Source: an uncultured Planctomycetota bacterium (lineage in GTDB: Bacteria > Planctomycetota > Planctomycetia > Gemmatales > Gemmataceae). Taken from it: a DNA stretch of 64,000 nucleotides. Shown one piece after another: positions 1-64,000 of this stretch. Made by a program: the position numbers and the translations under genes. The notes below the pieces were generated by a model that ran no database searches, was not told the DNA's origin, and worked only from the letters and a program-made list of their open reading frames with translations. Within the stretch, counting starts at the first letter, position 1. Each line of letters opens with the position of its first letter. The DNA is taken from assembly GCA_963849325.1 (NCBI GenBank), contig CAWKHF010000002.1, positions 480,001-544,000 of the forward strand. The letters run 5' to 3'.

Positions 1-3000
1 CCAGCAAAAGCCCGCGCTCGACCGTCGGCACCGTCACCGAGGTCTACGACTACCTGCGCATCCTCTACGCCCGCCTGGGCCAGCCGTACTGCCCGGCCTG
101 CCACATCCCCATCGGCACGCAGACGGCCGACGAGATCATCGAGCAAGATCCTGTCCCTGCCCGAAGGGACGCAAGCTGTACCTGATGGCCCCGCTGGAGC
201 GGCGCGGGCAGGAGAAGTACGAGGCGCTGTTCGACGAGGTCCGCCGCAGCGGCTTCGTCCGCATGCGCGTCGATGGCCAGCTCGTACAACGTCGAGGAGC
301 CGCCGGCCATCGACCACCGCCGCAAGCACCACGTCGAGGTCGTGGTCGATCGCGTCGTGGTGCGCGGCCAACCAGCGGACGCGCATCGCCGATGCCGTGG
401 AGGCGTGCCTCGACCTGGGCCGCGGCGTCCTGCACGTCGCCCATGTCGAGGACGGCAAGCCCGAGCCGGACTGGCGCGTCGAGCGCTACAGCCAGCACTT
501 CGCCTGCGACCGCTGCGGCCGCAGCTTCGAGCCGCTCAACCCGCATCATTTTTCGTTCAACAGCCCGCTCGGCTGGTGTCCGACGTGCGAGGGGCTGGGC
601 GTGCAGCAGGGCGCCAACCCTGCCCTGCTCATCCGCGATCCGCGCCGCTCGCTGCGCGACGGCGCCCTGGCCGCCTGGCCCGACCTGACGCGAAGCCAGC
701 TCCTTCCTGCGCTTCGCCGAGGCGCTGGCGCGGCACGCCGGCTTCTCGCTGGACACGCCGTTCGAGGAGCTGACGCCGGCCCAGCAGCACGCCATCCTGC
801 ACGGCACCGGCGAGGCGTGGATCGCGCTCGACTCGCGCCGCGACGAGGAAGGACGCGACAGACACCGCGACGGCGTCCGCTTCCAGTACAAGGGACTGTT
901 CCCGGCCATCGACGAGGCGGCGCGCGTCAGCCCCGCCTACCGCCAGCGGCTCGACCACCTGGTCAGCGAGGTCGCCTGCTCGCACCTGCCGCGGCTCGCG
1001 GCTGCGCGACGATGCCGCCGCCTGCCGTCTGCCTTCGGGGCCGACCGCCCTGCCCTGACGCCGGGCGAACTGTGCGCCCTGCCGCTCGGCGAAACGCTCG
1101 CTCTGTTCAAGACGCTGCAACTGACGACGGCCCAGCAGCAGGTGGCCGGCGAACTGCTGCGCGAGGTCCGCAACCGCCTGCAATTCCTGGTCGATGTCGG
1201 CCTCGATTACCTGACGCTGTCGCCGGCCGGCGCCGACGCTGTCCGGCGGCGAGTCGCAGCGCATCCGCCTGGCCAGCCAGATCGGCAGCGGCCTGACCGG
1301 CGTGCTGTACGTGCTCGACGAGCCGACCATCGGCCTGCACCCGCGCGACAATCGCCGGCTGCTCACGGCCCTGCACCACCTGCGCGACCTGGGCAACACG
1401 CTGGTCCTGGTCGAACACGACCGCGAGGTGATCGGCGCGGCCGACTACCTGCTCGACTTCGGCCCCGGCGCCGGCGACCGCGGCGGCGACATCACCGCTC
1501 GCGGCACCGCCAAGCAGGTGCTGCGCAGCAAGGCGTCGCTGACCGGACAATATCTCTCCGGCAAGAAGTCGATCCCCGTGCCGACCAATCGGCGACTACG
1601 AAGCGATGGTTCCGCGGATCGCGCTCTTCCCTGCCACCTCGTCAGCCGTGTCACCTTGTCGCCTTGTCACGGTCAAGGGGCGCGCGGCAGAACAACCTGC
1701 AAAACATCGACGTGGCCTTTCCGCTCGGCGCGTTCGTCGCCGTCACCGGCGTCAGCGGCTCGGGCAAAAGTCTCGCTGGTCAACGAGGTGCTGTACCACG
1801 ACGCTGGCCCGCCGGCTGCACCGCGCCCGCACCGCCGGCGGCGGCCCACGACGACATCCTCGGCCTGGAGCAGATCGACAAGGTCATCAACGTCGATCAG
1901 GATCCCATCGGCAACACGCCGTCGTCGAACCCGGCCACCTACACCGGCGTCTTCGACCTGATCCGCCAGCTGTTCGCCCAGCTGCCCGAGTCGAAGGTGC
2001 GCGGCTACCAGCCGCAGCGCTTCAGCTTCAACAAGCCGGGCGGCCGCTGCGAGGCGTGCGAGGGCAACGGCCAGAAGAAGATCGAGATGCACTTCCTGCC
2101 CGACGTGTGGGTCGAGTGCGACGTCTGCCACGGCCAGCGCTACAACCCCGAGACGCTGGCCGTGCGCTACAAGGGCCATTCCATCGCCGACGTGCTGACG
2201 CATGCGCGTCCACGAGGCCCTGGAACTGTTCGGCAACATGCCCGAAGATCCGCCGTGTCCTGCAAACGCTGGCCGACGTGGGCCTCGATTACCTGTCGCT
2301 GGGCCAGGCCGCGCCGACGCTGTCCGGCGGCGAGGCCCAGCGCGTCAAGCTGGCCGCCGAGCTGGCCCGGCCCAGCACCGGCCGGACGCTCTACATCCTC
2401 GACGAGCCGACGACCGGCCTGCACTTCGACGACATCCACAAGCTGCTCGAAGTGCTCAATCGCCTGGTGGACCTGGGCAACACGGTCATCGTGGTCGAGC
2501 ACAACCTGGACGTCATCAAGACGGCCGACTGGGTCATCGACCTCGGCCCGGAGGCCGGCTCCGGCCGGCGGCCGCGTCGTCGTCGCAGGGCACGCCGGAG
2601 GAAGTGGCCGCAGGCGTCCGCCGGCTCAGTCACACCGGCGCCGCCCTGGCCCCGGTGCTGGAGGCCGGGCCGCACGTCGAGCGGCCGCGCTACGACCCGA
2701 ACGCCGCCGAGGCGCCGCAGGCCGGACGACGTGGAACTGGAGGCGGTCGGCAAGGACGCGGCCATGCCGTGGGAGACGGACGGCCGGCGCTGGCACACCG
2801 TCGAGCGCGTCACCAACGAGGGCAAGCCGTGCCGCTGGGAGGGCCACATCCTCGACTGGATCGACGAGCGCATCCACGAGCTGGGCGACTTCGGCGACGA
2901 CGGACTGGAACCAGCGCAGCGTGGTCGAGATCGCCGCGCCCGACGCGGACGCCAGGGCTGGTTCCTGCACGCCATGACCGGCCAGGAATGGCTGCTGCGG

Positions 3001-3712
3001 CTGGTCTTCCGCGTCGAGAAGAACGCCTTCAAGGACGCCGATCTGGTGCGCCGCCTGGGCATCCGGCCGCTGAACGAGACGCCGGGCCTGGAGGTCTACG
3101 GCAACGAGCGAGCGCGTCTGGGTGACGAACCACAAGGGGCCGTGGCAGTCGGTGACGGTGCTGGCGCATCGGCTGAGCGAGATCGACACGCCGGCCTTCC
3201 GCGCCTTCTCGGCCGAGGCGGCCGCGTCGTTCCACGACAACCTGCAAGCGGCTGCAGACGAAGCCGGAAGACGTGATGCCGTGGAAGGTCAACGGCGAGC
3301 GCTGGCACCTGGGCGACAAGGGCTTCCCGCCCGGCAAGAAGGTGCGCTGGGACCGGGCGCTGTTGCCGCGGCTGCTGCAACTGGTGCGCGAGGTCGAGCC
3401 GGGCCTGCGAAGTGCGCTGGGACGCGCGCGACGCCATCACGCTGCGCGTGCCCGGCGTCAGCCGGGCCTGGGCGCAGTGGCGGACCAAGAAAGCGGCGTC
3501 CTGGACTGCCATTTCCTCGGCAAGAAGGGGCAGTTCAACCTGAGCCAGATCGAGGATCTCGGCATGGCGCCGAACATCGGCACCAGCGCAAGGACGGCGA
3601 TCTGCTGTATCTGCATTTCCAGAAGATGGATCCGGGGCAGGCGGCGCGGTTGAAGGAGTTGCTGGCGGAACACCTGCGCGGCTTCCGAGAAGTGTTTGCG
3701 AAATCTCCCTGA
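1..3712 (+). CDS. uvrA: Excinuclease ABC subunit A, 5'-truncated by window edge, frameshifted, with C-terminal extension
   Basis: Joined frames give [119 protein letters not shown]; stop TGA at 3710-3712. Confidence 0.95.
1633..1670. repeat. Degenerate tandem octamer (CCTTGTCA-like) inside the uvrA inter-domain linker
   Basis: gccacctcgtcagccgtgtcaccttgtcgccttgtcac. Confidence 0.45.
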
Positions 3713-3744
3713 CGATATGGTCTCGGGAGGCGGGCGAATGGTCC

Positions 3745-4720
3745 TTACTTCGGCAAGGACCACACACGCAACGTCGCGTCATCGCCGGAGGAAACAGCCT
3801 GTGTACCGTCCGGCGCGAACGCCGCCGTCCACAGCGGTTGCCGATGCCCCTTGAAACATTCGAGCTGCCGCCCGGTGCGGACGTTCCAGATCCGCAGGGT
3901 CAGGTCGAAGCCGGCCGACAAGCGCACCGCCCATCCGGCGCGAAGGCGACGCTCCATATCGAATTGGTGTGTCCCACGAACGTGCGGACTTGCCGGCCGC
4001 TGTCGATGTCCCACAGGCGCATCGTCCGGTCCCAGCTGCCGGTCAGCAGGGATTGCCCGTCCGGCGAGACGGCCACGCTGACGAGGCCTTGCTGGTGGCC
4101 GGTGAAAACGCGGACACGCCGTCCGGTGCTCAGATCCCACAGACAGGCCGTGCCATCCGCACTGCCGGAGACCGCATGGCCCCCCGCCGGACAGAACGCC
4201 ACGCTGTAAACGCGGTCGGCGTGTCCTGCCAAGCGGCGCAGCTCTCGGCCGGTTCGAACGTCCCACAATCGCACCGTGCGATCATCGCCGCCCGTCAAGA
4301 CGTGTCGCCCATCCCGCGACAAGGCGACCGCATTCACGTCGCCGGCGTGCCCCTCGAAACGACGTACCTCCAGCCCGCGTAGCACGTCCCACAGCCGCAC
4401 CGTCCGATCGTAGCTGGCCGACAGTGCCTGCGAACCATCGGCGTTGAACACCACGCAGCGCACCAGCGACGTATGACCCCGCAACTGCAGCAGCTCCTGA
4501 CCCGTGGTCACGCTCCACAGTCGGATTGTTCGGTCCTGACTGCCGGACAGGACATGCCGGCCATTCGGTGAAAAGACCACCGACATCACTCGTTCGGTGT
4601 GCCCTTTCATTTCCCGCAGGGGATCGCCCCTTGGGGCCGGGCGGGTGGCAGGCGGTGCATCCCCGCCTCCGAGCGCCGCAAGAGTTACCGCGAGCAACAG
4701 GCATAGGGATGCGAACGCTT
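3745..4720 (-). CDS. WD40-repeat protein (one frameshift near 3930; start uncertain)
   Basis: About 7 GH...S.D.T.RLWD repeats (GHTERVMSVVFSPNG, GHTSLVRCVVF, GHAGDVNAVALS, GHRQPLWTAAFAPDG) after a hydrophobic N-terminal stretch. Confidence 0.85.
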
Positions 4721-4743
4721 GTCCTTGGAAAAATCCGTCCCTG

Positions 4744-4770
4744 GTATGACGAATTGCGAAATCGTATGAT
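4744..4770 (+). promoter_or_regulatory. Candidate NikR-type operator
   Basis: GTATGACGAATTGCGAAATCGTATGAT; left arm matches the E. coli nikA operator arm GTATGACGAAT, inner ACGA/TCGT inverted pair; 45 bp upstream of Ni/Co uptake genes. Confidence 0.55.
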
Positions 4771-4815
4771 GACGCTGGCAGCGGGGCAGCGACAACGGGA
4801 AAAAGGGAGACGAAC

Positions 4816-5602
4816 ATGCGGTTGGCGGTAAGCTCGGCGCTGGCGTGGCTCGGTCTGTTCGCCGGTTCGGCCGCGGCACATTTCCACATGCTGTTGCCTC
4901 AAACCGCCACGGCGAAGAAGGGCGAAATCGTCGTTTTCACCTACCAATGGGGCCATCCCTTCGAGCATCAACTGTTCGACGCTCCCCAACCCCTGAGCCT
5001 AACCGTTCGCGCCCCGATGGCAAGAAAAGCCGATTTGACGGATCATTTGCAGAAGGCCAAGCGTCAGTCGGGGTCGAAGGAGGTGGTGGTCTATCAGTTG
5101 CGTTTCCATCCCGACCAGCGCGGCGATTACGGGTTCGTGCTCCAGACGCCGCCGATCTGGATGGAGGAGGACGGCGAGTATCTGCAAGACACGGTCAAAG
5201 TGGTGCTGCACGTCCAGGCGCAGAAAGGCTGGGACGCCGCGGAGCGGAAGGATTTCGATTTTATGCCGCTGACGCGGCCTTACGGACTGCGGCCGGGCAT
5301 GGTTTTTCAGGCCCAACTTCAGGGACAGGAGAAGGAACGCGGCGGCGTGTCGGATTCCCTTGTGGAAATCGAGCACTACAATCCCCGCCCTCCCGCGAAA
5401 CTGCCGCCGGACGAGCACATCACGCCGCACGGTCAAGACCGACCCCAACGGCATCGTGACGACGACACTGACGGAGGCGGGCTGGTGGTGCCTGACTGCC
5501 GCCCGTCCGGCAGGTCAGCGGATGCGCGACGGCAAGAGTTATCCGGTGCGGCAGCGCTGCACCTTGTGGGTCTTCGTGGACGAACCGGCGCGGAGCGAGT
5601 GA
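4816..5602 (+). CDS. DUF4198-type exported Ni/Co uptake-associated protein (frameshift near 5428)
   Basis: Signal peptide ending AAA-HFHMLLP, WGHPFE, PLTRPYGL, VKTDPNG motifs; RBS GGGAGA; directly upstream of CbiM/NikM. Confidence 0.85.
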
Positions 5603-5615
5603 GCCGAGGGACGAC

Positions 5616-6906
5616 ATGGGTACGATGCCGATTTCCTTGTCGCTGCCCTGGGCGATGCACATCTCCGACGGGGTGCTGAGCGTTCCCTGGTTGGTCGGCG
5701 GTTTCGTGCTCTCGGGGTTGCTCGTCCTGCTGGCCGCGTACCGCGTGCGCGACGAGGAGGTTCCCCGCATCGCCCTGCTCAGCGCGGCGTTCTTTGTCGC
5801 CTCGCTTCTGCACATCCGCCTGGGACCGACGAGCGTACACTTGCTGCTCAATGGCCTGGTCGGCGTCGTGCTCGGCCGACGGGCGCCGCTCGCCATCCTG
5901 ATCGGCCTCGGTCCTGCAAGCGGTGCTCCTGGGCCACGGCGGGTTCACGACCATCGGCGTCAACGCCGCGATTCAGACACTGCCCGCGCTGCTCGCCGGA
6001 TGGATGTATGCCGTGCTGTCCCATCTGCCCTGGATACGGCGGGCGAAGACCTCTCTCCTCTGGCCGCTCGGCTGCGTCATCGGCATGACCTCCGTGCTGG
6101 CGACATTGCTTCTGGCCGCCGTTGTCTTGCTGTGGGGCGGCGCGGAGGACTGGCATCAAATTGTTTGGCTGGTGTTTTACGCTCATTTACCCATCGTCGG
6201 AATCGAGGGCGTCGTGCTCGGCTTCACGGTCAGCTTTCTGGCACGGGTGAAACCGGACATGCTCGACAGGAGGGTGGAGGGTGGAGGGTGGAGGGTGGAG
6301 GGTGAAGTGGTCCCTCCACCCTCCACCCTCCACCCTCCACCTCTGCTGCTGCTGGCCATACTCAGCACCCTACTCGCCGCCAATCCCGCGCAGGCGCATC
6401 GTCTCGATGCCGGCTATTTCGTGTTGCCCGATCGCCAGGTGCGCATCGAAAGTTGGTTCGATCTGGGCGGTATCCCTCATGGGGCGAAAGTCCAGGTGTT
6501 TCGGCCCAGTCGGGAGTTGCTCGCGGAAGGCCAGCTCGACGCGAACGGCTACTTCGTTTTTCATTTCACCGAGGCCGAGCCGCTGGAGGTGATCGTTTCG
6601 GCCGGCGCGGGACATCGCAAAACTTTTGTCATCCCACGAGAGGAGCTTGAACAAACCCACGACCCGACGGTCACTCCCGAGGCCGTGCCCGCAGGTGGAG
6701 CAAAGGAGTCCTTCCGTCCGGCAGGCTCGGAGGCGGCGTGGCGCGAGCGGAGCAAGGACGCTTTACTCGGTATCACCTTTTTGTTGGCGCTGGCGGCGTT
6801 CGTCCTCGGCTGGCGCAATGGCCGTAAACTAAAATCCATTCGGCAGACTGACGATCCGGAACCGATGGATCGTCCCACCGAACAACCTTCACCCCCCCTG
6901 CCCTAA
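5616..6906 (+). CDS. CbiM/NikM ECF S-component fused to a NikL/CbiL-like domain (frameshift near 5910)
   Basis: MHISDG metal-binding motif at 5655, AAFFVASLLHI, SVHLLLNGLVG, GHGGFTTIGVN; second module with signal-like AQAHRL, SAGAGH and a C-terminal TM helix. Confidence 0.85.
6269..6342. repeat. Heptamer tandem inverted-repeat hairpin (GGAGGGT)n...(ACCCTCC)n inside CDS
   Basis: 5 x GGAGGGT, short spacer, about 4 x CCCTCCA. Confidence 0.9.
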
Positions 6907-6918
6907 GAGCAAGTCCCT

Positions 6919-6983
6919 GTTTCGCCGCGCCGCGCAGCGGAGCGCGGGGTGCTCTCGCGCTCCGCTGCGCGGCGCGGCTAAAC
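6919..6983. repeat. REP-like palindrome family A
   Basis: GCCGCGCCGCGCAGCGGAGCGCG...CGCGCTCCGCTGCGCGGCGCGGCTAAAC; sister copies at 15923 and 55546. Confidence 0.9.
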
Positions 6984-7101
6984 GAGAAGGATGTGGTTGG
7001 ATAAGCGCAAACTCTTACTTGTATCTGGCGCGGCTTGCGGTAATCTCAAGGAGCGCCCGCCAGGGGACGACCAACTGTTTCCAGCCATCGAGAGGACCGC
7101 C

Positions 7102-8433
7102 ATGAGTCAACACCATCGCGGGATCACCCGCCGCCACTTCGTCCAAGGGGCCGCTGCCACGGCCCTGTCCCTCCCGCTCATCAAGCCCGCCTCCGCCCTC
7201 GCCGCGGACAAGAAGGAGACTCCTCCCAGCGAACGCATCACGCTGGGGTTCATCGGCGTCGGCACCCAGAATCGCGGTCATCTCGGCCATTTCCTCGGCC
7301 AGGGCGACGTGCAGATTGTCGCCGTCTGCGACGTGGACACCACCCGGCGCGAGGACGCGCAGAAGACCGTGGAAAAGCGCTACGCCGACAGGCAGAAGAG
7401 TGGCCAGTACAAGGGCTGCGAAGGCTACAATGACTTCCGCGAGCTGCTGGCGCGCAAGGACATCGACGCCGTGGTCATCGCCACGCCGGACCACTGGCAC
7501 GCCATCCCCGCCATCGAAGCGTGCAAGGCCGGCATGGATGTCTACTGTGAAAAGCCGCTGTCGCTGACCATTCACGAGGCGAAGACCATGCGCGATGCCG
7601 CGCGCAAATACGAGCGTGTCTTCCAGACCGGCAGTCAGCAGCGTTCGAGCAAGGAGTTTCGCCTGGCCTGCCAACTGGTGCGCAGCGGGCGTATCGGCAC
7701 GTTGAAAGCCGTCTACGTCAACGTCGGCGGTCCCAGCCGACCCTGCGATCTGCCCGAGGAGAAGGCGGAACCCGGCCTCGACTGGGACCGCTGGCTGGGG
7801 CCGGCGCCGATGCGGCCGTACAACTCGGTCCTCAGCCCGCGCGGCGTTCACAAGCACTTCCCCAACTGGCGCAACTACCGCGAATACTCCGGCGGCATGA
7901 TGACCGACTGGGGAGCACATCACTTCGACATCGCCCAGTGGGGACTCGGCATGGACGGCAGCGGTCCCGTCGAGATCATCCCACCGGACGATCCCAAGGC
8001 GCAGAAGGGCCTCAAGTACGTCTACGATAATGGCGTCGTGGTCCTCCATGCCGAGCAGTACGAACCGGGCAAGAAGGTGAACGGTCTCGCCTTCGTCGGC
8101 AGCGAGGGCAAGGTATTCGTCAACCGCGGCTACCTCGCCAGTGATCCGGCCGACATTATCAAGCAACCGCTTGGCGTCCACGACGTCCGGCTGTACCAAT
8201 CGCCGGGCCACCAGCGCAACTGGATTGAGTGCGTCCGCGCGCGTCGCCGGCCCATCGCCGACGTGGAGATCGGCGCCCGCTCGGTGACGGTCTGCCACCT
8301 GGGCAACCTGGCATACTGGAACCATCGCAAGCTGCGCTGGGATCCGCAGCACTGGCAGTTCGTTGGCGATGTCGAGGCCAACAAGTGGCTCGACCGCGAA
8401 CACCGCGATCCCTGGAAACTGCCAGCGATCTGA
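7102..8433 (+). CDS. Gfo/Idh/MocA family oxidoreductase with Tat signal
   Basis: TRRHFV Tat motif, GFIGVG, ATPDHWH, YCEKP, TDWGAHHFDIAQW. Confidence 0.95.
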   Translation: MSQHHRGITRRHFVQGAAATALSLPLIKPASALAADKKETPPSERITLGFIGVGTQNRGHLGHFLGQGDVQIVAVCDVDTTRREDAQKTVEKRYADRQKSGQYKGCEGYNDFRELLARKDIDAVVIATPDHWHAIPAIEACKAGMDVYCEKPLSLTIHEAKTMRDAARKYERVFQTGSQQRSSKEFRLACQLVRSGRIGTLKAVYVNVGGPSRPCDLPEEKAEPGLDWDRWLGPAPMRPYNSVLSPRGVHKHFPNWRNYREYSGGMMTDWGAHHFDIAQWGLGMDGSGPVEIIPPDDPKAQKGLKYVYDNGVVVLHAEQYEPGKKVNGLAFVGSEGKVFVNRGYLASDPADIIKQPLGVHDVRLYQSPGHQRNWIECVRARRRPIADVEIGARSVTVCHLGNLAYWNHRKLRWDPQHWQFVGDVEANKWLDREHRDPWKLPAI

Positions 8434-8483
8434 ACGACTGTTCTCACCGACCGACCGCACCCAAGCAAAGGAGCGAAACAATC

Positions 8484-8585
8484 ATGGCCCGTTCCAGTCC
8501 GAAGACGATGCGCAAGCGCCGGCGCATCCGCAACAAACGACTGCGACATCTGAAGCCGACAAGAAAGGGATGGAAAATCTTGTGA
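8484..8585 (+). CDS. 33-aa highly basic small protein
   Basis: AAGGAG RBS then MARSSPKTMRKRRRIRNKRLRHLKPTRKGWKIL*, followed by hairpins. Confidence 0.6.
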   Translation: MARSSPKTMRKRRRIRNKRLRHLKPTRKGWKIL

Positions 8586-8627
8586 ACCGCCGGGGTGGCC
8601 GTCAGGTCTCCCCGGCTCGGAGTGATG

Positions 8628-8663
8628 GAACCAAGCCGGTGACGACGGTCACCGGCTTGGTTC
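8628..8663. terminator. Perfect stem-loop, probable terminator
   Basis: GAACCAAGCCGGTGAC-GACG-GTCACCGGCTTGGTTC followed by GTTT. Confidence 0.7.
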
Positions 8664-8704
8664 GTTTCCGGGACGGACGGCCGCAAGTCGCTCGTCTGGC
8701 GGCG

Positions 8705-8733
8705 TTGACAAGAAGGTCGATCGGTGGTAATTT
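8705..8733 (+). promoter_or_regulatory. Sigma70-type promoter of rnc
   Basis: TTGACA-N17-TAATTT with TG extended -10. Confidence 0.75.
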
Positions 8734-8769
8734 CGAGTCAAGCTCGCATTTATTCTGGCGATAGAGACC

Positions 8770-9504
8770 ATGCCGCAGGATTTGACGACTAACCACGAAA
8801 CCGAGATTCTGGACGAGTGCCAGAAGGCCATCGGTTATCAGTTTCGCCAGCCAGAGTTGCTCCGCGCTTCCCTCACGCACGCCTCGGGAGCCAATACGCG
8901 CCTAGCGTCCAATGAGCGCATGGAGTTCCTCGGCGACTCGGTGCTTGGCCTGGTAACCTGCGAGCAGCTGTATCTGCGATTCCCCGACTATCAGGAAGGC
9001 GACCTGACCAAGATCAAGTCGGTGGTGGTCAGCCGCCGTACCTGCGCACGTTTCAGCAAGGTTCTGGACCTGGGAGCGTTCATCTTCCTGGGCAAAGGCA
9101 TGAACCACCTGCACTCGTCGGCGGTGCCGTCGAGCATGTTGGCCGACGTGTACGAATCGCTGGTGGCGGCGATCTATCTCGACGGCGGCCTGGAGGCGGC
9201 ACGGACGTTCATCCTCAAGCAGCTCGGACCCGAGATCGAGGAAGTGGCCGAGAGCGCTCACGGCGGCAACTTCAAGTCGTTGTTGCAGCAGGTGGCCCAG
9301 CGCGAGTTCAACGCCACGCCGCTATACGTCCTTCTCGACGAGAAGGGTCCCGATCACGGCAAATGCTTCAAGATCGCCGCCGTCATCGGCCGGCACACCT
9401 ACGCCGGTGCCTGGGGCCGCAACAAGAAGGAAGCCGAGCAGCGAGCCGCCATGAACGCGCTGGCCCAGGTCAACGGCGATCCCCTGCCGTACGAGCACGA
9501 TTAG
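8770..9504 (+). CDS. rnc: Ribonuclease III
   Basis: SNERMEFLGDSVLG signature, LADVYESLVAAIYLDGG, dsRBD NFKSLLQ...GRNKKEAEQRAA. Confidence 0.98.
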   Translation: MPQDLTTNHETEILDECQKAIGYQFRQPELLRASLTHASGANTRLASNERMEFLGDSVLGLVTCEQLYLRFPDYQEGDLTKIKSVVVSRRTCARFSKVLDLGAFIFLGKGMNHLHSSAVPSSMLADVYESLVAAIYLDGGLEAARTFILKQLGPEIEEVAESAHGGNFKSLLQQVAQREFNATPLYVLLDEKGPDHGKCFKIAAVIGRHTYAGAWGRNKKEAEQRAAMNALAQVNGDPLPYEHD

Positions 9505-9516
9505 GGCTGCTCCACC

Positions 9517-9813
9517 ATGCCCATGCCCTCCTACCCCGTTCGCTGCTCCACCTCCGGCTGTTTGGAATTGGCCGTCTACAAGATCGCCGCGCGCTGGAGC
9601 GACGGCGCAACCGAGGAGCTGAAGACCTATGCTTTGAGCTGCTCGACGTGCCTGGCCGCTTCGTTCCGCCACAGTCGCCTCAAGCAAGCGGCCTGTCGTC
9701 TCGCTCCCGGTGAGACGCTGGACACGCCGGGCATTTACGAACTCGTTCGCGGACGCCGTGATCCGCAGCTCGTGCGCCGCCCCGACCTCGAACAGCCATT
9801 GCTATCCGAATGA
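9517..9813 (+). CDS. Small hypothetical protein with four Cys (possible zinc ribbon)
   Basis: CSTSGC...AVYKIAARWSDG...ELKTY...CSTC; 12 bp after rnc. Confidence 0.75.
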   Translation: MPMPSYPVRCSTSGCLELAVYKIAARWSDGATEELKTYALSCSTCLAASFRHSRLKQAACRLAPGETLDTPGIYELVRGRRDPQLVRRPDLEQPLLSE

Positions 9814-9819
9814 ATCATC

Positions 9820-9871
9820 AGCCCGGAGCACGAGCGACGGGTGGAAACATCCGTCGCTCGCGCTCCGGGCT
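9820..9871. repeat. REP-like palindrome family B
   Basis: AGCCCGGAGCACGAGCGACGG...CCGTCGCTCGCGCTCCGGGCT; sisters at 14125 and 52708. Confidence 0.85.
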
Positions 9872-9894
9872 TATCGGCAAACCTTCGTACTTTC

Positions 9895-11610
9895 TCAAAA
9901 CCCCGACACCTTGCCATTGATGCGTCGGTCCTCGGCGCCGACGTATTGGCCCGTCTTCGGATCGAGCCAGATCGAATGAGCGTCGCCCTGGCGCGTGCCG
10001 CGGACGGAGTGCCCCATCGCTTCGAGGCACTGCACGGACTTGCCGTACTCGTCGGTCCCCTCGAACGAGGCCGTGTCGGGGAACCACGGGTGATGTAGGC
10101 GCGGCGCGTCCACGGCGGCACGGATGTCCATGTCATAGTCGATGACGTTGACGATCACACACAGCACCGTGTTGATGATGGTACGGCTGCCGGGGCTGCC
10201 GGTGACCAGGACGACCTTGCCGTTCTTCGTCACGATGGTCGGCGTCTGCGATGACAACATGCGTTTGCCCGGAGCGACCTGGTTCGCCTCCGTGCCGATG
10301 CCCCCGGAGCGCGTCGTCTCGCCGGGGAACCAGTTGAAGTCCATCATCTCGTTGTTGAGCAGGAAGCCGGCCCCCGGAACCACGATGCGCGAACCGTAGC
10401 TGCGTTCGAGCGTGTAGGTGTTGGCAACCGCCATGCCGTCGCCGTCGAGGACGCTGAAGTGGGTCGTACTGTCGCCCTCGCCCTTAAGGGGAATGTCGCG
10501 GGCCAGGTCGGCGCTGGGGGTGGCCTTGCAGCGGTCAATGGAGCAAGCCAGCTTGCGGGCGTAGTCCTTGCTGGTCAGGAAGTCGGGGATCGTGACAAAG
10601 TCGCTGTCGCCCAGGTAGCGGGCGCGGTCGCAGTAGGCGCGGCGCATGGTCTCGATCATCAGGTGCAGCGTCTCGGCGGAGAAGCGGCCGTGCCGGCGCA
10701 GGTCGAAGTTCTCCAGCACGTTGAGCATCTCGACCAGGCAGGTTCCGCCCGAACTGGGCGGCGGAGGACCATACACGTCATAACTCCGGTACGTCCCGTG
10801 AACCGGCTTGCGTTCCTTGGCCTGGTAAGCGGCCAGGTCCGCCGTGGTGATCAGACCGCCGCCGCGCCGCATCTCAGCCGCCACTAACTCGGCGACCGCT
10901 CCCTTGTAGAAACCGTCCGGGCCGTGCTCGGCGACCAGTCGCAGGGTCTTCGCCAGATCCTTCTGCACCAGCCGATCGCCGGCCTGCCAGGTCGTATTGC
11001 CGCCATCCTTGCCCAGGACGCGCCGCAACTCGGGGAACTCCGGCGAACTGCCGACGATCCAGTTCAGCGAGCCGGCCAGCGGTTGATCGATGACAAAGCC
11101 TTCCTCGGCGAGCTTGACGGCCGGCGTCACCACGTCTTTCCAGGGCAGCTTGCCGAAGCGAGTATGGGCCAGGGCCAGGCCGCGCACCGTGCCGGGCACA
11201 CCGACGGCCTTGTGGCTGTACCAGCTGTCCTTCTGGGTGAACATGGTCTTGCCGGCGGTCAGCGGCGCTTTCTCGCGGTAATCGATGAGGACAGGTTCGG
11301 CCTTGCCGCTTGGATAAATGAGCATGAAGCCGCCGCCGCCGATGTTGCCGGCCGCCGGATAGGTAACGGCCATCGCAAAGGCCGTCGCCACCGCCGCGTC
11401 CACCGCGTTGCCGCCCTGGCGTAGAATGGCGCATCCGGTGTCCGCTCCAGGCGGTGAAACCGCTACCACTATCCCATGCCTCTGCGGCGTTTCCGCTTCC
11501 GCACTGTGAACGGGATAGCTCGTGGTCCCCGCACAGACGAGCAAGGACAGGCTCCAGGAGAGCAGGGAGCGAGCGTGGCGACAAACGGGGGAAGACCCGA
11601 ACATGGACAT
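9895..11610 (-). CDS. ggt: Gamma-glutamyltransferase
   Basis: GGNAVDAAVA, GNIGGGGFM, IDYRE, PPPSSGG, autoprocessing STTHFSV, LNNEMMDF, PGKRMLSS. Confidence 0.97.
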   Translation of the reverse strand: MSMFGSSPVCRHARSLLSWSLSLLVCAGTTSYPVHSAEAETPQRHGIVVAVSPPGADTGCAILRQGGNAVDAAVATAFAMAVTYPAAGNIGGGGFMLIYPSGKAEPVLIDYREKAPLTAGKTMFTQKDSWYSHKAVGVPGTVRGLALAHTRFGKLPWKDVVTPAVKLAEEGFVIDQPLAGSLNWIVGSSPEFPELRRVLGKDGGNTTWQAGDRLVQKDLAKTLRLVAEHGPDGFYKGAVAELVAAEMRRGGGLITTADLAAYQAKERKPVHGTYRSYDVYGPPPPSSGGTCLVEMLNVLENFDLRRHGRFSAETLHLMIETMRRAYCDRARYLGDSDFVTIPDFLTSKDYARKLACSIDRCKATPSADLARDIPLKGEGDSTTHFSVLDGDGMAVANTYTLERSYGSRIVVPGAGFLLNNEMMDFNWFPGETTRSGGIGTEANQVAPGKRMLSSQTPTIVTKNGKVVLVTGSPGSRTIINTVLCVIVNVIDYDMDIRAAVDAPRLHHPWFPDTASFEGTDEYGKSVQCLEAMGHSVRGTRQGDAHSIWLDPKTGQYVGAEDRRINGKVSGF

Positions 11611-11839
11611 TTCCTCAAGGCAAGGACGGCAGTATGGAGGAACGATGGCGAGGGCGGCTTGTTGCTACTGACATCGTATCGGTCTCGTCAATCGATTCAG
11701 GGAATTCGCCAGCCTCCAGCGAAGACGGCAACTCCGCTTGCCGGTTGCGACGAGACTTACATGCGTACCGCGCTCGGCGTCCGTCCAGACAAGGGGGCAT
11801 GAGGAGAGACCCCGGATCGCATCGGCAACGAGCAGACGC

Positions 11840-11868
11840 TTGCAAAACGCGCGCGGCGGCCTGACAAT
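11840..11868 (+). promoter_or_regulatory. Sigma70-type promoter candidate
   Basis: TTGCAA-N17-GACAAT, 54 bp upstream of the PIG-L gene. Confidence 0.5.
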
Positions 11869-11922
11869 CACAATCCCTGGCTCCCGTCCGTATCCGCGAC
11901 AACAGAACAAAGGTGGTCTGTC

Positions 11923-12903
11923 ATGAAACAACGGCGTATGTGGTGGTTTAGCGTGGGATGCTTCGCGCTGGGCGTGCTCGCGGGAGGTTGGTTCCTACGG
12001 CCGACGGCTGCGCCGGTGCTTGCACAAGCCTCGGTCGAAAAGCCAGCCGCGCCTCGCGCGGCGCCGCCGGACGACGGCAAACTGCGCATCCTGTGTTTTG
12101 GCGCACACCCCGACGACTGCGAGTTGCAAGCGGGCGGTGTGACCGCGATGTGGGCGGCGCAGGGACATCACGTCAAGTTCGTCTCCGTGACCAACGGCGA
12201 CATCGGCCACTGGCGCGAGGCCGGCGGCCCGCTGGCCCGCCGGCGCACCGCCGAGGTCGAGCGGGCCGCCCGCATCCTCGGCATCGCCACGCAAGTGCTT
12301 GACATCCACGACGGCGAACTGCTGCCCACCCTGGAGAATCGCCGCACGCTCACCCGTCTCATCCGCCAGTGGAAGGCCGATGTCGTCATGAGCCATCGGC
12401 CCAACGACTACCACCCCGATCACCGTTACACCGGCATTCTGGTGCAGGATTCGGCGTACATGGTCACCGTACCGTTTTTCTGTCCCGATACGCCCATCCT
12501 GAAGAACAATCCCGTCTACCTCTTCTATCCCGATCGCTTTCGGAAACCGAACCCGTTCCAGCCCGACATCGCCGTGGACATTGATGTAGTGATCGATCGG
12601 AAACTCGACGCCCTCGACACGCTCGTGTCGCAGTTCTACGAGGGCGGCGCCAACGGCTCCGCCGATCTGCTGCCGAGCGAACCGACCAAGCAGCAGGACC
12701 GCCGCCGTCGGGTGCGCGAGGCCCACGCCGCGCGCTTCCGCGACGTCGCGGGGCGCTATCGGACCAAGTTGGCCGACTGGTACGGCAAGGACCGGGCGAG
12801 CAAGGTGCGGCACGCCGAGGCGTTCGAGATCTGCGAGTACGGACGCCGGCCGAATCGAGAGGAATTGGCCCAACTTTTTCCGTTCTTCGAGAAAAAGGAA
12901 TGA
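11923..12903 (+). CDS. PIG-L/LmbE family deacetylase, exported
   Basis: GAHPDD, VTNGDIGH, DYHPDH, AEAFE; N-terminal signal/TM. Confidence 0.93.
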   Translation: MKQRRMWWFSVGCFALGVLAGGWFLRPTAAPVLAQASVEKPAAPRAAPPDDGKLRILCFGAHPDDCELQAGGVTAMWAAQGHHVKFVSVTNGDIGHWREAGGPLARRRTAEVERAARILGIATQVLDIHDGELLPTLENRRTLTRLIRQWKADVVMSHRPNDYHPDHRYTGILVQDSAYMVTVPFFCPDTPILKNNPVYLFYPDRFRKPNPFQPDIAVDIDVVIDRKLDALDTLVSQFYEGGANGSADLLPSEPTKQQDRRRRVREAHAARFRDVAGRYRTKLADWYGKDRASKVRHAEAFEICEYGRRPNREELAQLFPFFEKKE

Positions 12904-13095
12904 GGCGGAACAGGGATGGAACCATTTCGCGTCTCCGGGTACAGTCTGGGGTTGAGTTGTCCCGACGAGCGCTACGAGCTATGTTACCGGCGGGACACTT
13001 TTCCGGCGTCCTGGTTGTTGACGGAGTAAGGCCCGTGACTCGCGTTCTTCGGGGCGGAATTGAGGCGGTGCAACAGTCAAACGGAAGAGAACGAA

Positions 13096-14126
13096 ATGAC
13101 TACCCCACCTACTCCGGAGGGAGAGGGTGGTCCGGCCGGGCGAGCACGGCGGTCGCCGTGGGCAGCTGGTTGTGCCTGGGGGCGACCTTGAGCTTGTGGC
13201 TTCTCCTGCACCTGGGAGACCTGTGGTGGCCGGCCACGCTGCTGATGTTCAGCCCGCGCTGGCTCTTGATTGTTCCGCCATCCTTCCTGCTCCTCGCGGC
13301 GGCTTTGCTGCGCCGCCGGATGATGGGGGTGCTGCTGCTCAACCTCCTGCTAATCGTCGGACCCATCATGGGTTTCTGCTTCTCCTGGTCGGCTTCCGAG
13401 ATGGAATCAACGTCGGCGCGGAGCTTGCGCCTGATGACGTGCAATGCGCACCATCAGAAGCCGGACATCCACCGCTTCAAGAAACTGCTCGCCGAAGCCC
13501 GGCCGGACATCGTCGTGGTCCAGGAGTGGCCCGGTTCCGCACAGGCCGAGGTCTTCCCCGCAAGCGAATGGCATGTCCACAAGGTTTACGGACTTTTCCT
13601 GGCCAGTCGCTTTCCGATTCGAGGGTCCACGCAACTCGGTGAGGACTCGATGGATGAGGTGGGGTTGGTCATCCGCTATGAGTTGGATGCCCCCGCGGCG
13701 CCCATTACCTTGTTCAGCCTGCACCTGGCCTCGCCGCGAGAGGGATTGTACCAGGCGACGCACCATCCCTGGAAGGGAGTGGACGATCTCGACGAAGGCT
13801 CGACGGTGCGTTGGGCCCAGTGCGGAAATCTGGCCCGCGCGGCGGAGGAGGCTTCAGGTCCGGTACTGCTCGCCGGAGACTTCAATACTCCGTCGGAGAG
13901 CGCCATCTTCCGTCGTCTATGGCCGCGATACACGGACGCCTTTTCCTCCGCCGGATTCGGCTGGGGCTACACTTTCTTCGGTGGCCGGACGGCCGTGCGC
14001 ATCGATCACATCCTGGCCAGTCCCGGCTGGCGCTGCGAGCGCTGCTGGGTCAGATCGAGCATCGGCTCTCCGCATCACCCTGTCCTCGCCGACCTGACCT
14101 GGCTCGGTTCGTCGCAAGGCCGCTAA
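13096..14126 (+). CDS. Membrane-anchored endonuclease/exonuclease/phosphatase (EEP) family protein
   Basis: Three N-terminal TM segments, MTCNAH, DIVVVQE, LAGDFN, RIDHIL, SPHHPV; start uncertain. Confidence 0.9.
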
Positions 14127-14580
14127 CCCGGAGCGTCCGCGACAGGCTTGTCCGCCCGTCGCTGTCGCTCCGGGTTCGTGAGGAAACCGCTTCGTAACCG
14201 CAGCCAGCGTTTCCAGGTGAGGGCCAAACCGAGGAGAAGGCCGACGTGATCGATGAGGACGTCGGTCACTTTGCCGGTGCGAAGGGGGACGAATTGCTGC
14301 AGGTACTCAGTGCCGGCGGCGTGCAGCGACAGCAAGGCCAGCAGCAGCCAGCGCCCGCGCCGAGCGGCAGCCACGACAGGAAGACGGTCAGGAAGGCATA
14401 GGCGACGACATGCAGGATCTTCGCCGCCGGGAAGAACGACCCCGACGGAGCGAACTCCTTGCCGATTTCGGCCGGGTACGTTGTCAGCAGGGCGACTGTC
14501 CAAACGCCGAGACAGAGAAACCAGCCGAAGCCGCGCACCATCAACTTCCGTCTCCGTTCTCGGTCCTCCGTATCGTCCAT
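14123..14580 (-). CDS. VanZ-like membrane protein (frameshift near 14360)
   Basis: KILHVVAYAFL and TEYLQQFVPLRTGKVTDVLID motifs; C-terminus reads through a REP-like repeat. Confidence 0.85.
14125..14176. repeat. REP-like palindrome family B
   Basis: AACCCGGAGCGTCCGCGACAGG...CCCGTCGCTGTCGCTCCGGGTT. Confidence 0.75.
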
Positions 14581-14757
14581 GTCTTCCTCCCGCAAGTTGT
14601 TCGCTGTTGTGTAACAGGCCGTCTCCGCGGCTGTCAAGGGCACGGGCGCTTTGACGACACGAAGCAGGGCGGCCAAGGCGCAGCGATCGCCGGATGGATT
14701 TGCTAGAATAGGCCGGGTATACCATTGAGGAAACAAGTTAGCGACGAGACACCAAAC

Positions 14758-15396
14758 ATGATCGAACCGGAAGAGACCGATCGCTGGCGGGCATTGGCCG
14801 AGGAGTTGGGCTTGCCGCAAGAACCGGAGGCGCCCCCGCCGCATCCCACTCCGCGCGCGGAAACGCCTCCGCGAGCGGAGCCGGCGGAAGCGCCCATCGA
14901 GGCGGAGTCGGCGGAAGCGCCGACCGTGCGCGCGGAGGAAGCGCCATCCCGCGGCCGTCGGCGGCGCGGTCAGACGGCCGCTCCCGAAAGGAAGGTCGAG
15001 GAGCTGGCGGAAACGTCGGCCGCCGCCGAGACAACCGAGACAGCGGAACCGTCCACGAAGGAAGAACGGCCGCGCCGCGGCCGTCGGCGCCGCCGCGGCG
15101 GCAATCAAGCCGCTGAGGAAACCAGCACCACCCAGACGGCCGCTCCCGTCGCCGAGTCGGAGGACGAGAGCGGCGAGGAACGGCCGCGTCGTCGCCGACG
15201 TCGCCGTGGCAAGAATGCGGAGCCGGAGAGCGAGCCGGCCCCCGCCGCCCAGGCCGAGGAAGAAGACGATGCCGTCGTGGAGGAGCCTGCCGCCGAAGAG
15301 GAAGACGATTCCGAGGAGGAGAGCGAGGATTTCTCGACCTGGAACGTGCCCTCCTGGGCCGAGATCATCGCCTCGCTTTATCGTCCCGAACGCTGA
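14758..15396 (+). CDS. Low-complexity, probably disordered protein with three Arg-rich boxes
   Basis: E/P/A-rich; [25 protein letters not shown]; short amphipathic ends WRALAEELGL and VPSWAEIIASL. Confidence 0.8.
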   Translation: MIEPEETDRWRALAEELGLPQEPEAPPPHPTPRAETPPRAEPAEAPIEAESAEAPTVRAEEAPSRGRRRRGQTAAPERKVEELAETSAAAETTETAEPSTKEERPRRGRRRRRGGNQAAEETSTTQTAAPVAESEDESGEERPRRRRRRRGKNAEPESEPAPAAQAEEEDDAVVEEPAAEEEDDSEEESEDFSTWNVPSWAEIIASLYRPER

Positions 15397-15401
15397 CGAA
15401 A

Positions 15402-15465
15402 AGTTCTGAGTTCTGAGTTCTGAGTGCAAAAAGAGAACTCCTTTTTGCACTCAGAACTCAGAACT
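15402..15465. repeat. Heptamer tandem hairpin (TTCTGAG)n...(CTCAGAA)n
   Basis: AGTTCTGAGTTCTGAGTTCTGAGTGCAAAAAG...CTTTTTGCACTCAGAACTCAGAACT. Confidence 0.9.
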
Positions 15466-15481
15466 AGGGGAGGGGCAGCCC

Positions 15482-15928
15482 ATGGCCGACGCGATCATTG
15501 ACATCCTCGGACCGGAGGACGTGGCCGAGATCGTCAAGCTCTACAACCAGATTTTTCGCCCGTCCAAGGACGCGGAGTTCTTCAACCGCCGTTACCTGGG
15601 TCGCCATAACGTGCTGCAAATGGTGGCCCGTATTCAGGATCTGCCGGTCGGCTTCTTCCTCGGTTTCGAGCTGAAGCCGAGCGTGTTCTTCGCCTGGTTT
15701 TACGGTGTGCTGCCCGACTTCCGCCGCCAGGGCATCGCCTCGCAGTTGATCGAGGCCGTCCACGACTGGGCGCGGATGAACGACTACGAGGCCATTCGCT
15801 TCGAGTGTCATAACCAGCATCGGCCGATGCTGCACCTGGGCATTGCCCTGGGATACGACATCGTCGGCATTCGCTGGGATCCCGACCGCGGCGCCAACCT
15901 CGTGCTGTTCCAGAAGGCGCTCGTTTAG
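15482..15928 (+). CDS. GNAT family N-acetyltransferase
   Basis: GVLPDFRRQGIASQL acetyl-CoA motif; GGGGAGG RBS. Confidence 0.92.
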   Translation: MADAIIDILGPEDVAEIVKLYNQIFRPSKDAEFFNRRYLGRHNVLQMVARIQDLPVGFFLGFELKPSVFFAWFYGVLPDFRRQGIASQLIEAVHDWARMNDYEAIRFECHNQHRPMLHLGIALGYDIVGIRWDPDRGANLVLFQKALV

Positions 15929-15974
15929 CCGCGACGCGCAGCGGAGCGCGCTCCGCCGCGCGTCGCGGCTAAAC
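15923..15974. repeat. REP-like palindrome family A
   Basis: GTTTAGCCGCGACGCGCAGCGGAGCGCGCTCCGCCGCGCGTCGCGGCTAAAC. Confidence 0.9.
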
Positions 15975-16553
15975 AGGATATGTCATATCCAAAAAGTTCT
16001 TGAGAAGTCGCGGCCCTTCGATCGTCAGAAAGCTCTCGGGATGGAACTGGACGCCGTGCAGCGGCCAGGTGCGGTGTCGCACGCCCATGATCTCGCCTTC
16101 CTCGGTCCAGGCGCTGATGACGAAGTCCGGATTGTGGAACGTGTCGCGGCGAATGACCAGGCTGTGATAGCGCGTCGCCTCGAACGGATTGGACATGCCG
16201 CGAAAGACGCCCTGGTTGTCGTGGTGGATCGGCGAGGTCTTGCCGTGCATGATGCGGACATTGCGCACCACTTCACCGCCGAAAACATGGCCAATGCACT
16301 GGTGCCCCAGGCATACACCGAGGATCGGCACCGTCGGCGCGAAGCGGCGCAGCACGTCGTTGGAGATGCCGGCCTCGCGCGGCGTACACGGGCCGGGCGA
16401 AAGGATGATGCGCGACGGCTTCAGTTCCGCCACCTGCTCGACCGTGATCTGATCGTTGCGGAAGACGCGCACGTCGATGCCGCCGTCCAGTTCCCCCAGG
16501 CGCTGCACCACGTTGTAGGTGAACGAATCGTAGTTGTCGATGAGAAGAATCAA
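15969..16553 (-). CDS. Anthranilate/aminodeoxychorismate synthase component II (TrpG/PabA)
   Basis: IDNYDSFTYN, SPGPC, LGVCLGHQ, TRYHSL, GVQFHPES. Confidence 0.97.
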   Translation of the reverse strand: MILLIDNYDSFTYNVVQRLGELDGGIDVRVFRNDQITVEQVAELKPSRIILSPGPCTPREAGISNDVLRRFAPTVPILGVCLGHQCIGHVFGGEVVRNVRIMHGKTSPIHHDNQGVFRGMSNPFEATRYHSLVIRRDTFHNPDFVISAWTEEGEIMGVRHRTWPLHGVQFHPESFLTIEGPRLLKNFLDMTYPV

Positions 16554-16560
16554 TTCGGGG

Positions 16561-16845
16561 TTAGCCTTGTTTTTCGGGATAGGGTTGGGCGCTGTTGACG
16601 TCGCCCTTGTACTTGGCCTTGGCCACGGCGGGATCGAGTTTGCGCAGATACTGCTCGGAAGCGTTGATGTCGTACCAGCCGCCGTCCTGAAAATCGATCA
16701 GCGCCTTGTTGTTGTGATTGACGGTGACGACTCGACCCACGATGCCGGCGAACCGTTTCAATTCCGGGCGCTCGGGGTTGACCTCGACGTACTGGTCGGT
16801 CCATTCGTGCTTGAGCGCCTCGTAACGCAGGTCCGCGGGTTCCAT
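16561..16845 (-). CDS. Small hypothetical protein, beta-rich (SH3/KOW-like pattern)
   Basis: GAGGAG RBS; WTDQYVEV...PELKRFAGIVGRVVTVN...ALIDF..GWYDI. Confidence 0.8.
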   Translation of the reverse strand: MEPADLRYEALKHEWTDQYVEVNPERPELKRFAGIVGRVVTVNHNNKALIDFQDGGWYDINASEQYLRKLDPAVAKAKYKGDVNSAQPYPEKQG

Positions 16846-16883
16846 CGGGCCGTCTCCTCGCTTGCCGAAAAAAGGGTCTAAGG

Positions 16884-17876
16884 TCAATGAAACGCTTGTT
16901 CGCCGGAGGGCGGCGGTGCCTCGAAGTCGAGCCGCTTGACGAACTTGCAGGCTTCCTCCGCTCCGAAGGCGCGATCCATGCCGGGATCCTTCCACTCCAC
17001 CGTCAGCGCTCCATCATAGCCGATGTCGTTGAGGGCGCGAATAATCGACTCCCAGTCGATGCCGCCGCGGCCGGGCGAACGCGGTTGCCAGCCGCGCCGC
17101 GCGTCGCCGTAGGGCAGATACGAACCCAGCAGGCTCGTTCGCCCATTGAGCGTCAGTGCCAGATCCTTGACGTGGACGTGGAAAATCCGTTCGGGAAAGC
17201 GGCGGAGGAACTCGACCGGATCGACGCCCTGCCAGTGCAGATGGCTGGCGTCGAAGGTGAAACCGAACTCCTCGCGGCCATGTAATGCATCCAGAACGCG
17301 CTCGGCACTGTACAGGTCGAAGGCGATCTGTCCGGGGTGGACCTCGAAGGCATACTTCAAACCGCAGTCGCGGCACACGTCCAGAATGGGGTTCCACTGG
17401 CGAGCGAAGTCGCGCAGGGCGTCCTCGACGACGGCCGCGCTCGGGGCCGGATAGCCCAGCACGTACGACCAGATCGGCGAGCCGGTGAAGCCGCTGAGGA
17501 CCGATACGCCCAGCTTCTGGGCCGCCCGCGCCGTGTCCATCATCTCCTGCACCGCGCGCTCGCGCACTCCATCGGGCGAGCCGTCGCCCCAGACGTAATC
17601 GGGAACCAGGTCGCGGTGCCGGTCGTCGATGACGTCACAGACGGCCTGGCTGACGCGATGAGCGCTGACGACGGGCACCATCAGTTCCAGGCGGTTGAGC
17701 AGCTCCAGTTTTTGCGGAGCGTAGTCTTCCGCGCTGAGGGCGCGCTGCACCTCGAAATGATCGCCCCAGCAGCACAGATCGAGTCCGTTATAGCCCCATT
17801 CGGCGGCCTGGGCGGCCAACTCTTCGAGCGGCACATCCGCGCAGGAACCACTGAACAGGAGGATCGGCCGGGGCAT
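16884..17876 (-). CDS. Sugar phosphate isomerase/epimerase (xylose isomerase-like TIM barrel)
   Basis: FEVHP, FDASHLHWQ, HVHVKD, VEWKD. Confidence 0.93.
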   Translation of the reverse strand: MPRPILLFSGSCADVPLEELAAQAAEWGYNGLDLCCWGDHFEVQRALSAEDYAPQKLELLNRLELMVPVVSAHRVSQAVCDVIDDRHRDLVPDYVWGDGSPDGVRERAVQEMMDTARAAQKLGVSVLSGFTGSPIWSYVLGYPAPSAAVVEDALRDFARQWNPILDVCRDCGLKYAFEVHPGQIAFDLYSAERVLDALHGREEFGFTFDASHLHWQGVDPVEFLRRFPERIFHVHVKDLALTLNGRTSLLGSYLPYGDARRGWQPRSPGRGGIDWESIIRALNDIGYDGALTVEWKDPGMDRAFGAEEACKFVKRLDFEAPPPSGEQAFH

Positions 17877-17907
17877 AGAGTTTCGGGTTTACAAAGTGTT
17901 TCAATGT

Positions 17908-17970
17908 GGCGAGCGGGGGGCGTAAGCCCCCTGTTGCTTCTCAACAGGGGGCTTACGCCCCCCGCTCGCC
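17908..17970. repeat. REP-like perfect palindrome family D
   Basis: GGCGAGCGGGGGGCGTAAGCCCCCTGTTG-CTTCT-CAACAGGGGGCTTACGCCCCCCGCTCGCC. Confidence 0.9.
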
Positions 17971-17977
17971 GAGTTTT

Positions 17978-19863
17978 CTACTCGGTTGTTCCGCCGTCCC
18001 GTTGAGGCGGCAACTCACCCAGCGGCGACGGAGGCGGCAGCGGGGCCGGCTCCGGCGTCCGAGGCAATTCGCTGGCCGGCGTGGGGACCACGGCGCCGGC
18101 GGCGTTGGCGTCGTCAGAGGAGCGACCGGCGCGGGTATGGTGGCTGGTGTCCGCAGCGTCGGCGCCTCCACCATCGTCATCGGCTCCGGCGGCTTCACGG
18201 CCGACGATGCCGGCGGCGCGGGCGGCGTGAAGTGGCCGCCATACGGACCTTCCTGATCGTCTTCCTCCAGATAAACCTCGTCCAGTTCCGCCGCATCGAC
18301 GTGGCGACGCATCAACAGGTAAATGATCGTACTCGCACTCCAGAAGTAGCTGTAGCCGAAGCCGAGCATGAGCAGGAAGACGATGAACAGCCAGATGGCC
18401 ACGAGGAAGGCGCCGGCCTTGTTCCAGCCGCGCAGCCGGTCCTTCGACTGCTCCGGCTCGCCCAGGTAATCGGCGTAGACGTTCGGTTGAATCTCGCCGT
18501 TGTCCACCAGTTTGCGGCCCTCGACCGTCGTGCCCTCCAGCAGCAGCGTGCGCCAGCCGAACGATGTCGGGGCGTAGACGAACAGGAACGACGGTTCGCG
18601 GTTGGCCTTGGAGATGAACGGCGTTTCCGACACGCCCCACTTGGCCAGGTACACCGTCAGCGAACCCATGAAGCCGACGAAGAACACCAGTACGGCGCCA
18701 TAGACGATAGCGACCAGGCTGTACCAGATGTAATGCCACGGCTTCTGATAGACGTAACTGTAGGATCGGCTGACGGCCTCCCAGCTATCGGTGCCCTCGG
18801 TGCTGATGGTCGCCGACATGAGCGGCCAGCCGACCAGGCCGACCAGGGTGACGGCCATCACCAGTCCGAAGATAAGCATGACCCACCACAGCAGGCCGTC
18901 CACGACGATGTCGCCGAAGACCGGGATCATGTGAAAAACGCCGAAGATCACCATGATAATCAGCAACAAAAAGACGAACGCCATCGGGAACAGCGGAGCC
19001 ATCAGGTAGGAAGCGATGCGCTTGAGGGTGAAGCGCATGGCCTCGCGCAGACCGATCTTCTCGCCGCGCGCCACCTGCACGGCGGCGATGCGCGTGATGG
19101 CGCCGCCGAAGAGCGCCCAGGTAGCCAACGTCCACAACATCACGCACAGGAAGTAGAGCGACGTGAAGAAGGTGGAACGCGGACTGAAGAAGTAGATGAT
19201 CGGCTGCACGAACTTGACGAGCGGCTCGATCATGACCAGGAGCTGATCGCGGACAAACCAGTCCCAGAAGCGGCCGGCCTCCCAGGGGATGCCAGCCTGG
19301 CCGGTCACGAGCAAATAGGGATTGGGACCGCGGTCCTCGAACCACGGCCAGGTCGCCAGCCGGGCATACGGTTTGTCCTTGCCCAGCTTCGCCACGTAGA
19401 CGCGCCCCTTGGCCTCGGTAAGTTTGCCTTCGCGCACCAACTCGACGACGGCCGGACCTAGGTTGGGTCCGGCGTTGTCCAGGTTCTTGACGGTCTCGTA
19501 CTCTTCGCGGCTGTTGGCCAGGTCGAGGACCTGGACCTTCTGCCCCGACTGGCCCAGTCCAGCCGACTCGTGCATGAGGTTCCATTCATCCCGCTCGCGC
19601 TTGAACTGCTCCCAGCCTTTCTTGGGATCGTCCTGGGCCTGATACTTCCCCGGCCAACCGGGGGGAATCTTGTCATCGAAGCCGCCGGCGTTGCGGAAGA
19701 CGACGGCGAGCATCCACCAGCCGAAGGCCATCACCAGGATGCCGGCGGCGGCGAGCAACAACTTGTTGAGGTCCAACGCCACCTGAAAGCCGCGGAACAG
19801 CTCCGTCCAGGGCAGCAACTGCCGCCACGTCACCTCGCGTCCCTCGATTTTGTCCTCGGCCAT
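17978..19863 (-). CDS. Multi-pass membrane hypothetical protein with Pro-rich tail (late frameshift)
   Basis: Multiple TM segments, WALFGGAITRIAAV, DSWEAVSRSYSYVYQKPW, IYLLMRRHVD; AAGGAG RBS. Confidence 0.85.
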
Positions 19864-19901
19864 GAATGCTCCTTATTTACCCCGGCACGGAGGGTTCTTA
19901 T

Positions 19902-19953
19902 CCGAGCCCGCAGCGTGAGCGAGGGAAATCGCCCCCGCGCTCACGATCGGGTT
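19902..19953. repeat. Degenerate REP-like palindrome family C
   Basis: CCGAGCCCGCAGCGTGAGCGAGGG...CCCCGCGCTCACGATCGGGTT; resembles 35581 copy. Confidence 0.6.
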
Positions 19954-20088
19954 CTTTCCTGCCGGGGTAATATAAGAGGTTGGCGAGCCTTTGGAAACGG
20001 GATCGGCTGACAAACCGGCCCCCCTGGCATCGTGGGAAGCGGGTTGGTCAGCCGAACGGAGGCCGAACGAGGCGGACAGGGTCGCCGC

Positions 20089-21387
20089 TCAGAAGATCAG
20101 AGCGATGCTGGCCTGGAAGCCGGTGAACCAGCGGAAGACGTCCTCGTAACCCGGCGCCAGGGCGCTGTAGTTGAAATCGATAGGCTGCGTCGAGGCGACG
20201 GTGTTGGCGAAGGCGAAGAAGTCCCAGCCGAGGTTGAGCTGAATGCCCTCCAGGGGATACCACATCAAGCTGGGCGTGACCTGGACTTCGGGCACGGCCC
20301 GGAACTGCGTACGCGAACGCTTGTTCTCCGGGCCGCCCCGGTCGCCACGCTCGTAATCGACCCGCATTTTGACGACATCCACGAAGGCGGCGCCTTCGGT
20401 GGTGAGCATGGCGGCGAAGCCGCAGCCCAGATACCACTCCTGCTGCAAGCCCACGTGGACGCCGTACATCTGGTTGTCCACCTGGTTGTTATAGACGCCC
20501 ACGTAGATCGGCGACGAGTTGCCGAAGGCGTCGAGGTCCGTGGTCGTCCAGCGGAATTTCTCCTGGATCCAGCTATAGCGCGGGCCGACGACATACGAGG
20601 CCCGGTAGGTCTCGGTCTCATAGAAGGGCTTGCGATAGGTGACCTGGAGTTGCTCGAAGCGCTGCAAGAACAGCAGCGTCTGAGTGCTGGCGCCGTTCCA
20701 GATGCCGAAGACGGACCCCGGGGCGGGGATGAGTACCGGCACCCCGAGCGGGTTGGGCACCTGAATCTTGTTGAGGGGGCCGGCGAAATCGCTGGGGAAG
20801 TTGTAGACCGGCGACGTCAGAAACGTGTCCTGCTGCTGATTGCCGAACAACTGCGTCGGCGTGTTGACCAGGGTGGCGGCGGCCGTGTACTGGGCTTCGG
20901 CGATGTACAGGAAGCCGATGGTCAGGGCCGAGCCGTCGCGGAATTTCCAGCCGCCCTCGACCTGGAAGCCGGGCTGAAAGCTCTGCGGCCCGGTCACCTG
21001 GTTGGTGTCCAGGGCCAGCGCTCGGCTGCCGATGAACTGACCCTGGAAGGCCTGGTTGCCGGTGACGGGGTCCGGGACCGTGACGAAGGTAGCGCCGCCG
21101 GTCTCTGGATTGGGAACGCTGGGCTGAGAGGCGATGAAGCCGCGGTAGGCGACCGGCTGGTCCTTGATGGGATTGCTTTGCTCATACATCACGTAACCGC
21201 CGGTCACGAAGAGACCGCCGACGTCGGGTCGGTTGCTGTACAGCGGATACGGCAGCTGATGGTCGGGAGGCGAATAATCCCCTGCTAGCCCGCCCGGTAT
21301 CTGAGCCAGCGCCGCCCCCGGCGCCAGCGCGGCGAGCGCGGCCAGCAATCCTGCTCTCCAAACGCTCTTGGTTCGCATAAGCCCCAT
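20089..21387 (-). CDS. Outer-membrane beta-barrel protein (BBP7-like)
   Basis: Signal peptide, alternating amphipathic strands, C-terminal aromatic ...GFQASIALIF; family name by recall. Confidence 0.75.
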   Translation of the reverse strand: MGLMRTKSVWRAGLLAALAALAPGAALAQIPGGLAGDYSPPDHQLPYPLYSNRPDVGGLFVTGGYVMYEQSNPIKDQPVAYRGFIASQPSVPNPETGGATFVTVPDPVTGNQAFQGQFIGSRALALDTNQVTGPQSFQPGFQVEGGWKFRDGSALTIGFLYIAEAQYTAAATLVNTPTQLFGNQQQDTFLTSPVYNFPSDFAGPLNKIQVPNPLGVPVLIPAPGSVFGIWNGASTQTLLFLQRFEQLQVTYRKPFYETETYRASYVVGPRYSWIQEKFRWTTTDLDAFGNSSPIYVGVYNNQVDNQMYGVHVGLQQEWYLGCGFAAMLTTEGAAFVDVVKMRVDYERGDRGGPENKRSRTQFRAVPEVQVTPSLMWYPLEGIQLNLGWDFFAFANTVASTQPIDFNYSALAPGYEDVFRWFTGFQASIALIF

Positions 21388-21522
21388 CTCCTCCGTGACC
21401 CGGGCGCGTGGCCCGTCCCCCGTGCGGCGTTTCCCCCCGGCCGCGACCCCGTTGTCGGACAGAACGTCCGCGCCGTCTCACGACGGCGGACTGTTCTCGC
21501 GACAAGAATTGAAGGGAGGCGG

Positions 21523-21550
21523 AATATAGCAATCGCCTTCATCCTGTCAA
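21523..21550 (-). promoter_or_regulatory. Sigma70-type promoter of the barrel gene
   Basis: Minus strand TTGACA-N16-TATATT with TG extension. Confidence 0.65.
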
Positions 21551-21598
21551 GAGGACTTTTTGGCGATTGCCGAAAGAAGATGCGAACGGCCGGAGACG

Positions 21599-22129
21599 TC
21601 ACCCGGCCGCTCGCTCGCCTTGCTCCGCGGTGTAGCGCTCGGCGAGGCGGACCTCCTCTTGAAGGGATTCGGCCGCCGGCCGAGAGCTGGCGTGCGGATC
21701 GAGGCAAAACAGCTCCCAGCGCTCGCCCTCGTAGCCGTGCTGGCGCACGTACCACTCATCCTTGTCGTTGCGGGCCAGGGGGAACAGGGAGCAAGCGGCG
21801 GGCTTGTAGCGGTAGGAGTCGCCCTCGGCGGCGCCAACCTTGTGCAGCACGCAGCCACCGTGGAAGAAGACACACCAACCGTCCACCACGCGGAGCATCG
21901 GCAGGTCCATCCGTCGCCGGCCGCTCAGATAGCCCTTCTTCTCCACAAGCTGCCGGGCCTCGGGACGCAGGTGCGGCAGGAACTTTTCCCGGTTGGCATC
22001 GAGACGTTCAATCTCGTCGGGGTAAACGGGAGGCCGGCCGTTGCGGCAGCAAATGCCGTCACAGCCGCGACCGAAGATACACTCAAACTTCGCTTCCGAC
22101 AGGTTGACGACCGGCAGGCTGTTCCGCAT
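21599..22129 (-). CDS. Cys-cluster protein (YkgJ/CxxCxxCC or DUF3109-like)
   Basis: CIFGRGCDGICC, CVFFHGGCVLH, KPAACSLFP. Confidence 0.85.
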   Translation of the reverse strand: MRNSLPVVNLSEAKFECIFGRGCDGICCRNGRPPVYPDEIERLDANREKFLPHLRPEARQLVEKKGYLSGRRRMDLPMLRVVDGWCVFFHGGCVLHKVGAAEGDSYRYKPAACSLFPLARNDKDEWYVRQHGYEGERWELFCLDPHASSRPAAESLQEEVRLAERYTAEQGERAAG

Positions 22130-22309
22130 AGAGGGAAGCCTCCGCGACGAAAGGGTGAAACACGCTCCGCTGTTTCCATCCGCAGGATAGCGGATGTCGC
22201 CGTTTTTTTCCAGCCCGCCGGAGCGTCTTCCCGTCGCGCATCCTTCCGATCTCGCCGAGCAATCGATACCTTTTGCCCGGTTGACGGTCCCGGATCGTCA
22301 CGGAAGAAC

Positions 22310-23699
22310 CTACGGGTGTACGTCGCCGCGGCGGATGCGCGGCAAGAGAGGCAGCATGACGAACAGCAACGCGGCGCCGAAGACGTAGGGCAGCAGGTGA
22401 CTGGGGGTGAGTTTGTACAGGCCCAAGCCGAAGATCGGCCCGAGGATGCGCCAGCGATGCCGCTGACTGGTTGACGCCGAGGATTTCGCCCTGCTTGTCC
22501 GGATCACTGCGGCGCGAAATCAGCGCCTGCGCCGACGGCGTCAGGAAAGCGAAACCGACCACGGCCAGGGTCATGCTTACCAGCATCCAGACCAGCAGAA
22601 CGAGATCGACCGAGGACGGGGTTTCCGCAACCGAGAGCGTTTTCTCGTAGCCCATCCACGTCACGCCGCCCAGCAGGAGCAGTCCCAGGGCCATGAGGCT
22701 AATGCCCATCGCCATGAACGTCACTTCGCTGAGGCGATTGGCCAGGCGGCGATACAGAAAACCCTGCGTCATCACCAGCACGAAACCGACGTAGGCGAAC
22801 ATCAGGAAGCTGTTGCGTTCGCTCAGGTGCAGCACGTCCTCGATGAGCAGGGCCAAGGTCGGCTCGAAGCCGCCGAAGCCGAGCGTCGCCAGGAAGAAGA
22901 TCAGCACAATCGGAGCCAGCACCGGCGAACGCAGCACGTTGGACATGGCGCGGCTGTCGAACCACCTGCGTTGAAGCGGCGGAGCGGCATCGAAGCGCCG
23001 TGTCTCCGGCAGCAGGAGGATGCCGAGCACCAGGGCGAGGAGAGACAAAGCGGCGGCGGAGTAGCCGATCACGCCGTAATGGGCGGGGAACAGGTAGAGC
23101 GAAGCGAAGCCGACCAACGGGCCGAACGTGAAGCCGATGCCGAAAGCGGCGCCGATCAAGGCCATGCCGTGTTTGCGCCGCTGCGGTGTCGTGCAGTCGG
23201 CGATGACGGCCTGGGCCGTGGCGATGGTGGCGCCGGCCACGCCGGCGCCGATGCGCGAGACGAACAACAGCGCCAGGGCCAACGGCGCCCAGTCGCGCTC
23301 CGCCGGCAGGTCCGAGGCGTAGCCGAACAGCAGGTAGAAGAAGACCGAACCGACGAGTCCAATCAGCAGGATCGGCCGTCGTCCGACACGATCAGAGATG
23401 CGGCCCCAGACAGGAGCGAAAAAGAACTGCATGGCCGAGAACGACGCCATGAGCAGGCCGAGGATGGCGCCGCCGAGAGGAGCCTTCTTGCCGCCCTCGA
23501 TAAGGGTGTTGACGTAGCGTTCGCCGTAGCGCGACAGCAAAGGAATGACGATGCCGAAGCCGAGCAGATCGATGAAGACGACCAGAAAGACAATCATCAG
23601 GGCCGACTTGGAGGCGGAACTGCCGGGCGGCGTCGAGGGACCGGGAATCGCGGAGGCGGAGGTTTGAATCGAGGTCGAGGGATCAGACATGGCTGACAT
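22310..23699 (-). CDS. MFS transporter, TetA/DHA1-like (frameshift near 22455)
   Basis: FIDLLGFGIVIPLL, GRISDRVGRRP motif A, GAAFGIGFTFGP. Confidence 0.93.
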
Positions 23700-23853
23700 T
23701 CTTCCTGCGGATTAAGGCGTCCAGGCACGGAGGGCGTATTCCGGTTTTATACCGGCTTGCGCGGGAGGAAGACAGGGCAAGGAAAATCGCATGTCGCGGA
23801 CGGGGAGCGTGCGCAGTATCTTGGTAGTACACCATTCACCGAGGGAACGAGGC

Positions 23854-26800
23854 ATGTCCGCCGGAGTTCTGTCCTACCTGCGTCATCTGCTGCCCACGGT
23901 GGACTCCCAGCTCTCCGACGGTGAATTGCTCCGTCGCTTCGCCGTCGCCGGGGATCAAGCCGCGTTCACGGAGTTGTTGCGCCGCCACGGCCCGCTGGTG
24001 TGGGGCGTGTGCCGGCGCGTCCTGCGCGACGCCCACGACGCCGAGGACGCCTTTCAGGCGACGTTCCTGCAACTCGCCCGCCGGGCCGCATCGCTGCGGC
24101 GCGACGGCTCGCTGGCCGGTTGGCTGCATACGGTGGCGACGCGACTCGCCGGCCGCGCCGCCCGCGCCGAGCAGCGTCGCCGCCGCCGCGACCGTGTCCA
24201 CGCACACGCAACTTCGACGTCGGCCGACGAGCTGACCTGGCGCGAGCTTCAACAAATGCTCGATAGGGAAATCGCCCGCTTGCCGGAGCCGTATCGTCAG
24301 CCGCTTATTCTGTGCTATCTCGAAAACCGTCCGCAGATCGAGGCCGCCCATCGCCTTGGCATCACCCCTGGGGTGTTGCGCGGCCGGCTGGAGCGCGGCC
24401 GACAAAAACTGCGGCAGCGACTGGAGAAGCTCGGTCTGCCGTTGGCCGCTACTCTGTTGCTGACGAGGACCGATCCCGTCCCGGCGGCGCTGGGCGAGAC
24501 AACCTGCCGCATGGTGTTCGGCGTCCTCACCGGCGGCCCAGTGCCGCGCAGCGTCGCGATCCTGGCGGCGGGAGGGACGTTCGCTGCGCGCCTCAAGCTC
24601 GGCGTCGTCACCGTGGTCCTGCTCGTCGCCGGAGGAATCAGCATCGGGGAAGGCCGTCGGCCGGAGCCGTCCGCCGCGCCTCCGCCGCGTCAGCCGGCGA
24701 CGCCAGCACGTCCGGGCGTCGATGCGCTCGGCGATCCACTGCCACCGGGGGCGATCCGTCGCCTCGGCACGGAACGCCATCGCGTCCAGGCCTGGCCGGT
24801 CCCCTGGCAAGACCTGCCCGGCGGAGCGTCGTACCTGGTGAATCGGAATCTCATCCACGGCAGCGACATTCGCCGCCTCGATGCCGCGACGGGGCGCGTC
24901 CTCGAAACGTGGCCTGTACCCAAGGGACACCATGTCGCCGGCTTCTCTGCCAACGGACGTTACGCCCTGATGGCGAATGGCTTCCTCGTTAACATTACAT
25001 TTCTCCGGGGAGTGCCCCCACAGAAGGAAGAGCAGGAATGGGTGGTGATTTTGTATGACCTGGTGAAACGCAAGACGGTTTGGGAGAAGCGACAAAAACG
25101 GGAAGCGAAAGATTGGAAGCGCATCGATGAGGCGTACTTCTCGGCGGATGGCAAGTGGATCGCCACGACCGGCGAGTACGCCAGTGGCATGCTGTGCCTG
25201 TGGGACGCCGCGACCGGCAAGGAACTCTGGGAGCGCAAACAGGAGGTCGGCCATTTGACGCCGCTTGGCTTCGCCGACAACGGCGCCGTCCTGGTGCTCC
25301 GCGAGCGCAACGACAGCAGCATCTACCTTCTCGACCGCGCCACCGGAAAGGAACGACGGACGTTCCGAACGATGAAGCAAGGAGAGGCACGTCAGGGCGG
25401 CCTGTCCCCGGACGGATCGGCGGTCCTGCTGGGCTGGGTCGGCCCGTCGGTGCGTGTCTGGGATCTGGCCACCGGCCGCGAGCAAACGCCGCTGGATGGA
25501 CACAAGGACGCGGCGCACAGCTTCGCCTTCTCTCCGGACGGCAAGACCGTCGTCACCGGCGGCGACGATTCGTTCGTGCTGGTGCGTGCCTGGCCCTCGG
25601 GAGAGATCACCCACAAACTCGACCTGGGGCGATGGAGCCTTCAGCGGATGGCGATTTCGGGAGACGGCCGACGGTTGGAAGTCCTGTTCACCGGTGAGTC
25701 AACATTGCACTTTTACGATCTGCAGACGGGCAAATCGCTACCGGCGCAGGCGCCGGGCCACAAGGGCGGCGTCTGGGGCGTGGCGGGGACGCCGGACGGC
25801 CGACTGCTCTCCTTCGGCAGCGACGCCACGGTCCTCACCTGGGACGTGGCGACGGGAAAGATCGTCGGCCGGCTGGCGATCGAGCGGGACCACACCGCCG
25901 CCACCTTCGCCGTCAGCTCGGACGGCCGGCTGCTGGCGACGCCGAGCGAGGATAACCAGGGGATCAACATCTACGAGGGGGCCACGGGCAAACGACTACG
26001 CCGTGTGCAGGTCGGGCACAACGTCGGCAATCACGTGGTCTTGTCGCCCGACGGCCGTTTTTTGGCCAACGATCAGCACGGCGGTCGTCTTCTGGAAGTA
26101 TGGGACGTGAGCAACGGACGCACGCTATTGCGGCACGAGTGCGTCAACCCTTCGGTTTATTGGGTTCCTTCCGCGTTCAGCCCGGACGGCCGGCAGTTCG
26201 CCGTTGCGGACTATGATACGGTGCGTTTATGGGACACGAGCACCTGGAAAGAGCAAACGACGTTGGCCGCGTATGCCTCCCAAGGACTGGCGTACAGCCC
26301 CGATGGCCGAACCGTGGCCGCCGCCAGTGTGGAAGGCGTTCGACTCTTCGAGTTGGCCAGTCATCAAGAACGGGTACACCTGCGACCGGACGGCTACCCG
26401 TCGGGCGCTCTGCACTTTTCTCCTACCGGCAGCCGATTGGCCTGGGTGAACGGCCTCAAGACCATTCACGTCTGGGACGCGACTCGCGGCGAAATGCTCG
26501 CCTCGTTCGCCGGTCACGATGGTCGAATCAGCGACTTGGCCTTCCCGGCCGATGAGCGCGCCCTGGTGTCGGCCAGCGATGATTCGACCTTGCTGGTGTG
26601 GGATCTGGCCGGACCCGCAGCGAAGCAACTCCCGCCGCGAAGCGGCGACATGAGCGAAGCGTGGAAGTCCCTGGCCGGTGAAGACGCCAAGGCCGCCTAC
26701 GAGGCGATCCGTGTGCTGGCCTCGAACTCGGACGCTGCCGTGCCGCTGCTCGCCCGGCACCTCAAGCCCGCCGCGCCGATCGACCGGAAACGAATCGAGG

Positions 26801-27171
26801 CCAGCCTGCGCGACCTGGATAGCTCGCGCTTCGAGGACCGCGAACGAGCGATGGGCGAACTGCAACAGCTCGGCGAACAGGCCGAGCCGGCGGTGAAGCG
26901 CTTTCTGGCCGACCGCCCGAGCCTGGAGGCGCGGCGACGGGTCGAGCAGGTGCTCGAAAAGGTGAGCGGTTTGCCCCCGCCCCCGGAGCGTCTGCGCGAG
27001 GTCCGAGCGCTGGAGGCACTGGAGCGGATGGGCAGTGGCGACGCCCGCCGATTGGTTGAAACCCTGGCGAAAGGCGCCGCGGACGCGCGGCTGACGCGCG
27101 ACGCTGAGGCGGCGCTGGCGCGGATGCGGCGCGAAGCGTCATCTCCCCGCCCTCATCCCCGTTCCCGTTGA
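23854..27171 (+). CDS. ECF sigma factor fused via a TM segment to WD40 repeats and a C-terminal helical domain
   Basis: DAEDAFQATF region 2, LPEPYRQPLILCYLE region 4, DALGDPLPPGAIRRLG, many WD40 repeats, VRALEALE tail. Confidence 0.95.
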   Translation: MSAGVLSYLRHLLPTVDSQLSDGELLRRFAVAGDQAAFTELLRRHGPLVWGVCRRVLRDAHDAEDAFQATFLQLARRAASLRRDGSLAGWLHTVATRLAGRAARAEQRRRRRDRVHAHATSTSADELTWRELQQMLDREIARLPEPYRQPLILCYLENRPQIEAAHRLGITPGVLRGRLERGRQKLRQRLEKLGLPLAATLLLTRTDPVPAALGETTCRMVFGVLTGGPVPRSVAILAAGGTFAARLKLGVVTVVLLVAGGISIGEGRRPEPSAAPPPRQPATPARPGVDALGDPLPPGAIRRLGTERHRVQAWPVPWQDLPGGASYLVNRNLIHGSDIRRLDAATGRVLETWPVPKGHHVAGFSANGRYALMANGFLVNITFLRGVPPQKEEQEWVVILYDLVKRKTVWEKRQKREAKDWKRIDEAYFSADGKWIATTGEYASGMLCLWDAATGKELWERKQEVGHLTPLGFADNGAVLVLRERNDSSIYLLDRATGKERRTFRTMKQGEARQGGLSPDGSAVLLGWVGPSVRVWDLATGREQTPLDGHKDAAHSFAFSPDGKTVVTGGDDSFVLVRAWPSGEITHKLDLGRWSLQRMAISGDGRRLEVLFTGESTLHFYDLQTGKSLPAQAPGHKGGVWGVAGTPDGRLLSFGSDATVLTWDVATGKIVGRLAIERDHTAATFAVSSDGRLLATPSEDNQGINIYEGATGKRLRRVQVGHNVGNHVVLSPDGRFLANDQHGGRLLEVWDVSNGRTLLRHECVNPSVYWVPSAFSPDGRQFAVADYDTVRLWDTSTWKEQTTLAAYASQGLAYSPDGRTVAAASVEGVRLFELASHQERVHLRPDGYPSGALHFSPTGSRLAWVNGLKTIHVWDATRGEMLASFAGHDGRISDLAFPADERALVSASDDSTLLVWDLAGPAAKQLPPRSGDMSEAWKSLAGEDAKAAYEAIRVLASNSDAAVPLLARHLKPAAPIDRKRIEASLRDLDSSRFEDRERAMGELQQLGEQAEPAVKRFLADRPSLEARRRVEQVLEKVSGLPPPPERLREVRALEALERMGSGDARRLVETLAKGAADARLTRDAEAALARMRREASSPRPHPRSR

Positions 27172-27172
27172 A

Positions 27173-27238
27173 GGCGAACGGCCGGCGTAAGCCGGCTGGT
27201 AAGAGCCGCCACCAGCCGGCTTACGCCGGCCGTTCGCC
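27173..27238. repeat. REP-like perfect palindrome family D
   Basis: GGCGAACGGCCGGCGTAAGCCGGCTGGT...ACCAGCCGGCTTACGCCGGCCGTTCGCC. Confidence 0.9.
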
Positions 27239-27630
27239 ATTCGATCCGCTAGGACAAGACGGTTCGTGTCGAGCAGCCTGGGAACCCTGGCCAAGTGGCA
27301 GAGTGGGACTCCATCTCACGGCGCAAGTGGCACCGAGGCGACGGAAAAGGGTTAGGACGCTCCTGGAAGGTTCCTGTACGGACATGGTAGGTGAACTTTC
27401 CACGTCATGGCAGCGCATCCCCTTTCTTTTGTCCACCCAGCCCTCGTCTTCAGGGGGCAGTTTGAGATAGAGTCCGTCTTTGCCATCTTGCGGGGGTCTC
27501 AGGGAAACGAGTGCGACTCTCAACTCACGCATCTTCTGGCTGGCCCCGGCGCCGCATCTGCGGTACAAGGATAAGGTGGGGTATTCAGGGCGATGTCCGC
27601 CCGCACACGACGAAGCGCCTGCAAGGATCC

Positions 27631-29016
27631 ATGACACTTCCTGAGATCAACTCGGTCCCTCCTTCCGTTTTCTGGGACCGCCGCGAGCTGCTCCGGGTCG
27701 GCGGCGTCGGCCTCGGACTGTTGCTGCCTGCCAGCTTGTCCGCACGGAGCATCGCTCCCGCGGCGCACCAAAGGACTTTCGGTCGGGCGCGCTCGGTCAT
27801 CATCCTCTACCTGCACGGCGGACATGCTCAACAAGAGACCTGGGATCCCAAGCCGGACGGACCCTCACCCGAACGCGGCGAGTTCGGGGCCATCGCCACC
27901 AGCGTTCCCGGCGTGCGCGTTAGCGAACTGCTGCCGCGCTCGGCCCGCATCATGCACCGGCTGACCGTCCTGCGTTCGCTCAGCCACGGCAATGCCAACC
28001 ACGTCCAGGCCAGCCTGACAGCGATGACAGGTCATTCGCACCCGCCGGCGACCGAGGCGCGCGGCGACTTCCCGCCGACGCCGAGCGATCCGCCCCCGTT
28101 CGGGGCCGTATGCAGCCGGCTGCGCCGACCAGGACCGCTACCGGCGTGGGTGCAGATCGGCCCGCTCATGCGTCGCTTCAATGGCACCGTGCTGCACGGC
28201 CAATCGCCGGGCTTCCTCGGCAGTCGTTACGCCCCGCTCGTCATCGATCAGGATCTGCGCGCGGCGGACGTGCGCGTACAAGCCGTGGCCGCCGACGCCG
28301 ACGTGCCGGCTCGGCGACTGGACGGGCGACGGAAATTGCTTGCCAGCCTCGACCGGCAACGGCGGACGCTCAACGGCGTCGCCGATGTGGCGACCTTCGA
28401 CGCCCACCAGCAGCGCGCTCTCAACCTGCTGGCCGGCTCTGCCACCGCTCGCGCCTTCGACCTGGCCGCCGAGCCAGCTGTGGTGCGCGAGCGCTACGGT
28501 CATACGGCTTTCGGTCAGCGCTGCCTGCTGGCCCGGCGTCTGGCGGAAGCCGGTGTGCCGATCGTCAACGTGCATTACTGCCTGACGCCGCAGGGTTCGT
28601 GGGACACGCACGGCCGGCACTTTCCGCAGATGAAGGAGTCGCTGTGTCCGACATTCGACCAGGCATTCTCCGCCCTGGTCGAAGACCTGGCCCAGCGCGG
28701 CCTGCTGGGGCAGACGTTGGTGCTGGCGACGGCGGAGTTCGGTCGCACGCCGAAGATCAATCGCGGCGGCGGCCGCGATCATTGGCCGTGGGTCTATTCC
28801 GTCGCCCTGGCCGGCGCCGGCACCGTGCCCGGCCGCGTCGTCGGCGCCTCCGATAAAATCGCCGCTCATCCCGCCGATTCTCCCCATCAACCCGCCGACC
28901 TCGCCGCCACCGTCTATCATCTGCTCGGCGTACCGCCCGACACGCATCTGTACGACCAAACCGGCCGGCCGCACGCCCTGCTCGCCGGCAAGCTCCTTCA
29001 CGATGTGCTCACGTAG
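27631..29016 (+). CDS. DUF1501 domain protein
   Basis: RRELLRVG, LHGGHAQQETWDPKP, CLLARRLAEAGV, WDTH, EFGRTPKIN, GRDHW. Confidence 0.95.
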   Translation: MTLPEINSVPPSVFWDRRELLRVGGVGLGLLLPASLSARSIAPAAHQRTFGRARSVIILYLHGGHAQQETWDPKPDGPSPERGEFGAIATSVPGVRVSELLPRSARIMHRLTVLRSLSHGNANHVQASLTAMTGHSHPPATEARGDFPPTPSDPPPFGAVCSRLRRPGPLPAWVQIGPLMRRFNGTVLHGQSPGFLGSRYAPLVIDQDLRAADVRVQAVAADADVPARRLDGRRKLLASLDRQRRTLNGVADVATFDAHQQRALNLLAGSATARAFDLAAEPAVVRERYGHTAFGQRCLLARRLAEAGVPIVNVHYCLTPQGSWDTHGRHFPQMKESLCPTFDQAFSALVEDLAQRGLLGQTLVLATAEFGRTPKINRGGGRDHWPWVYSVALAGAGTVPGRVVGASDKIAAHPADSPHQPADLAATVYHLLGVPPDTHLYDQTGRPHALLAGKLLHDVLT

Positions 29017-29191
29017 GATCATCCGTGGCGGTGAATATTCATCCCGGAGGAAGCGTCCAGCACTTCGGGACGGATGGGACGGCCACACGCTTTCGTTTGC
29101 GATTGACGGCCACCGTCCGATGTCTTTACCATGCCATTTGGATTGACACGCCTTTCGATGCCCTCCCGATGAAACGTCAAAGGACAAGCGT

Positions 29192-29797
29192 ATGTATCGT
29201 TCTGCCATTGCCATGCTGCTGCTCGCCGGTTTGTCGGTCAGCCCGGCCCTGGCCGGCAAATACAACCGCAAGCTGAGCCTCGGCGATGCCGCGCCCGCCT
29301 TCAAGGATCTCGAAGGCATCGACGGCAAGAAGTACAGCCTTGAGGACTTCAAGGGCAAGGATCTGGTCGTCATCGCCATTACCTGCACCGAATGCCCGGT
29401 GGCGCGGGTTTACGAGGACCGTCTCGTCGCCTTCGCCAAGAAGTACGAGGGCAAGGTCGCCGTGGTGGCCATCAACGTCAACACCGGCGAAGAGGAGACC
29501 CTCGCCCCGATGCGGGAACGCGCCAAAAAGAAGGGCTACAACTTCGTGTACCTCCGCGACCCCAGCCAGCGAATCGGCCGGGCCTACGGCGCCAGCAAAA
29601 CGCCGGAATTTTTCGTCCTCGACAAGGGCCGCAAGGTGGTCTACATGGGCGCCCTCGATGACGACATGAACCCGGCCAAGGTCAAGGACAAGTATCTGGG
29701 GGATGCCGTCGAGTCGGTCCTCAAGGGCGACAAGCCGGCCCGGATGGAAACGCCCGCCTTCGGTTGCAGCATCGAATATCGGAAAGCAAAGGATTAA
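29192..29797 (+). CDS. Exported thioredoxin/redoxin family protein
   Basis: Signal peptide, CTECP, GASKTPEFFV, YMGALDD, GCSI. Confidence 0.93.
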   Translation: MYRSAIAMLLLAGLSVSPALAGKYNRKLSLGDAAPAFKDLEGIDGKKYSLEDFKGKDLVVIAITCTECPVARVYEDRLVAFAKKYEGKVAVVAINVNTGEEETLAPMRERAKKKGYNFVYLRDPSQRIGRAYGASKTPEFFVLDKGRKVVYMGALDDDMNPAKVKDKYLGDAVESVLKGDKPARMETPAFGCSIEYRKAKD

Positions 29798-29811
29798 GAG
29801 AGGACCAGCGC

Positions 29812-30351
29812 ATGTCCATGACCGCGCGAATGGCGGCAGGGGTTCTTCTGGCAGGGTTCGCTGGCTGGTTCGCCTTGGTCCCAGCCGACGCGGGAGCGCC
29901 AACCAACGGCAGCAGCGTCGAACTGAAGGTAGTCAAGTATCGCGATCTCGTCCAGGCCGTCCGCGATCAGCGCGGCAAGGTCGTCGTCATCGACGTGTGG
30001 GGAGACTTTTGTCCCCCTTGCAAACGGGAATTTCATAACCTGGTCGAACTGCACCAGCAATACGGCGACAAGGGGTTGGTGTGCATGTCCGTCACCCTCG
30101 ACCCGCCGGATAACAAGGACGCGGCGCTGAAGTTCCTCGTACAGAAGAAGGCCACGTTCGCCAACTACCTGCTCGATGAGAAGCCGGAGGTATGGGCGGA
30201 GCGCTGGCACATCCAGGGACCGCCGACCGTGTTCGTGTTCGACCGCCAGGGTCGGCGCGCCGCTCGGTTCGATTCGGAGAACCCCGATAAGCCTCTCAGC
30301 TATGAGGATGTCAAGAAACTGATCCAGAAACTGCTCGCGCCGGCGCCGTGA
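29812..30351 (+). CDS. TlpA-like disulfide reductase
   Basis: RGKVVVIDVWGDFCPPCKREF; signal peptide. Confidence 0.93.
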   Translation: MSMTARMAAGVLLAGFAGWFALVPADAGAPTNGSSVELKVVKYRDLVQAVRDQRGKVVVIDVWGDFCPPCKREFHNLVELHQQYGDKGLVCMSVTLDPPDNKDAALKFLVQKKATFANYLLDEKPEVWAERWHIQGPPTVFVFDRQGRRAARFDSENPDKPLSYEDVKKLIQKLLAPAP

Positions 30352-30510
30352 CCGCGCGAATTCGGCCATACGAGAAAAGAGTGGACCGAAGGGGTCCGCT
30401 TGAATAGTTCGACGGGTCTCGGCGTCTAGACGGCGGGATCTTATCCGTTTGCGTGTGGGATCTCCCGAGTTTTGTTTTTCCGTTTCGTCGCCCCCAGGAG
30501 AAGGTAGCGT

Positions 30511-31074
30511 ATGAAGATGCACCGAATCGTTGGGTTGAGCCTGAGCTGCGCGTTGTTGGCGGGTGCCGTGTTCGCGGCCGAGGCCGTGAAGTCGGGTCCG
30601 CAGGTGAATGAGCCGGTCCCCGGCCCGTTCCATCCGCTGAACGTCACCGGCGAGGCCGCCGGCAAGAAGCACTGCCTGTTCTGCCAGAACGGCAGCAACC
30701 CCGTGGCGATGGTCTTCGCCCGTGAAGCCACTCCCGAAGTGGCCAAGCTCATCAAGAAGCTGGACGCCTGCACGGCCAAGCACAGCGATTGCAAAATGGG
30801 CAGCTTCGTCGTCTTCCTCAGCGACAAGGAAGGGCTGGACAAGGAGCTGAAGTCGCTGGCCGACAAGCAAGACCTCAAAAAGATCGTACTCAGCATCGAC
30901 AACCCGGCCGGCCCGGAGCGCTACAACGTCTCCAAGGACGCCGCCGTCACGGTCGTGCTCTACACCGACCACACCGTCAAGGCCAATCATTCCTTCAAGA
31001 AGGGTCAGCTCAAGGACAAGGACATCGACGCCATCGCCCAGGACGTCAACAAGATCCTGCCCGAGAAGAAGTAA
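30511..31074 (+). CDS. Exported thioredoxin-fold-like hypothetical protein
   Basis: Signal peptide, SGPQV, CLFC, PVAMVFAR. Confidence 0.85.
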   Translation: MKMHRIVGLSLSCALLAGAVFAAEAVKSGPQVNEPVPGPFHPLNVTGEAAGKKHCLFCQNGSNPVAMVFAREATPEVAKLIKKLDACTAKHSDCKMGSFVVFLSDKEGLDKELKSLADKQDLKKIVLSIDNPAGPERYNVSKDAAVTVVLYTDHTVKANHSFKKGQLKDKDIDAIAQDVNKILPEKK

Positions 31075-31105
31075 GCTGTATCCGGCAGCCGATTCCCTCA
31101 CCCTT

Positions 31106-31141
31106 CAACGGCCGCGGGCAACCGAATGCTCGCGGCCGTTG
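31106..31141. terminator. Stem-loop between convergent genes
   Basis: CAACGGCCGCGGGCA-ACCGAA-TGCTCGCGGCCGTTG. Confidence 0.65.
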
Positions 31142-31171
31142 CCGTTTCTCTGCCGACCTTTCTCTGTCTTC

Positions 31172-32041
31172 TCAGGCCAAAGGGAAACCTGAGTCCGCCC
31201 GTGTGAGTTCATCGTGGAGAGCGACCACGGGTCTCACGGCCAAATCGATGCTCTCGTTGCCCAGGACGTCCAGCAACGCACAGGTGGCCCAGCCCTCGGT
31301 GGACAAGGCATATTGCGCCTCCCAGGCACGCATCGCCCGCTCTTCGCTCTCGTCTGTCCACGGGTAACGTACCGGAGGAGGGCCGACGCCGCAACGCCAC
31401 GGCTTGGGCGAGAGGCGTGCGCGGAAACTCTTCTGCGACCGACACAGCTGCACGTAACGCGGGTCGCACCCCAGGTACTCCATCGCGACCTCGCTCGGTG
31501 TGCTCCCCGGCTCGAACGGCGCATGGGTTACCAGGTAGCGCAGCCCCGACCGCGTGCGGTAGACGCGCACGCCCCAGTCGGGGTGTTCGACGATCCATTC
31601 TCGCAATCGGGAGAGAGCGGCCGTCGCCGGGTCGCGCGGTGGGGGAATGAGGCGGCGGAAGAGCACGTGGGCCAGGCGCCGCAGAAGGACGAGGGACCGC
31701 AAAGGCTCGGCAAGGTCCACGTCGATGAAGAGAACACGTGCGGCATTGAGTATCCGCGCTCCGTAAGCGTTGCGGGTCAGCACCGCCAAGGGTTCTCCGA
31801 AGGGTCCATCGATCTGACCGAGGATCTCTTCGCGTAGCGGGCGCTCCCCGTAGGCATAGCGCTCGGGGAAGCCCTCACCTCGGTTAATTCGGGAGGCGAT
31901 GCGTTCGGCGGCCTCCCGAGCGAGCGCCTGCGCTTCGGCCTCGCTGTTGAGGGAACTACGCCAGCAGCGGAAGGGAACAACTTTCCCACGAGGGGTCTCT
32001 GCCCGCGACTCGACCTTCGACCAGTAACGAGGTATTCGCAC
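31172..32041 (-). CDS. Hypothetical protein, possible gene cassette
   Basis: 289-aa ORF with LTRNAYGARILN, LFIDVD, YRTRSGLR, GCDPRY, FRARLSPKPWR. Confidence 0.85.
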   Translation of the reverse strand: MRIPRYWSKVESRAETPRGKVVPFRCWRSSLNSEAEAQALAREAAERIASRINRGEGFPERYAYGERPLREEILGQIDGPFGEPLAVLTRNAYGARILNAARVLFIDVDLAEPLRSLVLLRRLAHVLFRRLIPPPRDPATAALSRLREWIVEHPDWGVRVYRTRSGLRYLVTHAPFEPGSTPSEVAMEYLGCDPRYVQLCRSQKSFRARLSPKPWRCGVGPPPVRYPWTDESEERAMRAWEAQYALSTEGWATCALLDVLGNESIDLAVRPVVALHDELTRADSGFPLA

Positions 32042-32062
32042 GAATCGACTGACCCAGTTAGA

Positions 32063-32392
32063 GCCGAACGATACGGTTCAACAGCTGCCGACTTGGGAGG
32101 CCGTTATGCGATGGCGCTGGTGATTGCCTGAAGGGAATTCATGGTATCCCCCATCGTCTCGGACCCACATAACCAGAGTAGCATCCCCTGTTTTCTTCAA
32201 CAACTCGCTCCTCGAAGATGGGCAGCGGTGTTGGTTGATCTTCACACCGTTGCTCTCCACCAAGCTCCCATGCCCTTCCTTCTCAAGCATCTCCGTCTTG
32301 ACCCGCCGAGACGATCCGGCTAAGGGGCCGCTGGTGGCCCGGCGTGCGCGAAAGCGCAAGCGGCCGCTCGTCTGTTGAACTGAGGATCATTC
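32063..32392 (-). mobile_element. Two degenerate attC-like sites (32063-32109, 32305-32392) flanking a 70-codon ORF
   Basis: Minus strand GCATAAC...GCTGTTGAACCGTATCGTTCGGC and ...GTTCAACAGACGAGCGGCCGC...GCGGCCCCTTAGCCGGATCGTCTCGGC, each followed closely by a start codon. Confidence 0.45.
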
Positions 32393-35300
32393 ATGCGATT
32401 TATCCGCACGCTATCAATTCCGTCGATCGCGCTCCTGGCGGCGCTGGTTCCGTCCGTGCGCGGCGCGGAGCTGCGCCACTTCGAGGACGCGGCCCTGCAC
32501 GCGATCCAGTTCTGCGACAACCGCGAAGGTTGGGCAGTCGGCGACGAGGGCGTGATCTGGCACAGCATCGACGGCGGCAAGCACTGGGAGCGCCAGCCCA
32601 GCGGCGTGCGCGCCTCGCTGCGCTCGCTGTACTTTCTCGATCCCTACACCGGCTGGGTCGTCGGCCGCGAGGAGCTGCCCAACGGCGCCGGCAGCACCGG
32701 TGTGGTGCTGTACACCAAGGACGGCGGATTGCACTGGCAGCGCGTCATGCTCAACATGCTGCCCGGACTCAACCGCGTTCGCTTCGTGAACGAGCAGGCC
32801 GGCTACCCGGTCGGCTACCTCGTCGGCGACGGCAACGACGCGCATCCGTCCGGCGTGTTCGTGACGGCGGACGGCGGGCGGAGCTGGCAGCCGGTGGCGG
32901 GGGGACGCTCGGCCTCGTGGCTGGCGGCGGCGTTCGCCGACAACGGCGAAGGCGCCTGGGCGGCGCCTGGAATCGGCTGGCCACGGTGCGCAAGGACCGC
33001 GTCTTCCAGGTCAACATGGATACCCTCGGCGGCCGTGCCCTGCGTGACCTGCAACTGCGCGGCGACGACGGCCTGGCGGTCGGCCAGGGCGGGTTGATCC
33101 TGCGCAGCGAGCGCACGCGCGGATCGAGTTGGGATTACGTCAAGCTGCCATTGACGAGTGCTGTCCGAGCCGCCTGGGACTTTCATGCTGTCCACGGCGT
33201 CGGATCGCATTACTGGGTGGTCGGCCGACCCGGCTCGGTGGCGCTGCACAGCGGCGATCGCGGCCGGAACTGGGACGTGGTCCGCACCGGCCAACCGCTG
33301 CCTCTCCACGGCCTTTTCTTCACTGACGAGCAGCACGGCTGGGCGGTCGGCGAATTCGGCACCATCACGGCCACGGTCGATGGCGGGAAGACCTGGCAGG
33401 TGCAGCATCGCGGCGGACAGCGAGCGGCGGTACTGCTCGTACACGCCCGCGCCGGCGGCGTCCCGCTGGATGCCGTGGCCCAACTCGGCGGTCAGGAGGG
33501 CTACCTGTGTACCGCCCTCCGCGTCACGGCCTCCGACCTGACGACGGCGGCCCTTTCGCGCTCGGCCGAGGGGACGCGGTTCGCCACCGCCGTGCGGCAG
33601 GCCGGCGGTGCCGCGGCGGAAATGCTGTGGGCGTTCCCCCTGTCGTCGCACCTGCTCCGCGCTCCGCGCCGGACCTGCTCCGCGCCTGGGACACACTGCA
33701 CGGCGATCAGGCCGCCGAACAGCTGCTGCGCCAGCTCGTCCTGACCATCCGCACCTGGCGGCCCGCCGTCGTCCTCACCGATTCGGCCGAGGAGAAGGCC
33801 GATGGCTTCGCCTGCGACGCCCTGCTGGCCGAGGCGGTGCGTGCCGCGTTCGAGCGGGCCGGCGATCCGCATACGTTCCCGGAGCAGGTCACGGCCCTTG
33901 GGCTGGAGCCGTGGCAGGCTGTCAAGGTCTACGCCATTGGCCGAACCGGCGCCGGCCGCGTGTCACTCGACCTGACCGCGATCGCACCGCGCCTGCAATC
34001 GACGCTGCGCGAGTTCGCCGCCGGCCCGGCCGCCCTGCTCGCCGACGGCGCCGTCGCTCTGCCCGATCAGCGCGACTTCGGCCTGCTCGCCGCTCACCTC
34101 AAGGACGCCGCCGGACATCACGATCTGATGCAGGGCGTCGATCTCGCTCCGGGTGGACTGGCCCGCCGCATGCTCGACGAATCGCCCGAGATGCCGGAGG
34201 AGCTGCTCAAGGCCATCCGCCAGCGCACGAACTTGAAGGCGCTGTCCGAGACGCCGCCCAGCGCGCTGACCGATCCGAACCGTCTGCTGGCCCAGGTTGG
34301 TCCCCTGTTGGCCGAGATGCCCGACGACCAGGCGGCGCCGGCCGCGTTCGCCGTCGCCAACCAGTACGCGCGCCTGGGACAGTGGGCCTTGGCCCGCGAG
34401 GCGTTCCTGCTGCTGGTCGATCGCTATCCGACGCATCCGTTGGCGATGGACGGCTATCGCTGGCTGATCCGCCACAACAGCAGTAGCGAGGCCCGGCACC
34501 GCCATGAGGTGGGCCAATTCCTCGTCGTCGAGGAAGTCGCGATACAAAGAGGGCTTGACCCTCGGCAAGCCGGGCGAGCGCGATGCGGACAAACCAGGTG
34601 TTAAGTTACCCGCCTGGAGCAAGGACATGCGCCAACCCCCGGAAATTCCAGAGTTAAAAGTAAAAGATAACTCTCAAAAGTATCTATTCGCCAAGAAGGA
34701 CCAGATTCGCCAGTGGTACCAGAGCAGTCTGGACCTGGAGCCGCGCCTGGCCGCGCTCGGGCCGCTGCTGACGAGCGATCCGTCCATGCAGTTCTGCTTG
34801 CAGTCGGCGCGACGCAACCTCGGCGATTTCCAGACGCCGCACAAGTGGTACACGCAGTTCGTGGCTCGCCAGCCGGACGGACCCTGGCGCGCCGCCGCCG
34901 CCGCCGAGCAATGGCTGAGCCATCGCGCCGGCCCGCCTCCCAAGCCCGTGCTGCCCTGCCGTTACACCGACACGCGGCCCCTGCTCGACGGCAACCTCAA
35001 CGACGCCTGCTGGCAAGTCAAACCGATCGCTCTGCAAAACGCGGCCGGCGACACCGGCAAGGAGTATCCGACAGAGGTCCGCCTGACCTACGACAAGGAC
35101 TTCCTCTATGTCGCCCTCAAGTGCGTCCATCCGGCCGACCGTTACGTCGCGCCGATCAAGCCGCGCACGCGCGACGCCGACCTGCGCGGCCACGACCGCG
35201 TCAGCATCCTGCTCGACCTCGACCGCGATTATTGCACCTGCTTCCATCTGCAGATCGATCAGCGTGGCTGCGTCTGCGAGGACTGCTGGGGCGACAAGAA

Positions 35301-35550
35301 ATGGGATCCGCACTGGTATGTGGCCGTTCACAGCGAATCGACGTGCTGGGTGATCGAGGCGGCGATTCCGCTGCTGGCGCTGACGAGCGACGCCATCACC
35401 TCGGGCAAGGCGTGGGCGTGCAACGTCGTCCGCGTCGTGCCCGGCCGCGGCGTGCAAGCGTGGTCGCTGCCGGCCGAGGTGCCCGAGGAATCGCTGCGAC
35501 CGGAAGGCATGGGACTGCTGCTGTTCTCGCAGGACGAATCGGTGCATTGA
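32393..35550 (+). CDS. Large exported protein: YCF48/BNR propeller, alpha/beta middle domain, TPR-like segment, CBM9/DOMON-like C-terminus (3 frameshifts)
   Basis: GWAVGDEG, SIDGGKHW, TKDGGLHW, TVDGGKTW Asp-boxes; PLLDGNLNDACW, YDKDFLYVA, DRVSILLDLDRD, WVIEAAIP. Confidence 0.85.
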
Positions 35551-35580
35551 GCCGCTTGCGGCCTGGCGAGGACGCCTTTT

Positions 35581-35632
35581 CCGAGCCTGAAGCGTAAGCG
35601 AAGGAAACTCTTCGCTCACGCTTCAGGCTCGG
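35581..35632. repeat. REP-like palindrome family C
   Basis: CCGAGCCTGAAGCGTAAGCGAAG...CTTCGCTCACGCTTCAGGCTCGG. Confidence 0.85.
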
Positions 35633-35706
35633 ATGCGTTTTGCCCCCTAGCTCATAGAATAATCGTTTGTCCTTGTGGTCCTGGTCCCCGCGCAGGCGCT
35701 TGCTTC

Positions 35707-36645
35707 ATGGCCGCCGAACCGTACTTGCCTCGATTGACTGCTCGCCTCGCGGACGGCGTGGCTCGTCTGCCGGCCGAGGTCCGTGCTCGTCACGCTGCCT
35801 ACTTGCACGCCGCCCAGAATGAAGACGGCGGTTTCTCCGGCCGCGAGGGCGGCTCGGATTTGTATTACACCGGCTTCGCCCTGCGCGGCCTCGCCGTACT
35901 CGACGCCTTGACGCCGGCGGTCTGCGAGCGAGCGGCGAGCTATCTGCGGGGCTGCCTAACGCAGCAGGCCAGCGTTGTCGATTTCTTCTCCTTGCTCTAC
36001 GCCTGTCTGCTGGTGCAAACGGGCGGCGGTCCCGACGTGCTCGGCGACAGTCCGCCGGACTGGCCCGACCGCGTGGCCCAGACCCTGGAGAGTTTCCGCA
36101 CCTCCGACGGCGGCTATGCCAAGACCAGCGGCGGCATCTCGGGCAGTACCTATCACACGTTCCTCGTCGCCCTCTGCTATCAACTGCTGGGCCGACCGGT
36201 GCCGCGCTGGACCGACGTGGTGGGCTTCGTCGCCTCGCGCCGGCGCGAGGACGGCGGCTACGTCGAGATCGCCCCGATGCGTCGCGGCGGCACGAATCCG
36301 ACGGCCGCCGCCATCGGACTGCTGCAAATGGCGCACGAGGAAATTCCGGGGACACTCGACGAGGTCCGCGATGGTGCGATCGAATTCCTCGCCGGCATGT
36401 CGTCTCCGGAGGGCGGTCTGCGCGCCAACGGCCGAGCGCCGCTGGCGGATCTGCTGTCCACGTTCACGGCGGCGTGGACCCTCGAACAGCTCGGCGGCTT
36501 GTCGCGCCTGGACACGGAGCAAGCGCGGCGCTACGCCACGTCGCTGGAACGACGACAGGGCGGTTTCCACGGCGGACTATGGGATGAGGGATGCGATGTG
36601 GAATACACGTTCTACGGCATCGGCGTCCTGGCGCTCTTCGCGTAA
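35707..36645 (+). CDS. Prenyltransferase/squalene oxidase repeat protein (protein prenyltransferase beta-subunit-like)
   Basis: QNEDGGFSGREGGSDLYYTGFAL, DGGY, EGGL, GGFHGGLWDEGCDVEYTFYG repeats. Confidence 0.9.
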   Translation: MAAEPYLPRLTARLADGVARLPAEVRARHAAYLHAAQNEDGGFSGREGGSDLYYTGFALRGLAVLDALTPAVCERAASYLRGCLTQQASVVDFFSLLYACLLVQTGGGPDVLGDSPPDWPDRVAQTLESFRTSDGGYAKTSGGISGSTYHTFLVALCYQLLGRPVPRWTDVVGFVASRRREDGGYVEIAPMRRGGTNPTAAAIGLLQMAHEEIPGTLDEVRDGAIEFLAGMSSPEGGLRANGRAPLADLLSTFTAAWTLEQLGGLSRLDTEQARRYATSLERRQGGFHGGLWDEGCDVEYTFYGIGVLALFA

Positions 36646-36651
36646 GAGAGG

Positions 36652-36725
36652 TCCGGCCTGCAAGGCAATCCGGCCTGCCCGACTACTCGGCGACGAAGGG
36701 AGCGATTCACGCTTTCACGAAAACG
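36652..36725 (+). pseudogene. Short remnant of an SDR oxidoreductase
   Basis: Reads SGLQGNP-(shift)-LPDYSATKGAIHAFTKT, the SDR YxxxK catalytic segment, with no flanking SDR sequence. Confidence 0.65.
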
Positions 36726-36760
36726 ACGGCGAGCGGAGCTGCCGCCCCCAACAGGCGGAA

Positions 36761-37594
36761 TCAAGCGTTCTGCTTCCGCGTCTTGACGTGGTGGTTCACG
36801 ACATAGTCGAGCAGTTCGTCGGAGGCCAGCTTCGGCAGATCGCCTTTGTGGACCTTGCGCCGTCCCGGCGCCAGGAACAGTTTGACGCGCTCGTTCTTGC
36901 GAAGATGGAACTCGACGCGCGAGCAAATGTCGTGCGCCGTATCGTAATCGAGTTTCACGTCACGCATCAACCGGCGCTCGATGTACTCGTGGGCCACGAT
37001 GAAGGGCAGCTCGCGGTGGTCGAGGCTGTCCTCGATCCAGATCTCGTCGTTGGGCACCCACGGATAGACGAAGCCGTGGCCGCCCTCGGTGTAGTCGGTC
37101 TTGTACAGGCTGCGCACCACGTTGCCGTCCACGATCCAGACCTCGACCGTGGTGCCCTCTTTGTCCGGCAGCGTCGCATAGGGGGAGACGTAGACTTCCT
37201 TGGGCACGCGCTTTTGTGGCCCCGCGCCGCGGAACTGCAGGTGGTTGAGCCGTTCGCGCAGCAGGCGCTCGACCTCGATGCCCCGCGTGTACGCCCGCTC
37301 GTCCGGCGTGCCGCGCGCCTGCTCCTTCAGTTGCGTCAAGGCGTTGGCGATGAAAAACAAACCTTCCTTGTCGATAGTTTGCTCCGCCAGCCACACTTCA
37401 CCCTTGGGGATCAGCGAAGGAAAGTCCTCGGAAGTGGCGAAAGAGCCGAACTCCTCATCGGGCTGCGCTATGTCGCGGACAGCGTAGCCGTTGACCGCGT
37501 AGAAATCGTATCCGTCATGGGTAGCAATGAAGCGCTTGTTGAGCTTCACCCCGCGAGGATTGGGACGTTTCCGGGCGCGGCCATTGTTTGGCAT
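36761..37594 (-). CDS. Hypothetical protein with internal two-domain duplication and HExxE motif
   Basis: GGAGGT RBS; VNGYAVR...IPKGEVW vs VDGNVVR...VPNDEIW; AHEYIE...AH in second copy. Confidence 0.85.
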   Translation of the reverse strand: MPNNGRARKRPNPRGVKLNKRFIATHDGYDFYAVNGYAVRDIAQPDEEFGSFATSEDFPSLIPKGEVWLAEQTIDKEGLFFIANALTQLKEQARGTPDERAYTRGIEVERLLRERLNHLQFRGAGPQKRVPKEVYVSPYATLPDKEGTTVEVWIVDGNVVRSLYKTDYTEGGHGFVYPWVPNDEIWIEDSLDHRELPFIVAHEYIERRLMRDVKLDYDTAHDICSRVEFHLRKNERVKLFLAPGRRKVHKGDLPKLASDELLDYVVNHHVKTRKQNA

Positions 37595-37644
37595 AGGGAA
37601 CAGACCTCCGGGAGCTAGCAGGGGGATTCAGGCGGCGCCACCTG

Positions 37645-38820
37645 TCAAGGGCGCAGCAACACCTTCAGGCACTGGTCCTGCTTATCGCGGAACATTGGAT
37701 AGGCGAGCGGCGCCTCGTCCAGAGAGAAGCGGTGCGAGAACACGAAAGCCGGATCGATCTGCCCCTTTTGCCAGTGCTCGAACAGGCGCGGAATGTACTT
37801 TTGGCCGTGCATCTGGCCCATGCGGAAGCGCAGTCCCTTGTTCATGGCCACGCCCAGGGGGAACTTGTCCGCCAGGCCCGAGTACACGCCCATGATCGAC
37901 AGCGTGCCGCCCTTGCGGCAGCAAGCGATCATCTGCCGCACGACGGCCACGCGGTCGTTGACCAGCATCAGGGCTTGCTTGGTGCGGTCGTAGACGTGCT
38001 CGATAAGATTGCTGCCGTGCGCCTCCAGGCCGACCGCGTCGATGCAGGCGTCCGGCCCACGGCCGCCGGTCAGAGAGAGTAACGCCTCGGACACGTCCAC
38101 TTCGTCACTGTTGAGCGGGATGGCCCCGCTCTGCTCGACCGCCAACCGCAGCCGTTCGGGAAGGTTGTCGATGGCGAGGACGTGCGCCGCGCCGAACAGG
38201 GTGGCGCTCTTGATGGCGAACTGGCCGACCGGCCCGCAGCCCCAGACGGCGACGGTGTCGCCGGGCTGGATGTCGCAGATGTCCGCCCCCATGTAGCCGG
38301 TCGGGAAGGCGTCGGAGCAGGCCAACGCCTGTTCGTCGCTCATCGCCTCCGGCACCGGGAAGGCGCCAACGTCGGCGAAGGGCACGCGGAGATATTCGGC
38401 CTGGGCGCCGGCGTAGCCGCCGAACAGGTGCGAATAACCGAAGATCCCCGCCGTGGCCTGAGTGAACAGCTTCTCTTGCATCCAGGCATTGGGGTTACTG
38501 TTGTCGCACAGCGAAAATTCCTGGTTGCGGCAATACCAGCACTGGCCACAGGCGATGATCGACGAGACGACAACGCGGTCGCCCTTCTTGATCTTGTGGA
38601 CTTCTCGGCCGACCTCGACGACCTCACCGACGATCTCGTGGCCGAGGATGTCGCCCTTCTGCATGGTGGCGATGTAGCCGTCGTAGATGTGCAGGTCCGA
38701 GCCGCAGATGGTCGTCACGGCGGTCTTGACGATGGCGTCGCGTGGGGCCAGGATCGCCGGGTCCGGCACCTTCTCCACGTGTACCTTCTTGGAGCCGCAC
38801 CAGCAAACTGCTCGCATCAT
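37645..38820 (-). CDS. Zinc-dependent alcohol dehydrogenase (formaldehyde dehydrogenase-like)
   Basis: ICGSDLH, GHE, CGQCWYC...C, GCGPVG, CIDAVGLE. Confidence 0.96.
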   Translation of the reverse strand: MMRAVCWCGSKKVHVEKVPDPAILAPRDAIVKTAVTTICGSDLHIYDGYIATMQKGDILGHEIVGEVVEVGREVHKIKKGDRVVVSSIIACGQCWYCRNQEFSLCDNSNPNAWMQEKLFTQATAGIFGYSHLFGGYAGAQAEYLRVPFADVGAFPVPEAMSDEQALACSDAFPTGYMGADICDIQPGDTVAVWGCGPVGQFAIKSATLFGAAHVLAIDNLPERLRLAVEQSGAIPLNSDEVDVSEALLSLTGGRGPDACIDAVGLEAHGSNLIEHVYDRTKQALMLVNDRVAVVRQMIACCRKGGTLSIMGVYSGLADKFPLGVAMNKGLRFRMGQMHGQKYIPRLFEHWQKGQIDPAFVFSHRFSLDEAPLAYPMFRDKQDQCLKVLLRP

Positions 38821-38921
38821 ACGTCCTCCTTCCGTCCATCGGTCTCTCTCCGGATAACGGCGGACGAGTCCAATCCGGAAATCTCCTCCGACTGCCTGTC
38901 GGCATCGAGTAGGGAATTGAA

Positions 38922-38937
38922 TGCAAAAGAGATGCCA
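38922..38937 (-). promoter_or_regulatory. Sigma54 (-24/-12) promoter
   Basis: Minus strand TGGCATCTCTTTTGCA (GG-N10-GC), about 100 bp upstream of the ADH start. Confidence 0.75.
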
Positions 38938-39027
38938 TTAGAGCTTAGGACCAGGGGAAAGACCCGAGCCACTCATCAAGTCAGCGCGGAAAGGACTACA
39001 CCTTGCGGACGCTGCGAACGGGTCGGA

Positions 39028-39624
39028 TCAAGGTTTCCCACCCTGTTCTTGCAGGATCTCCTGGTTCTCGATGCGCACGGGGACGAAGGGAGGGATAGAC
39101 TTGGGGCTATAGGGGAGGACACGCCGACGGCCGCTAGCGACCTCCTCGCACCAACGAGCGAAAAAGTCGCCCCAGACGGGTGCCTGACCGCGTCGGTGAA
39201 ATTCGCTCAGCGCCTCCAGGTCGGCTCGCATGAAGTTCGTGTAAGCGCACTCCACGTCCGCATGTCCCAACACGCTGAGCAGCCAGACGGCAAACTCCGA
39301 CAACTCGGTCTCGAAAGCCCGGTAGTTTTCGATCGCTCGCTCCAGCCTGGCCGGATCGGTCTCCCGACTCTCCTTGGCGGCGCACAGTTCCTCGAACATC
39401 TCCTGCACGGCCGGCCGACTCTGGCTCCAGCGGACGAGGCTGCCGAGAGCGTGGACCAGGTAGTAGGTGCGCTCCTCCGCCCCGTAGTCGCTGTTCATTG
39501 TCACCGACAGGCCGTCAAACGCGCCCACCTTCTCTGGCTTCAGCTTCTCATGGCGTACTCGGATACCGTGCCCTTCGGCCCACGCCTGCACGTCCTGGTA
39601 GACCTGCTCGAAAGCCGTTGTCAT
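39028..39624 (-). CDS. Hypothetical protein
   Basis: 198-aa ORF; GAFDGL, YYLVHALGSLVRW, FMRADLE. Confidence 0.75.
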   Translation of the reverse strand: MTTAFEQVYQDVQAWAEGHGIRVRHEKLKPEKVGAFDGLSVTMNSDYGAEERTYYLVHALGSLVRWSQSRPAVQEMFEELCAAKESRETDPARLERAIENYRAFETELSEFAVWLLSVLGHADVECAYTNFMRADLEALSEFHRRGQAPVWGDFFARWCEEVASGRRRVLPYSPKSIPPFVPVRIENQEILQEQGGKP

Positions 39625-39731
39625 GCCGTCTTCACCCTCGTGGGACAGATGACCTCCATTCAACCGGCGAGACGCAAAGCGTGTGCCGAAGATGAAGACA
39701 ACCGCCGAGGGGCAAGGTCGAGGAGGAGAGG

Positions 39732-42700
39732 CTATTTCGCCGAAGCGTCCTCCTTGTCCTGCTCTTCCTCGTCGTCCTCGGCGACGAAGGGATTGGACGC
39801 CCCGAAGTCGCCTTCGACGCGGAGTGACTGTTTATATTCGCTGCCGTCCACCGACAGCACGACGAGGTAGGTGCCGGCCGCGACGGGACGGCCCGGTTGC
39901 TGCGACGGCCGATTGCGGCCGGGACGTGAAGGCCCTCCCGGCCGGCGCTCCGGTGCGTGGGTCAGGTTCCAGATGACCTTGTGCAACCCCGGTTGCGCCT
40001 CGGCCTTCAATTCGCGCACCAGCTTGCCGTCCACGTCCTGCACTTTCAGGCTCACCTTCGACGTTTTTTTATTCAGTGAGTAATAGAGCGGAGCACCGGC
40101 GGGCGGGTTTTCGCCGACGAAACGGCGATTGGTGCGGCCGCGGTTAGGTTGCAGCGGCCAGCGGAAGGCCGTCGTCGGCTTGTACAACCGCGCGTCCGCC
40201 CGCAAGGCCGCCGGCGTCAACTGACGCAGGGCCGTCACATCGAGAATCCACAGACTGCGGCCGTGCGTGGCGGCGACGACCTCGGCGGCCGTCGGATGTA
40301 CGGCGAATTCGTGGACGGCGACCGTTGGCAGGTTGGTGTTCAGCCGCTCCCAGGTGGCTCCGCGATCGAGCGAGCACCAGGCGCCGAACTCCGTGCCGAG
40401 GTAGAGAAGGTTCGGGTTTTCGACATCCTCGCGCAGCACGCGCGTCGATCCCCACGACGGGAGGTTGCCGCGCAGCGATTTCCACGTCTTGCCGAAGTCT
40501 TCCGTCACGAACACATACGGACTGTCGTCGTCAGAGCGGTGGCCGTCGAAGACGACGTAGGCCCGGCTCTCGACGAAGCGCGATGCCTCGATGGAGGCGA
40601 CCCAGCGCAGTCCCGGCAGGCCGACGTTCTTGGTGACGTTGGTCCACTCCCGTCCGCCGTCGCGCGTCAGCCACAGGAAACCGTCGTCGGTGCCGGCGTA
40701 GAGCACGTCGGGGTTGCGCGGCGACTCGGCCAGCGCCGTGGCCGTGCCACGCTCCGTCGCCGCGATCTCCGGCGAAATGACGCGCAGGTCATTGCCGCGA
40801 TCGAGCGAGCGGAAGACGACGTTACCGGCGCAGTAGTAGATGCGTGGATTGCGGTGCGACAGCAAAAAGGGCGTGTTCCAGTTGAAGCGATAACGCCGCC
40901 CCTCCGGCGGGCGAATGGGAGTCGATTCGCCGCTGCGCAGATGCAGGCGGCGCAGGGCGCCGTACTGGGCGGTCGAGTATACCAGGTCCGGGTCGGTCGG
41001 ATCGACGCGGCAGGTGAAGCCGTCGCCGCCGCCGACGCGGAGCCAGTCCTCGTTGACCGGGCCGGTCAGGCTGTGCGTCCGGCTCGGCCCGCCCCAGCTG
41101 CCGTTGTCCTGCAAGCCGCCGTACACCCGGTAATCGCGGCGGTGGTCCACGGCAACGTGATAGAACTGGCCGACGGCCGCGTGGTTGAGCTGGTCCCAAG
41201 CGGCCAGGCGGTCGTAGCTGACGTAAGGACCGCCGTCGGTGCCGACCAGGACGTGTCGCCCGTCGCGCCGGTCGATCCAGAGGGCGTGCTGGTCACCGTG
41301 GATGCCGCGGCCGCCGTCGGGAGAGAACGTCTTGCCGCCGTCGCGCGAGCGGTGCAGGGCGATGCCCAGGACGTAGACGTAACGATCGTCGCTGGGATCG
41401 ACGCGGACCTGGCTGAAGTACATCGGCCGCGGGTTGACACTGTTGACGCGCGTCCACGATTCGCCGCCGTCCGTGGACTTGTACAACCCGCCGTACTGGA
41501 AGCCGTCGGGACCCTGGCGGTCCTGGACGTTCGCCGCCTGGCCGCCGAGACGATCGAGGAATGGCGGGCCGCTTCCGCCGCCTGGGCCACCGCCGCGCGT
41601 GCCGAACGTCAGTTCCAGTTCCTTGACCTCCCGGCCGCGGCGCAGACGCACCTTGACCTTATCTCCGCCCTTGTGGCGACGGATTTCTTCGAGCAAAGCG
41701 GCATACGACGCGATCGACTTGTCGCCGACGGCGATAATCACGTCATCGACGCGCAGGCCGGCGCGGTCGGCGGGGCCGTTCCGGTTGACCTGCGTGATAC
41801 GGGCGCCCTTCTCGCCGTCTTCGCCCTGGATGCCCAGGAAAGCGAGTCCGACGACCTGCCGCGGGCCGCTGCCGATCTTTTCCGACTCGACGAGGGCATA
41901 AACCGTTTGCGGATCCTTGCGATACCAGTCTAGTCCGATGCGGCCGAGCTTGCAGGCCGGCAAGCCCTTGCTGATCTTTTGGAACGTCTTACCGCCGTCG
42001 CGCGTTCGATATAGACCGCTGCCGGCGCCGAACTTCTTGGCCGGATCGTTGTAGTCGTAGCCATCGCGCTGGCGCTCGTAGGTGGCGACCAGCAACGTCT
42101 CCGGGTCGGCAGGGTGCATGCGCATGTCGATGACGCCGGTTTTGTCATCGACGTACAGCACCCTGTTCCAGGTCTTGCCGCCGTCGCTCGTCTTGAACAG
42201 GCCGCGCTCCTCGTTGGGTCCATACAGTCGGCCCAACGCTCCGACGTAAACGACATCGGGGTTTTTCGGATGTACGAGGATGCGGCCGATCTGGAAGGAC
42301 TTTTTCAGTCCCCTGTTCTTCCAGGTCTTGCCGCCATCGGTCGATTGGTAAACACCATCGCCATAGGAGACGGAGTTGCGCGGGTTGTTCTCGCCGGTGC
42401 CGACCCAAACGATGTCTTTATTCGAGGGAGCCACGCAGAACGTCGCCAATGGAGACCGTCGCCTCGCGGTCGAACTGATGCTCGAAGGTGACGCCGTTGT
42501 TCGTGGTTTTGAGCAAGCCACCCGAGGCCGTGGCCAGCCAGTACGTCGTCGGGTCCGCCTCGTAGACCGACAGCGCCACGATACGGCCGCCCATGTTCGC
42601 CGGCCCAATGCAGCGCCACGTCAGTGGTTTGAGCCATTCCGCCGACAGCGTTCCGTCCCTGGGTTTGGACTCGTCGGCGCGGGAGGACAGCAGCGAGATA

Positions 42701-42759
42701 CCGCCCCCAAGAACGGCTAGAAAGAACCAGAACGGTGTTCGGCAGCGTGGAGGATTCAT
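39732..42759 (-). CDS. Exported VPS10/BNR-repeat glycosyl-hydrolase-like protein with inserted PDZ domain (frameshift near 42440)
   Basis: WRCIGPANMGGRI, STDGGKTW repeats, GGLQDNGSW, GGGDGF, ATHGRS; PDZ FLGI...GPADRAGLRVDDVI. Confidence 0.9.
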
Positions 42760-42788
42760 CGTTCGACTCGTGCGGAGGAAGTAGCATT

Positions 42789-42839
42789 TGCCGCTTGCGG
42801 CTTAGCGAGACAGCGGCGAACGCGAAGCCGCAAGCGGCT
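42789..42839. repeat. Palindrome family E (GCCGCAAGCGGC units)
   Basis: GCCGCTTGCGGCTTAGCG...CGCGAAGCCGCAAGCGGC; half copies near 35551, 44138 and 54190. Confidence 0.75.
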
Positions 42840-42854
42840 TGGAAACAGGTTCTC

Positions 42855-43355
42855 TCAGTCATCGAAGGCGGGTTCAAACCTCTCGACCAACTCCGGCTCC
42901 AGGTGGTAGCGGTGGGCCAAACGTGCGCAGGTGTTCCAGCGCAGCAGGGCGTCGTCGTTGCCGTGCGGCCGCATGGCCTCGGCCTTTTCGTAAAACTCCA
43001 TGGCCCGGCACAGCCATGGGTAGGCGACGCGGCCGCTGCCCGGCCCGCCCTGGCTGAGCCGAGCACTGGCGCGGCGCTCCCAGATCAACCCCGTGTAGTA
43101 GAGTCGATCGTACTCGGACTCGAGGCGCGGCAACATCTCGATCGCGTGCTGAAAACCTTCGCTGTCGCCGTGGCGGAACTGGTCCGTCAGGGCCAACAGC
43201 AGCGAAATCAGGGCTGGCTGGTTGTCCGGGTCGATGGCCAGCACGTCCTCGCAGATGCTCTCCGCCGCGTCCGGCTGATTGAGCAGCCGATAACGCTCCG
43301 CTTTGTCCAGGGCCGCCGGGACCGCCTCCGGGGCGATGTGTTTCAGCTCGAACAT
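42855..43355 (-). CDS. Helical (TPR-like) hypothetical protein, last gene of the sdh operon
   Basis: KAERYRLLNQP..AESIC.DVL, YYTGLIWERR, DALLRWNTCAR; 11 bp from sdhB. Confidence 0.85.
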   Translation of the reverse strand: MFELKHIAPEAVPAALDKAERYRLLNQPDAAESICEDVLAIDPDNQPALISLLLALTDQFRHGDSEGFQHAIEMLPRLESEYDRLYYTGLIWERRASARLSQGGPGSGRVAYPWLCRAMEFYEKAEAMRPHGNDDALLRWNTCARLAHRYHLEPELVERFEPAFDD

Positions 43356-43366
43356 GGTGTCGTCCC

Positions 43367-44119
43367 CTACTTGCCGGGTCGGAAGATGCGGAACAGTTTC
43401 GTCAACGGGTCGTAGTATTCATCGACCACGCGCTCCTTGAGCGGAATGATGGCGTTGTCGGTGATGTGGATGTGTTCGGGGCAGACCTCGGTGCAGCATT
43501 TGGTGATGTTGCAGAAGCCGATGCCTTCAGCGTGTCCTTCAGCATCGGCGAGCGCGGTCCTCGGTGTCCAGCGGGTGCATCTCCAGGGCGGCGGCGTACA
43601 CGAGGAAGCGCGGGCCGATGAACTCGCTCGTGCAGGTGATGGTCGCGCAGGACGTGGCAAACGTCCTGGCACAGGAAGCACTCGATGCACTTGCGGAACT
43701 CCTGGACGCGGTCGACATCTTCCTGGCTCATGCGCCAGGTGCCGTCCGCGGCGTCGGGCTTGCGCGGCTTGAACGGCTTGATCAGCTTCTTGACGCGGAA
43801 GTTCCAGGACACGTCTGTCACCAGGTCCTTGATGAGCGGGAACGCCTGCATCGGCTCGACGATGACGGGCTGCTCCAGCGGCAACGTCGTCGAGGCGCGT
43901 CATGCACATGAGGCGCGGCTTGCCGTTGATCTCGGCCGAGCACGAGCCGCACTTGCCGGCCTTGCAGTTCCAGCGGCAGGCCAGGTCGTTGGCCTGCGTC
44001 GCCTGGATCTGGTGGACGGCGTCGAGCACGACCATGCCCTCGCCGACCTCGGCCTTGTAATCGTGGAACTGACCGCCCTTGGGGTCGCCGCGCCAGATAC
44101 GGAAGGTCGCTTCAGCCAT
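43367..44119 (-). CDS. sdhB: Succinate dehydrogenase/fumarate reductase Fe-S subunit (frameshifted)
   Basis: CKAGKCGSC...LMC, CIECFLCQDVC, CNITKCCTEVCP. Confidence 0.93.
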   Translation of the reverse strand: MAEATFRIWRGDPKGGQFHDYKAEVGEGMVVLDAVHQIQATQANDLACRWNCKAGKCGSCSAEINGKPRLMCMTRLDDVAAGAARHRRADAGVPAHQGPGDRRVLELPRQEADQAVQAAQARRRGRHLAHEPGRCRPRPGVPQVHRVLPVPGRLPRPARPSPARASSSARASSCTPPPWRCTRWTPRTALADAEGHAEGIGFCNITKCCTEVCPEHIHITDNAIIPLKERVVDEYYDPLTKLFRIFRPGK

Positions 44120-44147
44120 GATGTCTCCCTGCCGTCGCCGCTTGCGG

Positions 44148-45974
44148 CTACTTGTTCTCCTCGATGATCTGTTTCAACTCCGCCGGCATCTCGGGGATGA
44201 GCGTCTCTTCGACCTGCATTCGGCCATCCGTCCCCTTGCGGACGACGACGTTGACCTTGCCGAAATGGCCGTCCTTGTTGGGGTAGTCGTCGCGGAACTG
44301 GCCGCCGCGGCTCTCCTTGCGCTCGCAGGGCGGCGCGGGTGATCGCCTCGGACACGGTCAGCAGGTTGTGCAGGTCCAGGGCGGTGTGCCAGCCGGGGTT
44401 GTACTCGCGGTTGCCGACGACACGCACGCGGCGGGCCCGGTCGCCGCAGCTTTTGCAGCCTTCCAGGGCCCGCAGCATCTCGTCCTCCGTGCGGACGATG
44501 CCGACCAGGTCCTGCATCATCTCCTGCAGATCGTGCTGAATCTGAAACGGGCCCGTCATCGCCGCCCGGCCGGTCGAACGGCTCCAGCGCCCGCCGCGCG
44601 GCGTCCTCGACCTGGTCGGCGTCCGGCACCGCGCCGGCGGCGTGCTCCCTGGCGTAGAGGGCCGCGTATTCGCCGGCGCGCTTGCCGAAAACGAGCAGGT
44701 CGGACAGCGAGTTGCCGCCGAGGCGGTTGGCGCCGTTGATGCCGGCGGCGCACTCGCCGCAGGCGAACAGGCCGGGCACGCGCGACATCTGCGTGTCGCC
44801 GTCCACGCGCACGCCGCCCATGACGTAGTGCGTCGTCGGGCCGACTTCCATCGGCTCGCTGCGTGATGTCGAGGTTGCGCCAGTTCCTTGAACTGGTGGT
44901 ACATGCTCGGCAGCTTCTGCTGGATGTGCTCGGCGGCGTTGGGCATGCTTCTCCTTGATCCAGGAAATATCGAGGAAGACGCCGCCGTGCGGGCTGCCGC
45001 GGCCCTCCTTGACCTCGCGGACGATGCAGCGGGCGACGTGATCGCGCGTCAGCAGCTCGGGCGGCCGCTGGGCGTTCTTGTCGCCCTGGCAGTAGCGCCA
45101 GCCCTCTTCCTCGTCTGTCGGCGGTCTGCTGCTTGTAGTTGTCGGGGATGTCGCTCGAACATGAAGCGCTCGCCGCTGATTGTTCGCAGGACGCCGCCCT
45201 CGCCGCGGACGCCCTCGGTGACGAGGATGCCGCGCACGCTCGGCGGCCAGACCATGCCGGTCGGATGGAACTGGATGAACTCCATGTCGATCAGCTCGGC
45301 CCCGGCGTGGTAGGCGAGAGCATGGCCGTCGCCGGTGTACTCCCAGCTGTTGCTGGTGATCTTGTACGCCTTGCCGATGCCGCCGGTCGCCAGCACGACC
45401 GCCTTGCGCCTTGAAGAGGACGAATCGGCCATGCTCGCGGTAATAGCCGAAGGCGCCGGCGATGCGGTCGCCGTCCTTGAGCAGGCGGACGATCGTACAC
45501 TCCATGTAGACGTCGATGCCGCTGATGGATGCCGTGGTCCTGCAGGGTGCGGATCATCTCCAGGCCGGTGCGGTCGCCGACGTGGGCCAGGCGCGGATAC
45601 TTGTGGCCGCCGAAGTTGCGCTGCAGGATGCGGCCGTCCTTGGTGCGGTCGAAGACGGCGCCCCACGCTTCCAGCTCGCGGACGCGGCCGGGAGCTTCCT
45701 GGGCGTGCAGCTGGGCCATGCGCCAGTTGTTGACGTACTGTCCGCCGCGCATGGTGTCGGCGAAGTGGACCTTCCAGTTGTCGCGCTCATCGACGTTGGC
45801 CAGCGCCGCCGCGATGCCGCCCTCGGCCATGACCGTGTGGGCCTTGCCCAGAAGCGACTTGCACACCAGGCCGACCGAGACGCCGCCGGCCGACGCCTCG
45901 ATGGCGGCCCGCAGCCCGGCGCCGCCGGCGCCGATGACCAGCACGTCGTGTTCGTGAGTCGGATACTCGTTCAT
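44148..45974 (-). CDS. sdhA: Succinate dehydrogenase/fumarate reductase flavoprotein (frameshifted)
   Basis: GAGGAG, AHTVMAEGG, QFHPTG, TEGVRGEGG, HYVMGG, GANRLGGNSL. Confidence 0.95.
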
Positions 45975-46775
45975 CCGATGAGCCTCCAGTCCGTCCATAC
46001 GCCCATGGCGCACAACCGGACGTACAGGTCGGAGAAGGCCACCCAGAACAGGCTGCACCAGGCCCAGAGCATGTGGCGGCTATTGAAACAGCCGACGCAG
46101 TTATACGCCTTGTGCTGCAGCGGATGGCGCGATAGTTGTCGCAGTCTTCCGCCGACGAGGTGGCGCAGCGAATGACAGCCGAGCGTGTATCCGCCCAGCA
46201 GGACGACGTTGACGGCCAATACCAGCGTGCCGACGCCGACGCCGAAGGAGACCTGCGCCGGAAGCATCGGTGAACCAGAGGGCGTGCCAGACATCGAGGG
46301 CGAGGAAGACGAGGAACAGCAGGGCGAGGTAGAGGAAATAGCGGTGGACGTTCTGGATGAGCAGCGGTCCGAAGCGTTCGCCCCAGTAGGAATGGCGCGG
46401 CTCGCCGACGGTGCAGGAAGGCGGATCGGCCCAAAACGCCTTGTAGTAGGCGCCTCGGTAGTAATAACAGGTGACGCGGAAACCGCCCGGTGCCCACAGG
46501 ATGAGCAAGGCCGGCGAGAAAAGCAGCCAGGCCGGCCACCAGGCCGGACGAGGACCGAACCAGCTGTGCGGTGAATCGCCGAACAGCTCCGGCGAGTAGA
46601 AAGGCGATAAATAAGGTCCGTAATAGTAATTCGCGCCCTGGAAGGCCGCCCACGTCGCATAGACGATGAACGCCGACAATCCCAGGAACACCAGCAGCGG
46701 GGTTGTCCACCAGGCGTCTCGGCGGGAAGTCTGGCCGAAGGAACGCAGCGGCAGGCTCAATGGCCCGTGGGACAT
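45971..46775 (-). CDS. Membrane anchor of an Sdh1-type complex (mycobacterial Rv0249c-like; frameshift near 46255)
   Basis: YLSPFYSP, FRVTCYYYRGAYYKAFWADPPSC, QNVHRYF, YTLGCHSLRH, HMLWAW; ATGA overlap with sdhA. Confidence 0.85.
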
Positions 46776-46955
46776 GATGGCCCTCCGAAAAGGGGGGAGC
46801 GATGCGCTCGAACATACTCCCGCGCGCGAGGGTTTGCAAGGGGCTAGGCGGCGAAATCACGATGTCGAATCCTGGTCGCATCGGAACCAGGGTGGTCCCG
46901 GGGCGATCAGAAGACGCCCGGCTCGCGTGGCCGAGCGTGTGAGAACATCCTGTCT

Positions 46956-46968
46956 TAACTGCTTGATT
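46956..46968 (-). promoter_or_regulatory. IHF consensus site
   Basis: Minus strand AATCAAGCAGTTA matches WATCAANNNNTTR. Confidence 0.6.
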
Positions 46969-47007
46969 CCTTATTAGTTGCGCAACGCCACCATCTTCGG
47001 AGCAGGG

Positions 47008-47023
47008 CGGCATTCCATTTGCG
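47008..47023 (+). promoter_or_regulatory. Sigma54 (-24/-12) promoter
   Basis: CGGCATTCCATTTGCG (GG-N10-GC), 64 bp upstream of ATG 47088. Confidence 0.65.
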
Positions 47024-47087
47024 TTACCACTCGCAGACGAGAGTCCCGTCACGGAACACCAACCCCCACAGTGCAGGAGATCGATTC

Positions 47088-48981
47088 ATGACCGCCCCGA
47101 CCATCCTGCTGGTCGATGACGACGAAGTGCTCAGCCAGGTGCTTCGTCGGGTGCTGACGCGCGACGGCTACACTGTGGTGGAAGCCGGCAGTGTCGCTCA
47201 GGCGCTGGAGCGCGCCCGCGAGCAGCGGCCGACTCTCGGCCTGGTCGATCTGCGCCTGCCCGACGGCGACGGCGTGGAGTTGGCCCAGCAGCTTCAGCAG
47301 CAAGTGGGCCGTTTTCCGCTCATCCTCATGACGGCCTATCCGCTGCGTCTGCGCGATCAGCCCGAACTGGCTCGGGGGTTCGCCCACGTCTTGACCAAGC
47401 CGCTCAACCTCGACGAGCTTCGTCAGGCCATCGAGACTAGCCTGGGCGCGACGGCGCCGGCCCGGCCGGGGAGTGCGGAGAAGCCAGCGCTGCCATCCAT
47501 CACCGAGACAGAAGTGGTTCGGCAGCCGCAACCGGAGCCGAGTCCGGTGAGGACAAGGGAACGGCCGCAGGCAAAGCCGAAGCGGCGCCGCCTGCGCTGG
47601 GCCATCGCCGCGAGTGGGATTGTGGCCCTGGTTGGTTTGGCCGTGGCCGTACCCGCTCTCGGCATGCCCAGCCTGCGGCGCTTCCTCAAGCCGCCGGAAG
47701 CGCGGCCCGTGGTCCCCGGCGGCGACTACCGGGCGCAGCTCGTCTCCGAAACCGAGGACGAGATCGAGTTGCCGCGCGACGTGGTCGAGCGGCTAGGCGT
47801 GACGAGTGAGCCGGTCCTGGAGACGGTGGCGCCGCGGACGCTGGAATTGGCCGGCTCGCTGGCCTTCGACCCCAATCGCCTCGGTCGCGTCCAGGCCCGC
47901 TTCGGCGGCGAGGTCGTCGCCATCGGCACGATGGCCGAACGCCGCGCCGACAACGGCACGACACACGAACGGACCCTGCGCTATGGCGACCCCGTCACCA
48001 AGGGACAGATCATGGCCGTGGTCCTGAGCAAAGATCTCGGTGAGAAGAAGAGCGAGTTGGTCGATTCGCTGGTGCGGCTGTGGTACGACGAAGCGCTGTT
48101 GTCGAGCCTGGACGAGTTGATTCGAGAGGGCCGCACGCCTCCGGCGACCGTCCGCACTCAGCGGACCGTGGTCGGCCGCCGACCGGAACGCGGTCGGACG
48201 GGTCGAACTAACTCTGCGGACCTGGCGCGTGGCCGAGGACGAGATCAACGCCGTCAAGGAAGAGGCCAAGCGGGTCTTCGAGCGCAAGGGGCAGCGCGAT
48301 CTGAAAAAGGAAACCGAGTGGGCCAAGGTCGAGGTGCGGGCGCCGTTCGACGGCACCATCGTCGAGAAGAGCGTGAACCTGGGCAACATCGTCGATACCA
48401 CTTTCGATCTCTTCAAGGTCGCCGACCTGCGCAAGCTCGGCGTACTGGTTCATGCTTACGAGGAAGACCTGCGCGAGTTGCAGACGATGTTGCACGAGCA
48501 GCCCCGAGGCTACCCCTGGCAAGTCCGCACCGGCGCCGACCTCACCCGCCAAGTGCTCCAAAGCGAGGGCATGCAGCAGATCGGACTGGTGGTCGATCCC
48601 ACGCAGCACACCGACCCGATCATGGGGTTGGTGGACAATCGGGACGGCAGGCTGCGCGTCGGCCAGTTCGTGACGGCGACAGTCGATTTGCCGTCGCCGC
48701 CCAACGTCGTCTCCCTGCCGGCGTCGGCCCTGGAGGAGGATGGCGCGGAGAGCATCGTTTTCGTCCAGCCCGATCCGACCAAGCCGCGCTACGTCCTGCG
48801 CCGCGTCCTGGTCGCCATGCGGCTGCGCGACATCGTCTACGTCCGCAGCGAGTTGACCGAGCAGGACCGCAAGAAGGGTCTGCAAGAAGTACGACCCGGC
48901 GAATACGTCGTCACCGAGGGCGTCCTGGAACTCAAGGCGGCGCTCGAGGAGTTGCAAGCAAAAGCAAAAGCCAAAAAATAA
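47088..48981 (+). CDS. Receiver domain fused to an RND periplasmic adaptor (CzcB/CusB-like; frameshift near 48175)
   Basis: LLVDDD, VDLRLPDGDG, MTAY, TKP; Pro-rich linker; TM; LAGSLAFDP, GDPVTKGQ, VRAPFDGTIVEK, LRVGQFV, GEYVVTEG. Confidence 0.9.
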
Positions 48982-49074
48982 GTTCTGAGTTCTGAGTGAA
49001 AGAGACTCAAGCTCTCATTGGCTCATGCGGCAGAACTCACTGAACTCAGAACTCAGAACTCAGAACTCAGAACT
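48981..49074. repeat. Heptamer tandem hairpin (TTCTGAG)n...(CTCAGAA)n
   Basis: AGTTCTGAGTTCTGAGTG...GAACTCAGAACTCAGAACTCAGAACTCAGAACT. Confidence 0.85.
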
Positions 49075-49079
49075 GAAGT

Positions 49080-52000
49080 ATGGTTCGCAAACTCATCGAG
49101 TGGGCCGTCAACAGCGCCCTGATCGTGCTCCTCCTGGCCGTCGGCCTGGCTGCGTTCGGCGTTTATGCCTTCAATCACGTCAACGTCGAAGCCTACCCCG
49201 ATCCGGCGCCGGCCATCATCGAAGTCATCGCCCAGTATCCCGGCTTCTCGGCCGAGGAGGTCGAGCGACGGGTGACGATCCCGCTGGAGGTCACCCTGGC
49301 CGGCATGCCGGGACTGACGTACACGCGCAGCAAATCGCTGGCCGGCCTGTGCTCACCTGCGCAACCAGTTCGATTACGGCATCGATTACTACGCCGCGCG
49401 CCAGGAAGTCATCAACCGCCTGCAATTCGTGCAGAACCTGCCCAACAGCGTCACCCCGCAACTGTCGCCGTTCACGCCGACCGGCGAGCTGATCCGCTAC
49501 ACCTTGGACAGGCCGAAAAACACGCGCGGCGAGGAAATTTACTCCCTGATCGATCTCAAATCGCTGCAGGACTGGACGCTGGAGCGCGAGTTTCGCCGTA
49601 TCCCGCGCATCGCCGACGTGTCCAGCTTCGGCGGCATGGTCAAGCGCTACGAGATCCAGCCGGACCCGGCTCGGCTCAAGCGCTACGGCATCACGCTTGC
49701 AGCAGTTCCAGACGGCCATCAGCAACAGCAACGCCAACATCGGGGCCGGCTATCTGCGGCAGGGACCGATCGCCATGAACGTGCGCGGCATCGGCCTGCT
49801 CGGCCGCGGCCAAGACCCGATGCAGCAGCGTGCTGGCCATGAAAAGCCCCTACCTGGCCGCTCGCCGCCTGCGCCAGCAGGAAGAAGCGCGCGTGCGCGA
49901 GATCCGCGACGTCGTCGTGGTGACGGTCAACAACGTGCCCATCCGCGTCGAGGACCTCGTCGCCGGCGGGCCGATCGATGAGCACGACGCAGATCGACGA
50001 AGCCGGCCGAGGCGCCGGACCCACTGGTTCGGCAGCGCCTCGGCGAAGGCGGCGCGAAGGCGGCGAACGCAACCGGCAACGAGGGCGTCGTGGTCGGCTA
50101 CCAGCCGCGCCTGGGCAAGGTCAGCGTGTGCCGGCCCAAGTACGACGACGACGGCAACGTGGTCCGCGATGAGCGAGGGCAACGTCGTCTGGGTGGACGA
50201 GGAAGACAAGGTACAGGGCATCGTCCTGATGCGCAAGAACGAGGCCACCCTGCTCGCCCTCAACAAGGTCAAGGAGAAGGTCGAGGAACTGAACGACACG
50301 CCGGGCCGTCTGCTGCCCGGCGTGCACGATCGAGCCGCACTTCGACCTGACCGGCCTCATCCACGTCACCACCGAGACCGTCCGCGAGAACCTGCTTCTG
50401 GGCATGATCCTGGTGACGGTCATCCTGTTCATGTTCCTCAGCAACGTCCGCAGCGCCCTCATCGTGGCCATCAACATCCCGCTGGCGCTGTTGTTCGCCT
50501 TCTCCGTGCTGTTCCTGCGCGGCAAGTCGGCCAACCTGCTGTCCATCGGGGCCGTCGATTTCGGCATCATCGTCGATTCGTCGGTCATCATGGTCGAGAA
50601 CATTTACCGCCATCTCAGCTCCGGCGAGTACGCGGAACTGCCGCTGAAGGAACGCATCATCCGCGCCTGCCACGAGGTCGAGCGGCCGCTGTTCTTCTCG
50701 ACGACGATCATGGTGTTCGCCTTCATCCCGCTGTTCACCATGCAGGGGCCGGAAGGACAAATCTTCGGGCCGATGGCCGACACCTATGCCTTCGCCCTGG
50801 CCGGCGGCCTGCTGCTGGCGCTGACCGTGGCGCCGGTGCTGTGCTTCCTGTTCTTCAAGAACCTCAAGCCGGCGCCGGACAACTGGCTGGTGCGCTGGCT
50901 GAAGCGCAGCTACCTGCACCAGCTGGAACGCTGTCTGAACCACCGCGTCGTGACGCTGACGCTGTTCGGCTCGCTCACGGCCGTCACCGTCGGCATCCTG
51001 CCCTTTCTGGGCCGCGAGTTCATGCCGGAGCTGGAGGAGGGCAACCTGTACATCCGCGGCACCTTCCCGGTCAACGCCTCGCTGGAGGAGGTGGCCGACA
51101 AGACGCGCCGGGCCCGGGCCATCCTCCGCGCGTACCCGGAGGTCGCCCTGGTCGCCTCGCAGGTCGGCCGGCCCGACGACGGCACCGACCCGACCGGCTT
51201 CTACAACGCCGAGTTCTCCATCCCGCTGCACCCCGACAAGCACTGGCCCGCCGTGGTGCCGCGCACGGGCTGGCTGAGCTGGCTCGGTCCCCGCGCCGCG
51301 CACCAAGCCGGAGCTGATCGACAGCCATGAACCAGCAGATGCACCGCGAGCTGATCGGCGTGGACTGGAACTTCTCGCAGTACATCCGCGACAACGTCAT
51401 GGAGTCGCTGTCCGGCGTCAAGGGCGACAACTCGGTCAAGATCATCGGCCCCGACCTCGACGAGCTGGAGAAACTGGCCGACGAGGTCAAGGCCGTGCTC
51501 GACACCGTGCCCGGCCTGGAGAACGTGGCCGTCTTCCGCATCAAGGGCCAGCCGAACCTGGAGTTCACCGTCGATCGGACCCGGTGCAAGTTCTGGAACG
51601 TCAGTGTGGCGGACGTGGAGAACGCCATCGCCATCGCCGTCGGCGGCCAGGCGTGTACGCAGATGGTCGAGGGCGAGAAGACCTTCGACATCACCCTGCG
51701 CTGGCCGGAGCGGCTGCGCGGCAACGAACAGGCCATCCTCGACATTCCCATCGAGGTGGCCAACAACACCGTCACGCCGGGCTATGTCCCCGGCACGCCA
51801 CAGACGCCGGTGACGGGAGCGAGCATCGGCGTCAATCCCATCGGCACCAACGTGCCCATGCCGTCGTTGTGGGGCAACATCTTCAACGCGGCGGTCAACA
51901 ACCTCAGCAGCGTGCCGCGCCTGCGCCTGGGGCAGCTGGTGACGCCGGTCAACGACGAGGGCCGGCCCGACCCGCACGGGCAAGTACCTGCGCTCCGGCG

Positions 52001-52693
52001 CCTCGACGATCTACCGCGAGCAGGGCAAGCGGCTGATCGCCGTCAAGTTCAGCGTGCGCGGCCGCGACCTGGCCGGCGCCGTGGCCGAGGCCCAGGAGAA
52101 GACGGCCGACCTGTTCAAGGCCCCTTACCGGGCCGAGTGGAGCGGCGAGTTTCAGGAGATGCTGGAAGCGGAGCACCGCTTGATGTACATCATTCCGCTG
52201 TCGCTGGCGGCGATCTTCGTGCTGCTGTACCTGGCATTCCACGACCTGGTCGACGCCCTGCTGGTCTTCTCCAACGTCGTCGCCCTGAGCGTCGGCGGCG
52301 TGTGGGCCTTGCTGCTGACAGGGACGAACTTCAGCATCTCGGCGGCGGTGGGCTTCATCTCGATCTTCGGCGTGGCCATCATGGATGGCCTGCTGCTGGT
52401 GTCCTACTTCAACCACCTGCGCGCCGAGGGATTGCCGCTGCGCGAGGCCATCATGCAGGGGGCGGAGAAGCGGGTGCGGCCGGTGATGATGACGGCGCTG
52501 ACGGCCATCTTCGGCCTGCTGCCGGCGGCGCTCTCGACGCGCATCGGCTCGCAGACGCAGCGGCCGCTGGCCATCGTCGTCGTCGGCGGCATGGTGACGA
52601 CGCTGTTTCTGACGCGCTACCTGATGCCGGTGCTTGTACAGCTTCTACGGCCACCGCGAGCCGCCCTCCGGCGGCGGCAGCCTGGCGCACTGA
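49080..52693 (+). CDS. RND efflux permease, CusA/CzcA family (several frameshifts)
   Basis: EAYPD, AEEVERRVTIPLE, ANLLSIGAVDFGIIVDSSVIMVEN, GREFMPELEEG, GFISIFGVAIMDG, RVRPVMMTAL, QRPLAIVVVGG. Confidence 0.95.
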
Positions 52694-52707
52694 CATATCC
52701 CACCACT

Positions 52708-52760
52708 AGCCCGGAGCGCCAACGACGGGTTGAGACAAATCGTCGCTGGCGCTCCGGGCT
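52708..52760. repeat. REP-like palindrome family B
   Basis: AGCCCGGAGCGCCAACGACGG...TCGTCGCTGGCGCTCCGGGCT. Confidence 0.85.
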
Positions 52761-52792
52761 TGTCGAGAAAATGTGTCGAAACCGCCAGTGGC

Positions 52793-52821
52793 TTGGCACT
52801 CCTCTCCGCGGCGCTTATACT
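52793..52821 (+). promoter_or_regulatory. Sigma70-type promoter of the propeller cluster
   Basis: TTGGCA-N17-TATACT. Confidence 0.6.
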
Positions 52822-52916
52822 GCGAACAGACGGCGTGTCCCGCCGTCGCCTGCCTCCCCGGGCTGCTCTTCCGTTTCATCGGAATGGGTAACACCTACCG
52901 CACGCCGAGGTCTTTC

Positions 52917-54194
52917 ATGAAGACAAAAACGCTGCTGGCAATCACTCTTGTCGCTGTCTGCCTTGCCCCGCTGTCGCTGTTCGCCCTCGATTGGCCACAG
53001 TGGCAAGGCCCCGACCGCACCAACGTCTCCAAGGAGACCGGCCTGCTCAAGGAATGGCCTCAAAGCGGGCCGAAACTGCTGTGGACTTCCGAGGACGCCG
53101 GTATGGGGTACTCGGCCCCGGCCATCGTCGGCGATCGGCTGTACTCGATGGGAGCGCGCGACGGCAAGGATTGGCTGTTCGCCTTGGATGGGAAGACGAG
53201 TCAAAAAAAATGGTCCACGCCGATTGGCGATCAATTCAGCAACAACCGAGGCAATGGTTCGCGTGGCACGCCCACGGTGGACGGCGATCGCATTTACGCC
53301 CTGGGGGGGCAGGGTAATCTCGTCTGCGTCAAGACCGATAGCGGCGAAATCGTCTGGCAGAAGAACCTCAAGCGTGATCTTGGCGGAAACATGCAGAACA
53401 ATTGGGGGTATTCCGAATCGCCCCTGATCGATGGCGCGGTCATCGTCTGCACGCCGGGCGGCAGCAAGGGGACCATCGCCGCCCTGGACAAGAACACCGG
53501 CGAGGTGCGCTGGCGGAGCAAGGGATTGATTGACGCCGCCGCCTACTCCTCGCTGGTGGTCTCGAACGCGGGCGGCGTGCGGCAGTACGTGCAGATGACC
53601 GGCAACAGCGTGACCGGCGTGGCCGCCAAGGATGGCCAGGTCCTCTGGAGTTTCAAACGCCCGAGCAACGTGGCGGCAATCCCTACGCCCATCTGCTTCG
53701 ATGATTCGGTGTACGTTTCCTCCGGCTACGGCACCGGCTGCGCCCTGCTGAAGATCAACAAGGATGGCTCCTCCTGGAAAGCGGAGCAGGTGTATGCCAA
53801 CAAGAACATGGTGAACCATCATGGCGGTGTCGTACACCTTGGCGACCATTTCTACGGTTACTCCGACGGCAAGGGCTGGGTGTGTCAGGATGCCAAGACC
53901 GGGGCGGTGGTGTGGCAAGAGCGGAATCGCCTGGGCAAGGGATCGTTGACCTGTGCGGAGGGTCGGCTGTATTGCTACAGCGAAAAAGACGGCACCGTGG
54001 TGCTTGTCGAGGCATCGCCGGCCGGCTGGAAGGAATCGGGCCGTTTCACGATCCCGCAACAAAGCAAACTGCCCCGTCCGAGCAGTCAACCCCGGAACAA
54101 CATCTGGACGCATCCGGTGGTGGCCAACGGCCGATTGTACCTGCGCGATCAGGATTTGATATTCTGTTACGACGTCAAGGGCGGCGAACGCTAA
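52917..54194 (+). CDS. PQQ-binding-like beta-propeller protein 1
   Basis: Signal peptide, DWPQWQGPDR, TPTVDGDRIY, WGYSESPLID, WTHPVVANGRLYLRDQ. Confidence 0.93.
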   Translation: MKTKTLLAITLVAVCLAPLSLFALDWPQWQGPDRTNVSKETGLLKEWPQSGPKLLWTSEDAGMGYSAPAIVGDRLYSMGARDGKDWLFALDGKTSQKKWSTPIGDQFSNNRGNGSRGTPTVDGDRIYALGGQGNLVCVKTDSGEIVWQKNLKRDLGGNMQNNWGYSESPLIDGAVIVCTPGGSKGTIAALDKNTGEVRWRSKGLIDAAAYSSLVVSNAGGVRQYVQMTGNSVTGVAAKDGQVLWSFKRPSNVAAIPTPICFDDSVYVSSGYGTGCALLKINKDGSSWKAEQVYANKNMVNHHGGVVHLGDHFYGYSDGKGWVCQDAKTGAVVWQERNRLGKGSLTCAEGRLYCYSEKDGTVVLVEASPAGWKESGRFTIPQQSKLPRPSSQPRNNIWTHPVVANGRLYLRDQDLIFCYDVKGGER

Positions 54195-54234
54195 CCCGCA
54201 AGCGGCAAACAGGACAATCATCCCCCGGTGAACC

Positions 54235-55530
54235 ATGCGAATCCTCCCGACCGTGTGCGCGGCGGCCCTGGTCTTTGTCCTGTCGGCGGCGGATTGGCCG
54301 CAGTGGCAAGGCCCCAACCGCGACGCCGTCTCGAAAGAGACCGGCCTGCTTGCGAAATGGCCCAAGGACGGACCCGAGTTGGCGTGGACGTTCGACAAGG
54401 CCGGCTCCGGCTACGCCGGTCCCGCCGTCGTCGGCGGCAAGCTGTACACGATGGGCGGCCGCGAAGGCAGCGAATACGTCTTCGCCCTGGATAACAAGGG
54501 CCAGGAACTGTGGAGCGCCAAGATCGGCTCGGTGTACGACTTCGAGGGCAACAACTGGAGCCGCGGCCCCAACGCCACGCCGACGGTAGATGGAGAGCGG
54601 CTCTTCGCACTGGGCAGCCAGGGCGTGCTGGTGTGCCTGGACACCGGCGGCAAGGAGCAATGGCGCAAGGATCTGCCGAAGGAACTCGGCGCCCAGGTCA
54701 GCACCGTCGGCGGCGGGCCGAAGGGCATGGGCTGGGGCTTCTCGTGGTCGCCGCTTGTCGATGGCGATCAACTCATCTGCGTGCCCGGCGGACCCCAGGG
54801 GTTGTTGGCGGCGCTGGACAAGAAGACCGGCGACGTGAAGTGGCGCAGCAAGGCCGTCACGGACCCGTGTCCGTACTCGTCGCCGATTGCGGCGACCCTC
54901 GGCGGCGTCAAGCAGTACGTCCAGGTGGTCAACGCCGGGGTCGTCGGCGTCGAGGCGAAGACCGGCGAGGTACTGTGGAACTTCAAACGCAAGAGACCGT
55001 GGAGCGACGTGCTGTGTCCGACGCCGATCTGCCGGGGTGATTGGATCTACGCGACAGGCACCAAGACGAGCGGCTGCACTCTCATCAAGGTCCACGCCGA
55101 CGGTGGGAAATTCAAGGCGGAGGAAGTGTATTCCAACAAGCTGATCTCGAACTTTCACGGTGGTGTCGTGCTGGTCGGCGATTACGTCTATGGTTATCAC
55201 GCCAACCGCGAATGGGCGTGCCAGAGTTTCGCCGAGGGCGGGGCCAACAAGTGGGAGTCGGACCCCAACGCCCTGGGGGCCGGCGGCTCGGGCGGCTCGA
55301 TCCTCGTCGCCGACGGCCGGCTGTACTGTCTGGCCGATAGCGAGGGCGCCGGCGTCGTCGGCATGATCGAAGCTCGGCCGGACAAATACAGCGAAATATG
55401 CCGCTTCACACTGCCGCGAAAGTCTACCCTGCGCAAAGAGAGCGGCGGCGTGTGGACGCACCCGGTCCTCTCGGATGGATACCTTTACCTGCGCGATCAG
55501 GAATTGATCTTCTGCTACAAGGTGAAATGA
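54235..55530 (+). CDS. PQQ-binding-like beta-propeller protein 2
   Basis: Paralogue of the previous gene: DWPQWQGPNR...WTHPVLSDGYLYLRDQ. Confidence 0.93.
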   Translation: MRILPTVCAAALVFVLSAADWPQWQGPNRDAVSKETGLLAKWPKDGPELAWTFDKAGSGYAGPAVVGGKLYTMGGREGSEYVFALDNKGQELWSAKIGSVYDFEGNNWSRGPNATPTVDGERLFALGSQGVLVCLDTGGKEQWRKDLPKELGAQVSTVGGGPKGMGWGFSWSPLVDGDQLICVPGGPQGLLAALDKKTGDVKWRSKAVTDPCPYSSPIAATLGGVKQYVQVVNAGVVGVEAKTGEVLWNFKRKRPWSDVLCPTPICRGDWIYATGTKTSGCTLIKVHADGGKFKAEEVYSNKLISNFHGGVVLVGDYVYGYHANREWACQSFAEGGANKWESDPNALGAGGSGGSILVADGRLYCLADSEGAGVVGMIEARPDKYSEICRFTLPRKSTLRKESGGVWTHPVLSDGYLYLRDQELIFCYKVK

Positions 55531-55545
55531 GGAAATGCGCCCTTG

Positions 55546-55609
55546 GTTAGCCGCGACGCGCAGCGGAGCGCGCGACAGACCCGCGCTCCGCTGCGCGTCG
55601 CGGCTAAAC
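55546..55609. repeat. REP-like palindrome family A
   Basis: GTTAGCCGCGACGCGCAGCGGAGCGCG...CGCGCTCCGCTGCGCGTCGCGGCTAAAC. Confidence 0.9.
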
Positions 55610-55631
55610 GGGAGGTAGAACGGGAGAGGCC

Positions 55632-56955
55632 ATGTTCGCCGCGCCGCGGGATGACATCGCACGGGCGGAGTTGGCCCACTGGCAAATCCAACGCCTGTCT
55701 CTTCTCCTGCGTGACATTCTCCCCGGCAATCGCTTCTACGCTCGCAAGTTTCAGCAAGCCGGGATCGATGTCGCCTCCCTATCCCTACCCGCCGACCTGC
55801 CACGCCTCCCCTTCACGACCAAGTCGGAACTGCTCGATGACCAGGCCCAACATCCTCCCTACGGCGAGATTTTAACGTATCCGGTCGAGCACTACAGCCG
55901 ATTGCACCAAACGTCCGGCACGGCGGGACGGCCGCTGCGCTGGCTGGATACGCCGGAGAGTTGGTCGCGGCTGCTCGACTGCTGGATGACGATGCTCGGC
56001 ATGGCCGGCGTGACGGCGGCGGATCGGCTGTTCTTTCCCTTCTCCTTCGGGCCGTTCCTCGGCTTCTGGACGGCGTTCGAGGCGGCGTCGCGGTTGGGCT
56101 GTCTGTGTCTGCCCGGCGGCGGCCTGAGCAGTTCGGCCCGTCTGCGCTTCCTGCTCGACAACCAGGCGACCGTCATCCTGTGTACGCCCACTTATGCCCT
56201 GCACCTGGCGGAGATCGCGCAGACCGACGGTATCGATTTGGTCGGCTCAACGGTGCGCAAAGTGATCGTCGCCGGCGAGCCGGGCGGCAGCATCCCGGCG
56301 ACGCGCGGCCGCATCGAGAGCGCCTGGGGAGCGCGGCTGTTCGATCACACCGGCATGACGGAAACCGGCCCGCTGGGGATTGAATGTTCCGAGCAGCCGG
56401 GCGGTCTACATCTGTTGGAGACCGAATGCCTGGCGGAAGTGATCGACCCCGAGACCACGCAGTCGGTGCCGGCCGGGACCGAGGGCGAACTGGTGCTGAC
56501 CACATTCGATCGACCAGGCAGTCCGCTGGTGCGCTACCGCACCGGCGACCTGGTGCGCGTCGATCCGCGGCCGTGTCCGTGTGGCCGGGCGCTGGTGCGC
56601 CTCGACGGCGGCATCCGCGGCCGCGTCGATGACATGATTGTCCTTCGCGGCAACAACTTGCATCCCAGCGCCTTGCAGACCATTCTGCATCGTCTCGCCG
56701 AGGTCGCCGAGTATCGCATGGAAGTCGATTACAAAGCCGCGCTGCCGGTCCTGCGCATCGAGGTCGAGCCGCGACCCGGCGTCGCCGGCGACGCCCTGGC
56801 TCGAGCGCGTCGAACACGCCATCCGCACGGAACTGCTTTTCCGCGCCGAGGTGCGGGCCGTTCCGCCCGGAAGTCTGCCCCGCTACGAAATGAAGGCCCG
56901 CCGACTGGTACGAAAAAACGAACCAGGTACTGCAAGCGATCCCTCGAAATCGTAA
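55632..56955 (+). CDS. Phenylacetate--CoA ligase (PaaK)-like adenylating enzyme (frameshift near 56795)
   Basis: LPFTTK, QTSGTAG, TPTYAL, GEPGGS, GMTE, RYRTGDLV, GRVDDM. Confidence 0.92.
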
Positions 56956-56959
56956 AAAA

Positions 56960-57040
56960 GCAATCAGCGGTCAGCGATCAGCAGTCAGCAAAACACAACC
57001 GGACGGATCGCTGATCGCTGATCGCTGACCGCTGATCGCT
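56960..57040. repeat. Heptamer tandem hairpin (GATCAGC-like)n...(GCTGATC)n
   Basis: CAATCAGCGGTCAGCGATCAGCAGTCAGC...GATCGCTGATCGCTGATCGCTGACCGCTGATCGCT. Confidence 0.85.
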
Positions 57041-57059
57041 TACCAAGAGAGCCGATCCC

Positions 57060-59378
57060 ATGAAGCACTGCCTCCCCCTGCTGCTGGTCCTGTTCGGCTG
57101 GACGGCGACGATCCGCGCCGACAACTGGTCGTCCTGGCGCGGCCCGGAACAGACCGGCGTTTCCCGCGACACCGGCCTGCCCGACACCTTCGCCGTCGAG
57201 AAGGACAAGGAAAAGAACATCGTCTGGCGGACGCCGTATGGCGGGATCACCACGCCGGTCATTCAGAACGGCCGGGTTTACGTCATCAACAAGGTCGGCG
57301 AGGACGAGTCGCAGCAAGAGCGCGTCATGTGCTTCGACGCCAACGACGGCAAGGTGCTATGGCAGCACAAGTTCAACGTCTTCCTGACCGACATCGTCGC
57401 CGACCGGCTCGGCTGGACGCAGATGGTCGGCGACGCCGAGACGGGCAACGTCTATGCTCACGGTACGCAGGGCTTTCTCTTCTGCTTCGACAAGGACGGC
57501 AAGATCCGCTGGAAGCATTCGCTGACCGAGGAATACGGTCGCATCAGCGGCTACGGCGGACGCATCACCAGTCCGATCCTGTTCGAGGATCTGCTCATCA
57601 TGCCGCTGGTCAACGCCAACTGGGGCGAACAGACGGTCGGCGGCACGCGGTTGGTTGCCTTCAACAAGCGCAGCGGCGAGGTCGTGTGGTGGTCGTCCAC
57701 GAATTATCGCGTTAAAGACACCTTCGCCTGCATGCCGGTCGTCGCCAAGATCGGCGGACAATGGCTGGTCATCACGGGTGCCGGCGACGGCGGGGTCCAC
57801 GCCTTCAAGGCCCGCACCGGCGAGAAGGTGTGGAGCTATATTTTCGCCGCCGGGGCGATCAACGCCTCGCCGGTCGTGGACGGCGATTTGGTGTACGCCG
57901 GCCACGGCGAGGCCAACATCGACGGCCGACGAACAGGGTCGCGTCATCTGCCTGGACGCCGGCAAGGTCGAGGACGGCAAGCCGAAGCTGGTCTGGAAGG
58001 TGGACGGCATCCGCGTCAAATACGCCTCGCCGCTCTTGCATGATGGCCGGCTGTACGTCTGCAACGTCGTCGGCGAGATGTATTGCCTGGATGCCAAGAA
58101 CGGCAAGCAGCTGTGGAAGTATCAGTATGGCCAAAACACGCGCGGCTCGCCGGTCTGGGGCGACGGCAAGATTTACCTGCCCGAATTGGATTCGCAGTTC
58201 CACATCCTCAAGCCCGACGACGAAAGAGTGCAAGTCGCTCTGTTCGGAGTTTTTCCGCGGCGCCGGCGAGGCGCCGGTGGAGCTGACTGGCAGTCCGGCC
58301 ATCGCCAATGGCCGCCTCTACTTCCTGACCAGCGAGGAACTGCTGTGCATCGGTAAGAAGGACCACAAGGCGGCCGACGCCGGCAAGACGCCGGAGCAGC
58401 AGACGGATCGTCAGGCACCGGCCGACGCCAAGCCGGCGCATCTGCAGGTGGTGCCGGCCGACGTGGCCCTGACGCCGGGCCAGAGCGTCAATTTCAAGGC
58501 GCTGGCCTACGACGACCACGGCCGACTGATCGGCGAGGTCAAGGCGGATTGGTCGCTGGCCGGGCCGCTGCCTCCCGTGTTTCCCATCGGCATGCCGACG
58601 CCGCCGCAGCCCAAGTCGCCGCCGTCTCCGCCGCCGCCCATGAACGGCAAGCTCAGTCACGACAGCGGTACGACCACCAAGCTGACCGTCGGCAACGCCG
58701 CCGCCGGCGCAGTTTGGCCGCGTCGTCGCCAAGGCGAACGGCCTGACCGCTTCCGTCCGCGTGCGCGTGGCGCCGCTGTTACCCTACGCCATCGACTTCG
58801 CCAAGGTGCCGCTCGGCCGCACGCCCGGCGGCTGGGTCAACTGTCAGGGCAAGTTCGCCGTCGCCAAGATGAAGGACGGCACCGTCGCCCTCAAGAAACG
58901 CAACGACGCGCCCAGTCCTCTCGTGGCGCGGGCCCGCACCTACATCGGCATGCCCGACCTGACCGACTACACCATCGAGGCCGACATGCAGGGCACCAAA
59001 CGACAAGCCGACATGCCCGACATGGGCATCGCGGCCAACCGCTATCGCCTCGCTCTGATCGGCAACGCCCAGCAATTACGGCTGGTTTCCTGGGACGCGC
59101 TGCCGCGTATCGACAAATCCATCGCCTTCGCGTGGAAGCCCGACGTCTGGTATAGCATGAAACTGACCGTCGAGGTCCAGGGCGACAAGGCCATCGCGCG
59201 CGGCAAAGTGTGGCCGCGCGATCAGCCGGAGCCGAAGGCGTGGACGCTCACGGTCGAGGATACCACCCCCAACCGCGAAGGCGCTCCCGCCCTGTACGGC
59301 AACTCCACCGGCATCCAGGAGAAGACGCCCGGCACGGAAATCTACTACACCAACGTCAAGGTCACGCCGAACAAATAA
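57060..59378 (+). CDS. PQQ-like beta-propeller protein 3 with Ig-like and beta-sandwich C-terminal domains (frameshifted)
   Basis: NWSSWRGPEQTG, GRISGYGGRITSP, SPAIANGRLY, HLQVVPADV, YTIEAD, WYSMKL, GKVWPRDQPEP. Confidence 0.88.
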
Positions 59379-59380
59379 AC

Positions 59381-59436
59381 AGTTCTGAGTTCTGAGTGAA
59401 AGACATAGAACTCAGAACTCAGAACTCAGAACTCAG
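59381..59436. repeat. Heptamer tandem hairpin (TTCTGAG)n...(CTCAGAA)n
   Basis: AGTTCTGAGTTCTGAGTG...AGAACTCAGAACTCAGAACTCAGAACTCAG. Confidence 0.85.
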
Positions 59437-59438
59437 GA

Positions 59439-61113
59439 ATGTCATCCATGCAATCCCTCCCGAATCTGCGCCGTGTGGTATCGCTGGCCGGGACCGCGCT
59501 GGTGTTCGTCGTGGTCCTCGTCGTGGTCGGACTGCAATCGTCGTCGCCGGACGCCTCCTCGGCCAAGGCCGACGCCGGCAAGGACGACCGCCGCGATTGG
59601 CCGATGTACGGCGGCACCCTGTCGCGCGATCTCGTCAACCTCCACGACAAGGGCATGCCGACCAACTGGGACGTCACCGAGGGGCAGGAGAAGAACATCA
59701 AGTGGAGCGTGCCCCTGGGCGACAAAGCCTACGGCGGACCCATCGTCGCCGGCGGCAAGATTTACGTCGGCACCAACAACAAAAACCCGCGCGATCCGAA
59801 AATCAAGGGCGACAAGGGCATCCTGCTGTGCTTCCGCGAGTCGGACGGCGAGTTCTTCTGGCAGGCGGTCCACGACAAGCTGGCGGCCGGCCGCGTCAAC
59901 GACTGGCCCGGCGAGGGCATCTGTTCCAGCCCTATCGTCGAGGGCAATCGACTGTACTACGTCAGCAACCGCTGTGAGGTCATTTGCGCCGACGTGGACG
60001 GCATGGCCAACGGCAACCAGGGCGAGCAGGACGAGAACTACAAGGGCGACAAGGACGCCGACATCATCTGGCGGCTGGACATGATCGGCAAGCTGGGCGT
60101 TTTTCCGCACAACCTGGCCGTCTGTTCGCCGTTGATCGTCGGCGACACGCTATTCGTCATCACCGCCAACGGCGTGGACGAGGGACACATCAACATTCCC
60201 AACCCTGCCGCGCCGAGCTTTTTGGCCATCGACAAGAAGACCGGCAAAGTGCTGTGGAAGGACAACGCGCCGACGCGCAGCCTGGTCGAGGCCCAGAAAG
60301 CCGGTGCGGCCGTCAACATCCGCAAGATGGTCAACGCCGGTCAACTGTTGATGCACGGCCAATGGTCCAACCCCGTCTACGCCGAGGCGAACGGCAAACC
60401 GATGATCATCTTTCCCGGCGGCGACGGCTGGATTCGCGCCTACAACCCCAAGGACAGCTCGCTTTTGTGGAAGTTCGATTGCAATCCCAAGGGCACCAAG
60501 TACGTCCTCGGTCCGGCGGCCACGCGCAATGACTTCGTTGGTACGCCGGTCGTCTGGGAGAACAAGCTGTACATTGCCGTCGGCCAGGATCCCGAGCACA
60601 AGAAAAGTGTCGGTCATCTGTGGTGCATCGACATCACCAAGCAGCCGAAAAACGAGGACAAGGATCTCACGCCGGTCAAGAACAACTTCGATCCCAAGGC
60701 GGCGGTCAACAAGGATTCCGGCCTGGTCTGGCATTACGGCGGCAAGGCGCCGCCGGGTGTCCGCCGCAATTACTCGTTCGGACGTTCGATGAGCACTTGC
60801 GCCGTCCACGACGGCCTGTGCTACGCCGCCGACTTCGATGGCTATTTCTACTGTCTCGATGCCAACACTGGCGAGAAATACTGGGACGAATCCTGGGCGC
60901 CGACACCTGGAGTTCGCCGTATTGGGTGGACGGCAAGATTTACATCGGCAGCGAGAACGGCACGATGCACGTCTTCCAGCACGGCAAGAACAAGAAGGCG
61001 CAAGTAAGATCGACATGCAGGCCGACGCCATCCGCGCGACGCCCGTGGCGGCCAACGGCGTGCTGTACACGATCACCGAGAACCCGTGCAAGCTGTGGGC
61101 GATCAAGAAGTAG
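59439..61113 (+). CDS. PQQ-like beta-propeller protein 4 (late frameshifts)
   Basis: DWPMYGG, VGTNN, DWPGEGICSSP, FPHNLAVCSP, HGQWSNP, GQDPEH, TPVAANGVLY. Confidence 0.9.
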
Positions 61114-61141
61114 CCGGGCATTACGAGGGAGGGCGGACGGG

Positions 61142-62702
61142 ATGCGCTGGACAACGGGTTTGCGAATGGGGCCGGCTGCCGGGGTGTTCCTGGTGTTGCT
61201 GGGCATGGCCTGTTCCGGCCGCTCGCCGTCCGGCGCGGACAAGGCGGAGCCGTCCGGCGCGGACAAGGCGGAGCCGTCCGCGCAACCGCAGGCCGGGCGC
61301 ACTCGTGGCCGATGTTCGGCGGCACCGTCCAGCGCAACCTGGCCAACACGACGGACACCAACCTCCCCAACGAATGGAGCATCAAGAAGGGCAAGGAGAA
61401 GAACGTCAAGTGGACCGCCAAGCTGGGCAGCAAGGGACTCGGCGGTCCCGTCGTGGCCGATGGCCGGATCTTCATCGGCACCAATAACGCCGAGGGCGAC
61501 AAGGGCGTCCTGAAATGCTTCCGCGAGTCGGACGGCAAACCCCTGTGGGAAGCGGTCCACGAAAAACTCGACGACAACAGCGGCGCGCAAAGCTACGGCA
61601 TCGTCTCGACGCCGTGCGTGGACGGCGACCGCCTGTACTACGTCAACAACCGCTGGGAGGTGATTTGCGCCGACGTCGCCGGGGAGGGCGGCAAGGCCAA
61701 GATCGTGTGGACGCTCGACATGGTCAAGGAGCTGAAAGTCTATCCCGGCGGCATCCAGGGCAGTTTGTCGATCTGTTCGCCGCTGGTCGTGGAAGACCTG
61801 GTGTTCGTGGTAACGGCCAACGGGGCGGACGCGATGGGCAAGGTGCCGGCGCCGGCGGCGCCGAGCTTTCTCGCCCTGGACAAGAAGACGGGCAAGGTGG
61901 CCTGGCAGGACCATTCGCCGGGCAAAAACATCATGGATGGCCAGTGGGGCAATCCGGCGGCGGCCCGCGTCAACGGGCGATGGCAAGTCCTCTTCCCCGG
62001 CGGCGACGGCATGGCTGTACGGCTTCGAGGCGAAGACGGGCAAACTGCTGTGGAAGTTCGATTGCAACCCCAAAGGGGCGGACTTCAAGGCCGGCGGCCG
62101 CGGTACGCGCAACTACATCGTCTCGGCCCCCGTCGTCTGGGACAACAAGGCTTTACGTCGCCACCGGCCGCCATCCCGATGAACCGCACGGCGAGGGCCA
62201 TCTGTGGTGCATCGACCTCACCAGGGAGCCGAAGAACAAGGACAAGGATTTGTCTCCCGTCAACAACAACTTCGATCCCAAGGCCGAGGCCAACAAGGAC
62301 TCCGGTCTCATCTGGCACTTCGGCGGGTCCGTCATGCCCAAACCGGAGGGCGCTGGACGGGAATATGTCTTCGGCCGCAGTGTCAGCACGGTCGCCATCC
62401 ACGACGGCCTGCTCTACGTCGCCGACCTCGCCGGATACTTGTACTGCCTGGATGCCGGCACGGGCCGAAAGCTCTGGGATGCCGATCTCAAGGCGAGCGT
62501 GTGGGCCTCGCCGTTCTACGCGGACGGCAAGGTCTACATCGGCACCGACGACGGCAGCCTGTTCGTGTTCCCGCATGGCAAGGAAGCGAAGAAGCCGGCT
62601 AAGATGGACATGGAGGAGGCGCTGCTCAGTCCGGTGATGGCGGTCAACGGCGTGCTGTACGTCAGCAACGGTTACAACCTGTACGCCCTCGCCGCCAAGT
62701 GA
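61142..62702 (+). CDS. PQQ-like beta-propeller protein 5, probable lipoprotein (frameshifted)
   Basis: LLGMAC lipobox-like motif, WPMFGG, IGTNN, DGQWGNP, GHLWCID; close paralogue of protein 4. Confidence 0.88.
61225..61280 (+). repeat. 24-bp direct tandem duplication in lipoprotein linker
   Basis: GCCGTCCGGCGCGGACAAGGCGGA x2 plus partial third (PSGADKAE). Confidence 0.9.
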
Positions 62703-62777
62703 CGATTTACCCCAAGTCGTTTCGCGGCGGCTCGCCGATCCGACGCGAAACACCGATCGACAACCGAGGAACTTTCC

Positions 62778-63879
62778 GTGTCCGCTACCGCCAACGCCGA
62801 CCAGGTCCGCCAGGCCCGCGAAAAGCTCGATGCCCATGTCTGCGACATCGTCGCCTGGCATTTCAGCCCCGACACCGGCACGCCGTTCTGGCTCGAACGC
62901 GCCAAGTCCTTTCAGTTCAACCCGCTCAAGGACGTGCAGGGTTTCGACGACTTGAAGCTGTTCGGGCTTTTCGAGGACGAATGGCTTCGCGGCGGCCCGG
63001 TGCGGCGCTGGGTGCCCAAGGCGCTGCACAACAAGCCGACTTACGTTTTCGAGACCGGCGGCACTACCGGCATCCCCAAGAGCCGCGTCGTCCAGGACGA
63101 CTTCCGCATCGACTACGAGATGTTCAGCGACACTCTGCCGGAGAAGTATTTCCCCAGAGGGTCAAACTGGCTCATGCTCGGTCCGTCCGGCCCGCGGCGT
63201 CTGCGTCTGGCGGTCGAGCACCTCTGCCAATACCGCGGCGGCATCTGCTTCTGCGTCGATCTCGATCCGCGCTGGGTCGTCAAGCTCATCAAGAAGGGCT
63301 GGATGGAGCACCTGAAGGCGTACCAGGAGCACGTCATCGACCAGGCGCTGACGGTGCTGTCGGCCAACCACGAAATCAAGTGCATGTTCACGACGCCGAA
63401 GCTGCTCGACGCCCTGGCGACGCGGCTGGAGAAGGACGGTTCGAGCATCGCGCAAGCAGGGCATCATCGGCATCTTCTGCGGCGGCACCGAGATGACCTC
63501 GCAGTGGATTCGCTTCGCCATCGAGGAATTGCTCGGTCCCAGCGTGTACATCGCTCCTACCTACGGCAACACGCTGATGGGCCTGGCCGCGGCGGAGATG
63601 CCGACGGCGGAACAGAACTACAAGATCGCCTACTACGCTCCGCAGCCGCGCGCCGTCGTGCAGGTGGTGGACTTCAAGGATTACGACAAGGTCGTGGACT
63701 ATGGCCAGACAGGCCGGGTGATGCTGACGACGTTGACGAAGGAATTTTTCGTGCCGCGCTTCGCCGAGCGCGACGAGGGCGAGCGCGAGCCGCCCAGCGC
63801 GAAGTATCCGTGGGACGGCGTCAGCGGCGTGCGGCCGTTCCACGAATTCGCCGCGAGCACGACGGTCGGAGTGTATTGA
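62778..63879 (+). CDS. EhpF/GriC-like adenylate-forming enzyme (GTG start; frameshift near 63460; main frame missing from the ORF track)
   Basis: Translated by eye: WHFSPDTGTPFWL, VFETGGTTGIPK, VDLDPRWV, FTTPKLL, GGTE, YGNTLMG, RVMLTTL, ERD; GAGGA RBS. Confidence 0.8.
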
Positions 63880-63897
63880 CCGACGAGGAGACAAGCG

Positions 63898-64000
63898 ATG
63901 CCATCACCGTTTCCAGGGATGGACCCGTATCTGGAAGATCCCTGGATCTGGCCGGACTTCCATCTGACCTTTGCGGTTGGGCTTCGTACGGAGTTGAACC
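63898..64000 (+). CDS. DUF4058 family protein, 3'-truncated by window edge
   Basis: GAGGAG RBS, MPSPFPGMDPYLE...WPDFH. Confidence 0.85.
   Translation, partial: MPSPFPGMDPYLEDPWIWPDFHLTFAVGLRTELN

Follow-up and report, generated by a model that had tools for sequence, protein, structure and literature searches.

We analyzed a 64,000-nt stretch of DNA from a soil planctomycete (hereafter, the window), in which a gene encoding a receiver (REC) domain joined to a periplasmic adaptor is followed by a gene for an RND permease (Table 1). The receiver is complete, as an earlier note made from the sequence alone had stated: its score exceeds the PF00072 cut-off of 30.2 bits, and the active-site residues D10, D11, the acceptor D54, T82, and K104-P105 are all there. 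The Pro-rich linker, the KPKRRRLR stretch, and the TM helix described in the note lie in the same frame, which extends over the first ∼150 adaptor residues. A domain search of the window protein returned no DNA-binding output domain, in agreement with the note, and no match to a PilZ domain.

Table 1. Features of the receiver-adaptor and permease locus, in window coordinates
Feature	Position	Strand	Remark
σ54-type -24/-12 promoter-like element cGGCAttccatTTGCg	47009..47024	+	∼65-80 nt upstream of ATG
REC-adaptor gene, ∼630 codons	47088..48981	+	two frames, owing to 1-base insertion at 48179
REC domain, residues 6-116	47103..47435	+	PF00072 E 1.6e-20, 73.8 bits
Acceptor Asp54 of REC	47247-47249	+	
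Pro/Ala-rich linker, unconserved, predicted disordered	47457..47573	+	family composition, model pLDDT
Basic stretch KPKRRRLRW, then single TM helix	47574..47663	+	read from translation
Hydrophobic TM helix of REC-adaptor	47601-47663	+	
Periplasmic adaptor, N-terminal half, REC frame	47664..48179	+	family profile match, positions 1-364
Adaptor frame break, 1-base insertion	48179..48179	+	base missing in 4/4 intact same-genus orthologs
Adaptor, C-terminal half (barrel-sandwich, beta-barrel, membrane-proximal)	48184..48981	+	HlyD_D23, HlyD_3
CusA/CzcA-family (ZneA-like) RND permease gene	49080..52693	+	frames split by eleven 1-base insertions

The frame, which the note took to be uninterrupted, is so for codons 1 to 364 and is shifted beyond them by a 1-base insertion. 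The second adaptor frame matches HlyD_D23 (36.3 bits; cut-off, 30), HlyD_3 (31.7 bits), and positions 364 to 627 of the family profile, and the window protein matches the intact ortholog of genome G009 at 66.8% (residues 1 to 367) and 74.3% (residues 369 to 629). Comparison with four intact same-genus orthologs located the permease insertions at 49352, 49694, 49827, 49990, 50016, 50173, 50324, 51298, 51323, 51974, and 52634, those at 49990 and 50016 being less certain because they sit in a variable loop. Each break is the insertion of one base, with no single-base deletion among them, and the rate is about 1 per 470 bp. Since the neighboring succinate dehydrogenase genes (sdhA and sdhB) show a like defect (about nine insertions in 2.7 kb), the frame breaks are probably errors of long-read assembly. 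In keeping with this, the genome has only 84.7% marker completeness despite its 14 contigs, similar breaks are found in few-contig, low-completeness relatives (G002, G007, G175, and G135), and short-read contigs of related soil organisms, which are relatives and other strains, do not have the base at 49350-53, 50173, 50324, and 52634-36. Between the breaks, the protein is 88 to 89% identical to that of G009 over long stretches, with no decay by stop codons or substitutions. We therefore consider it very improbable that the operon is a decaying pseudogene in this organism and that its twelve frame breaks are real mutations, even though they stand in the deposited sequence and the sequencing runs screened for source reads contained at best a 0.11 share of the words.

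The REC-linker-TM-adaptor architecture is genuine and conserved. PF00072 and the adaptor were found together in a single protein in 116 of the 120 listed homologs (600 to 690 aa), from short- and long-read assemblies. The 201 species genomes of the family contain 13 single-frame fusions, 5 contiguous frame-broken fusions, and 2 two-gene forms, and full-length fusions account for about 28 of the top 150 representatives (50% identity clusters). The fusion point at 47440-47600 is not an artifact, since many independent assemblies contain intact single ORFs of 600 to 690 aa arranged in this way; in the window, REC and the N-terminal half of the adaptor share a frame on either side of the linker. 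The assembly is rich in indels and some relatives have true two-gene arrangements, but the idea that an assembly or gene-calling error merged two genes, one for a stand-alone response regulator and one for an adaptor, is refuted by the intact fused ORFs across independent assemblies and species genomes, and we give it practically no credence. The note would have abandoned the fusion if homologs were always two genes; most are fused, and genuine two-gene forms also exist. Our literature search found no published description of a REC-adaptor fusion.

We then looked into the type of pump. Profile and structure searches placed the periplasmic part nearest to ZneB and CusB, in line with the CzcB/CusB-like adaptor that had been claimed (Foldseek, ZneB 3lnn, E 8e-22, and CusB 3ne5, E 3.5e-20; TM-scores on target, 0.57 to 0.68; profile match to ZneB, 3e-22). 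As for ZneB, CusB, and CzcB, the gene lies directly upstream of that for a CusA/CzcA-family permease. However, those adaptors have a short N-terminus where this one has a cytoplasmic receiver, a tether, and a TM anchor, and the adaptor scores under the curated cut-offs of TIGR01730 (78.4 versus 94.9) and TIGR00999 (74.5 versus 319.3). ACR_tran matches fall on four pieces of the window permease, and tblastn pieces in alternating frames wholly cover residues 1 to 1180 of the G009 permease. The intact permease ortholog scores 773.9 bits with TIGR00914 (cut-off, 701.45), and the closest solved structure is ZneA (4k0e), with the TM4 motif DFG..D..EN in common. Permeases have 1,180 to 1,186 aa in four fused loci versus 1,163 to 1,173 aa in REC-less loci, and we found no permease feature that separates REC-associated from REC-less systems.

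The cytoplasmic location that the note assigned to the receiver agrees with the homology of the adaptor to periplasmic ZneB and CusB, with the single TM helix (residues 164 to 187 in the structure model of a family member), and with the mean net charge in the family, +2.3 before the helix versus +0.9 after it. Structure prediction for an intact family member gave a (βα)5 fold for REC with pLDDT of >90, and the linker has pLDDT of <50 in the model of P0004. Across the family, the linker has 26 to 66 aa (median, 39), is composed of 24% P and 21% A, and has a mean top-residue frequency of 0.26. In contrast, D10, D11, D54, T82, and K104 are invariant in 110/110 aligned members that are only 42 to 82% identical overall, which argues for strong purifying selection on the phosphochemistry and suggests that phosphorylation of the receiver matters. 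Among the REC helices, conservation is highest in α4 (0.90), versus 0.63 for the adaptor domain, and it is also high in the kinase-docking helix α1 (0.87). α4 belongs to the classical α4-β5-α5 output face, and its conservation is a sign that it binds a conserved partner, possibly the pump.

Evaluation of the family revealed new natural variants, in which REC is encoded by a separate gene, is degenerate, is absent, or is replaced by an ECF sigma factor. In the two-gene forms, present in independent assemblies, a stop codon, a Shine-Dalgarno-like GGAG, and an ATG precede an adaptor with a tail of only ∼10 residues. Stand-alone REC occurs in two lineages as the first gene of the pump operon (∼125 to 180 aa), with all five catalytic residues kept in both. 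In our tree, the fusion is kept in two old, well-supported clades, and REC-less orthologs are nested within the fused genus clade (support, 100/99), REC thus being dispensable for the pump. In five representative clusters, linkers are shorter, and the REC fold persists although the acidic pair and, in most cases, the Lys are gone; such pseudo-receivers cannot act as a phosphate sink, so there the domain would act by binding. Full-length fusions of an ECF sigma factor to the adaptor were seen in 9 representative clusters and a partial one in 1 more, with intact ORFs of this kind in 3 family genomes, and an EF-hand is another module found at the N-terminal position of REC. The pseudo-receivers and these alternative modules would fit a REC fold serving mainly as a phosphorylation-independent scaffold or oligomerization module, with the active site as a historical remnant or for fine-tuning. 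We find this improbable, as the catalytic residues are invariant over such divergent members and intact in both stand-alone REC genes, and the REC-less orthologs show that no such module is required.

Upstream of the operon, the only block conserved between the window and four same-genus orthologs is the σ54-type element. A GG-N10-GC element with ≤2 mismatches was found 44 to 85 nt upstream in 15/16 REC-bearing loci and in 0/4 REC-less loci, a comparison between related loci with just four REC-less ones, in two of which the adaptor follows another gene, so that the promoter could lie further upstream. In random 275-nt windows, such an element is expected by chance in 7.6% of cases with ≤2 mismatches and in 1.1% with ≤1 mismatch. 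This element, a new finding here, may act as a σ54 promoter; rpoN, encoding σ54, is present in the genome.

The earlier note had reported no neighboring kinase or outer-membrane factor gene. This holds for the window, where no homolog of either lies within 35001-64000, and not for the relatives, where an outer-membrane factor gene adjoins 7/23 and a kinase/NtrC-type activator (bEBP) 5/23 distinct REC-bearing loci. A histidine kinase and an activator adjoin the operon in G188, G175, G045, and L051, a linkage that is new here; L050 has a bEBP at the contig edge, and in P0106, a bEBP runs on into the REC-adaptor. The co-occurring kinases that the note proposed to look for thus exist next to the operon in relatives and, in the genome of the window (G000), on another contig (C7), which carries an intact homologous kinase/activator pair 56% and 44% identical to that of L051. 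The note had also contrasted its pump with the transcriptional two-component control of known ones; the conserved σ54-type promoter and the linked kinase and activator point to such control here too. The best-scoring models are AtoS and ZraS for the linked kinase and NtrC, AtoC, and ZraR for the linked regulator, and, as in ZraSR/AtoSC, a σ54-type promoter precedes the regulated operon. However, all scores are under the equivalog cut-offs, so these proteins are relatives of ZraSR/AtoSC and not orthologs. In the Zra and Cpx systems, the regulated product (ZraP, CpxP) feeds back on the kinase, whereas the putative feedback element here is a receiver domain on the pump adaptor.

A receiver built into the adaptor, as retained in many relatives, suggests a direct connection of this metal-efflux pump to the signaling system that switches it on. 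We propose, tentatively and at somewhat less than an even chance, that it is a pump-tethered second phospho-acceptor of its own kinase and σ54-activator system, coupling the pump back to signaling. The two-gene, σ54-promoted operon would encode a divalent-metal-type (ZneA/CzcA-like) RND efflux pump, in which a cytoplasmic, fully phosphorylatable receiver is linked to the periplasmic adaptor through ∼40 flexible residues and a TM helix. An envelope-sensing histidine kinase would phosphorylate an NtrC-type σ54 activator, turning the operon on, and the adaptor receiver would be a second acceptor for that kinase. As the adaptor builds up at the membrane, the tethered receivers may take phosphoryl groups away from the kinase or the activator, or may bind either of them, such that output follows how much pump has already been made or what state it is in (phosphate sink or partner sequestration). 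We infer both the identity of the kinase and feedback on signaling instead of pump control. The phosphate sink, which the note offered as an alternative, comes near this proposal.

The other possibility, which the note had put first, is direct control, in which phosphorylation would alter how the tethered receivers bind each other or the trimeric permease on its cytoplasmic side and would thereby switch adaptor hexamer assembly or pump activity on or off within seconds, beside a slower transcriptional branch. The invariant active site, the conserved α4, the covalent tether retained in two clades, and the pseudo-receivers, whose fold and shorter linkers suggest a binding role near the membrane, are all in its favor, and cytoplasmic N-terminal domains of adaptor-like proteins, e.g., the PilZ domain of Alg44, are described as acting post-translationally (PMC4436075). 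However, a disordered, unconserved linker makes mechanical coupling via the TM helix unlikely, the split forms leave the adaptor almost without a cytoplasmic part, the same genus has REC-less orthologs, and we found no permease feature that sets REC-associated systems apart; we regard direct control as rather unlikely. Given the flexible linker, the split and REC-less forms, and the ECF sigma fusions, which attach another transcription component to the same scaffold, a signaling or feedback role appears at least as likely as direct gating or assembly control. Feedback would also agree with the conservation of α1 and with the receiver being the first product of the operon that it would regulate. 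Several points weigh against it: the kinase and activator are unlinked in the window and in 18/23 REC-bearing loci (within the fetched flanks), α4, the top helix in conservation, points to a binding partner that could be the pump, no sink is possible in the five degenerate clusters, a free REC would do as a sink and yet the tether is held in two old clades, the promoter comparison has the limits given above, and the frame breaks of the window could be real. Moreover, the adaptor REC and that of the C7 activator share only ∼32% identity, which ranks sixth among the REC matches of the genome, so similarity does not indicate shared kinase specificity.

Phosphate-sink response regulators are known, e.g., in chemotaxis. 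Like single-domain response regulators acting as sinks or connectors, the receiver here lacks an output domain while its active site is complete, but in the family it is usually tethered covalently to a membrane machine, and its sink role is putative. The layout resembles that of Alg44 of Pseudomonas aeruginosa, described as PilZ - TM - MFP-like periplasmic domain, where binding of a ligand to the cytoplasmic domain turns the machine on post-translationally, with stability and interactions unaltered (PMC4436075; PMC4971617). Both have a cytoplasmic signal-input domain, one TM segment, and a periplasmic membrane-fusion-protein-like domain; the input is c-di-GMP via PilZ in Alg44 and a phosphoryl group here, and the partner is the glycosyltransferase Alg8 instead of an RND permease. 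In the HlyD-type adaptors that serve ABC/MFS pumps and type 1 secretion systems, the cytoplasmic domains are not receivers and the partners are ABC or MFS transporters; RND adaptors are typically described as anchored otherwise, for example, AcrA. The main texts searched on ECF-controlled metal pumps do not mention a sigma factor-adaptor fusion. With CnrH/CnrYX and cnrCBA, an ECF sigma factor is dedicated to a heavy-metal RND operon (PMC7826278); sigma factor, anti-sigma factor, and pump are separate proteins in the Cnr system, whereas in the adaptor family of the window, the ECF sigma factor is fused to the adaptor itself.

The receiver at the front of the adaptor is complete. It matched PF00072 with 73.8 bits (cut-off, 30.2) over residues 6 to 116, covering profile positions 1 to 111, and its active site (D10, D11, the acceptor D54, T82, and K104-P105) is invariant in all 110 aligned members, which are 42 to 82% identical to the first sequence. 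A preprint defines a true receiver by five active-site residues, DD, D, T/S, and K (bioRxiv 10.1101/2025.06.23.661182). By its profile match, its active-site residues, and the predicted fold of a relative (the database protein P0004), the domain in the window is, as judged from sequence, a true receiver and not a pseudo-receiver. A single frame that opens with the ATG at 47088 encodes the receiver, a Pro/Ala-rich linker, the basic segment KPKRRRLRW, a lone hydrophobic helix, and about 150 residues from the start of the adaptor. An earlier note had read receiver and adaptor as fused in one uninterrupted frame; the fusion stands, but the frame is lost after codon 364.

We built an AlphaFold2 model for P0004, an intact member, from the 110-row alignment (mean pLDDT, 89.9), and our structural statements refer to this protein. 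The model shows a (beta-alpha)5 receiver at residues 1 to 123 (five strand-helix units in residues 5 to 123, with pLDDT mostly >90), a disordered segment at 127 to 163 (pLDDT <50), a single long helix at 164 to 187, and, at 215 to 622, an adaptor that is predicted with confidence and includes an alpha-hairpin. Across the family, the linker has 26 to 66 residues (median, 39), of which 24% are Pro and 21% Ala, and it is unconserved. Conservation in the receiver is highest in helices alpha4 (0.90) and alpha1 (0.87), with 0.61 to 0.71 in the remaining helices and 0.63 in the adaptor domain. The sequences of this family encode what we predict to be a phosphorylatable receiver, held in the cytoplasm by a flexible tether and attached to a metal-type RND pump adaptor. 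Among known layouts, that of Alg44 (PilZ-TM-MFP-like) comes closest and can serve as an analogy only, since Pfam recognized Response_reg and no PilZ domain in the cytoplasmic part.

Past codon 364, the initial frame becomes high-GC nonsense and the remaining adaptor is found in the next frame, up to a stop at 48981. The permease gene is scattered across alternating frames, with residues 1 to 1180 of an intact orthologue all represented. To place the breaks, we compared the DNA of the operon, in an alignment, with that of four intact orthologues from the same genus (see the table). Every break is one inserted base within otherwise conserved coding sequence, although we are less sure of the insertions at 49990 and 50016, which fall in a variable loop. 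Throughout 43367 to 52700, coding sequence contains a 1-base insertion every 300 to 470 bp or so, and we saw no single-base deletions. The succinate dehydrogenase/fumarate reductase (sdh/frd) genes immediately upstream have about nine window-specific 1-base insertions within 2.7 kb relative to four intact homologues. This shared signature in adjoining genes, together with similar operon breaks in other few-contig, low-completeness assemblies (G002, G007, G175, and G135), makes it highly improbable that the breaks are real and that the window copy is a pseudogene. The source genome (G000), in which the window occupies positions 480001 to 544000 of contig C2, itself comprises 8.16 Mb in 14 contigs, with a marker completeness of only 84.7%, and contigs that come from short reads of related soil organisms have one base fewer at 49350-53, 50173, 50324, and 52634-36. 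Errors in the assembly are the most likely cause of the frame breaks, and any ORF-based reading of this genome will come out fragmented. Across 47464 to 47651, contigs of relatives from four soil runs were short, had a depth of 0 to 1.2, and were uninformative for the fusion junction; when we searched for reads of the source sample, the best share of sampled words in any sequencing run was 0.11.

We searched residues 1 to 364 against 5.8 billion proteins and found PF00072 and the adaptor-domain family PF25973 in one protein of 489 to 693 aa in 116 of the 120 best matches listed. The four exceptions were two proteins annotated with the receiver only, an N-terminally truncated one (P0108), and a miscalled read-through (P0106). 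The alignment retained 110 of the 120, leaving out these last two, the partial P0044, and seven proteins whose best local alignment covered 32 to 38% of the query. Among 201 species genomes of Gemmataceae, 75 had an adaptor match at an E value of ≤1e-40, and the architecture of receiver, TM helix, and adaptor, for which the earlier note had suggested looking in related genomes, was indeed present as 13 full-length single-frame fusions. Five further fusions, including that in the window, are contiguous with a broken frame, and a genuine two-gene arrangement occurs in two species genomes; one more locus (G072, contig C74) is outside these counts. In G045, the open frame of the fusion lacks the first ∼26 receiver positions. 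Elsewhere in the phylum, 200 genomes representing 86 further families gave no match at an E value of ≤1e-60; the first look was stricter there, so this result sets a floor. Among the best 150 of 1.84 billion representatives at 50% identity, ∼28 were full-length fusions and 5 more were partial or longer REC-bearing proteins. Scanning genome contigs with receiver-motif patterns gave adaptor or fusion matches at ∼19 of the 80 loci listed, the others being unrelated receivers, and scanning metagenomes with the family alignment and these patterns gave one relevant locus (L117) of the 80 listed. The fusion of a receiver to the adaptor is real and conserved. A protein atlas also held candidate clusters combining a receiver with an RND-MFP or HlyD/AprE-type adaptor (65, 213, and 88 members; scores of 0.90, 0.86, and 0.85), mostly from Cyanobacteriota where the phylum was known, and because of these mostly cyanobacterial candidates, the general idea may have arisen more than once.

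We then analyzed the identity of the pump. The C-terminal half of the window adaptor scored above the Pfam cut-offs for HlyD_D23 (36.3 versus 30) and HlyD_3 (31.7 versus 22.2), and intact P0004 scored 78.4 on TIGR01730, under its cut-off of 94.9. On TIGR00999, the curated CzcB/NccB equivalog family, the score was 74.5 against a cut-off of 319.3; the adaptor is CzcB-like by fold and lies outside that family. ZneB and CusB are nearest to it, both by sequence profile and by fold, and the ∼30 top Foldseek matches listed for the adaptor were all solved adaptors (ZneB, CusB, AcrA, MexA, and MacA) with a probability of 1.00. An RND permease gene adjoins the REC-adaptor gene in the window and at all 23 REC-bearing loci with enough sequence, G018 and G072 being truncated where the contig or the stretch examined ends. 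The intact permease orthologue in G009, a genome of the same genus, scored 773.9 on TIGR00914 (CusA/CzcA; cut-off, 701.45), and the window permease itself was scored, as four pieces, against Pfam ACR_tran only. The intact orthologue is closer to ZneA (560.7 bits) than to CusA (425 bits), and its TM4 motif, DFG..D..EN, aligns residue for residue with that of ZneA, whereas CusA has AVG..D..EN; in the window, the motif reads AVDFGIIVDSSVIMVEN. Since ZneA is closest and shares this motif, which we take to mark the divalent-cation class, the pump is probably a heavy-metal pump of the divalent-cation type. The window permease has a variable insertion at 49990 to 50172; permeases of the family have ∼1180 aa, compared to ∼1045 to 1055 aa in ZneA and CusA, and ZneA leaves query residues ∼255 to 350 unmatched. 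The spacer between adaptor and permease (49025 to 49078) contains short tandem repeats of ACTCAGA-like units, and in G009 and G006 the orthologous spacers contain tandem repeats that differ in sequence from those of the window.

When we aligned the region upstream of the operon in the window and four orthologues, the sole conserved block was YGGCRY-N5-TTGC, a sigma54-type -24/-12 sequence. A GG-N10-GC core with at most two mismatches to TGGCAC-N5-TTGC is present 44 to 85 nt upstream of the first gene at 15 of 16 REC-bearing loci, a count that overstates independence, since several loci are close relatives with an identical string and starts were approximated from profile matches. The sixteenth locus has three mismatches, and loci bearing the element span both fused clades and the split forms described below. 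In 5,000 random 275-nt windows drawn from the same loci, at most two mismatches were found in 7.6%, at most one in 1.1%, and none in 0.4%; none of four REC-less loci had such an element. A strict, longer sigma54 pattern run over the whole window gave 26 matches (26.2 expected) and missed the element, which has three mismatches to it and was found through the orthologue alignment. The genome encodes sigma54 (PF04552, 196.6 bits), and with a conserved promoter-like element and an rpoN-type gene, the operon appears to fit the sigma54-dependent class.

A histidine kinase and an NtrC-type sigma54 activator (bEBP) adjoin the operon in G188, G175, G045, and L051, and at L050 a bEBP gene lies at the contig edge; these represent 5 of the 23 distinct REC-bearing loci whose flanks we examined. 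The read-through P0106 (880 aa), from an error-prone assembly, joins the C terminus of a sigma54 activator to a REC-adaptor and counts as gene-order evidence only. In Zavarzinella, the pump is REC-less and likewise has a bEBP and a kinase in its flanks. For the linked kinases, the highest scores were with the AtoS and ZraS models, and for the regulators with NtrC, AtoC, and ZraR, all under equivalog cut-offs; two TM helices in these kinases bracket a helical extracytoplasmic domain of ∼135 to 150 residues. Besides its conserved sigma54-type promoter sequence, the pump family has its own kinase and sigma54 activator. In the source genome, contig C7 carries an intact homologous pair that is unlinked to the pump and shares 56% and 44% identity with the L051 pair. 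The neighborhood of the closest REC paralogue, on contig C12, was uninformative as a path to a kinase. An outer-membrane factor (OEP) gene adjoins 7 of the 23 loci, often followed by a porin-like OMP gene, and is absent next to the operon in the window; an OEP homologue alone on contig C9 (42% identity) is at most a candidate partner of the pump. On the single contig of L050 and L246, the order is bEBP, OEP, OMP, RND1, REC-adaptor, and RND2, with two permease genes around the REC-adaptor. At L242 (G065), REC-adaptor, RND, and OEP genes lie on one strand, the OEP gene being downstream of the permease and elsewhere upstream.

Natural variants of the fusion were found. The receiver is a separate first gene in two lineages, one represented by G012 and the independent metagenome contig L117 and the other by G071 (the same MAG as L049). 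In these split forms, the stop of the receiver ORF is followed by GGAG or AAGGAG and the ATG of an adaptor with a cytoplasmic tail of only ∼10 residues, and both free-standing receivers retain all five catalytic residues. In the window's genus, G003 and G005 have orthologous adaptors without a receiver, directly after a porin-like gene; G002 is a fusion with a frame break past the TM helix and not a split form. We constructed a maximum-likelihood tree of the adaptor domain with 42 rows, leaving out the window and other rows with a frame-split adaptor. Eight fusions form one clade (100/100), and the window's genus forms another (100/100), inside which the REC-less pair is nested (100/99); the split forms diverge close to the base of the second large clade. 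Given the branches with good support, the fused state must have changed at least four times.

Degenerate receivers occur on the same adaptor in five more distant representative clusters (P0134, P0138, P0144, P0145, and P0165). Their acidic DD pair is replaced, as mostly is the Lys, and the acceptor Asp and the fold are kept, with shorter linkers. Pfam detected no receiver domain in these five clusters, two of which were aligned to the profile over their full length. A different domain, an ECF sigma factor (regions 2 and 4), occupies the same N-terminal position in nine full-length representatives and one N-terminally truncated representative, as counted by running Pfam on 23 proteins picked from the best 150 because of an N-terminal extension. 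In these proteins (691 to 761 aa), Sigma70 regions 2 and 4 are followed by a spacer, a single TM helix, and the adaptor. Intact sigma-adaptor ORFs of 703 to 761 aa are present in three Gemmataceae genomes, two of which (G145 and G072) also contain a REC-adaptor. Another adaptor of the same family, P0207, has an N-terminal EF-hand pair in place of the receiver.

We propose, tentatively, that the tethered receiver feeds back on signaling, either as a phosphate sink, which the earlier note had already considered, or by sequestering the kinase or the activator on a scale set by the amount of adaptor made. One kinase would phosphorylate both the receiver of the activator and that of the adaptor. 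We favor feedback because the linker is disordered and unconserved, because free-standing receiver genes and REC-less orthologues occur, because the receiver is the first product of the operon, because the kinase-docking helix is conserved, and because a sigma factor was fused in parallel to the same scaffold. That phosphorylation directly controls the assembly or activity of the pump seems somewhat unlikely. Arguing for such control are the strongly conserved output face at alpha4, a tether that has been kept over the long term, and the pseudo-receiver variants, which are incapable of being sinks; the cytoplasmic domains of Alg44 and HlyD-type proteins may be precedents by analogy. A receiver that acts as a phosphorylation-independent scaffold is quite improbable. 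The cytoplasmic N terminus of the Gemmataceae adaptor might be a docking platform for the transcription control of the pump, taking a receiver of the kinase/sigma54-activator system, a degenerate receiver, or an ECF sigma factor, and the pump might thereby be a signaling device; we regard this wider reading as speculative and unlikely. Whether the adaptor in the periplasm is assembled, or loaded with substrate, would then set the phosphoryl flux or sigma activity that reaches the promoter. Flux-sensing transporters follow a comparable logic, which would here reside in the adaptor of an RND pump.

Nearly all regulation of RND tripartite pumps is considered to be transcriptional, apart from a few small-protein modulators, and their adaptors are regarded as purely periplasmic. 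The parts of the present system are all of known kinds (receivers, heavy-metal RND pumps with their adaptors, and kinase/sigma54-activator pairs). We found no description of a receiver fused to an efflux adaptor in the literature searched, although an earlier census of response regulators may list one, and in the main texts of the ECF classification papers searched, neither HlyD nor "membrane fusion" occurs and the sigma-adaptor fusion is unmentioned. Automatic database labels read either "response regulator" or "cobalt-zinc-cadmium efflux system membrane fusion protein," and either conceals half of the protein. The Gemmataceae proteins, with a receiver of apparently intact active site on an RND adaptor and a putative sigma factor in sister proteins, would add a class of response-regulator output or partner. 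Since fused, split, degenerate, and REC-less versions exist, sometimes within one genus, two-component action on an efflux pump, or sensing of it, is directly testable.

Positions of the pump operon, its 1-base insertions, and its neighbors in the window, and sigma-adaptor proteins and loci
Feature	Position or identifier	Strand	Remark
SdhB-, SdhA-, and SdhC-like genes (sdh/frd cluster)	43367-46800	-	Upstream of pump operon
Sigma54-type element	47009-47024		YGGCRY-N5-TTGC
REC-adaptor gene	47088-48981	+	
1-base insertion in adaptor	48179		Alignment with four intact same-genus orthologues
RND permease gene	49080-52693	+	
1-base insertions in permease (eleven)	49352, 49694, 49827, 49990, 50016, 50173, 50324, 51298, 51323, 51974, 52634		Same orthologue alignment
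Two tandem paralogous PQQ_2/BamB-like beta-propeller proteins	52773-54194, 54235-55530		Directly downstream of pump
AMP-binding enzyme	55632-57014		After beta-propeller pair
Sigma-adaptor representatives, full length	P0174, P0177, P0182, P0196, P0228, P0231, P0246, P0247, P0250		Pfam
Sigma-adaptor representative, partial	P0232		Pfam
Sigma-adaptor locus	L254:360-2471	+	
Sigma-adaptor locus	L255:104-2389	-	
Sigma-adaptor locus	L256:157-2361	-	

The sdh/frd cluster upstream of the pump had no close DNA match in eight same-genus genomes searched, and a protein search with sdhA gave no match in four same-genus genomes. The cluster could result from horizontal transfer or from a mis-join. Genomes of another family in the same order match almost the entire cluster at 71 to 78% identity, and contig C12 of the source genome has another sdhA-like match.

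Follow-up and report, generated by a model that had tools for sequence, protein, structure and literature searches.

The 64,000-nucleotide stretch of DNA analysed here (the window), from an uncultured Planctomycetota bacterium, raises the question of why a series of exported beta-propellers should be encoded together with two different adenylate-forming enzymes. Between 52917 and 63879, all on the + strand, we found seven genes: five for PQQ_2/BamB-like propellers, one for a PaaK-family ligase and one for an EhpF-like adenylating enzyme. An earlier note, made from the sequence alone, had described these genes at these positions and on this strand, which Pfam, NCBIfam and PDB matches bear out, and had put the gaps between them at about 30-105 bp; between corrected gene models they are 28-104 nt. 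On balance we favor the reading that the locus is the core of an old and widely kept system in which carboxylic-acid chemistry in the cytoplasm is tied to a constant set of exported beta-propellers. The larger gene set to which it belongs, present in several bacterial phyla, probably processes an aromatic acid.

Nine apparent 1-nt frameshifts within 11 kb, each a +1 shift, interrupt five of the seven genes (one in the PaaK-like gene, three in P3, one in P4, three in P5 and one in the EhpF-like gene), as would suit a decaying cluster in which the shifts are genuine and most genes are pseudogenes; this is highly improbable, however, since rpoB in the same assembly is split into four frames, GC3 periodicity runs unbroken through every shift, and similar gene splitting is seen in further genomes of the genus that have few contigs and low completeness, whereas the orthologs in its short-read genomes are uninterrupted and 90-97% identical. 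Given the split rpoB and the intact short-read congeners, we conclude that the nine frameshifts are assembly errors.

The first propeller, P1 (52917-54194, +), is an intact, exported PQQ_2/BamB-like beta-propeller (Pfam PQQ_2, E 5e-39) whose N-terminus, read by eye, carries the signal peptide MKTKTLLAITLVAVCLAPLSLFA. P2 (54235-55530, +; PQQ_2, E 4e-28) is an intact tandem paralog, 48% identical to P1, with a signal peptide likewise assigned by eye. P3 (57060..59378, +; PQQ_2, 8e-25; frameshifts near 57920, 58215 and 58708) has intact orthologs of 766 aa (alignment A2) and consists of a signal peptide (by eye), the propeller, an Ig-like linker and a 220-aa C-terminal domain. This last domain had no match in Pfam or the PDB; the Atlas pointed weakly to PF06439. 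P4 (59439..61113, +; PQQ_2, 1e-14; frameshift near 61000) is a membrane-anchored 8-bladed propeller, the anchor having been read by eye at the N-terminus. Its paralog P5 (61142..62702, +) is of the lipoprotein type, with a lipobox recognized by eye, frameshifts near 61290, 62010 and 62150, and PQQ_2 matches in two frames (2e-13 and 4e-10); an intact copy is present in the same genus (L039, 6716-8206), and a 24-nt tandem repeat (61225-61280) falls inside the N-terminal linker. With a sixth propeller, P6, that lies past the window, the propellers form four orthologous groups with export signals: P1/P2, P3, P4/P5 and P6.

The predicted structure of a P4 ortholog (L041; pLDDT 85.5, pTM 0.85) has an 8-bladed fold. 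Against BamB chains the Foldseek E was 2e-20 and the TM 0.72-0.79 over the target; against PQQ dehydrogenases the TM over the query was 0.53-0.59. Sequence identity to the nearest folds (BamB, tetrathionate hydrolase and PQQ dehydrogenases) was 12-17%. Across 105 P4 sequences, 26 polar residues are at least 95% conserved, among them H224, H250, H306 and H387. These four histidines, with acidic residues, make up an invariant putative site, and the region that holds the invariant His/Asp/Glu set had no sequence match to any solved protein. In 13 of 16 long relatives, we found a P4-type propeller as the outward-facing part of a BlaR1-like protein or kinase; of the 16 long fused forms, 8 keep all four histidines and one more keeps three.

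The propellers fall well short of the curated family models: they scored 16-55 bits against a cut-off of 480 for PQQ-dependent alcohol dehydrogenase (TIGR03075, which the frame-1 fragment of P5 did not match) and 20-64 bits against a cut-off of 285 for BamB (TIGR03300). It had been claimed that pqq genes are lacking. This is right for the window, but the genome carries pqqC, scoring above the curated cut-off, and some of the propellers may therefore use PQQ.

The two adenylate-forming enzymes proved to be of the kinds first proposed. The acyl/aryl-CoA ligase gene (55632..56955, +; frameshift near 56800, with the true C-terminus in another frame) is recognized by NCBIfam PaaK models. Its scores are below the equivalog cut-offs for PaaK itself (NF041878, 221 bits versus 700; TIGR02155, 192 bits versus 646). 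An ortholog, L091, has both the AMP-binding and AMP-binding_C_2 domains and matched PDB entries 6hdw (1e-47) and 4r1l, a PaaK (7e-46), which is similarity at the family level. As the note had it, no paa catabolic genes are nearby, none being found among the Pfam matches of the window ORFs. The EhpF/GriC-like gene (62778..63879, +; frameshift near 63461) encodes the adenylating subunit of a predicted two-protein carboxylate reductase. It matched EhpF (PDB 3l2k) over residues 23-220 (E 2.5e-29) and 233-354 (E 4e-10), and its intact relatives are mostly 364-370 aa long, EhpF being 366 aa. Pfam reports no C-terminal ANL domain in the EhpF-like protein, and EhpF itself is described as lacking a separate one. 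The phosphate-loop motif (S/T)GGTTGxPK is present as ETGGTTGIPKS, compared with ESGGTTGAPK in EhpF. Relatives of the protein fall into at least 8000 clusters, the best 120 at 82-93% identity, and in a sample of 401 genomes from the phylum 108 have the gene.

The note had suggested looking beyond the window for a reductase partner of the EhpG/GriD type, and an ALDH-family gene is indeed there (64683-66026 in extended coordinates; Pfam Aldedh, 5e-21). Of 40 loci with an EhpF-like gene, 36 have the two side by side, whereas here a DUF4058 gene (63898..64000 and on to 64686 past the window, +; Pfam DUF4058, 3e-66) is wedged between them. Farther on are an iron-containing alcohol dehydrogenase (Fe-ADH) gene at about 66300-67425 (Pfam Fe-ADH, 2e-21) and P6 at about 67475-68606 (Beta-prop_ACSF4, 7e-49, above cut-off). 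The ALDH-like protein retains its cysteine in the motif GRGCINCSG and has the Glu-less AHGPGFSK in place of ELGGK; we take the GRGCINCSG-type Cys motif and ELGGK as the ALDH reference motifs. Neither it nor the EhpF-like protein had a LuxE/LuxC Pfam match at E<=0.01. Judged by their sequences, the EhpF-like and ALDH-like proteins are the predicted halves of a split carboxylate reductase.

If ligases and propellers were not linked in other genomes, the idea of a common pathway would fail; both gene order and phyletic profile show that they are linked. Within the same 40 EhpF-like neighbourhoods, Fe-ADH is present in 27, P3 and P4 lie upstream in 24 (two further loci are cut at P4), and 23 have a PaaK-like gene at most 13 kb upstream. 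In ten compact loci, all from other families, the genes run P3-P4-(P5)-EhpF-ALDH-FeADH-P6-rSAM-chorismate-lyase-like-FAD halogenase-like-GT4-4HBT-small membrane protein-PaaK-like-FtsX/MacB, with P6 absent from one. Around P4, P3 is adjacent in 76 of 80 loci from at least four phyla, and an EhpF-like or Fe-ADH gene is near in 52. Half of the loci were selected by the very features that were later counted. P3-P4 loci occur in Planctomycetota, Acidobacteriota, Poribacteria and Latescibacterota, and where the set is dispersed P3 and P4 are still adjacent and FeADH-P6-rSAM-lyase-halogenase still grouped. Because the arrangement recurs in many genomes it is far beyond chance, and the linkage of enzymes and propellers is real and old.

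The phyletic profile bears on whether the locus instead holds two independent modules that are merely neighbours, one a set of periplasmic propellers with a function of its own, the other a pathway for acid reduction in the cytoplasm. One well-sampled family has the EhpF-ALDH pair, the PaaK-like gene and P3-P4 at separate loci, the linkage state changes six times on the EhpF tree, and loci of the Pyrinomonadaceae type have P3-P4 with FeADH-P6 and no EhpF-like gene within 10 kb, all of which would fit such modules. However, in a 400-genome sample of the phylum a close EhpF-like gene (E<=1e-100) and a P3 ortholog (E<=1e-40) each occur in 78 genomes, and these are the same genomes without exception, even when the genes are unlinked, and linkage recurs with varied gene orders in at least four phyla. 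We therefore regard two separate modules as improbable. Of these 78 genomes, 77 also have the halogenase-like gene (E<=1e-75), which occurs in one other, and 57 have a close PaaK-like gene (>=46% identity), with one borderline match of 45% outside. Presence is patchy within families (4/8, 7/23, 2/5, 2/12 and 2/8). Since related genomes are not independent, the co-occurrence profile overstates the support.

The cluster had been thought to follow a single sigma70-like promoter. The site exists (TTGGCA-17-TATACT, 52793..52821, +) and is the sole match in 52500-64000, but one match is what chance would give (mean of 1.3 in shuffled sequence) and is not significant alone. To its left, 3' of an upstream AcrB-like RND pump gene, a strong hairpin (inverted repeat I3, 52705..52763, +; MFE -43.4 kcal/mol, z -6.5, 0/200 shuffles as stable) marks the cluster boundary; it is not listed as a terminator because no T-run follows it. 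Further hairpins lie between P2 and the ligase gene (inverted repeat I2, a perfect 26-bp hairpin, 55547..55607, +; MFE -66.3 kcal/mol, z -9.4), between the ligase gene and P3 (a heptamer-repeat hairpin, 56958..57041, +; MFE -55.0 kcal/mol, z -11.2) and between P3 and P4 ((AGTTCTG)n/(AGAACTC)n, 59381..59442, +; MFE -27.6 kcal/mol, z -5.3). Strong hairpins at four gene junctions thus count against presuming a single transcript.

What the enzymes act on is suggested by the genes that compact versions of the cluster add, namely those for HemN-like radical SAM, chorismate-lyase-like, flavin halogenase-like and GT4 proteins, a thioesterase and transporters. In this genome the tailoring genes are outside the cluster (C2:648-660 kb, C4 and C6), and it is other genomes that tie them to the window. 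The halogenase-like copy here is at C4:428694-429866. Its orthologs have GxGxxG and WxWxIP in 10 of 10 cases, WxWxIP being diagnostic of flavin-dependent halogenases, but the protein scores 227 bits against the curated CmlS cut-off of 900 and is also similar to QhpG/LodB monooxygenases. The radical SAM orthologs have CxxxCxxC and GGGTP, also in 10 of 10. For the lyase-like protein (UbiC/Rv2949c-like), there was a weak profile match to the DUF98 structure 2nwi (E 8e-4), PF01947 or PF04345 was present on only 11-19% of the members of its Atlas neighbours, and 0 of 7 members had a Pfam match; its assignment as a chorismate lyase is weak. The aromatic substrate first proposed is therefore plausible, given that lyase-like, WxWxIP halogenase-like and 4HBT genes join the cluster elsewhere. 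The suggestion that a prenyltransferase-like gene at 35551-36645 belongs to the same pathway found no support: none of 72 cluster loci has a relative of it, and unrelated genes on both strands lie between it and the cluster.

Taken together, a system that couples acid chemistry to propellers could work as follows. All of the enzymes would act on one aromatic acid, most likely a chorismate-derived hydroxybenzoate, which would be tailored by the flavin halogenase-like and HemN-like radical SAM enzymes. The PaaK-like enzyme would form a CoA thioester that the 4HBT thioesterase could undo. The EhpF-like/ALDH-like pair would convert the carboxylate to an aldehyde with ATP and NAD(P)H, Fe-ADH would convert the aldehyde to an alcohol, and GT4 may glycosylate the alcohol. 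Membrane transporters would carry the compound across the inner membrane, and outside the cytoplasm the propellers may bind or transform it, P4/P5 through the four-His/acidic site, with P3 perhaps contributing an extra lectin-like domain.

The same genes could instead serve uptake and processing, with propellers capturing or converting an external, possibly halogenated, aromatic acid, transporters importing it, and the enzymes activating, reducing, conjugating or detoxifying it. In a Terriglobia locus, P3 is preceded by genes for an SBF-family symporter and a P1-type propeller, so material may flow inward, and the P4-type domains on BlaR1-like proteins and kinases would fit recognition of an outside molecule. 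However, the chorismate-lyase-like gene within compact clusters argues for an internal source, and compact loci have MacB/FtsX-type permeases with an ABC ATPase, a type known for export. The pathway would also reduce an acid to an alcohol at the cost of ATP and NAD(P)H, which is unusual in catabolism. We consider uptake unlikely, though it is the strongest of the alternatives.

Within the favored reading, a more specific and rather doubtful version is that a benzyl compound, derived from chorismate and tailored by halogenation, methylation, reduction and perhaps glycosylation, is exported as a dedicated propeller cofactor or signal. The four-His/acidic pocket of P4 would then be a metal-assisted binding or catalytic site, and the receptors of the BlaR1-like and kinase types would detect that molecule too. 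If true, several phyla would share a new cofactor or signal system that operates outside the cytoplasm, PQQ-like in its logic.

Parts of this gene set resemble systems already described. EhpF/EhpG and GriC/GriD, the latter from the Streptomyces griseus grixazone pathway, are two-protein ATP-dependent carboxylic acid reductases. In the Pantoea agglomerans phenazine pathway ehpG comes after ehpF (PMC11278526), and of the Gri proteins GriC is reported to adenylate an aromatic acid that GriD then reduces (PMC10179220). Nearly the full length of EhpF can be aligned with the EhpF-like protein, which shares its short format of about 365 aa, and in both systems an ALDH-family gene lies 3' of the adenylating gene. 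In contrast, the present locus has no phenazine or grixazone genes, and its EhpF-like protein shows far higher conservation and an association with exported propellers.

In Planctomycetales strain 10988, BaaA (chorismate lyase-like) and BaaB (a halogenase) are the proposed makers of 3,5-dibromo-p-anisic acid (bioRxiv 10.1101/723874). By description, the lyase-like gene is immediately 5' of the halogenase gene, as in the compact clusters. The preprint presents the pair alone, with no propellers, ligases or reductase (bioRxiv 10.1101/723874), and in our genome the cluster and the halogenase-like gene are on different contigs.

Sponge-microbiome 'Halo_AMP' clusters are reported to combine a flavin halogenase with a PaaK/BagE-like AMP-binding enzyme, to have PQQ-like domains 'at high frequency' along with GT, thioesterase and rSAM genes, and to be hosted by Acidobacteriota, Latescibacterota and Poribacteria (bioRxiv 10.64898/2026.08.03.742642). 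These phyla also hold P3-P4 loci, the clusters being likened by description only. They are defined by antiSMASH rules and given no function, and the authors point to brominated peptides (bioRxiv 10.64898/2026.08.03.742642).

BamB and PQQ-dependent alcohol dehydrogenases share the 8-bladed fold of the P4 model, and all of our propellers match Pfam PQQ_2; they differ in the low identity to P4 given above and in curated models that are missed by a wide margin. Cytoplasmic tailoring, often by a radical SAM enzyme, together with exported propellers is seen in the PQQ, heme d1 (NirJ with NirF/N/S) and quinohemoprotein amine dehydrogenase (QhpD/G/F with QhpB) systems. Homology to PqqA-E, Nir and Qhp proteins is limited to the weak QhpG/LodB-type match, and these systems differ further in that no precursor-peptide gene was seen here. 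By analogy, however, the logic appears similar, with a radical SAM enzyme, a QhpG/LodB-like flavoprotein, an ABC-type transporter and exported propellers brought together in one set.

Seven genes, all on the + strand, lie after the gene of an AcrB-like RND pump and the strong hairpin (52705-52763) next to it. Because the DNA here is 63-70% G+C, reading frames were followed through third-position G+C. Five of the genes encode propellers that Pfam places as PQQ_2/BamB-like: P1 (52917-54194), P2 (54235-55530), P3 (57060-59378), P4 (59439-61113) and P5 (61142-62702), with P1/P2 and P4/P5 forming tandem paralog pairs. The other two encode a PaaK-like ligase (55632-56955) and an EhpF-like protein (62778-63879). 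The co-oriented propellers and two adenylate-forming enzymes described in the earlier note were confirmed by Pfam, NCBIfam and a match to the solved EhpF structure. Since that match covers nearly the whole structure, the EhpF identity called from sequence alone was right; no Pfam or NCBIfam model matched the gene. For the ligase the family assignment stood, PaaK being the nearest NCBIfam model, and equivalence to PaaK did not, as scores were far under the equivalog cut-offs. The propellers were also said to be exported, and the N-termini, read by eye, have signal peptides in P1, P2 and P3; P4 instead has a membrane anchor and P5 a lipobox. The P5 linker after the lipobox contains a perfect 24-nt tandem repeat of 2.3 copies (61225-61280) that encodes SGADKAEP twice. 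Elsewhere in the window (23716-27171, + strand) an unusual 1151-aa ORF fuses ECF-type sigma-70 regions 2 and 4 to a long WD40 propeller array.

The contig runs on past the window end with a DUF4058 gene, an ALDH-family gene, an Fe-alcohol dehydrogenase (Fe-ADH) gene and a sixth propeller gene, P6, in that order; coordinates are extended accordingly. P6 scores over the cut-off of the ACSF4-type propeller family. The earlier note had proposed looking for a GriD-like gene in this direction, and the search was positive, with the ALDH-family gene (Pfam) at 64683-66026. Read by eye, the ALDH-like protein retains a cysteine in the motif GRGCINCSG and has His at the general-base Glu position of ALDHs. 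Two-protein carboxylic acid reductases have this make-up, an adenylating protein of EhpF/GriC type and an ALDH-like partner. GriC is described as forming an acyl-AMP that GriD reduces (PMC10179220), and the ALDH-family gene ehpG is listed after ehpF (PMC11278526). The DUF4058 gene (63898-64686; 13898-14686 of locus L001) is inserted between the EhpF-like and ALDH-like genes and overlaps the start of the latter by 4 nt. Of 40 related loci, three (L044, L051 and L053) share this insertion and the remainder lack it.

We mapped the window proteins onto 40 EhpF-centred loci that sample the genus, family, order and class as well as further families of the phylum. We found that the ALDH-like gene directly follows the EhpF-like gene in 36 of the 40 and that Fe-ADH is present in 27. 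P3 and P4 lie upstream of the EhpF-like gene in 24 loci, with two further loci ending within P4, and a PaaK-like gene lies at most 13 kb upstream in 23. The gene order of the window is retained across its family and order, and one distant family has it too. In one well-sampled family the cluster genes are scattered over the chromosome, yet all are present; P3 and P4 are still adjacent there, and the Fe-ADH, P6, radical SAM, 190-aa protein and flavin enzyme genes are still grouped. Linkage of the ligase genes to these propeller subfamilies in other genomes was the main test of the proposal that they form one pathway, and both gene order and the phyletic profile support it. One genome carries a second EhpF-like copy, 60% identical, in a PaaK-P3-P4-EhpF-FeADH-P6 cluster with no ALDH-like gene (L098, G351:C1:3712000-3731900), and its first copy is at another place, where an ALDH-like gene adjoins it on the opposite strand. 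The RND pump (48121-52709) was rejected as a member, since it adjoins the cluster in just 1 of the 40 EhpF-centred loci and has no match among 72 loci. The prenyltransferase-like gene (35551-36645), which the earlier note had tentatively placed in the pathway, likewise has no relative in the 72 loci, which extend no more than about 13 kb to either side of their anchor.

In ten loci of five other families the PaaK-like gene is instead 7-11 kb downstream. The interval in these compact clusters holds a fixed series of genes for a HemN-like radical SAM protein, a 190-aa protein, a flavin enzyme, a GT4 glycosyltransferase and a 4HBT thioesterase, together with a small membrane protein of four to five helices. 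The ligase gene is followed by that of an 1100-aa FtsX/MacB-type permease, with an ABC ATPase close by in some. The gene content may fit flow in either direction. In a Terriglobia locus an SBF-family symporter and a P1-type propeller are encoded upstream of P3, which would suit uptake and reduction; the MacB/FtsX permeases and a biosynthetic-looking first enzyme speak for synthesis and export.

Relatives of several compact-cluster genes are also present in the genome studied here. Those of the radical SAM, 190-aa, GT4 and thioesterase genes lie at 648-660 kb of contig C2, that of the flavin enzyme on C4 and a weaker FtsX-type match on C6; for the small membrane protein the query used gave no relative in this genome. 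The C2 region (L101, C2:644001-662000) is a second locus of the same pathway and contains a 4HBT thioesterase gene, a chorismate-lyase-like gene, a HemN-like radical SAM gene in pieces and an apparent 1006-aa MFS-GT4 fusion that is possibly an assembly artefact. Interspersed are a polyprenyl synthetase gene, a DUF116 gene, a squalene-hopene-cyclase fragment and a ferredoxin-like gene. The polyprenyl synthetase and the cyclase fragment are not counted as members because they are missing from all ten compact clusters.

Four proteins served as queries against one sample of 400 genomes from the phylum, and the resulting tables were compared by hand. EhpF-like scores were bimodal, with 78 genomes at E<=1e-103 and the next best at 9e-59. 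P3 orthologs (E<=1e-40) were found in 78 of the 400 genomes, the identical 78, and no genome had just one of the two. The flavin enzyme (E<=1e-75) was found in 77 of the 78, and one further genome (87% completeness) carries it but none of the others. Close PaaK-like proteins (at least 46% identity) were present in 57 of the 78, with one borderline match at 45% outside them. Presence is patchy inside families (4 of 8, 7 of 23, 2 of 5, 2 of 12 and 2 of 8 genomes), and therefore repeated joint loss or gain is implied. These counts include related genomes, which are not independent, so no statistic is given.

When one genome per species was scanned, the P4 alignment picked out at least 576 encoding stretches. 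The best 80 of these, which we analysed, fall in Planctomycetota (26), Acidobacteriota (42), Poribacteria (3), Latescibacterota (2) and others (7), and P3 is the upstream neighbour of P4 in 76 of these 80. Because many loci are short, this and the other neighbour counts among the best 80 are lower bounds: Fe-ADH in at least 41, P6 in at least 34, an EhpF-like gene in at least 31, and either an EhpF-like gene or Fe-ADH in at least 52. On a tree of 77 distinct EhpF-like proteins, a sample biased because half of the loci were chosen via P4, a P4-family gene lies at most 4 kb upstream in 56, is absent in 14 and cannot be judged in 7, and the linkage state switches six times. Relatives of the EhpF-like protein form at least 8000 clusters at 90% identity, and those of P4 form 768 clusters at 50% identity (E<=1e-30).

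The reading frame changes without a stop and start in five of the seven cluster genes, with nine apparent +1 shifts. A pseudogene reading of the cluster was rejected, since rpoB is split too and short-read genomes of the same genus have intact genes. The nine shifts are assembly errors; rpoB of this genome is also spread over four frames (G000:C1:334967-338611). The assembly has 14 contigs, yet 85% completeness. The EhpF-like gene is likewise split in other few-contig genomes of the genus and whole in its short-read genomes (90-97% identity), and at one same-genus locus every cluster gene is uninterrupted. Single-base indel errors are numerous throughout this assembly, and gene calls across the genome need frame checking. 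The AcrB-like gene that precedes the cluster (49318-52709) is likewise fragmented.

The sigma70-like promoter that the earlier note saw before P1 was found as one match, which is no more than chance expectation. A look-up of public sequencing runs covering 54000-63900 gave none. Very stable hairpins occupy four junctions of the window (52705-52763, 55547-55607, 56958-57041 and 59381-59442), some made of heptamer repeats. Their folding energies are -27.6 to -66.3 kcal/mol, which none of 200 shuffles equalled, and none of the four has a T-run. Similar hairpins (stems of 16-36 bp) occur at junctions and never within genes in 10 of 12 related loci checked among L039-L053. They may be a genome-wide REP-like element of the lineage and could end, pause or stabilise transcripts.

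The predicted structure of a P4 ortholog (pLDDT 85.5, pTM 0.85) is an 8-bladed propeller nearest to BamB, tetrathionate hydrolase and PQQ dehydrogenases at 12-17% identity; sequence matches to solved proteins cover the last blades only. Among 105 P4 sequences from several phyla, 26 polar residues are at least 95% conserved, including H224, H250, H306, H387 and the motif QDPEH. This pattern has the signature of a predicted binding or catalytic site rather than of scaffold, possibly a metal site. Of the 16 long P4 relatives that were examined, 10 have a BlaR1-type M56 domain at the N-terminus and three a Ser/Thr kinase with WD40 repeats; P4-type propellers therefore also form the outward-facing part of signal transducers. 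Eight of the 16 retain the full set of four His, and another retains three. Such fusions, most of them with the four-His site intact, occur in other organisms (proteins P0136, P0152, P0167, P0194, P0213 and others), and no M56- or kinase-fused P4 paralog was found in the present genome at E<=1e-20. P3 has in addition an Ig-like linker and a 220-aa domain without a family, for which the sole lead, a weak one, is the 3-keto-disaccharide hydrolase fold.

The statement that pqq genes are missing holds within the window and fails genome-wide, where pqqC lies at G000:C6:740516-741190 (L111), scoring 331 bits against a curated cut-off of 240. With pqqC in the genome this planctomycete probably makes PQQ, so PQQ would be available to the cell. 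None of the six propellers reached the PQQ-dehydrogenase model cut-off. PQQ, heme d1 and quinohemoprotein amine dehydrogenase are cofactor systems with exported propellers, and by analogy the pathway product may be a cofactor for the propellers, as the earlier note had suggested. The observation in that note is thus confirmed and its interpretation supported in the main test, with the mechanism still a proposal.

The nature of the acid is suggested by protein families. The 190-aa protein, for which a Pfam search found nothing, has a C-terminal pattern like that of UbiC; its profile weakly matches the DUF98 structure 2nwi (E 8e-4), and in the nearest Atlas clusters 11-19% of members are assigned to chorismate-lyase families. 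The flavin enzyme is nearest to the halogenase CmlS and also resembles QhpG/LodB, with GxGxxG and WxWxIP in 10 of 10 orthologs; CxxxCxxC and GGGTP are present in 10 of 10 radical SAM orthologs. For the PaaK-like ortholog the nearest proteins are 2-hydroxyisobutyryl-CoA synthetase and phenylacetate-CoA ligases. Together with these clues, the 4-hydroxybenzoyl-CoA-type thioesterase and the GriCD-type reductase point to a hydroxybenzoate-like acid, a deduction from family names and one unproven published model (BaaA/BaaB). The acid would be tailored, activated and reduced to an alcohol, and perhaps glycosylated.

The system is real and widespread, and its function is without a published description: a literature search on the cluster, EhpF/EhpG, GriC/GriD, and planctomycete halogenase and propeller contexts found no assigned cluster function. 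It is among the more widespread gene sets found that still have no function, and bacteria of at least four phyla, living in soil, water and sponges, keep it as a unit. In planctomycetes and acidobacteria the exported PQQ-like propellers have expanded hugely, most of them still unexplained, and a fixed genetic tie to a small-molecule pathway offers a concrete route to the ligand or role of at least four propeller subfamilies. It would also supply a physiological substrate for the little-studied two-protein carboxylate reductases, enzymes that attract interest as biocatalysts.

Closest in the literature is a 2026 preprint on sponge metagenomes, which describes halogenase and AMP-binding clusters in which PQQ-like domains are frequent (bioRxiv 10.64898/2026.08.03.742642). 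It also lists GT, thioesterase and radical SAM genes in these clusters, from Acidobacteriota, Latescibacterota and Poribacteria, and gives no function (bioRxiv 10.64898/2026.08.03.742642). New here are the upstream half (P1/P2, PaaK-like, P3 and P4/P5) as part of the same gene set, the exact co-occurrence of EhpF and P3, the conserved P4 site with the use of P4 in receptors, and the tie to a BaaA/BaaB-type pair. In a planctomycete, BaaA/BaaB is presented as a chorismate lyase-like gene immediately before a flavin halogenase gene, proposed for 3,5-dibromo-p-anisic acid (bioRxiv 10.1101/723874). A similar pair is present in the compact clusters, with a putative chorismate lyase-like gene directly ahead of a flavin halogenase-like gene.
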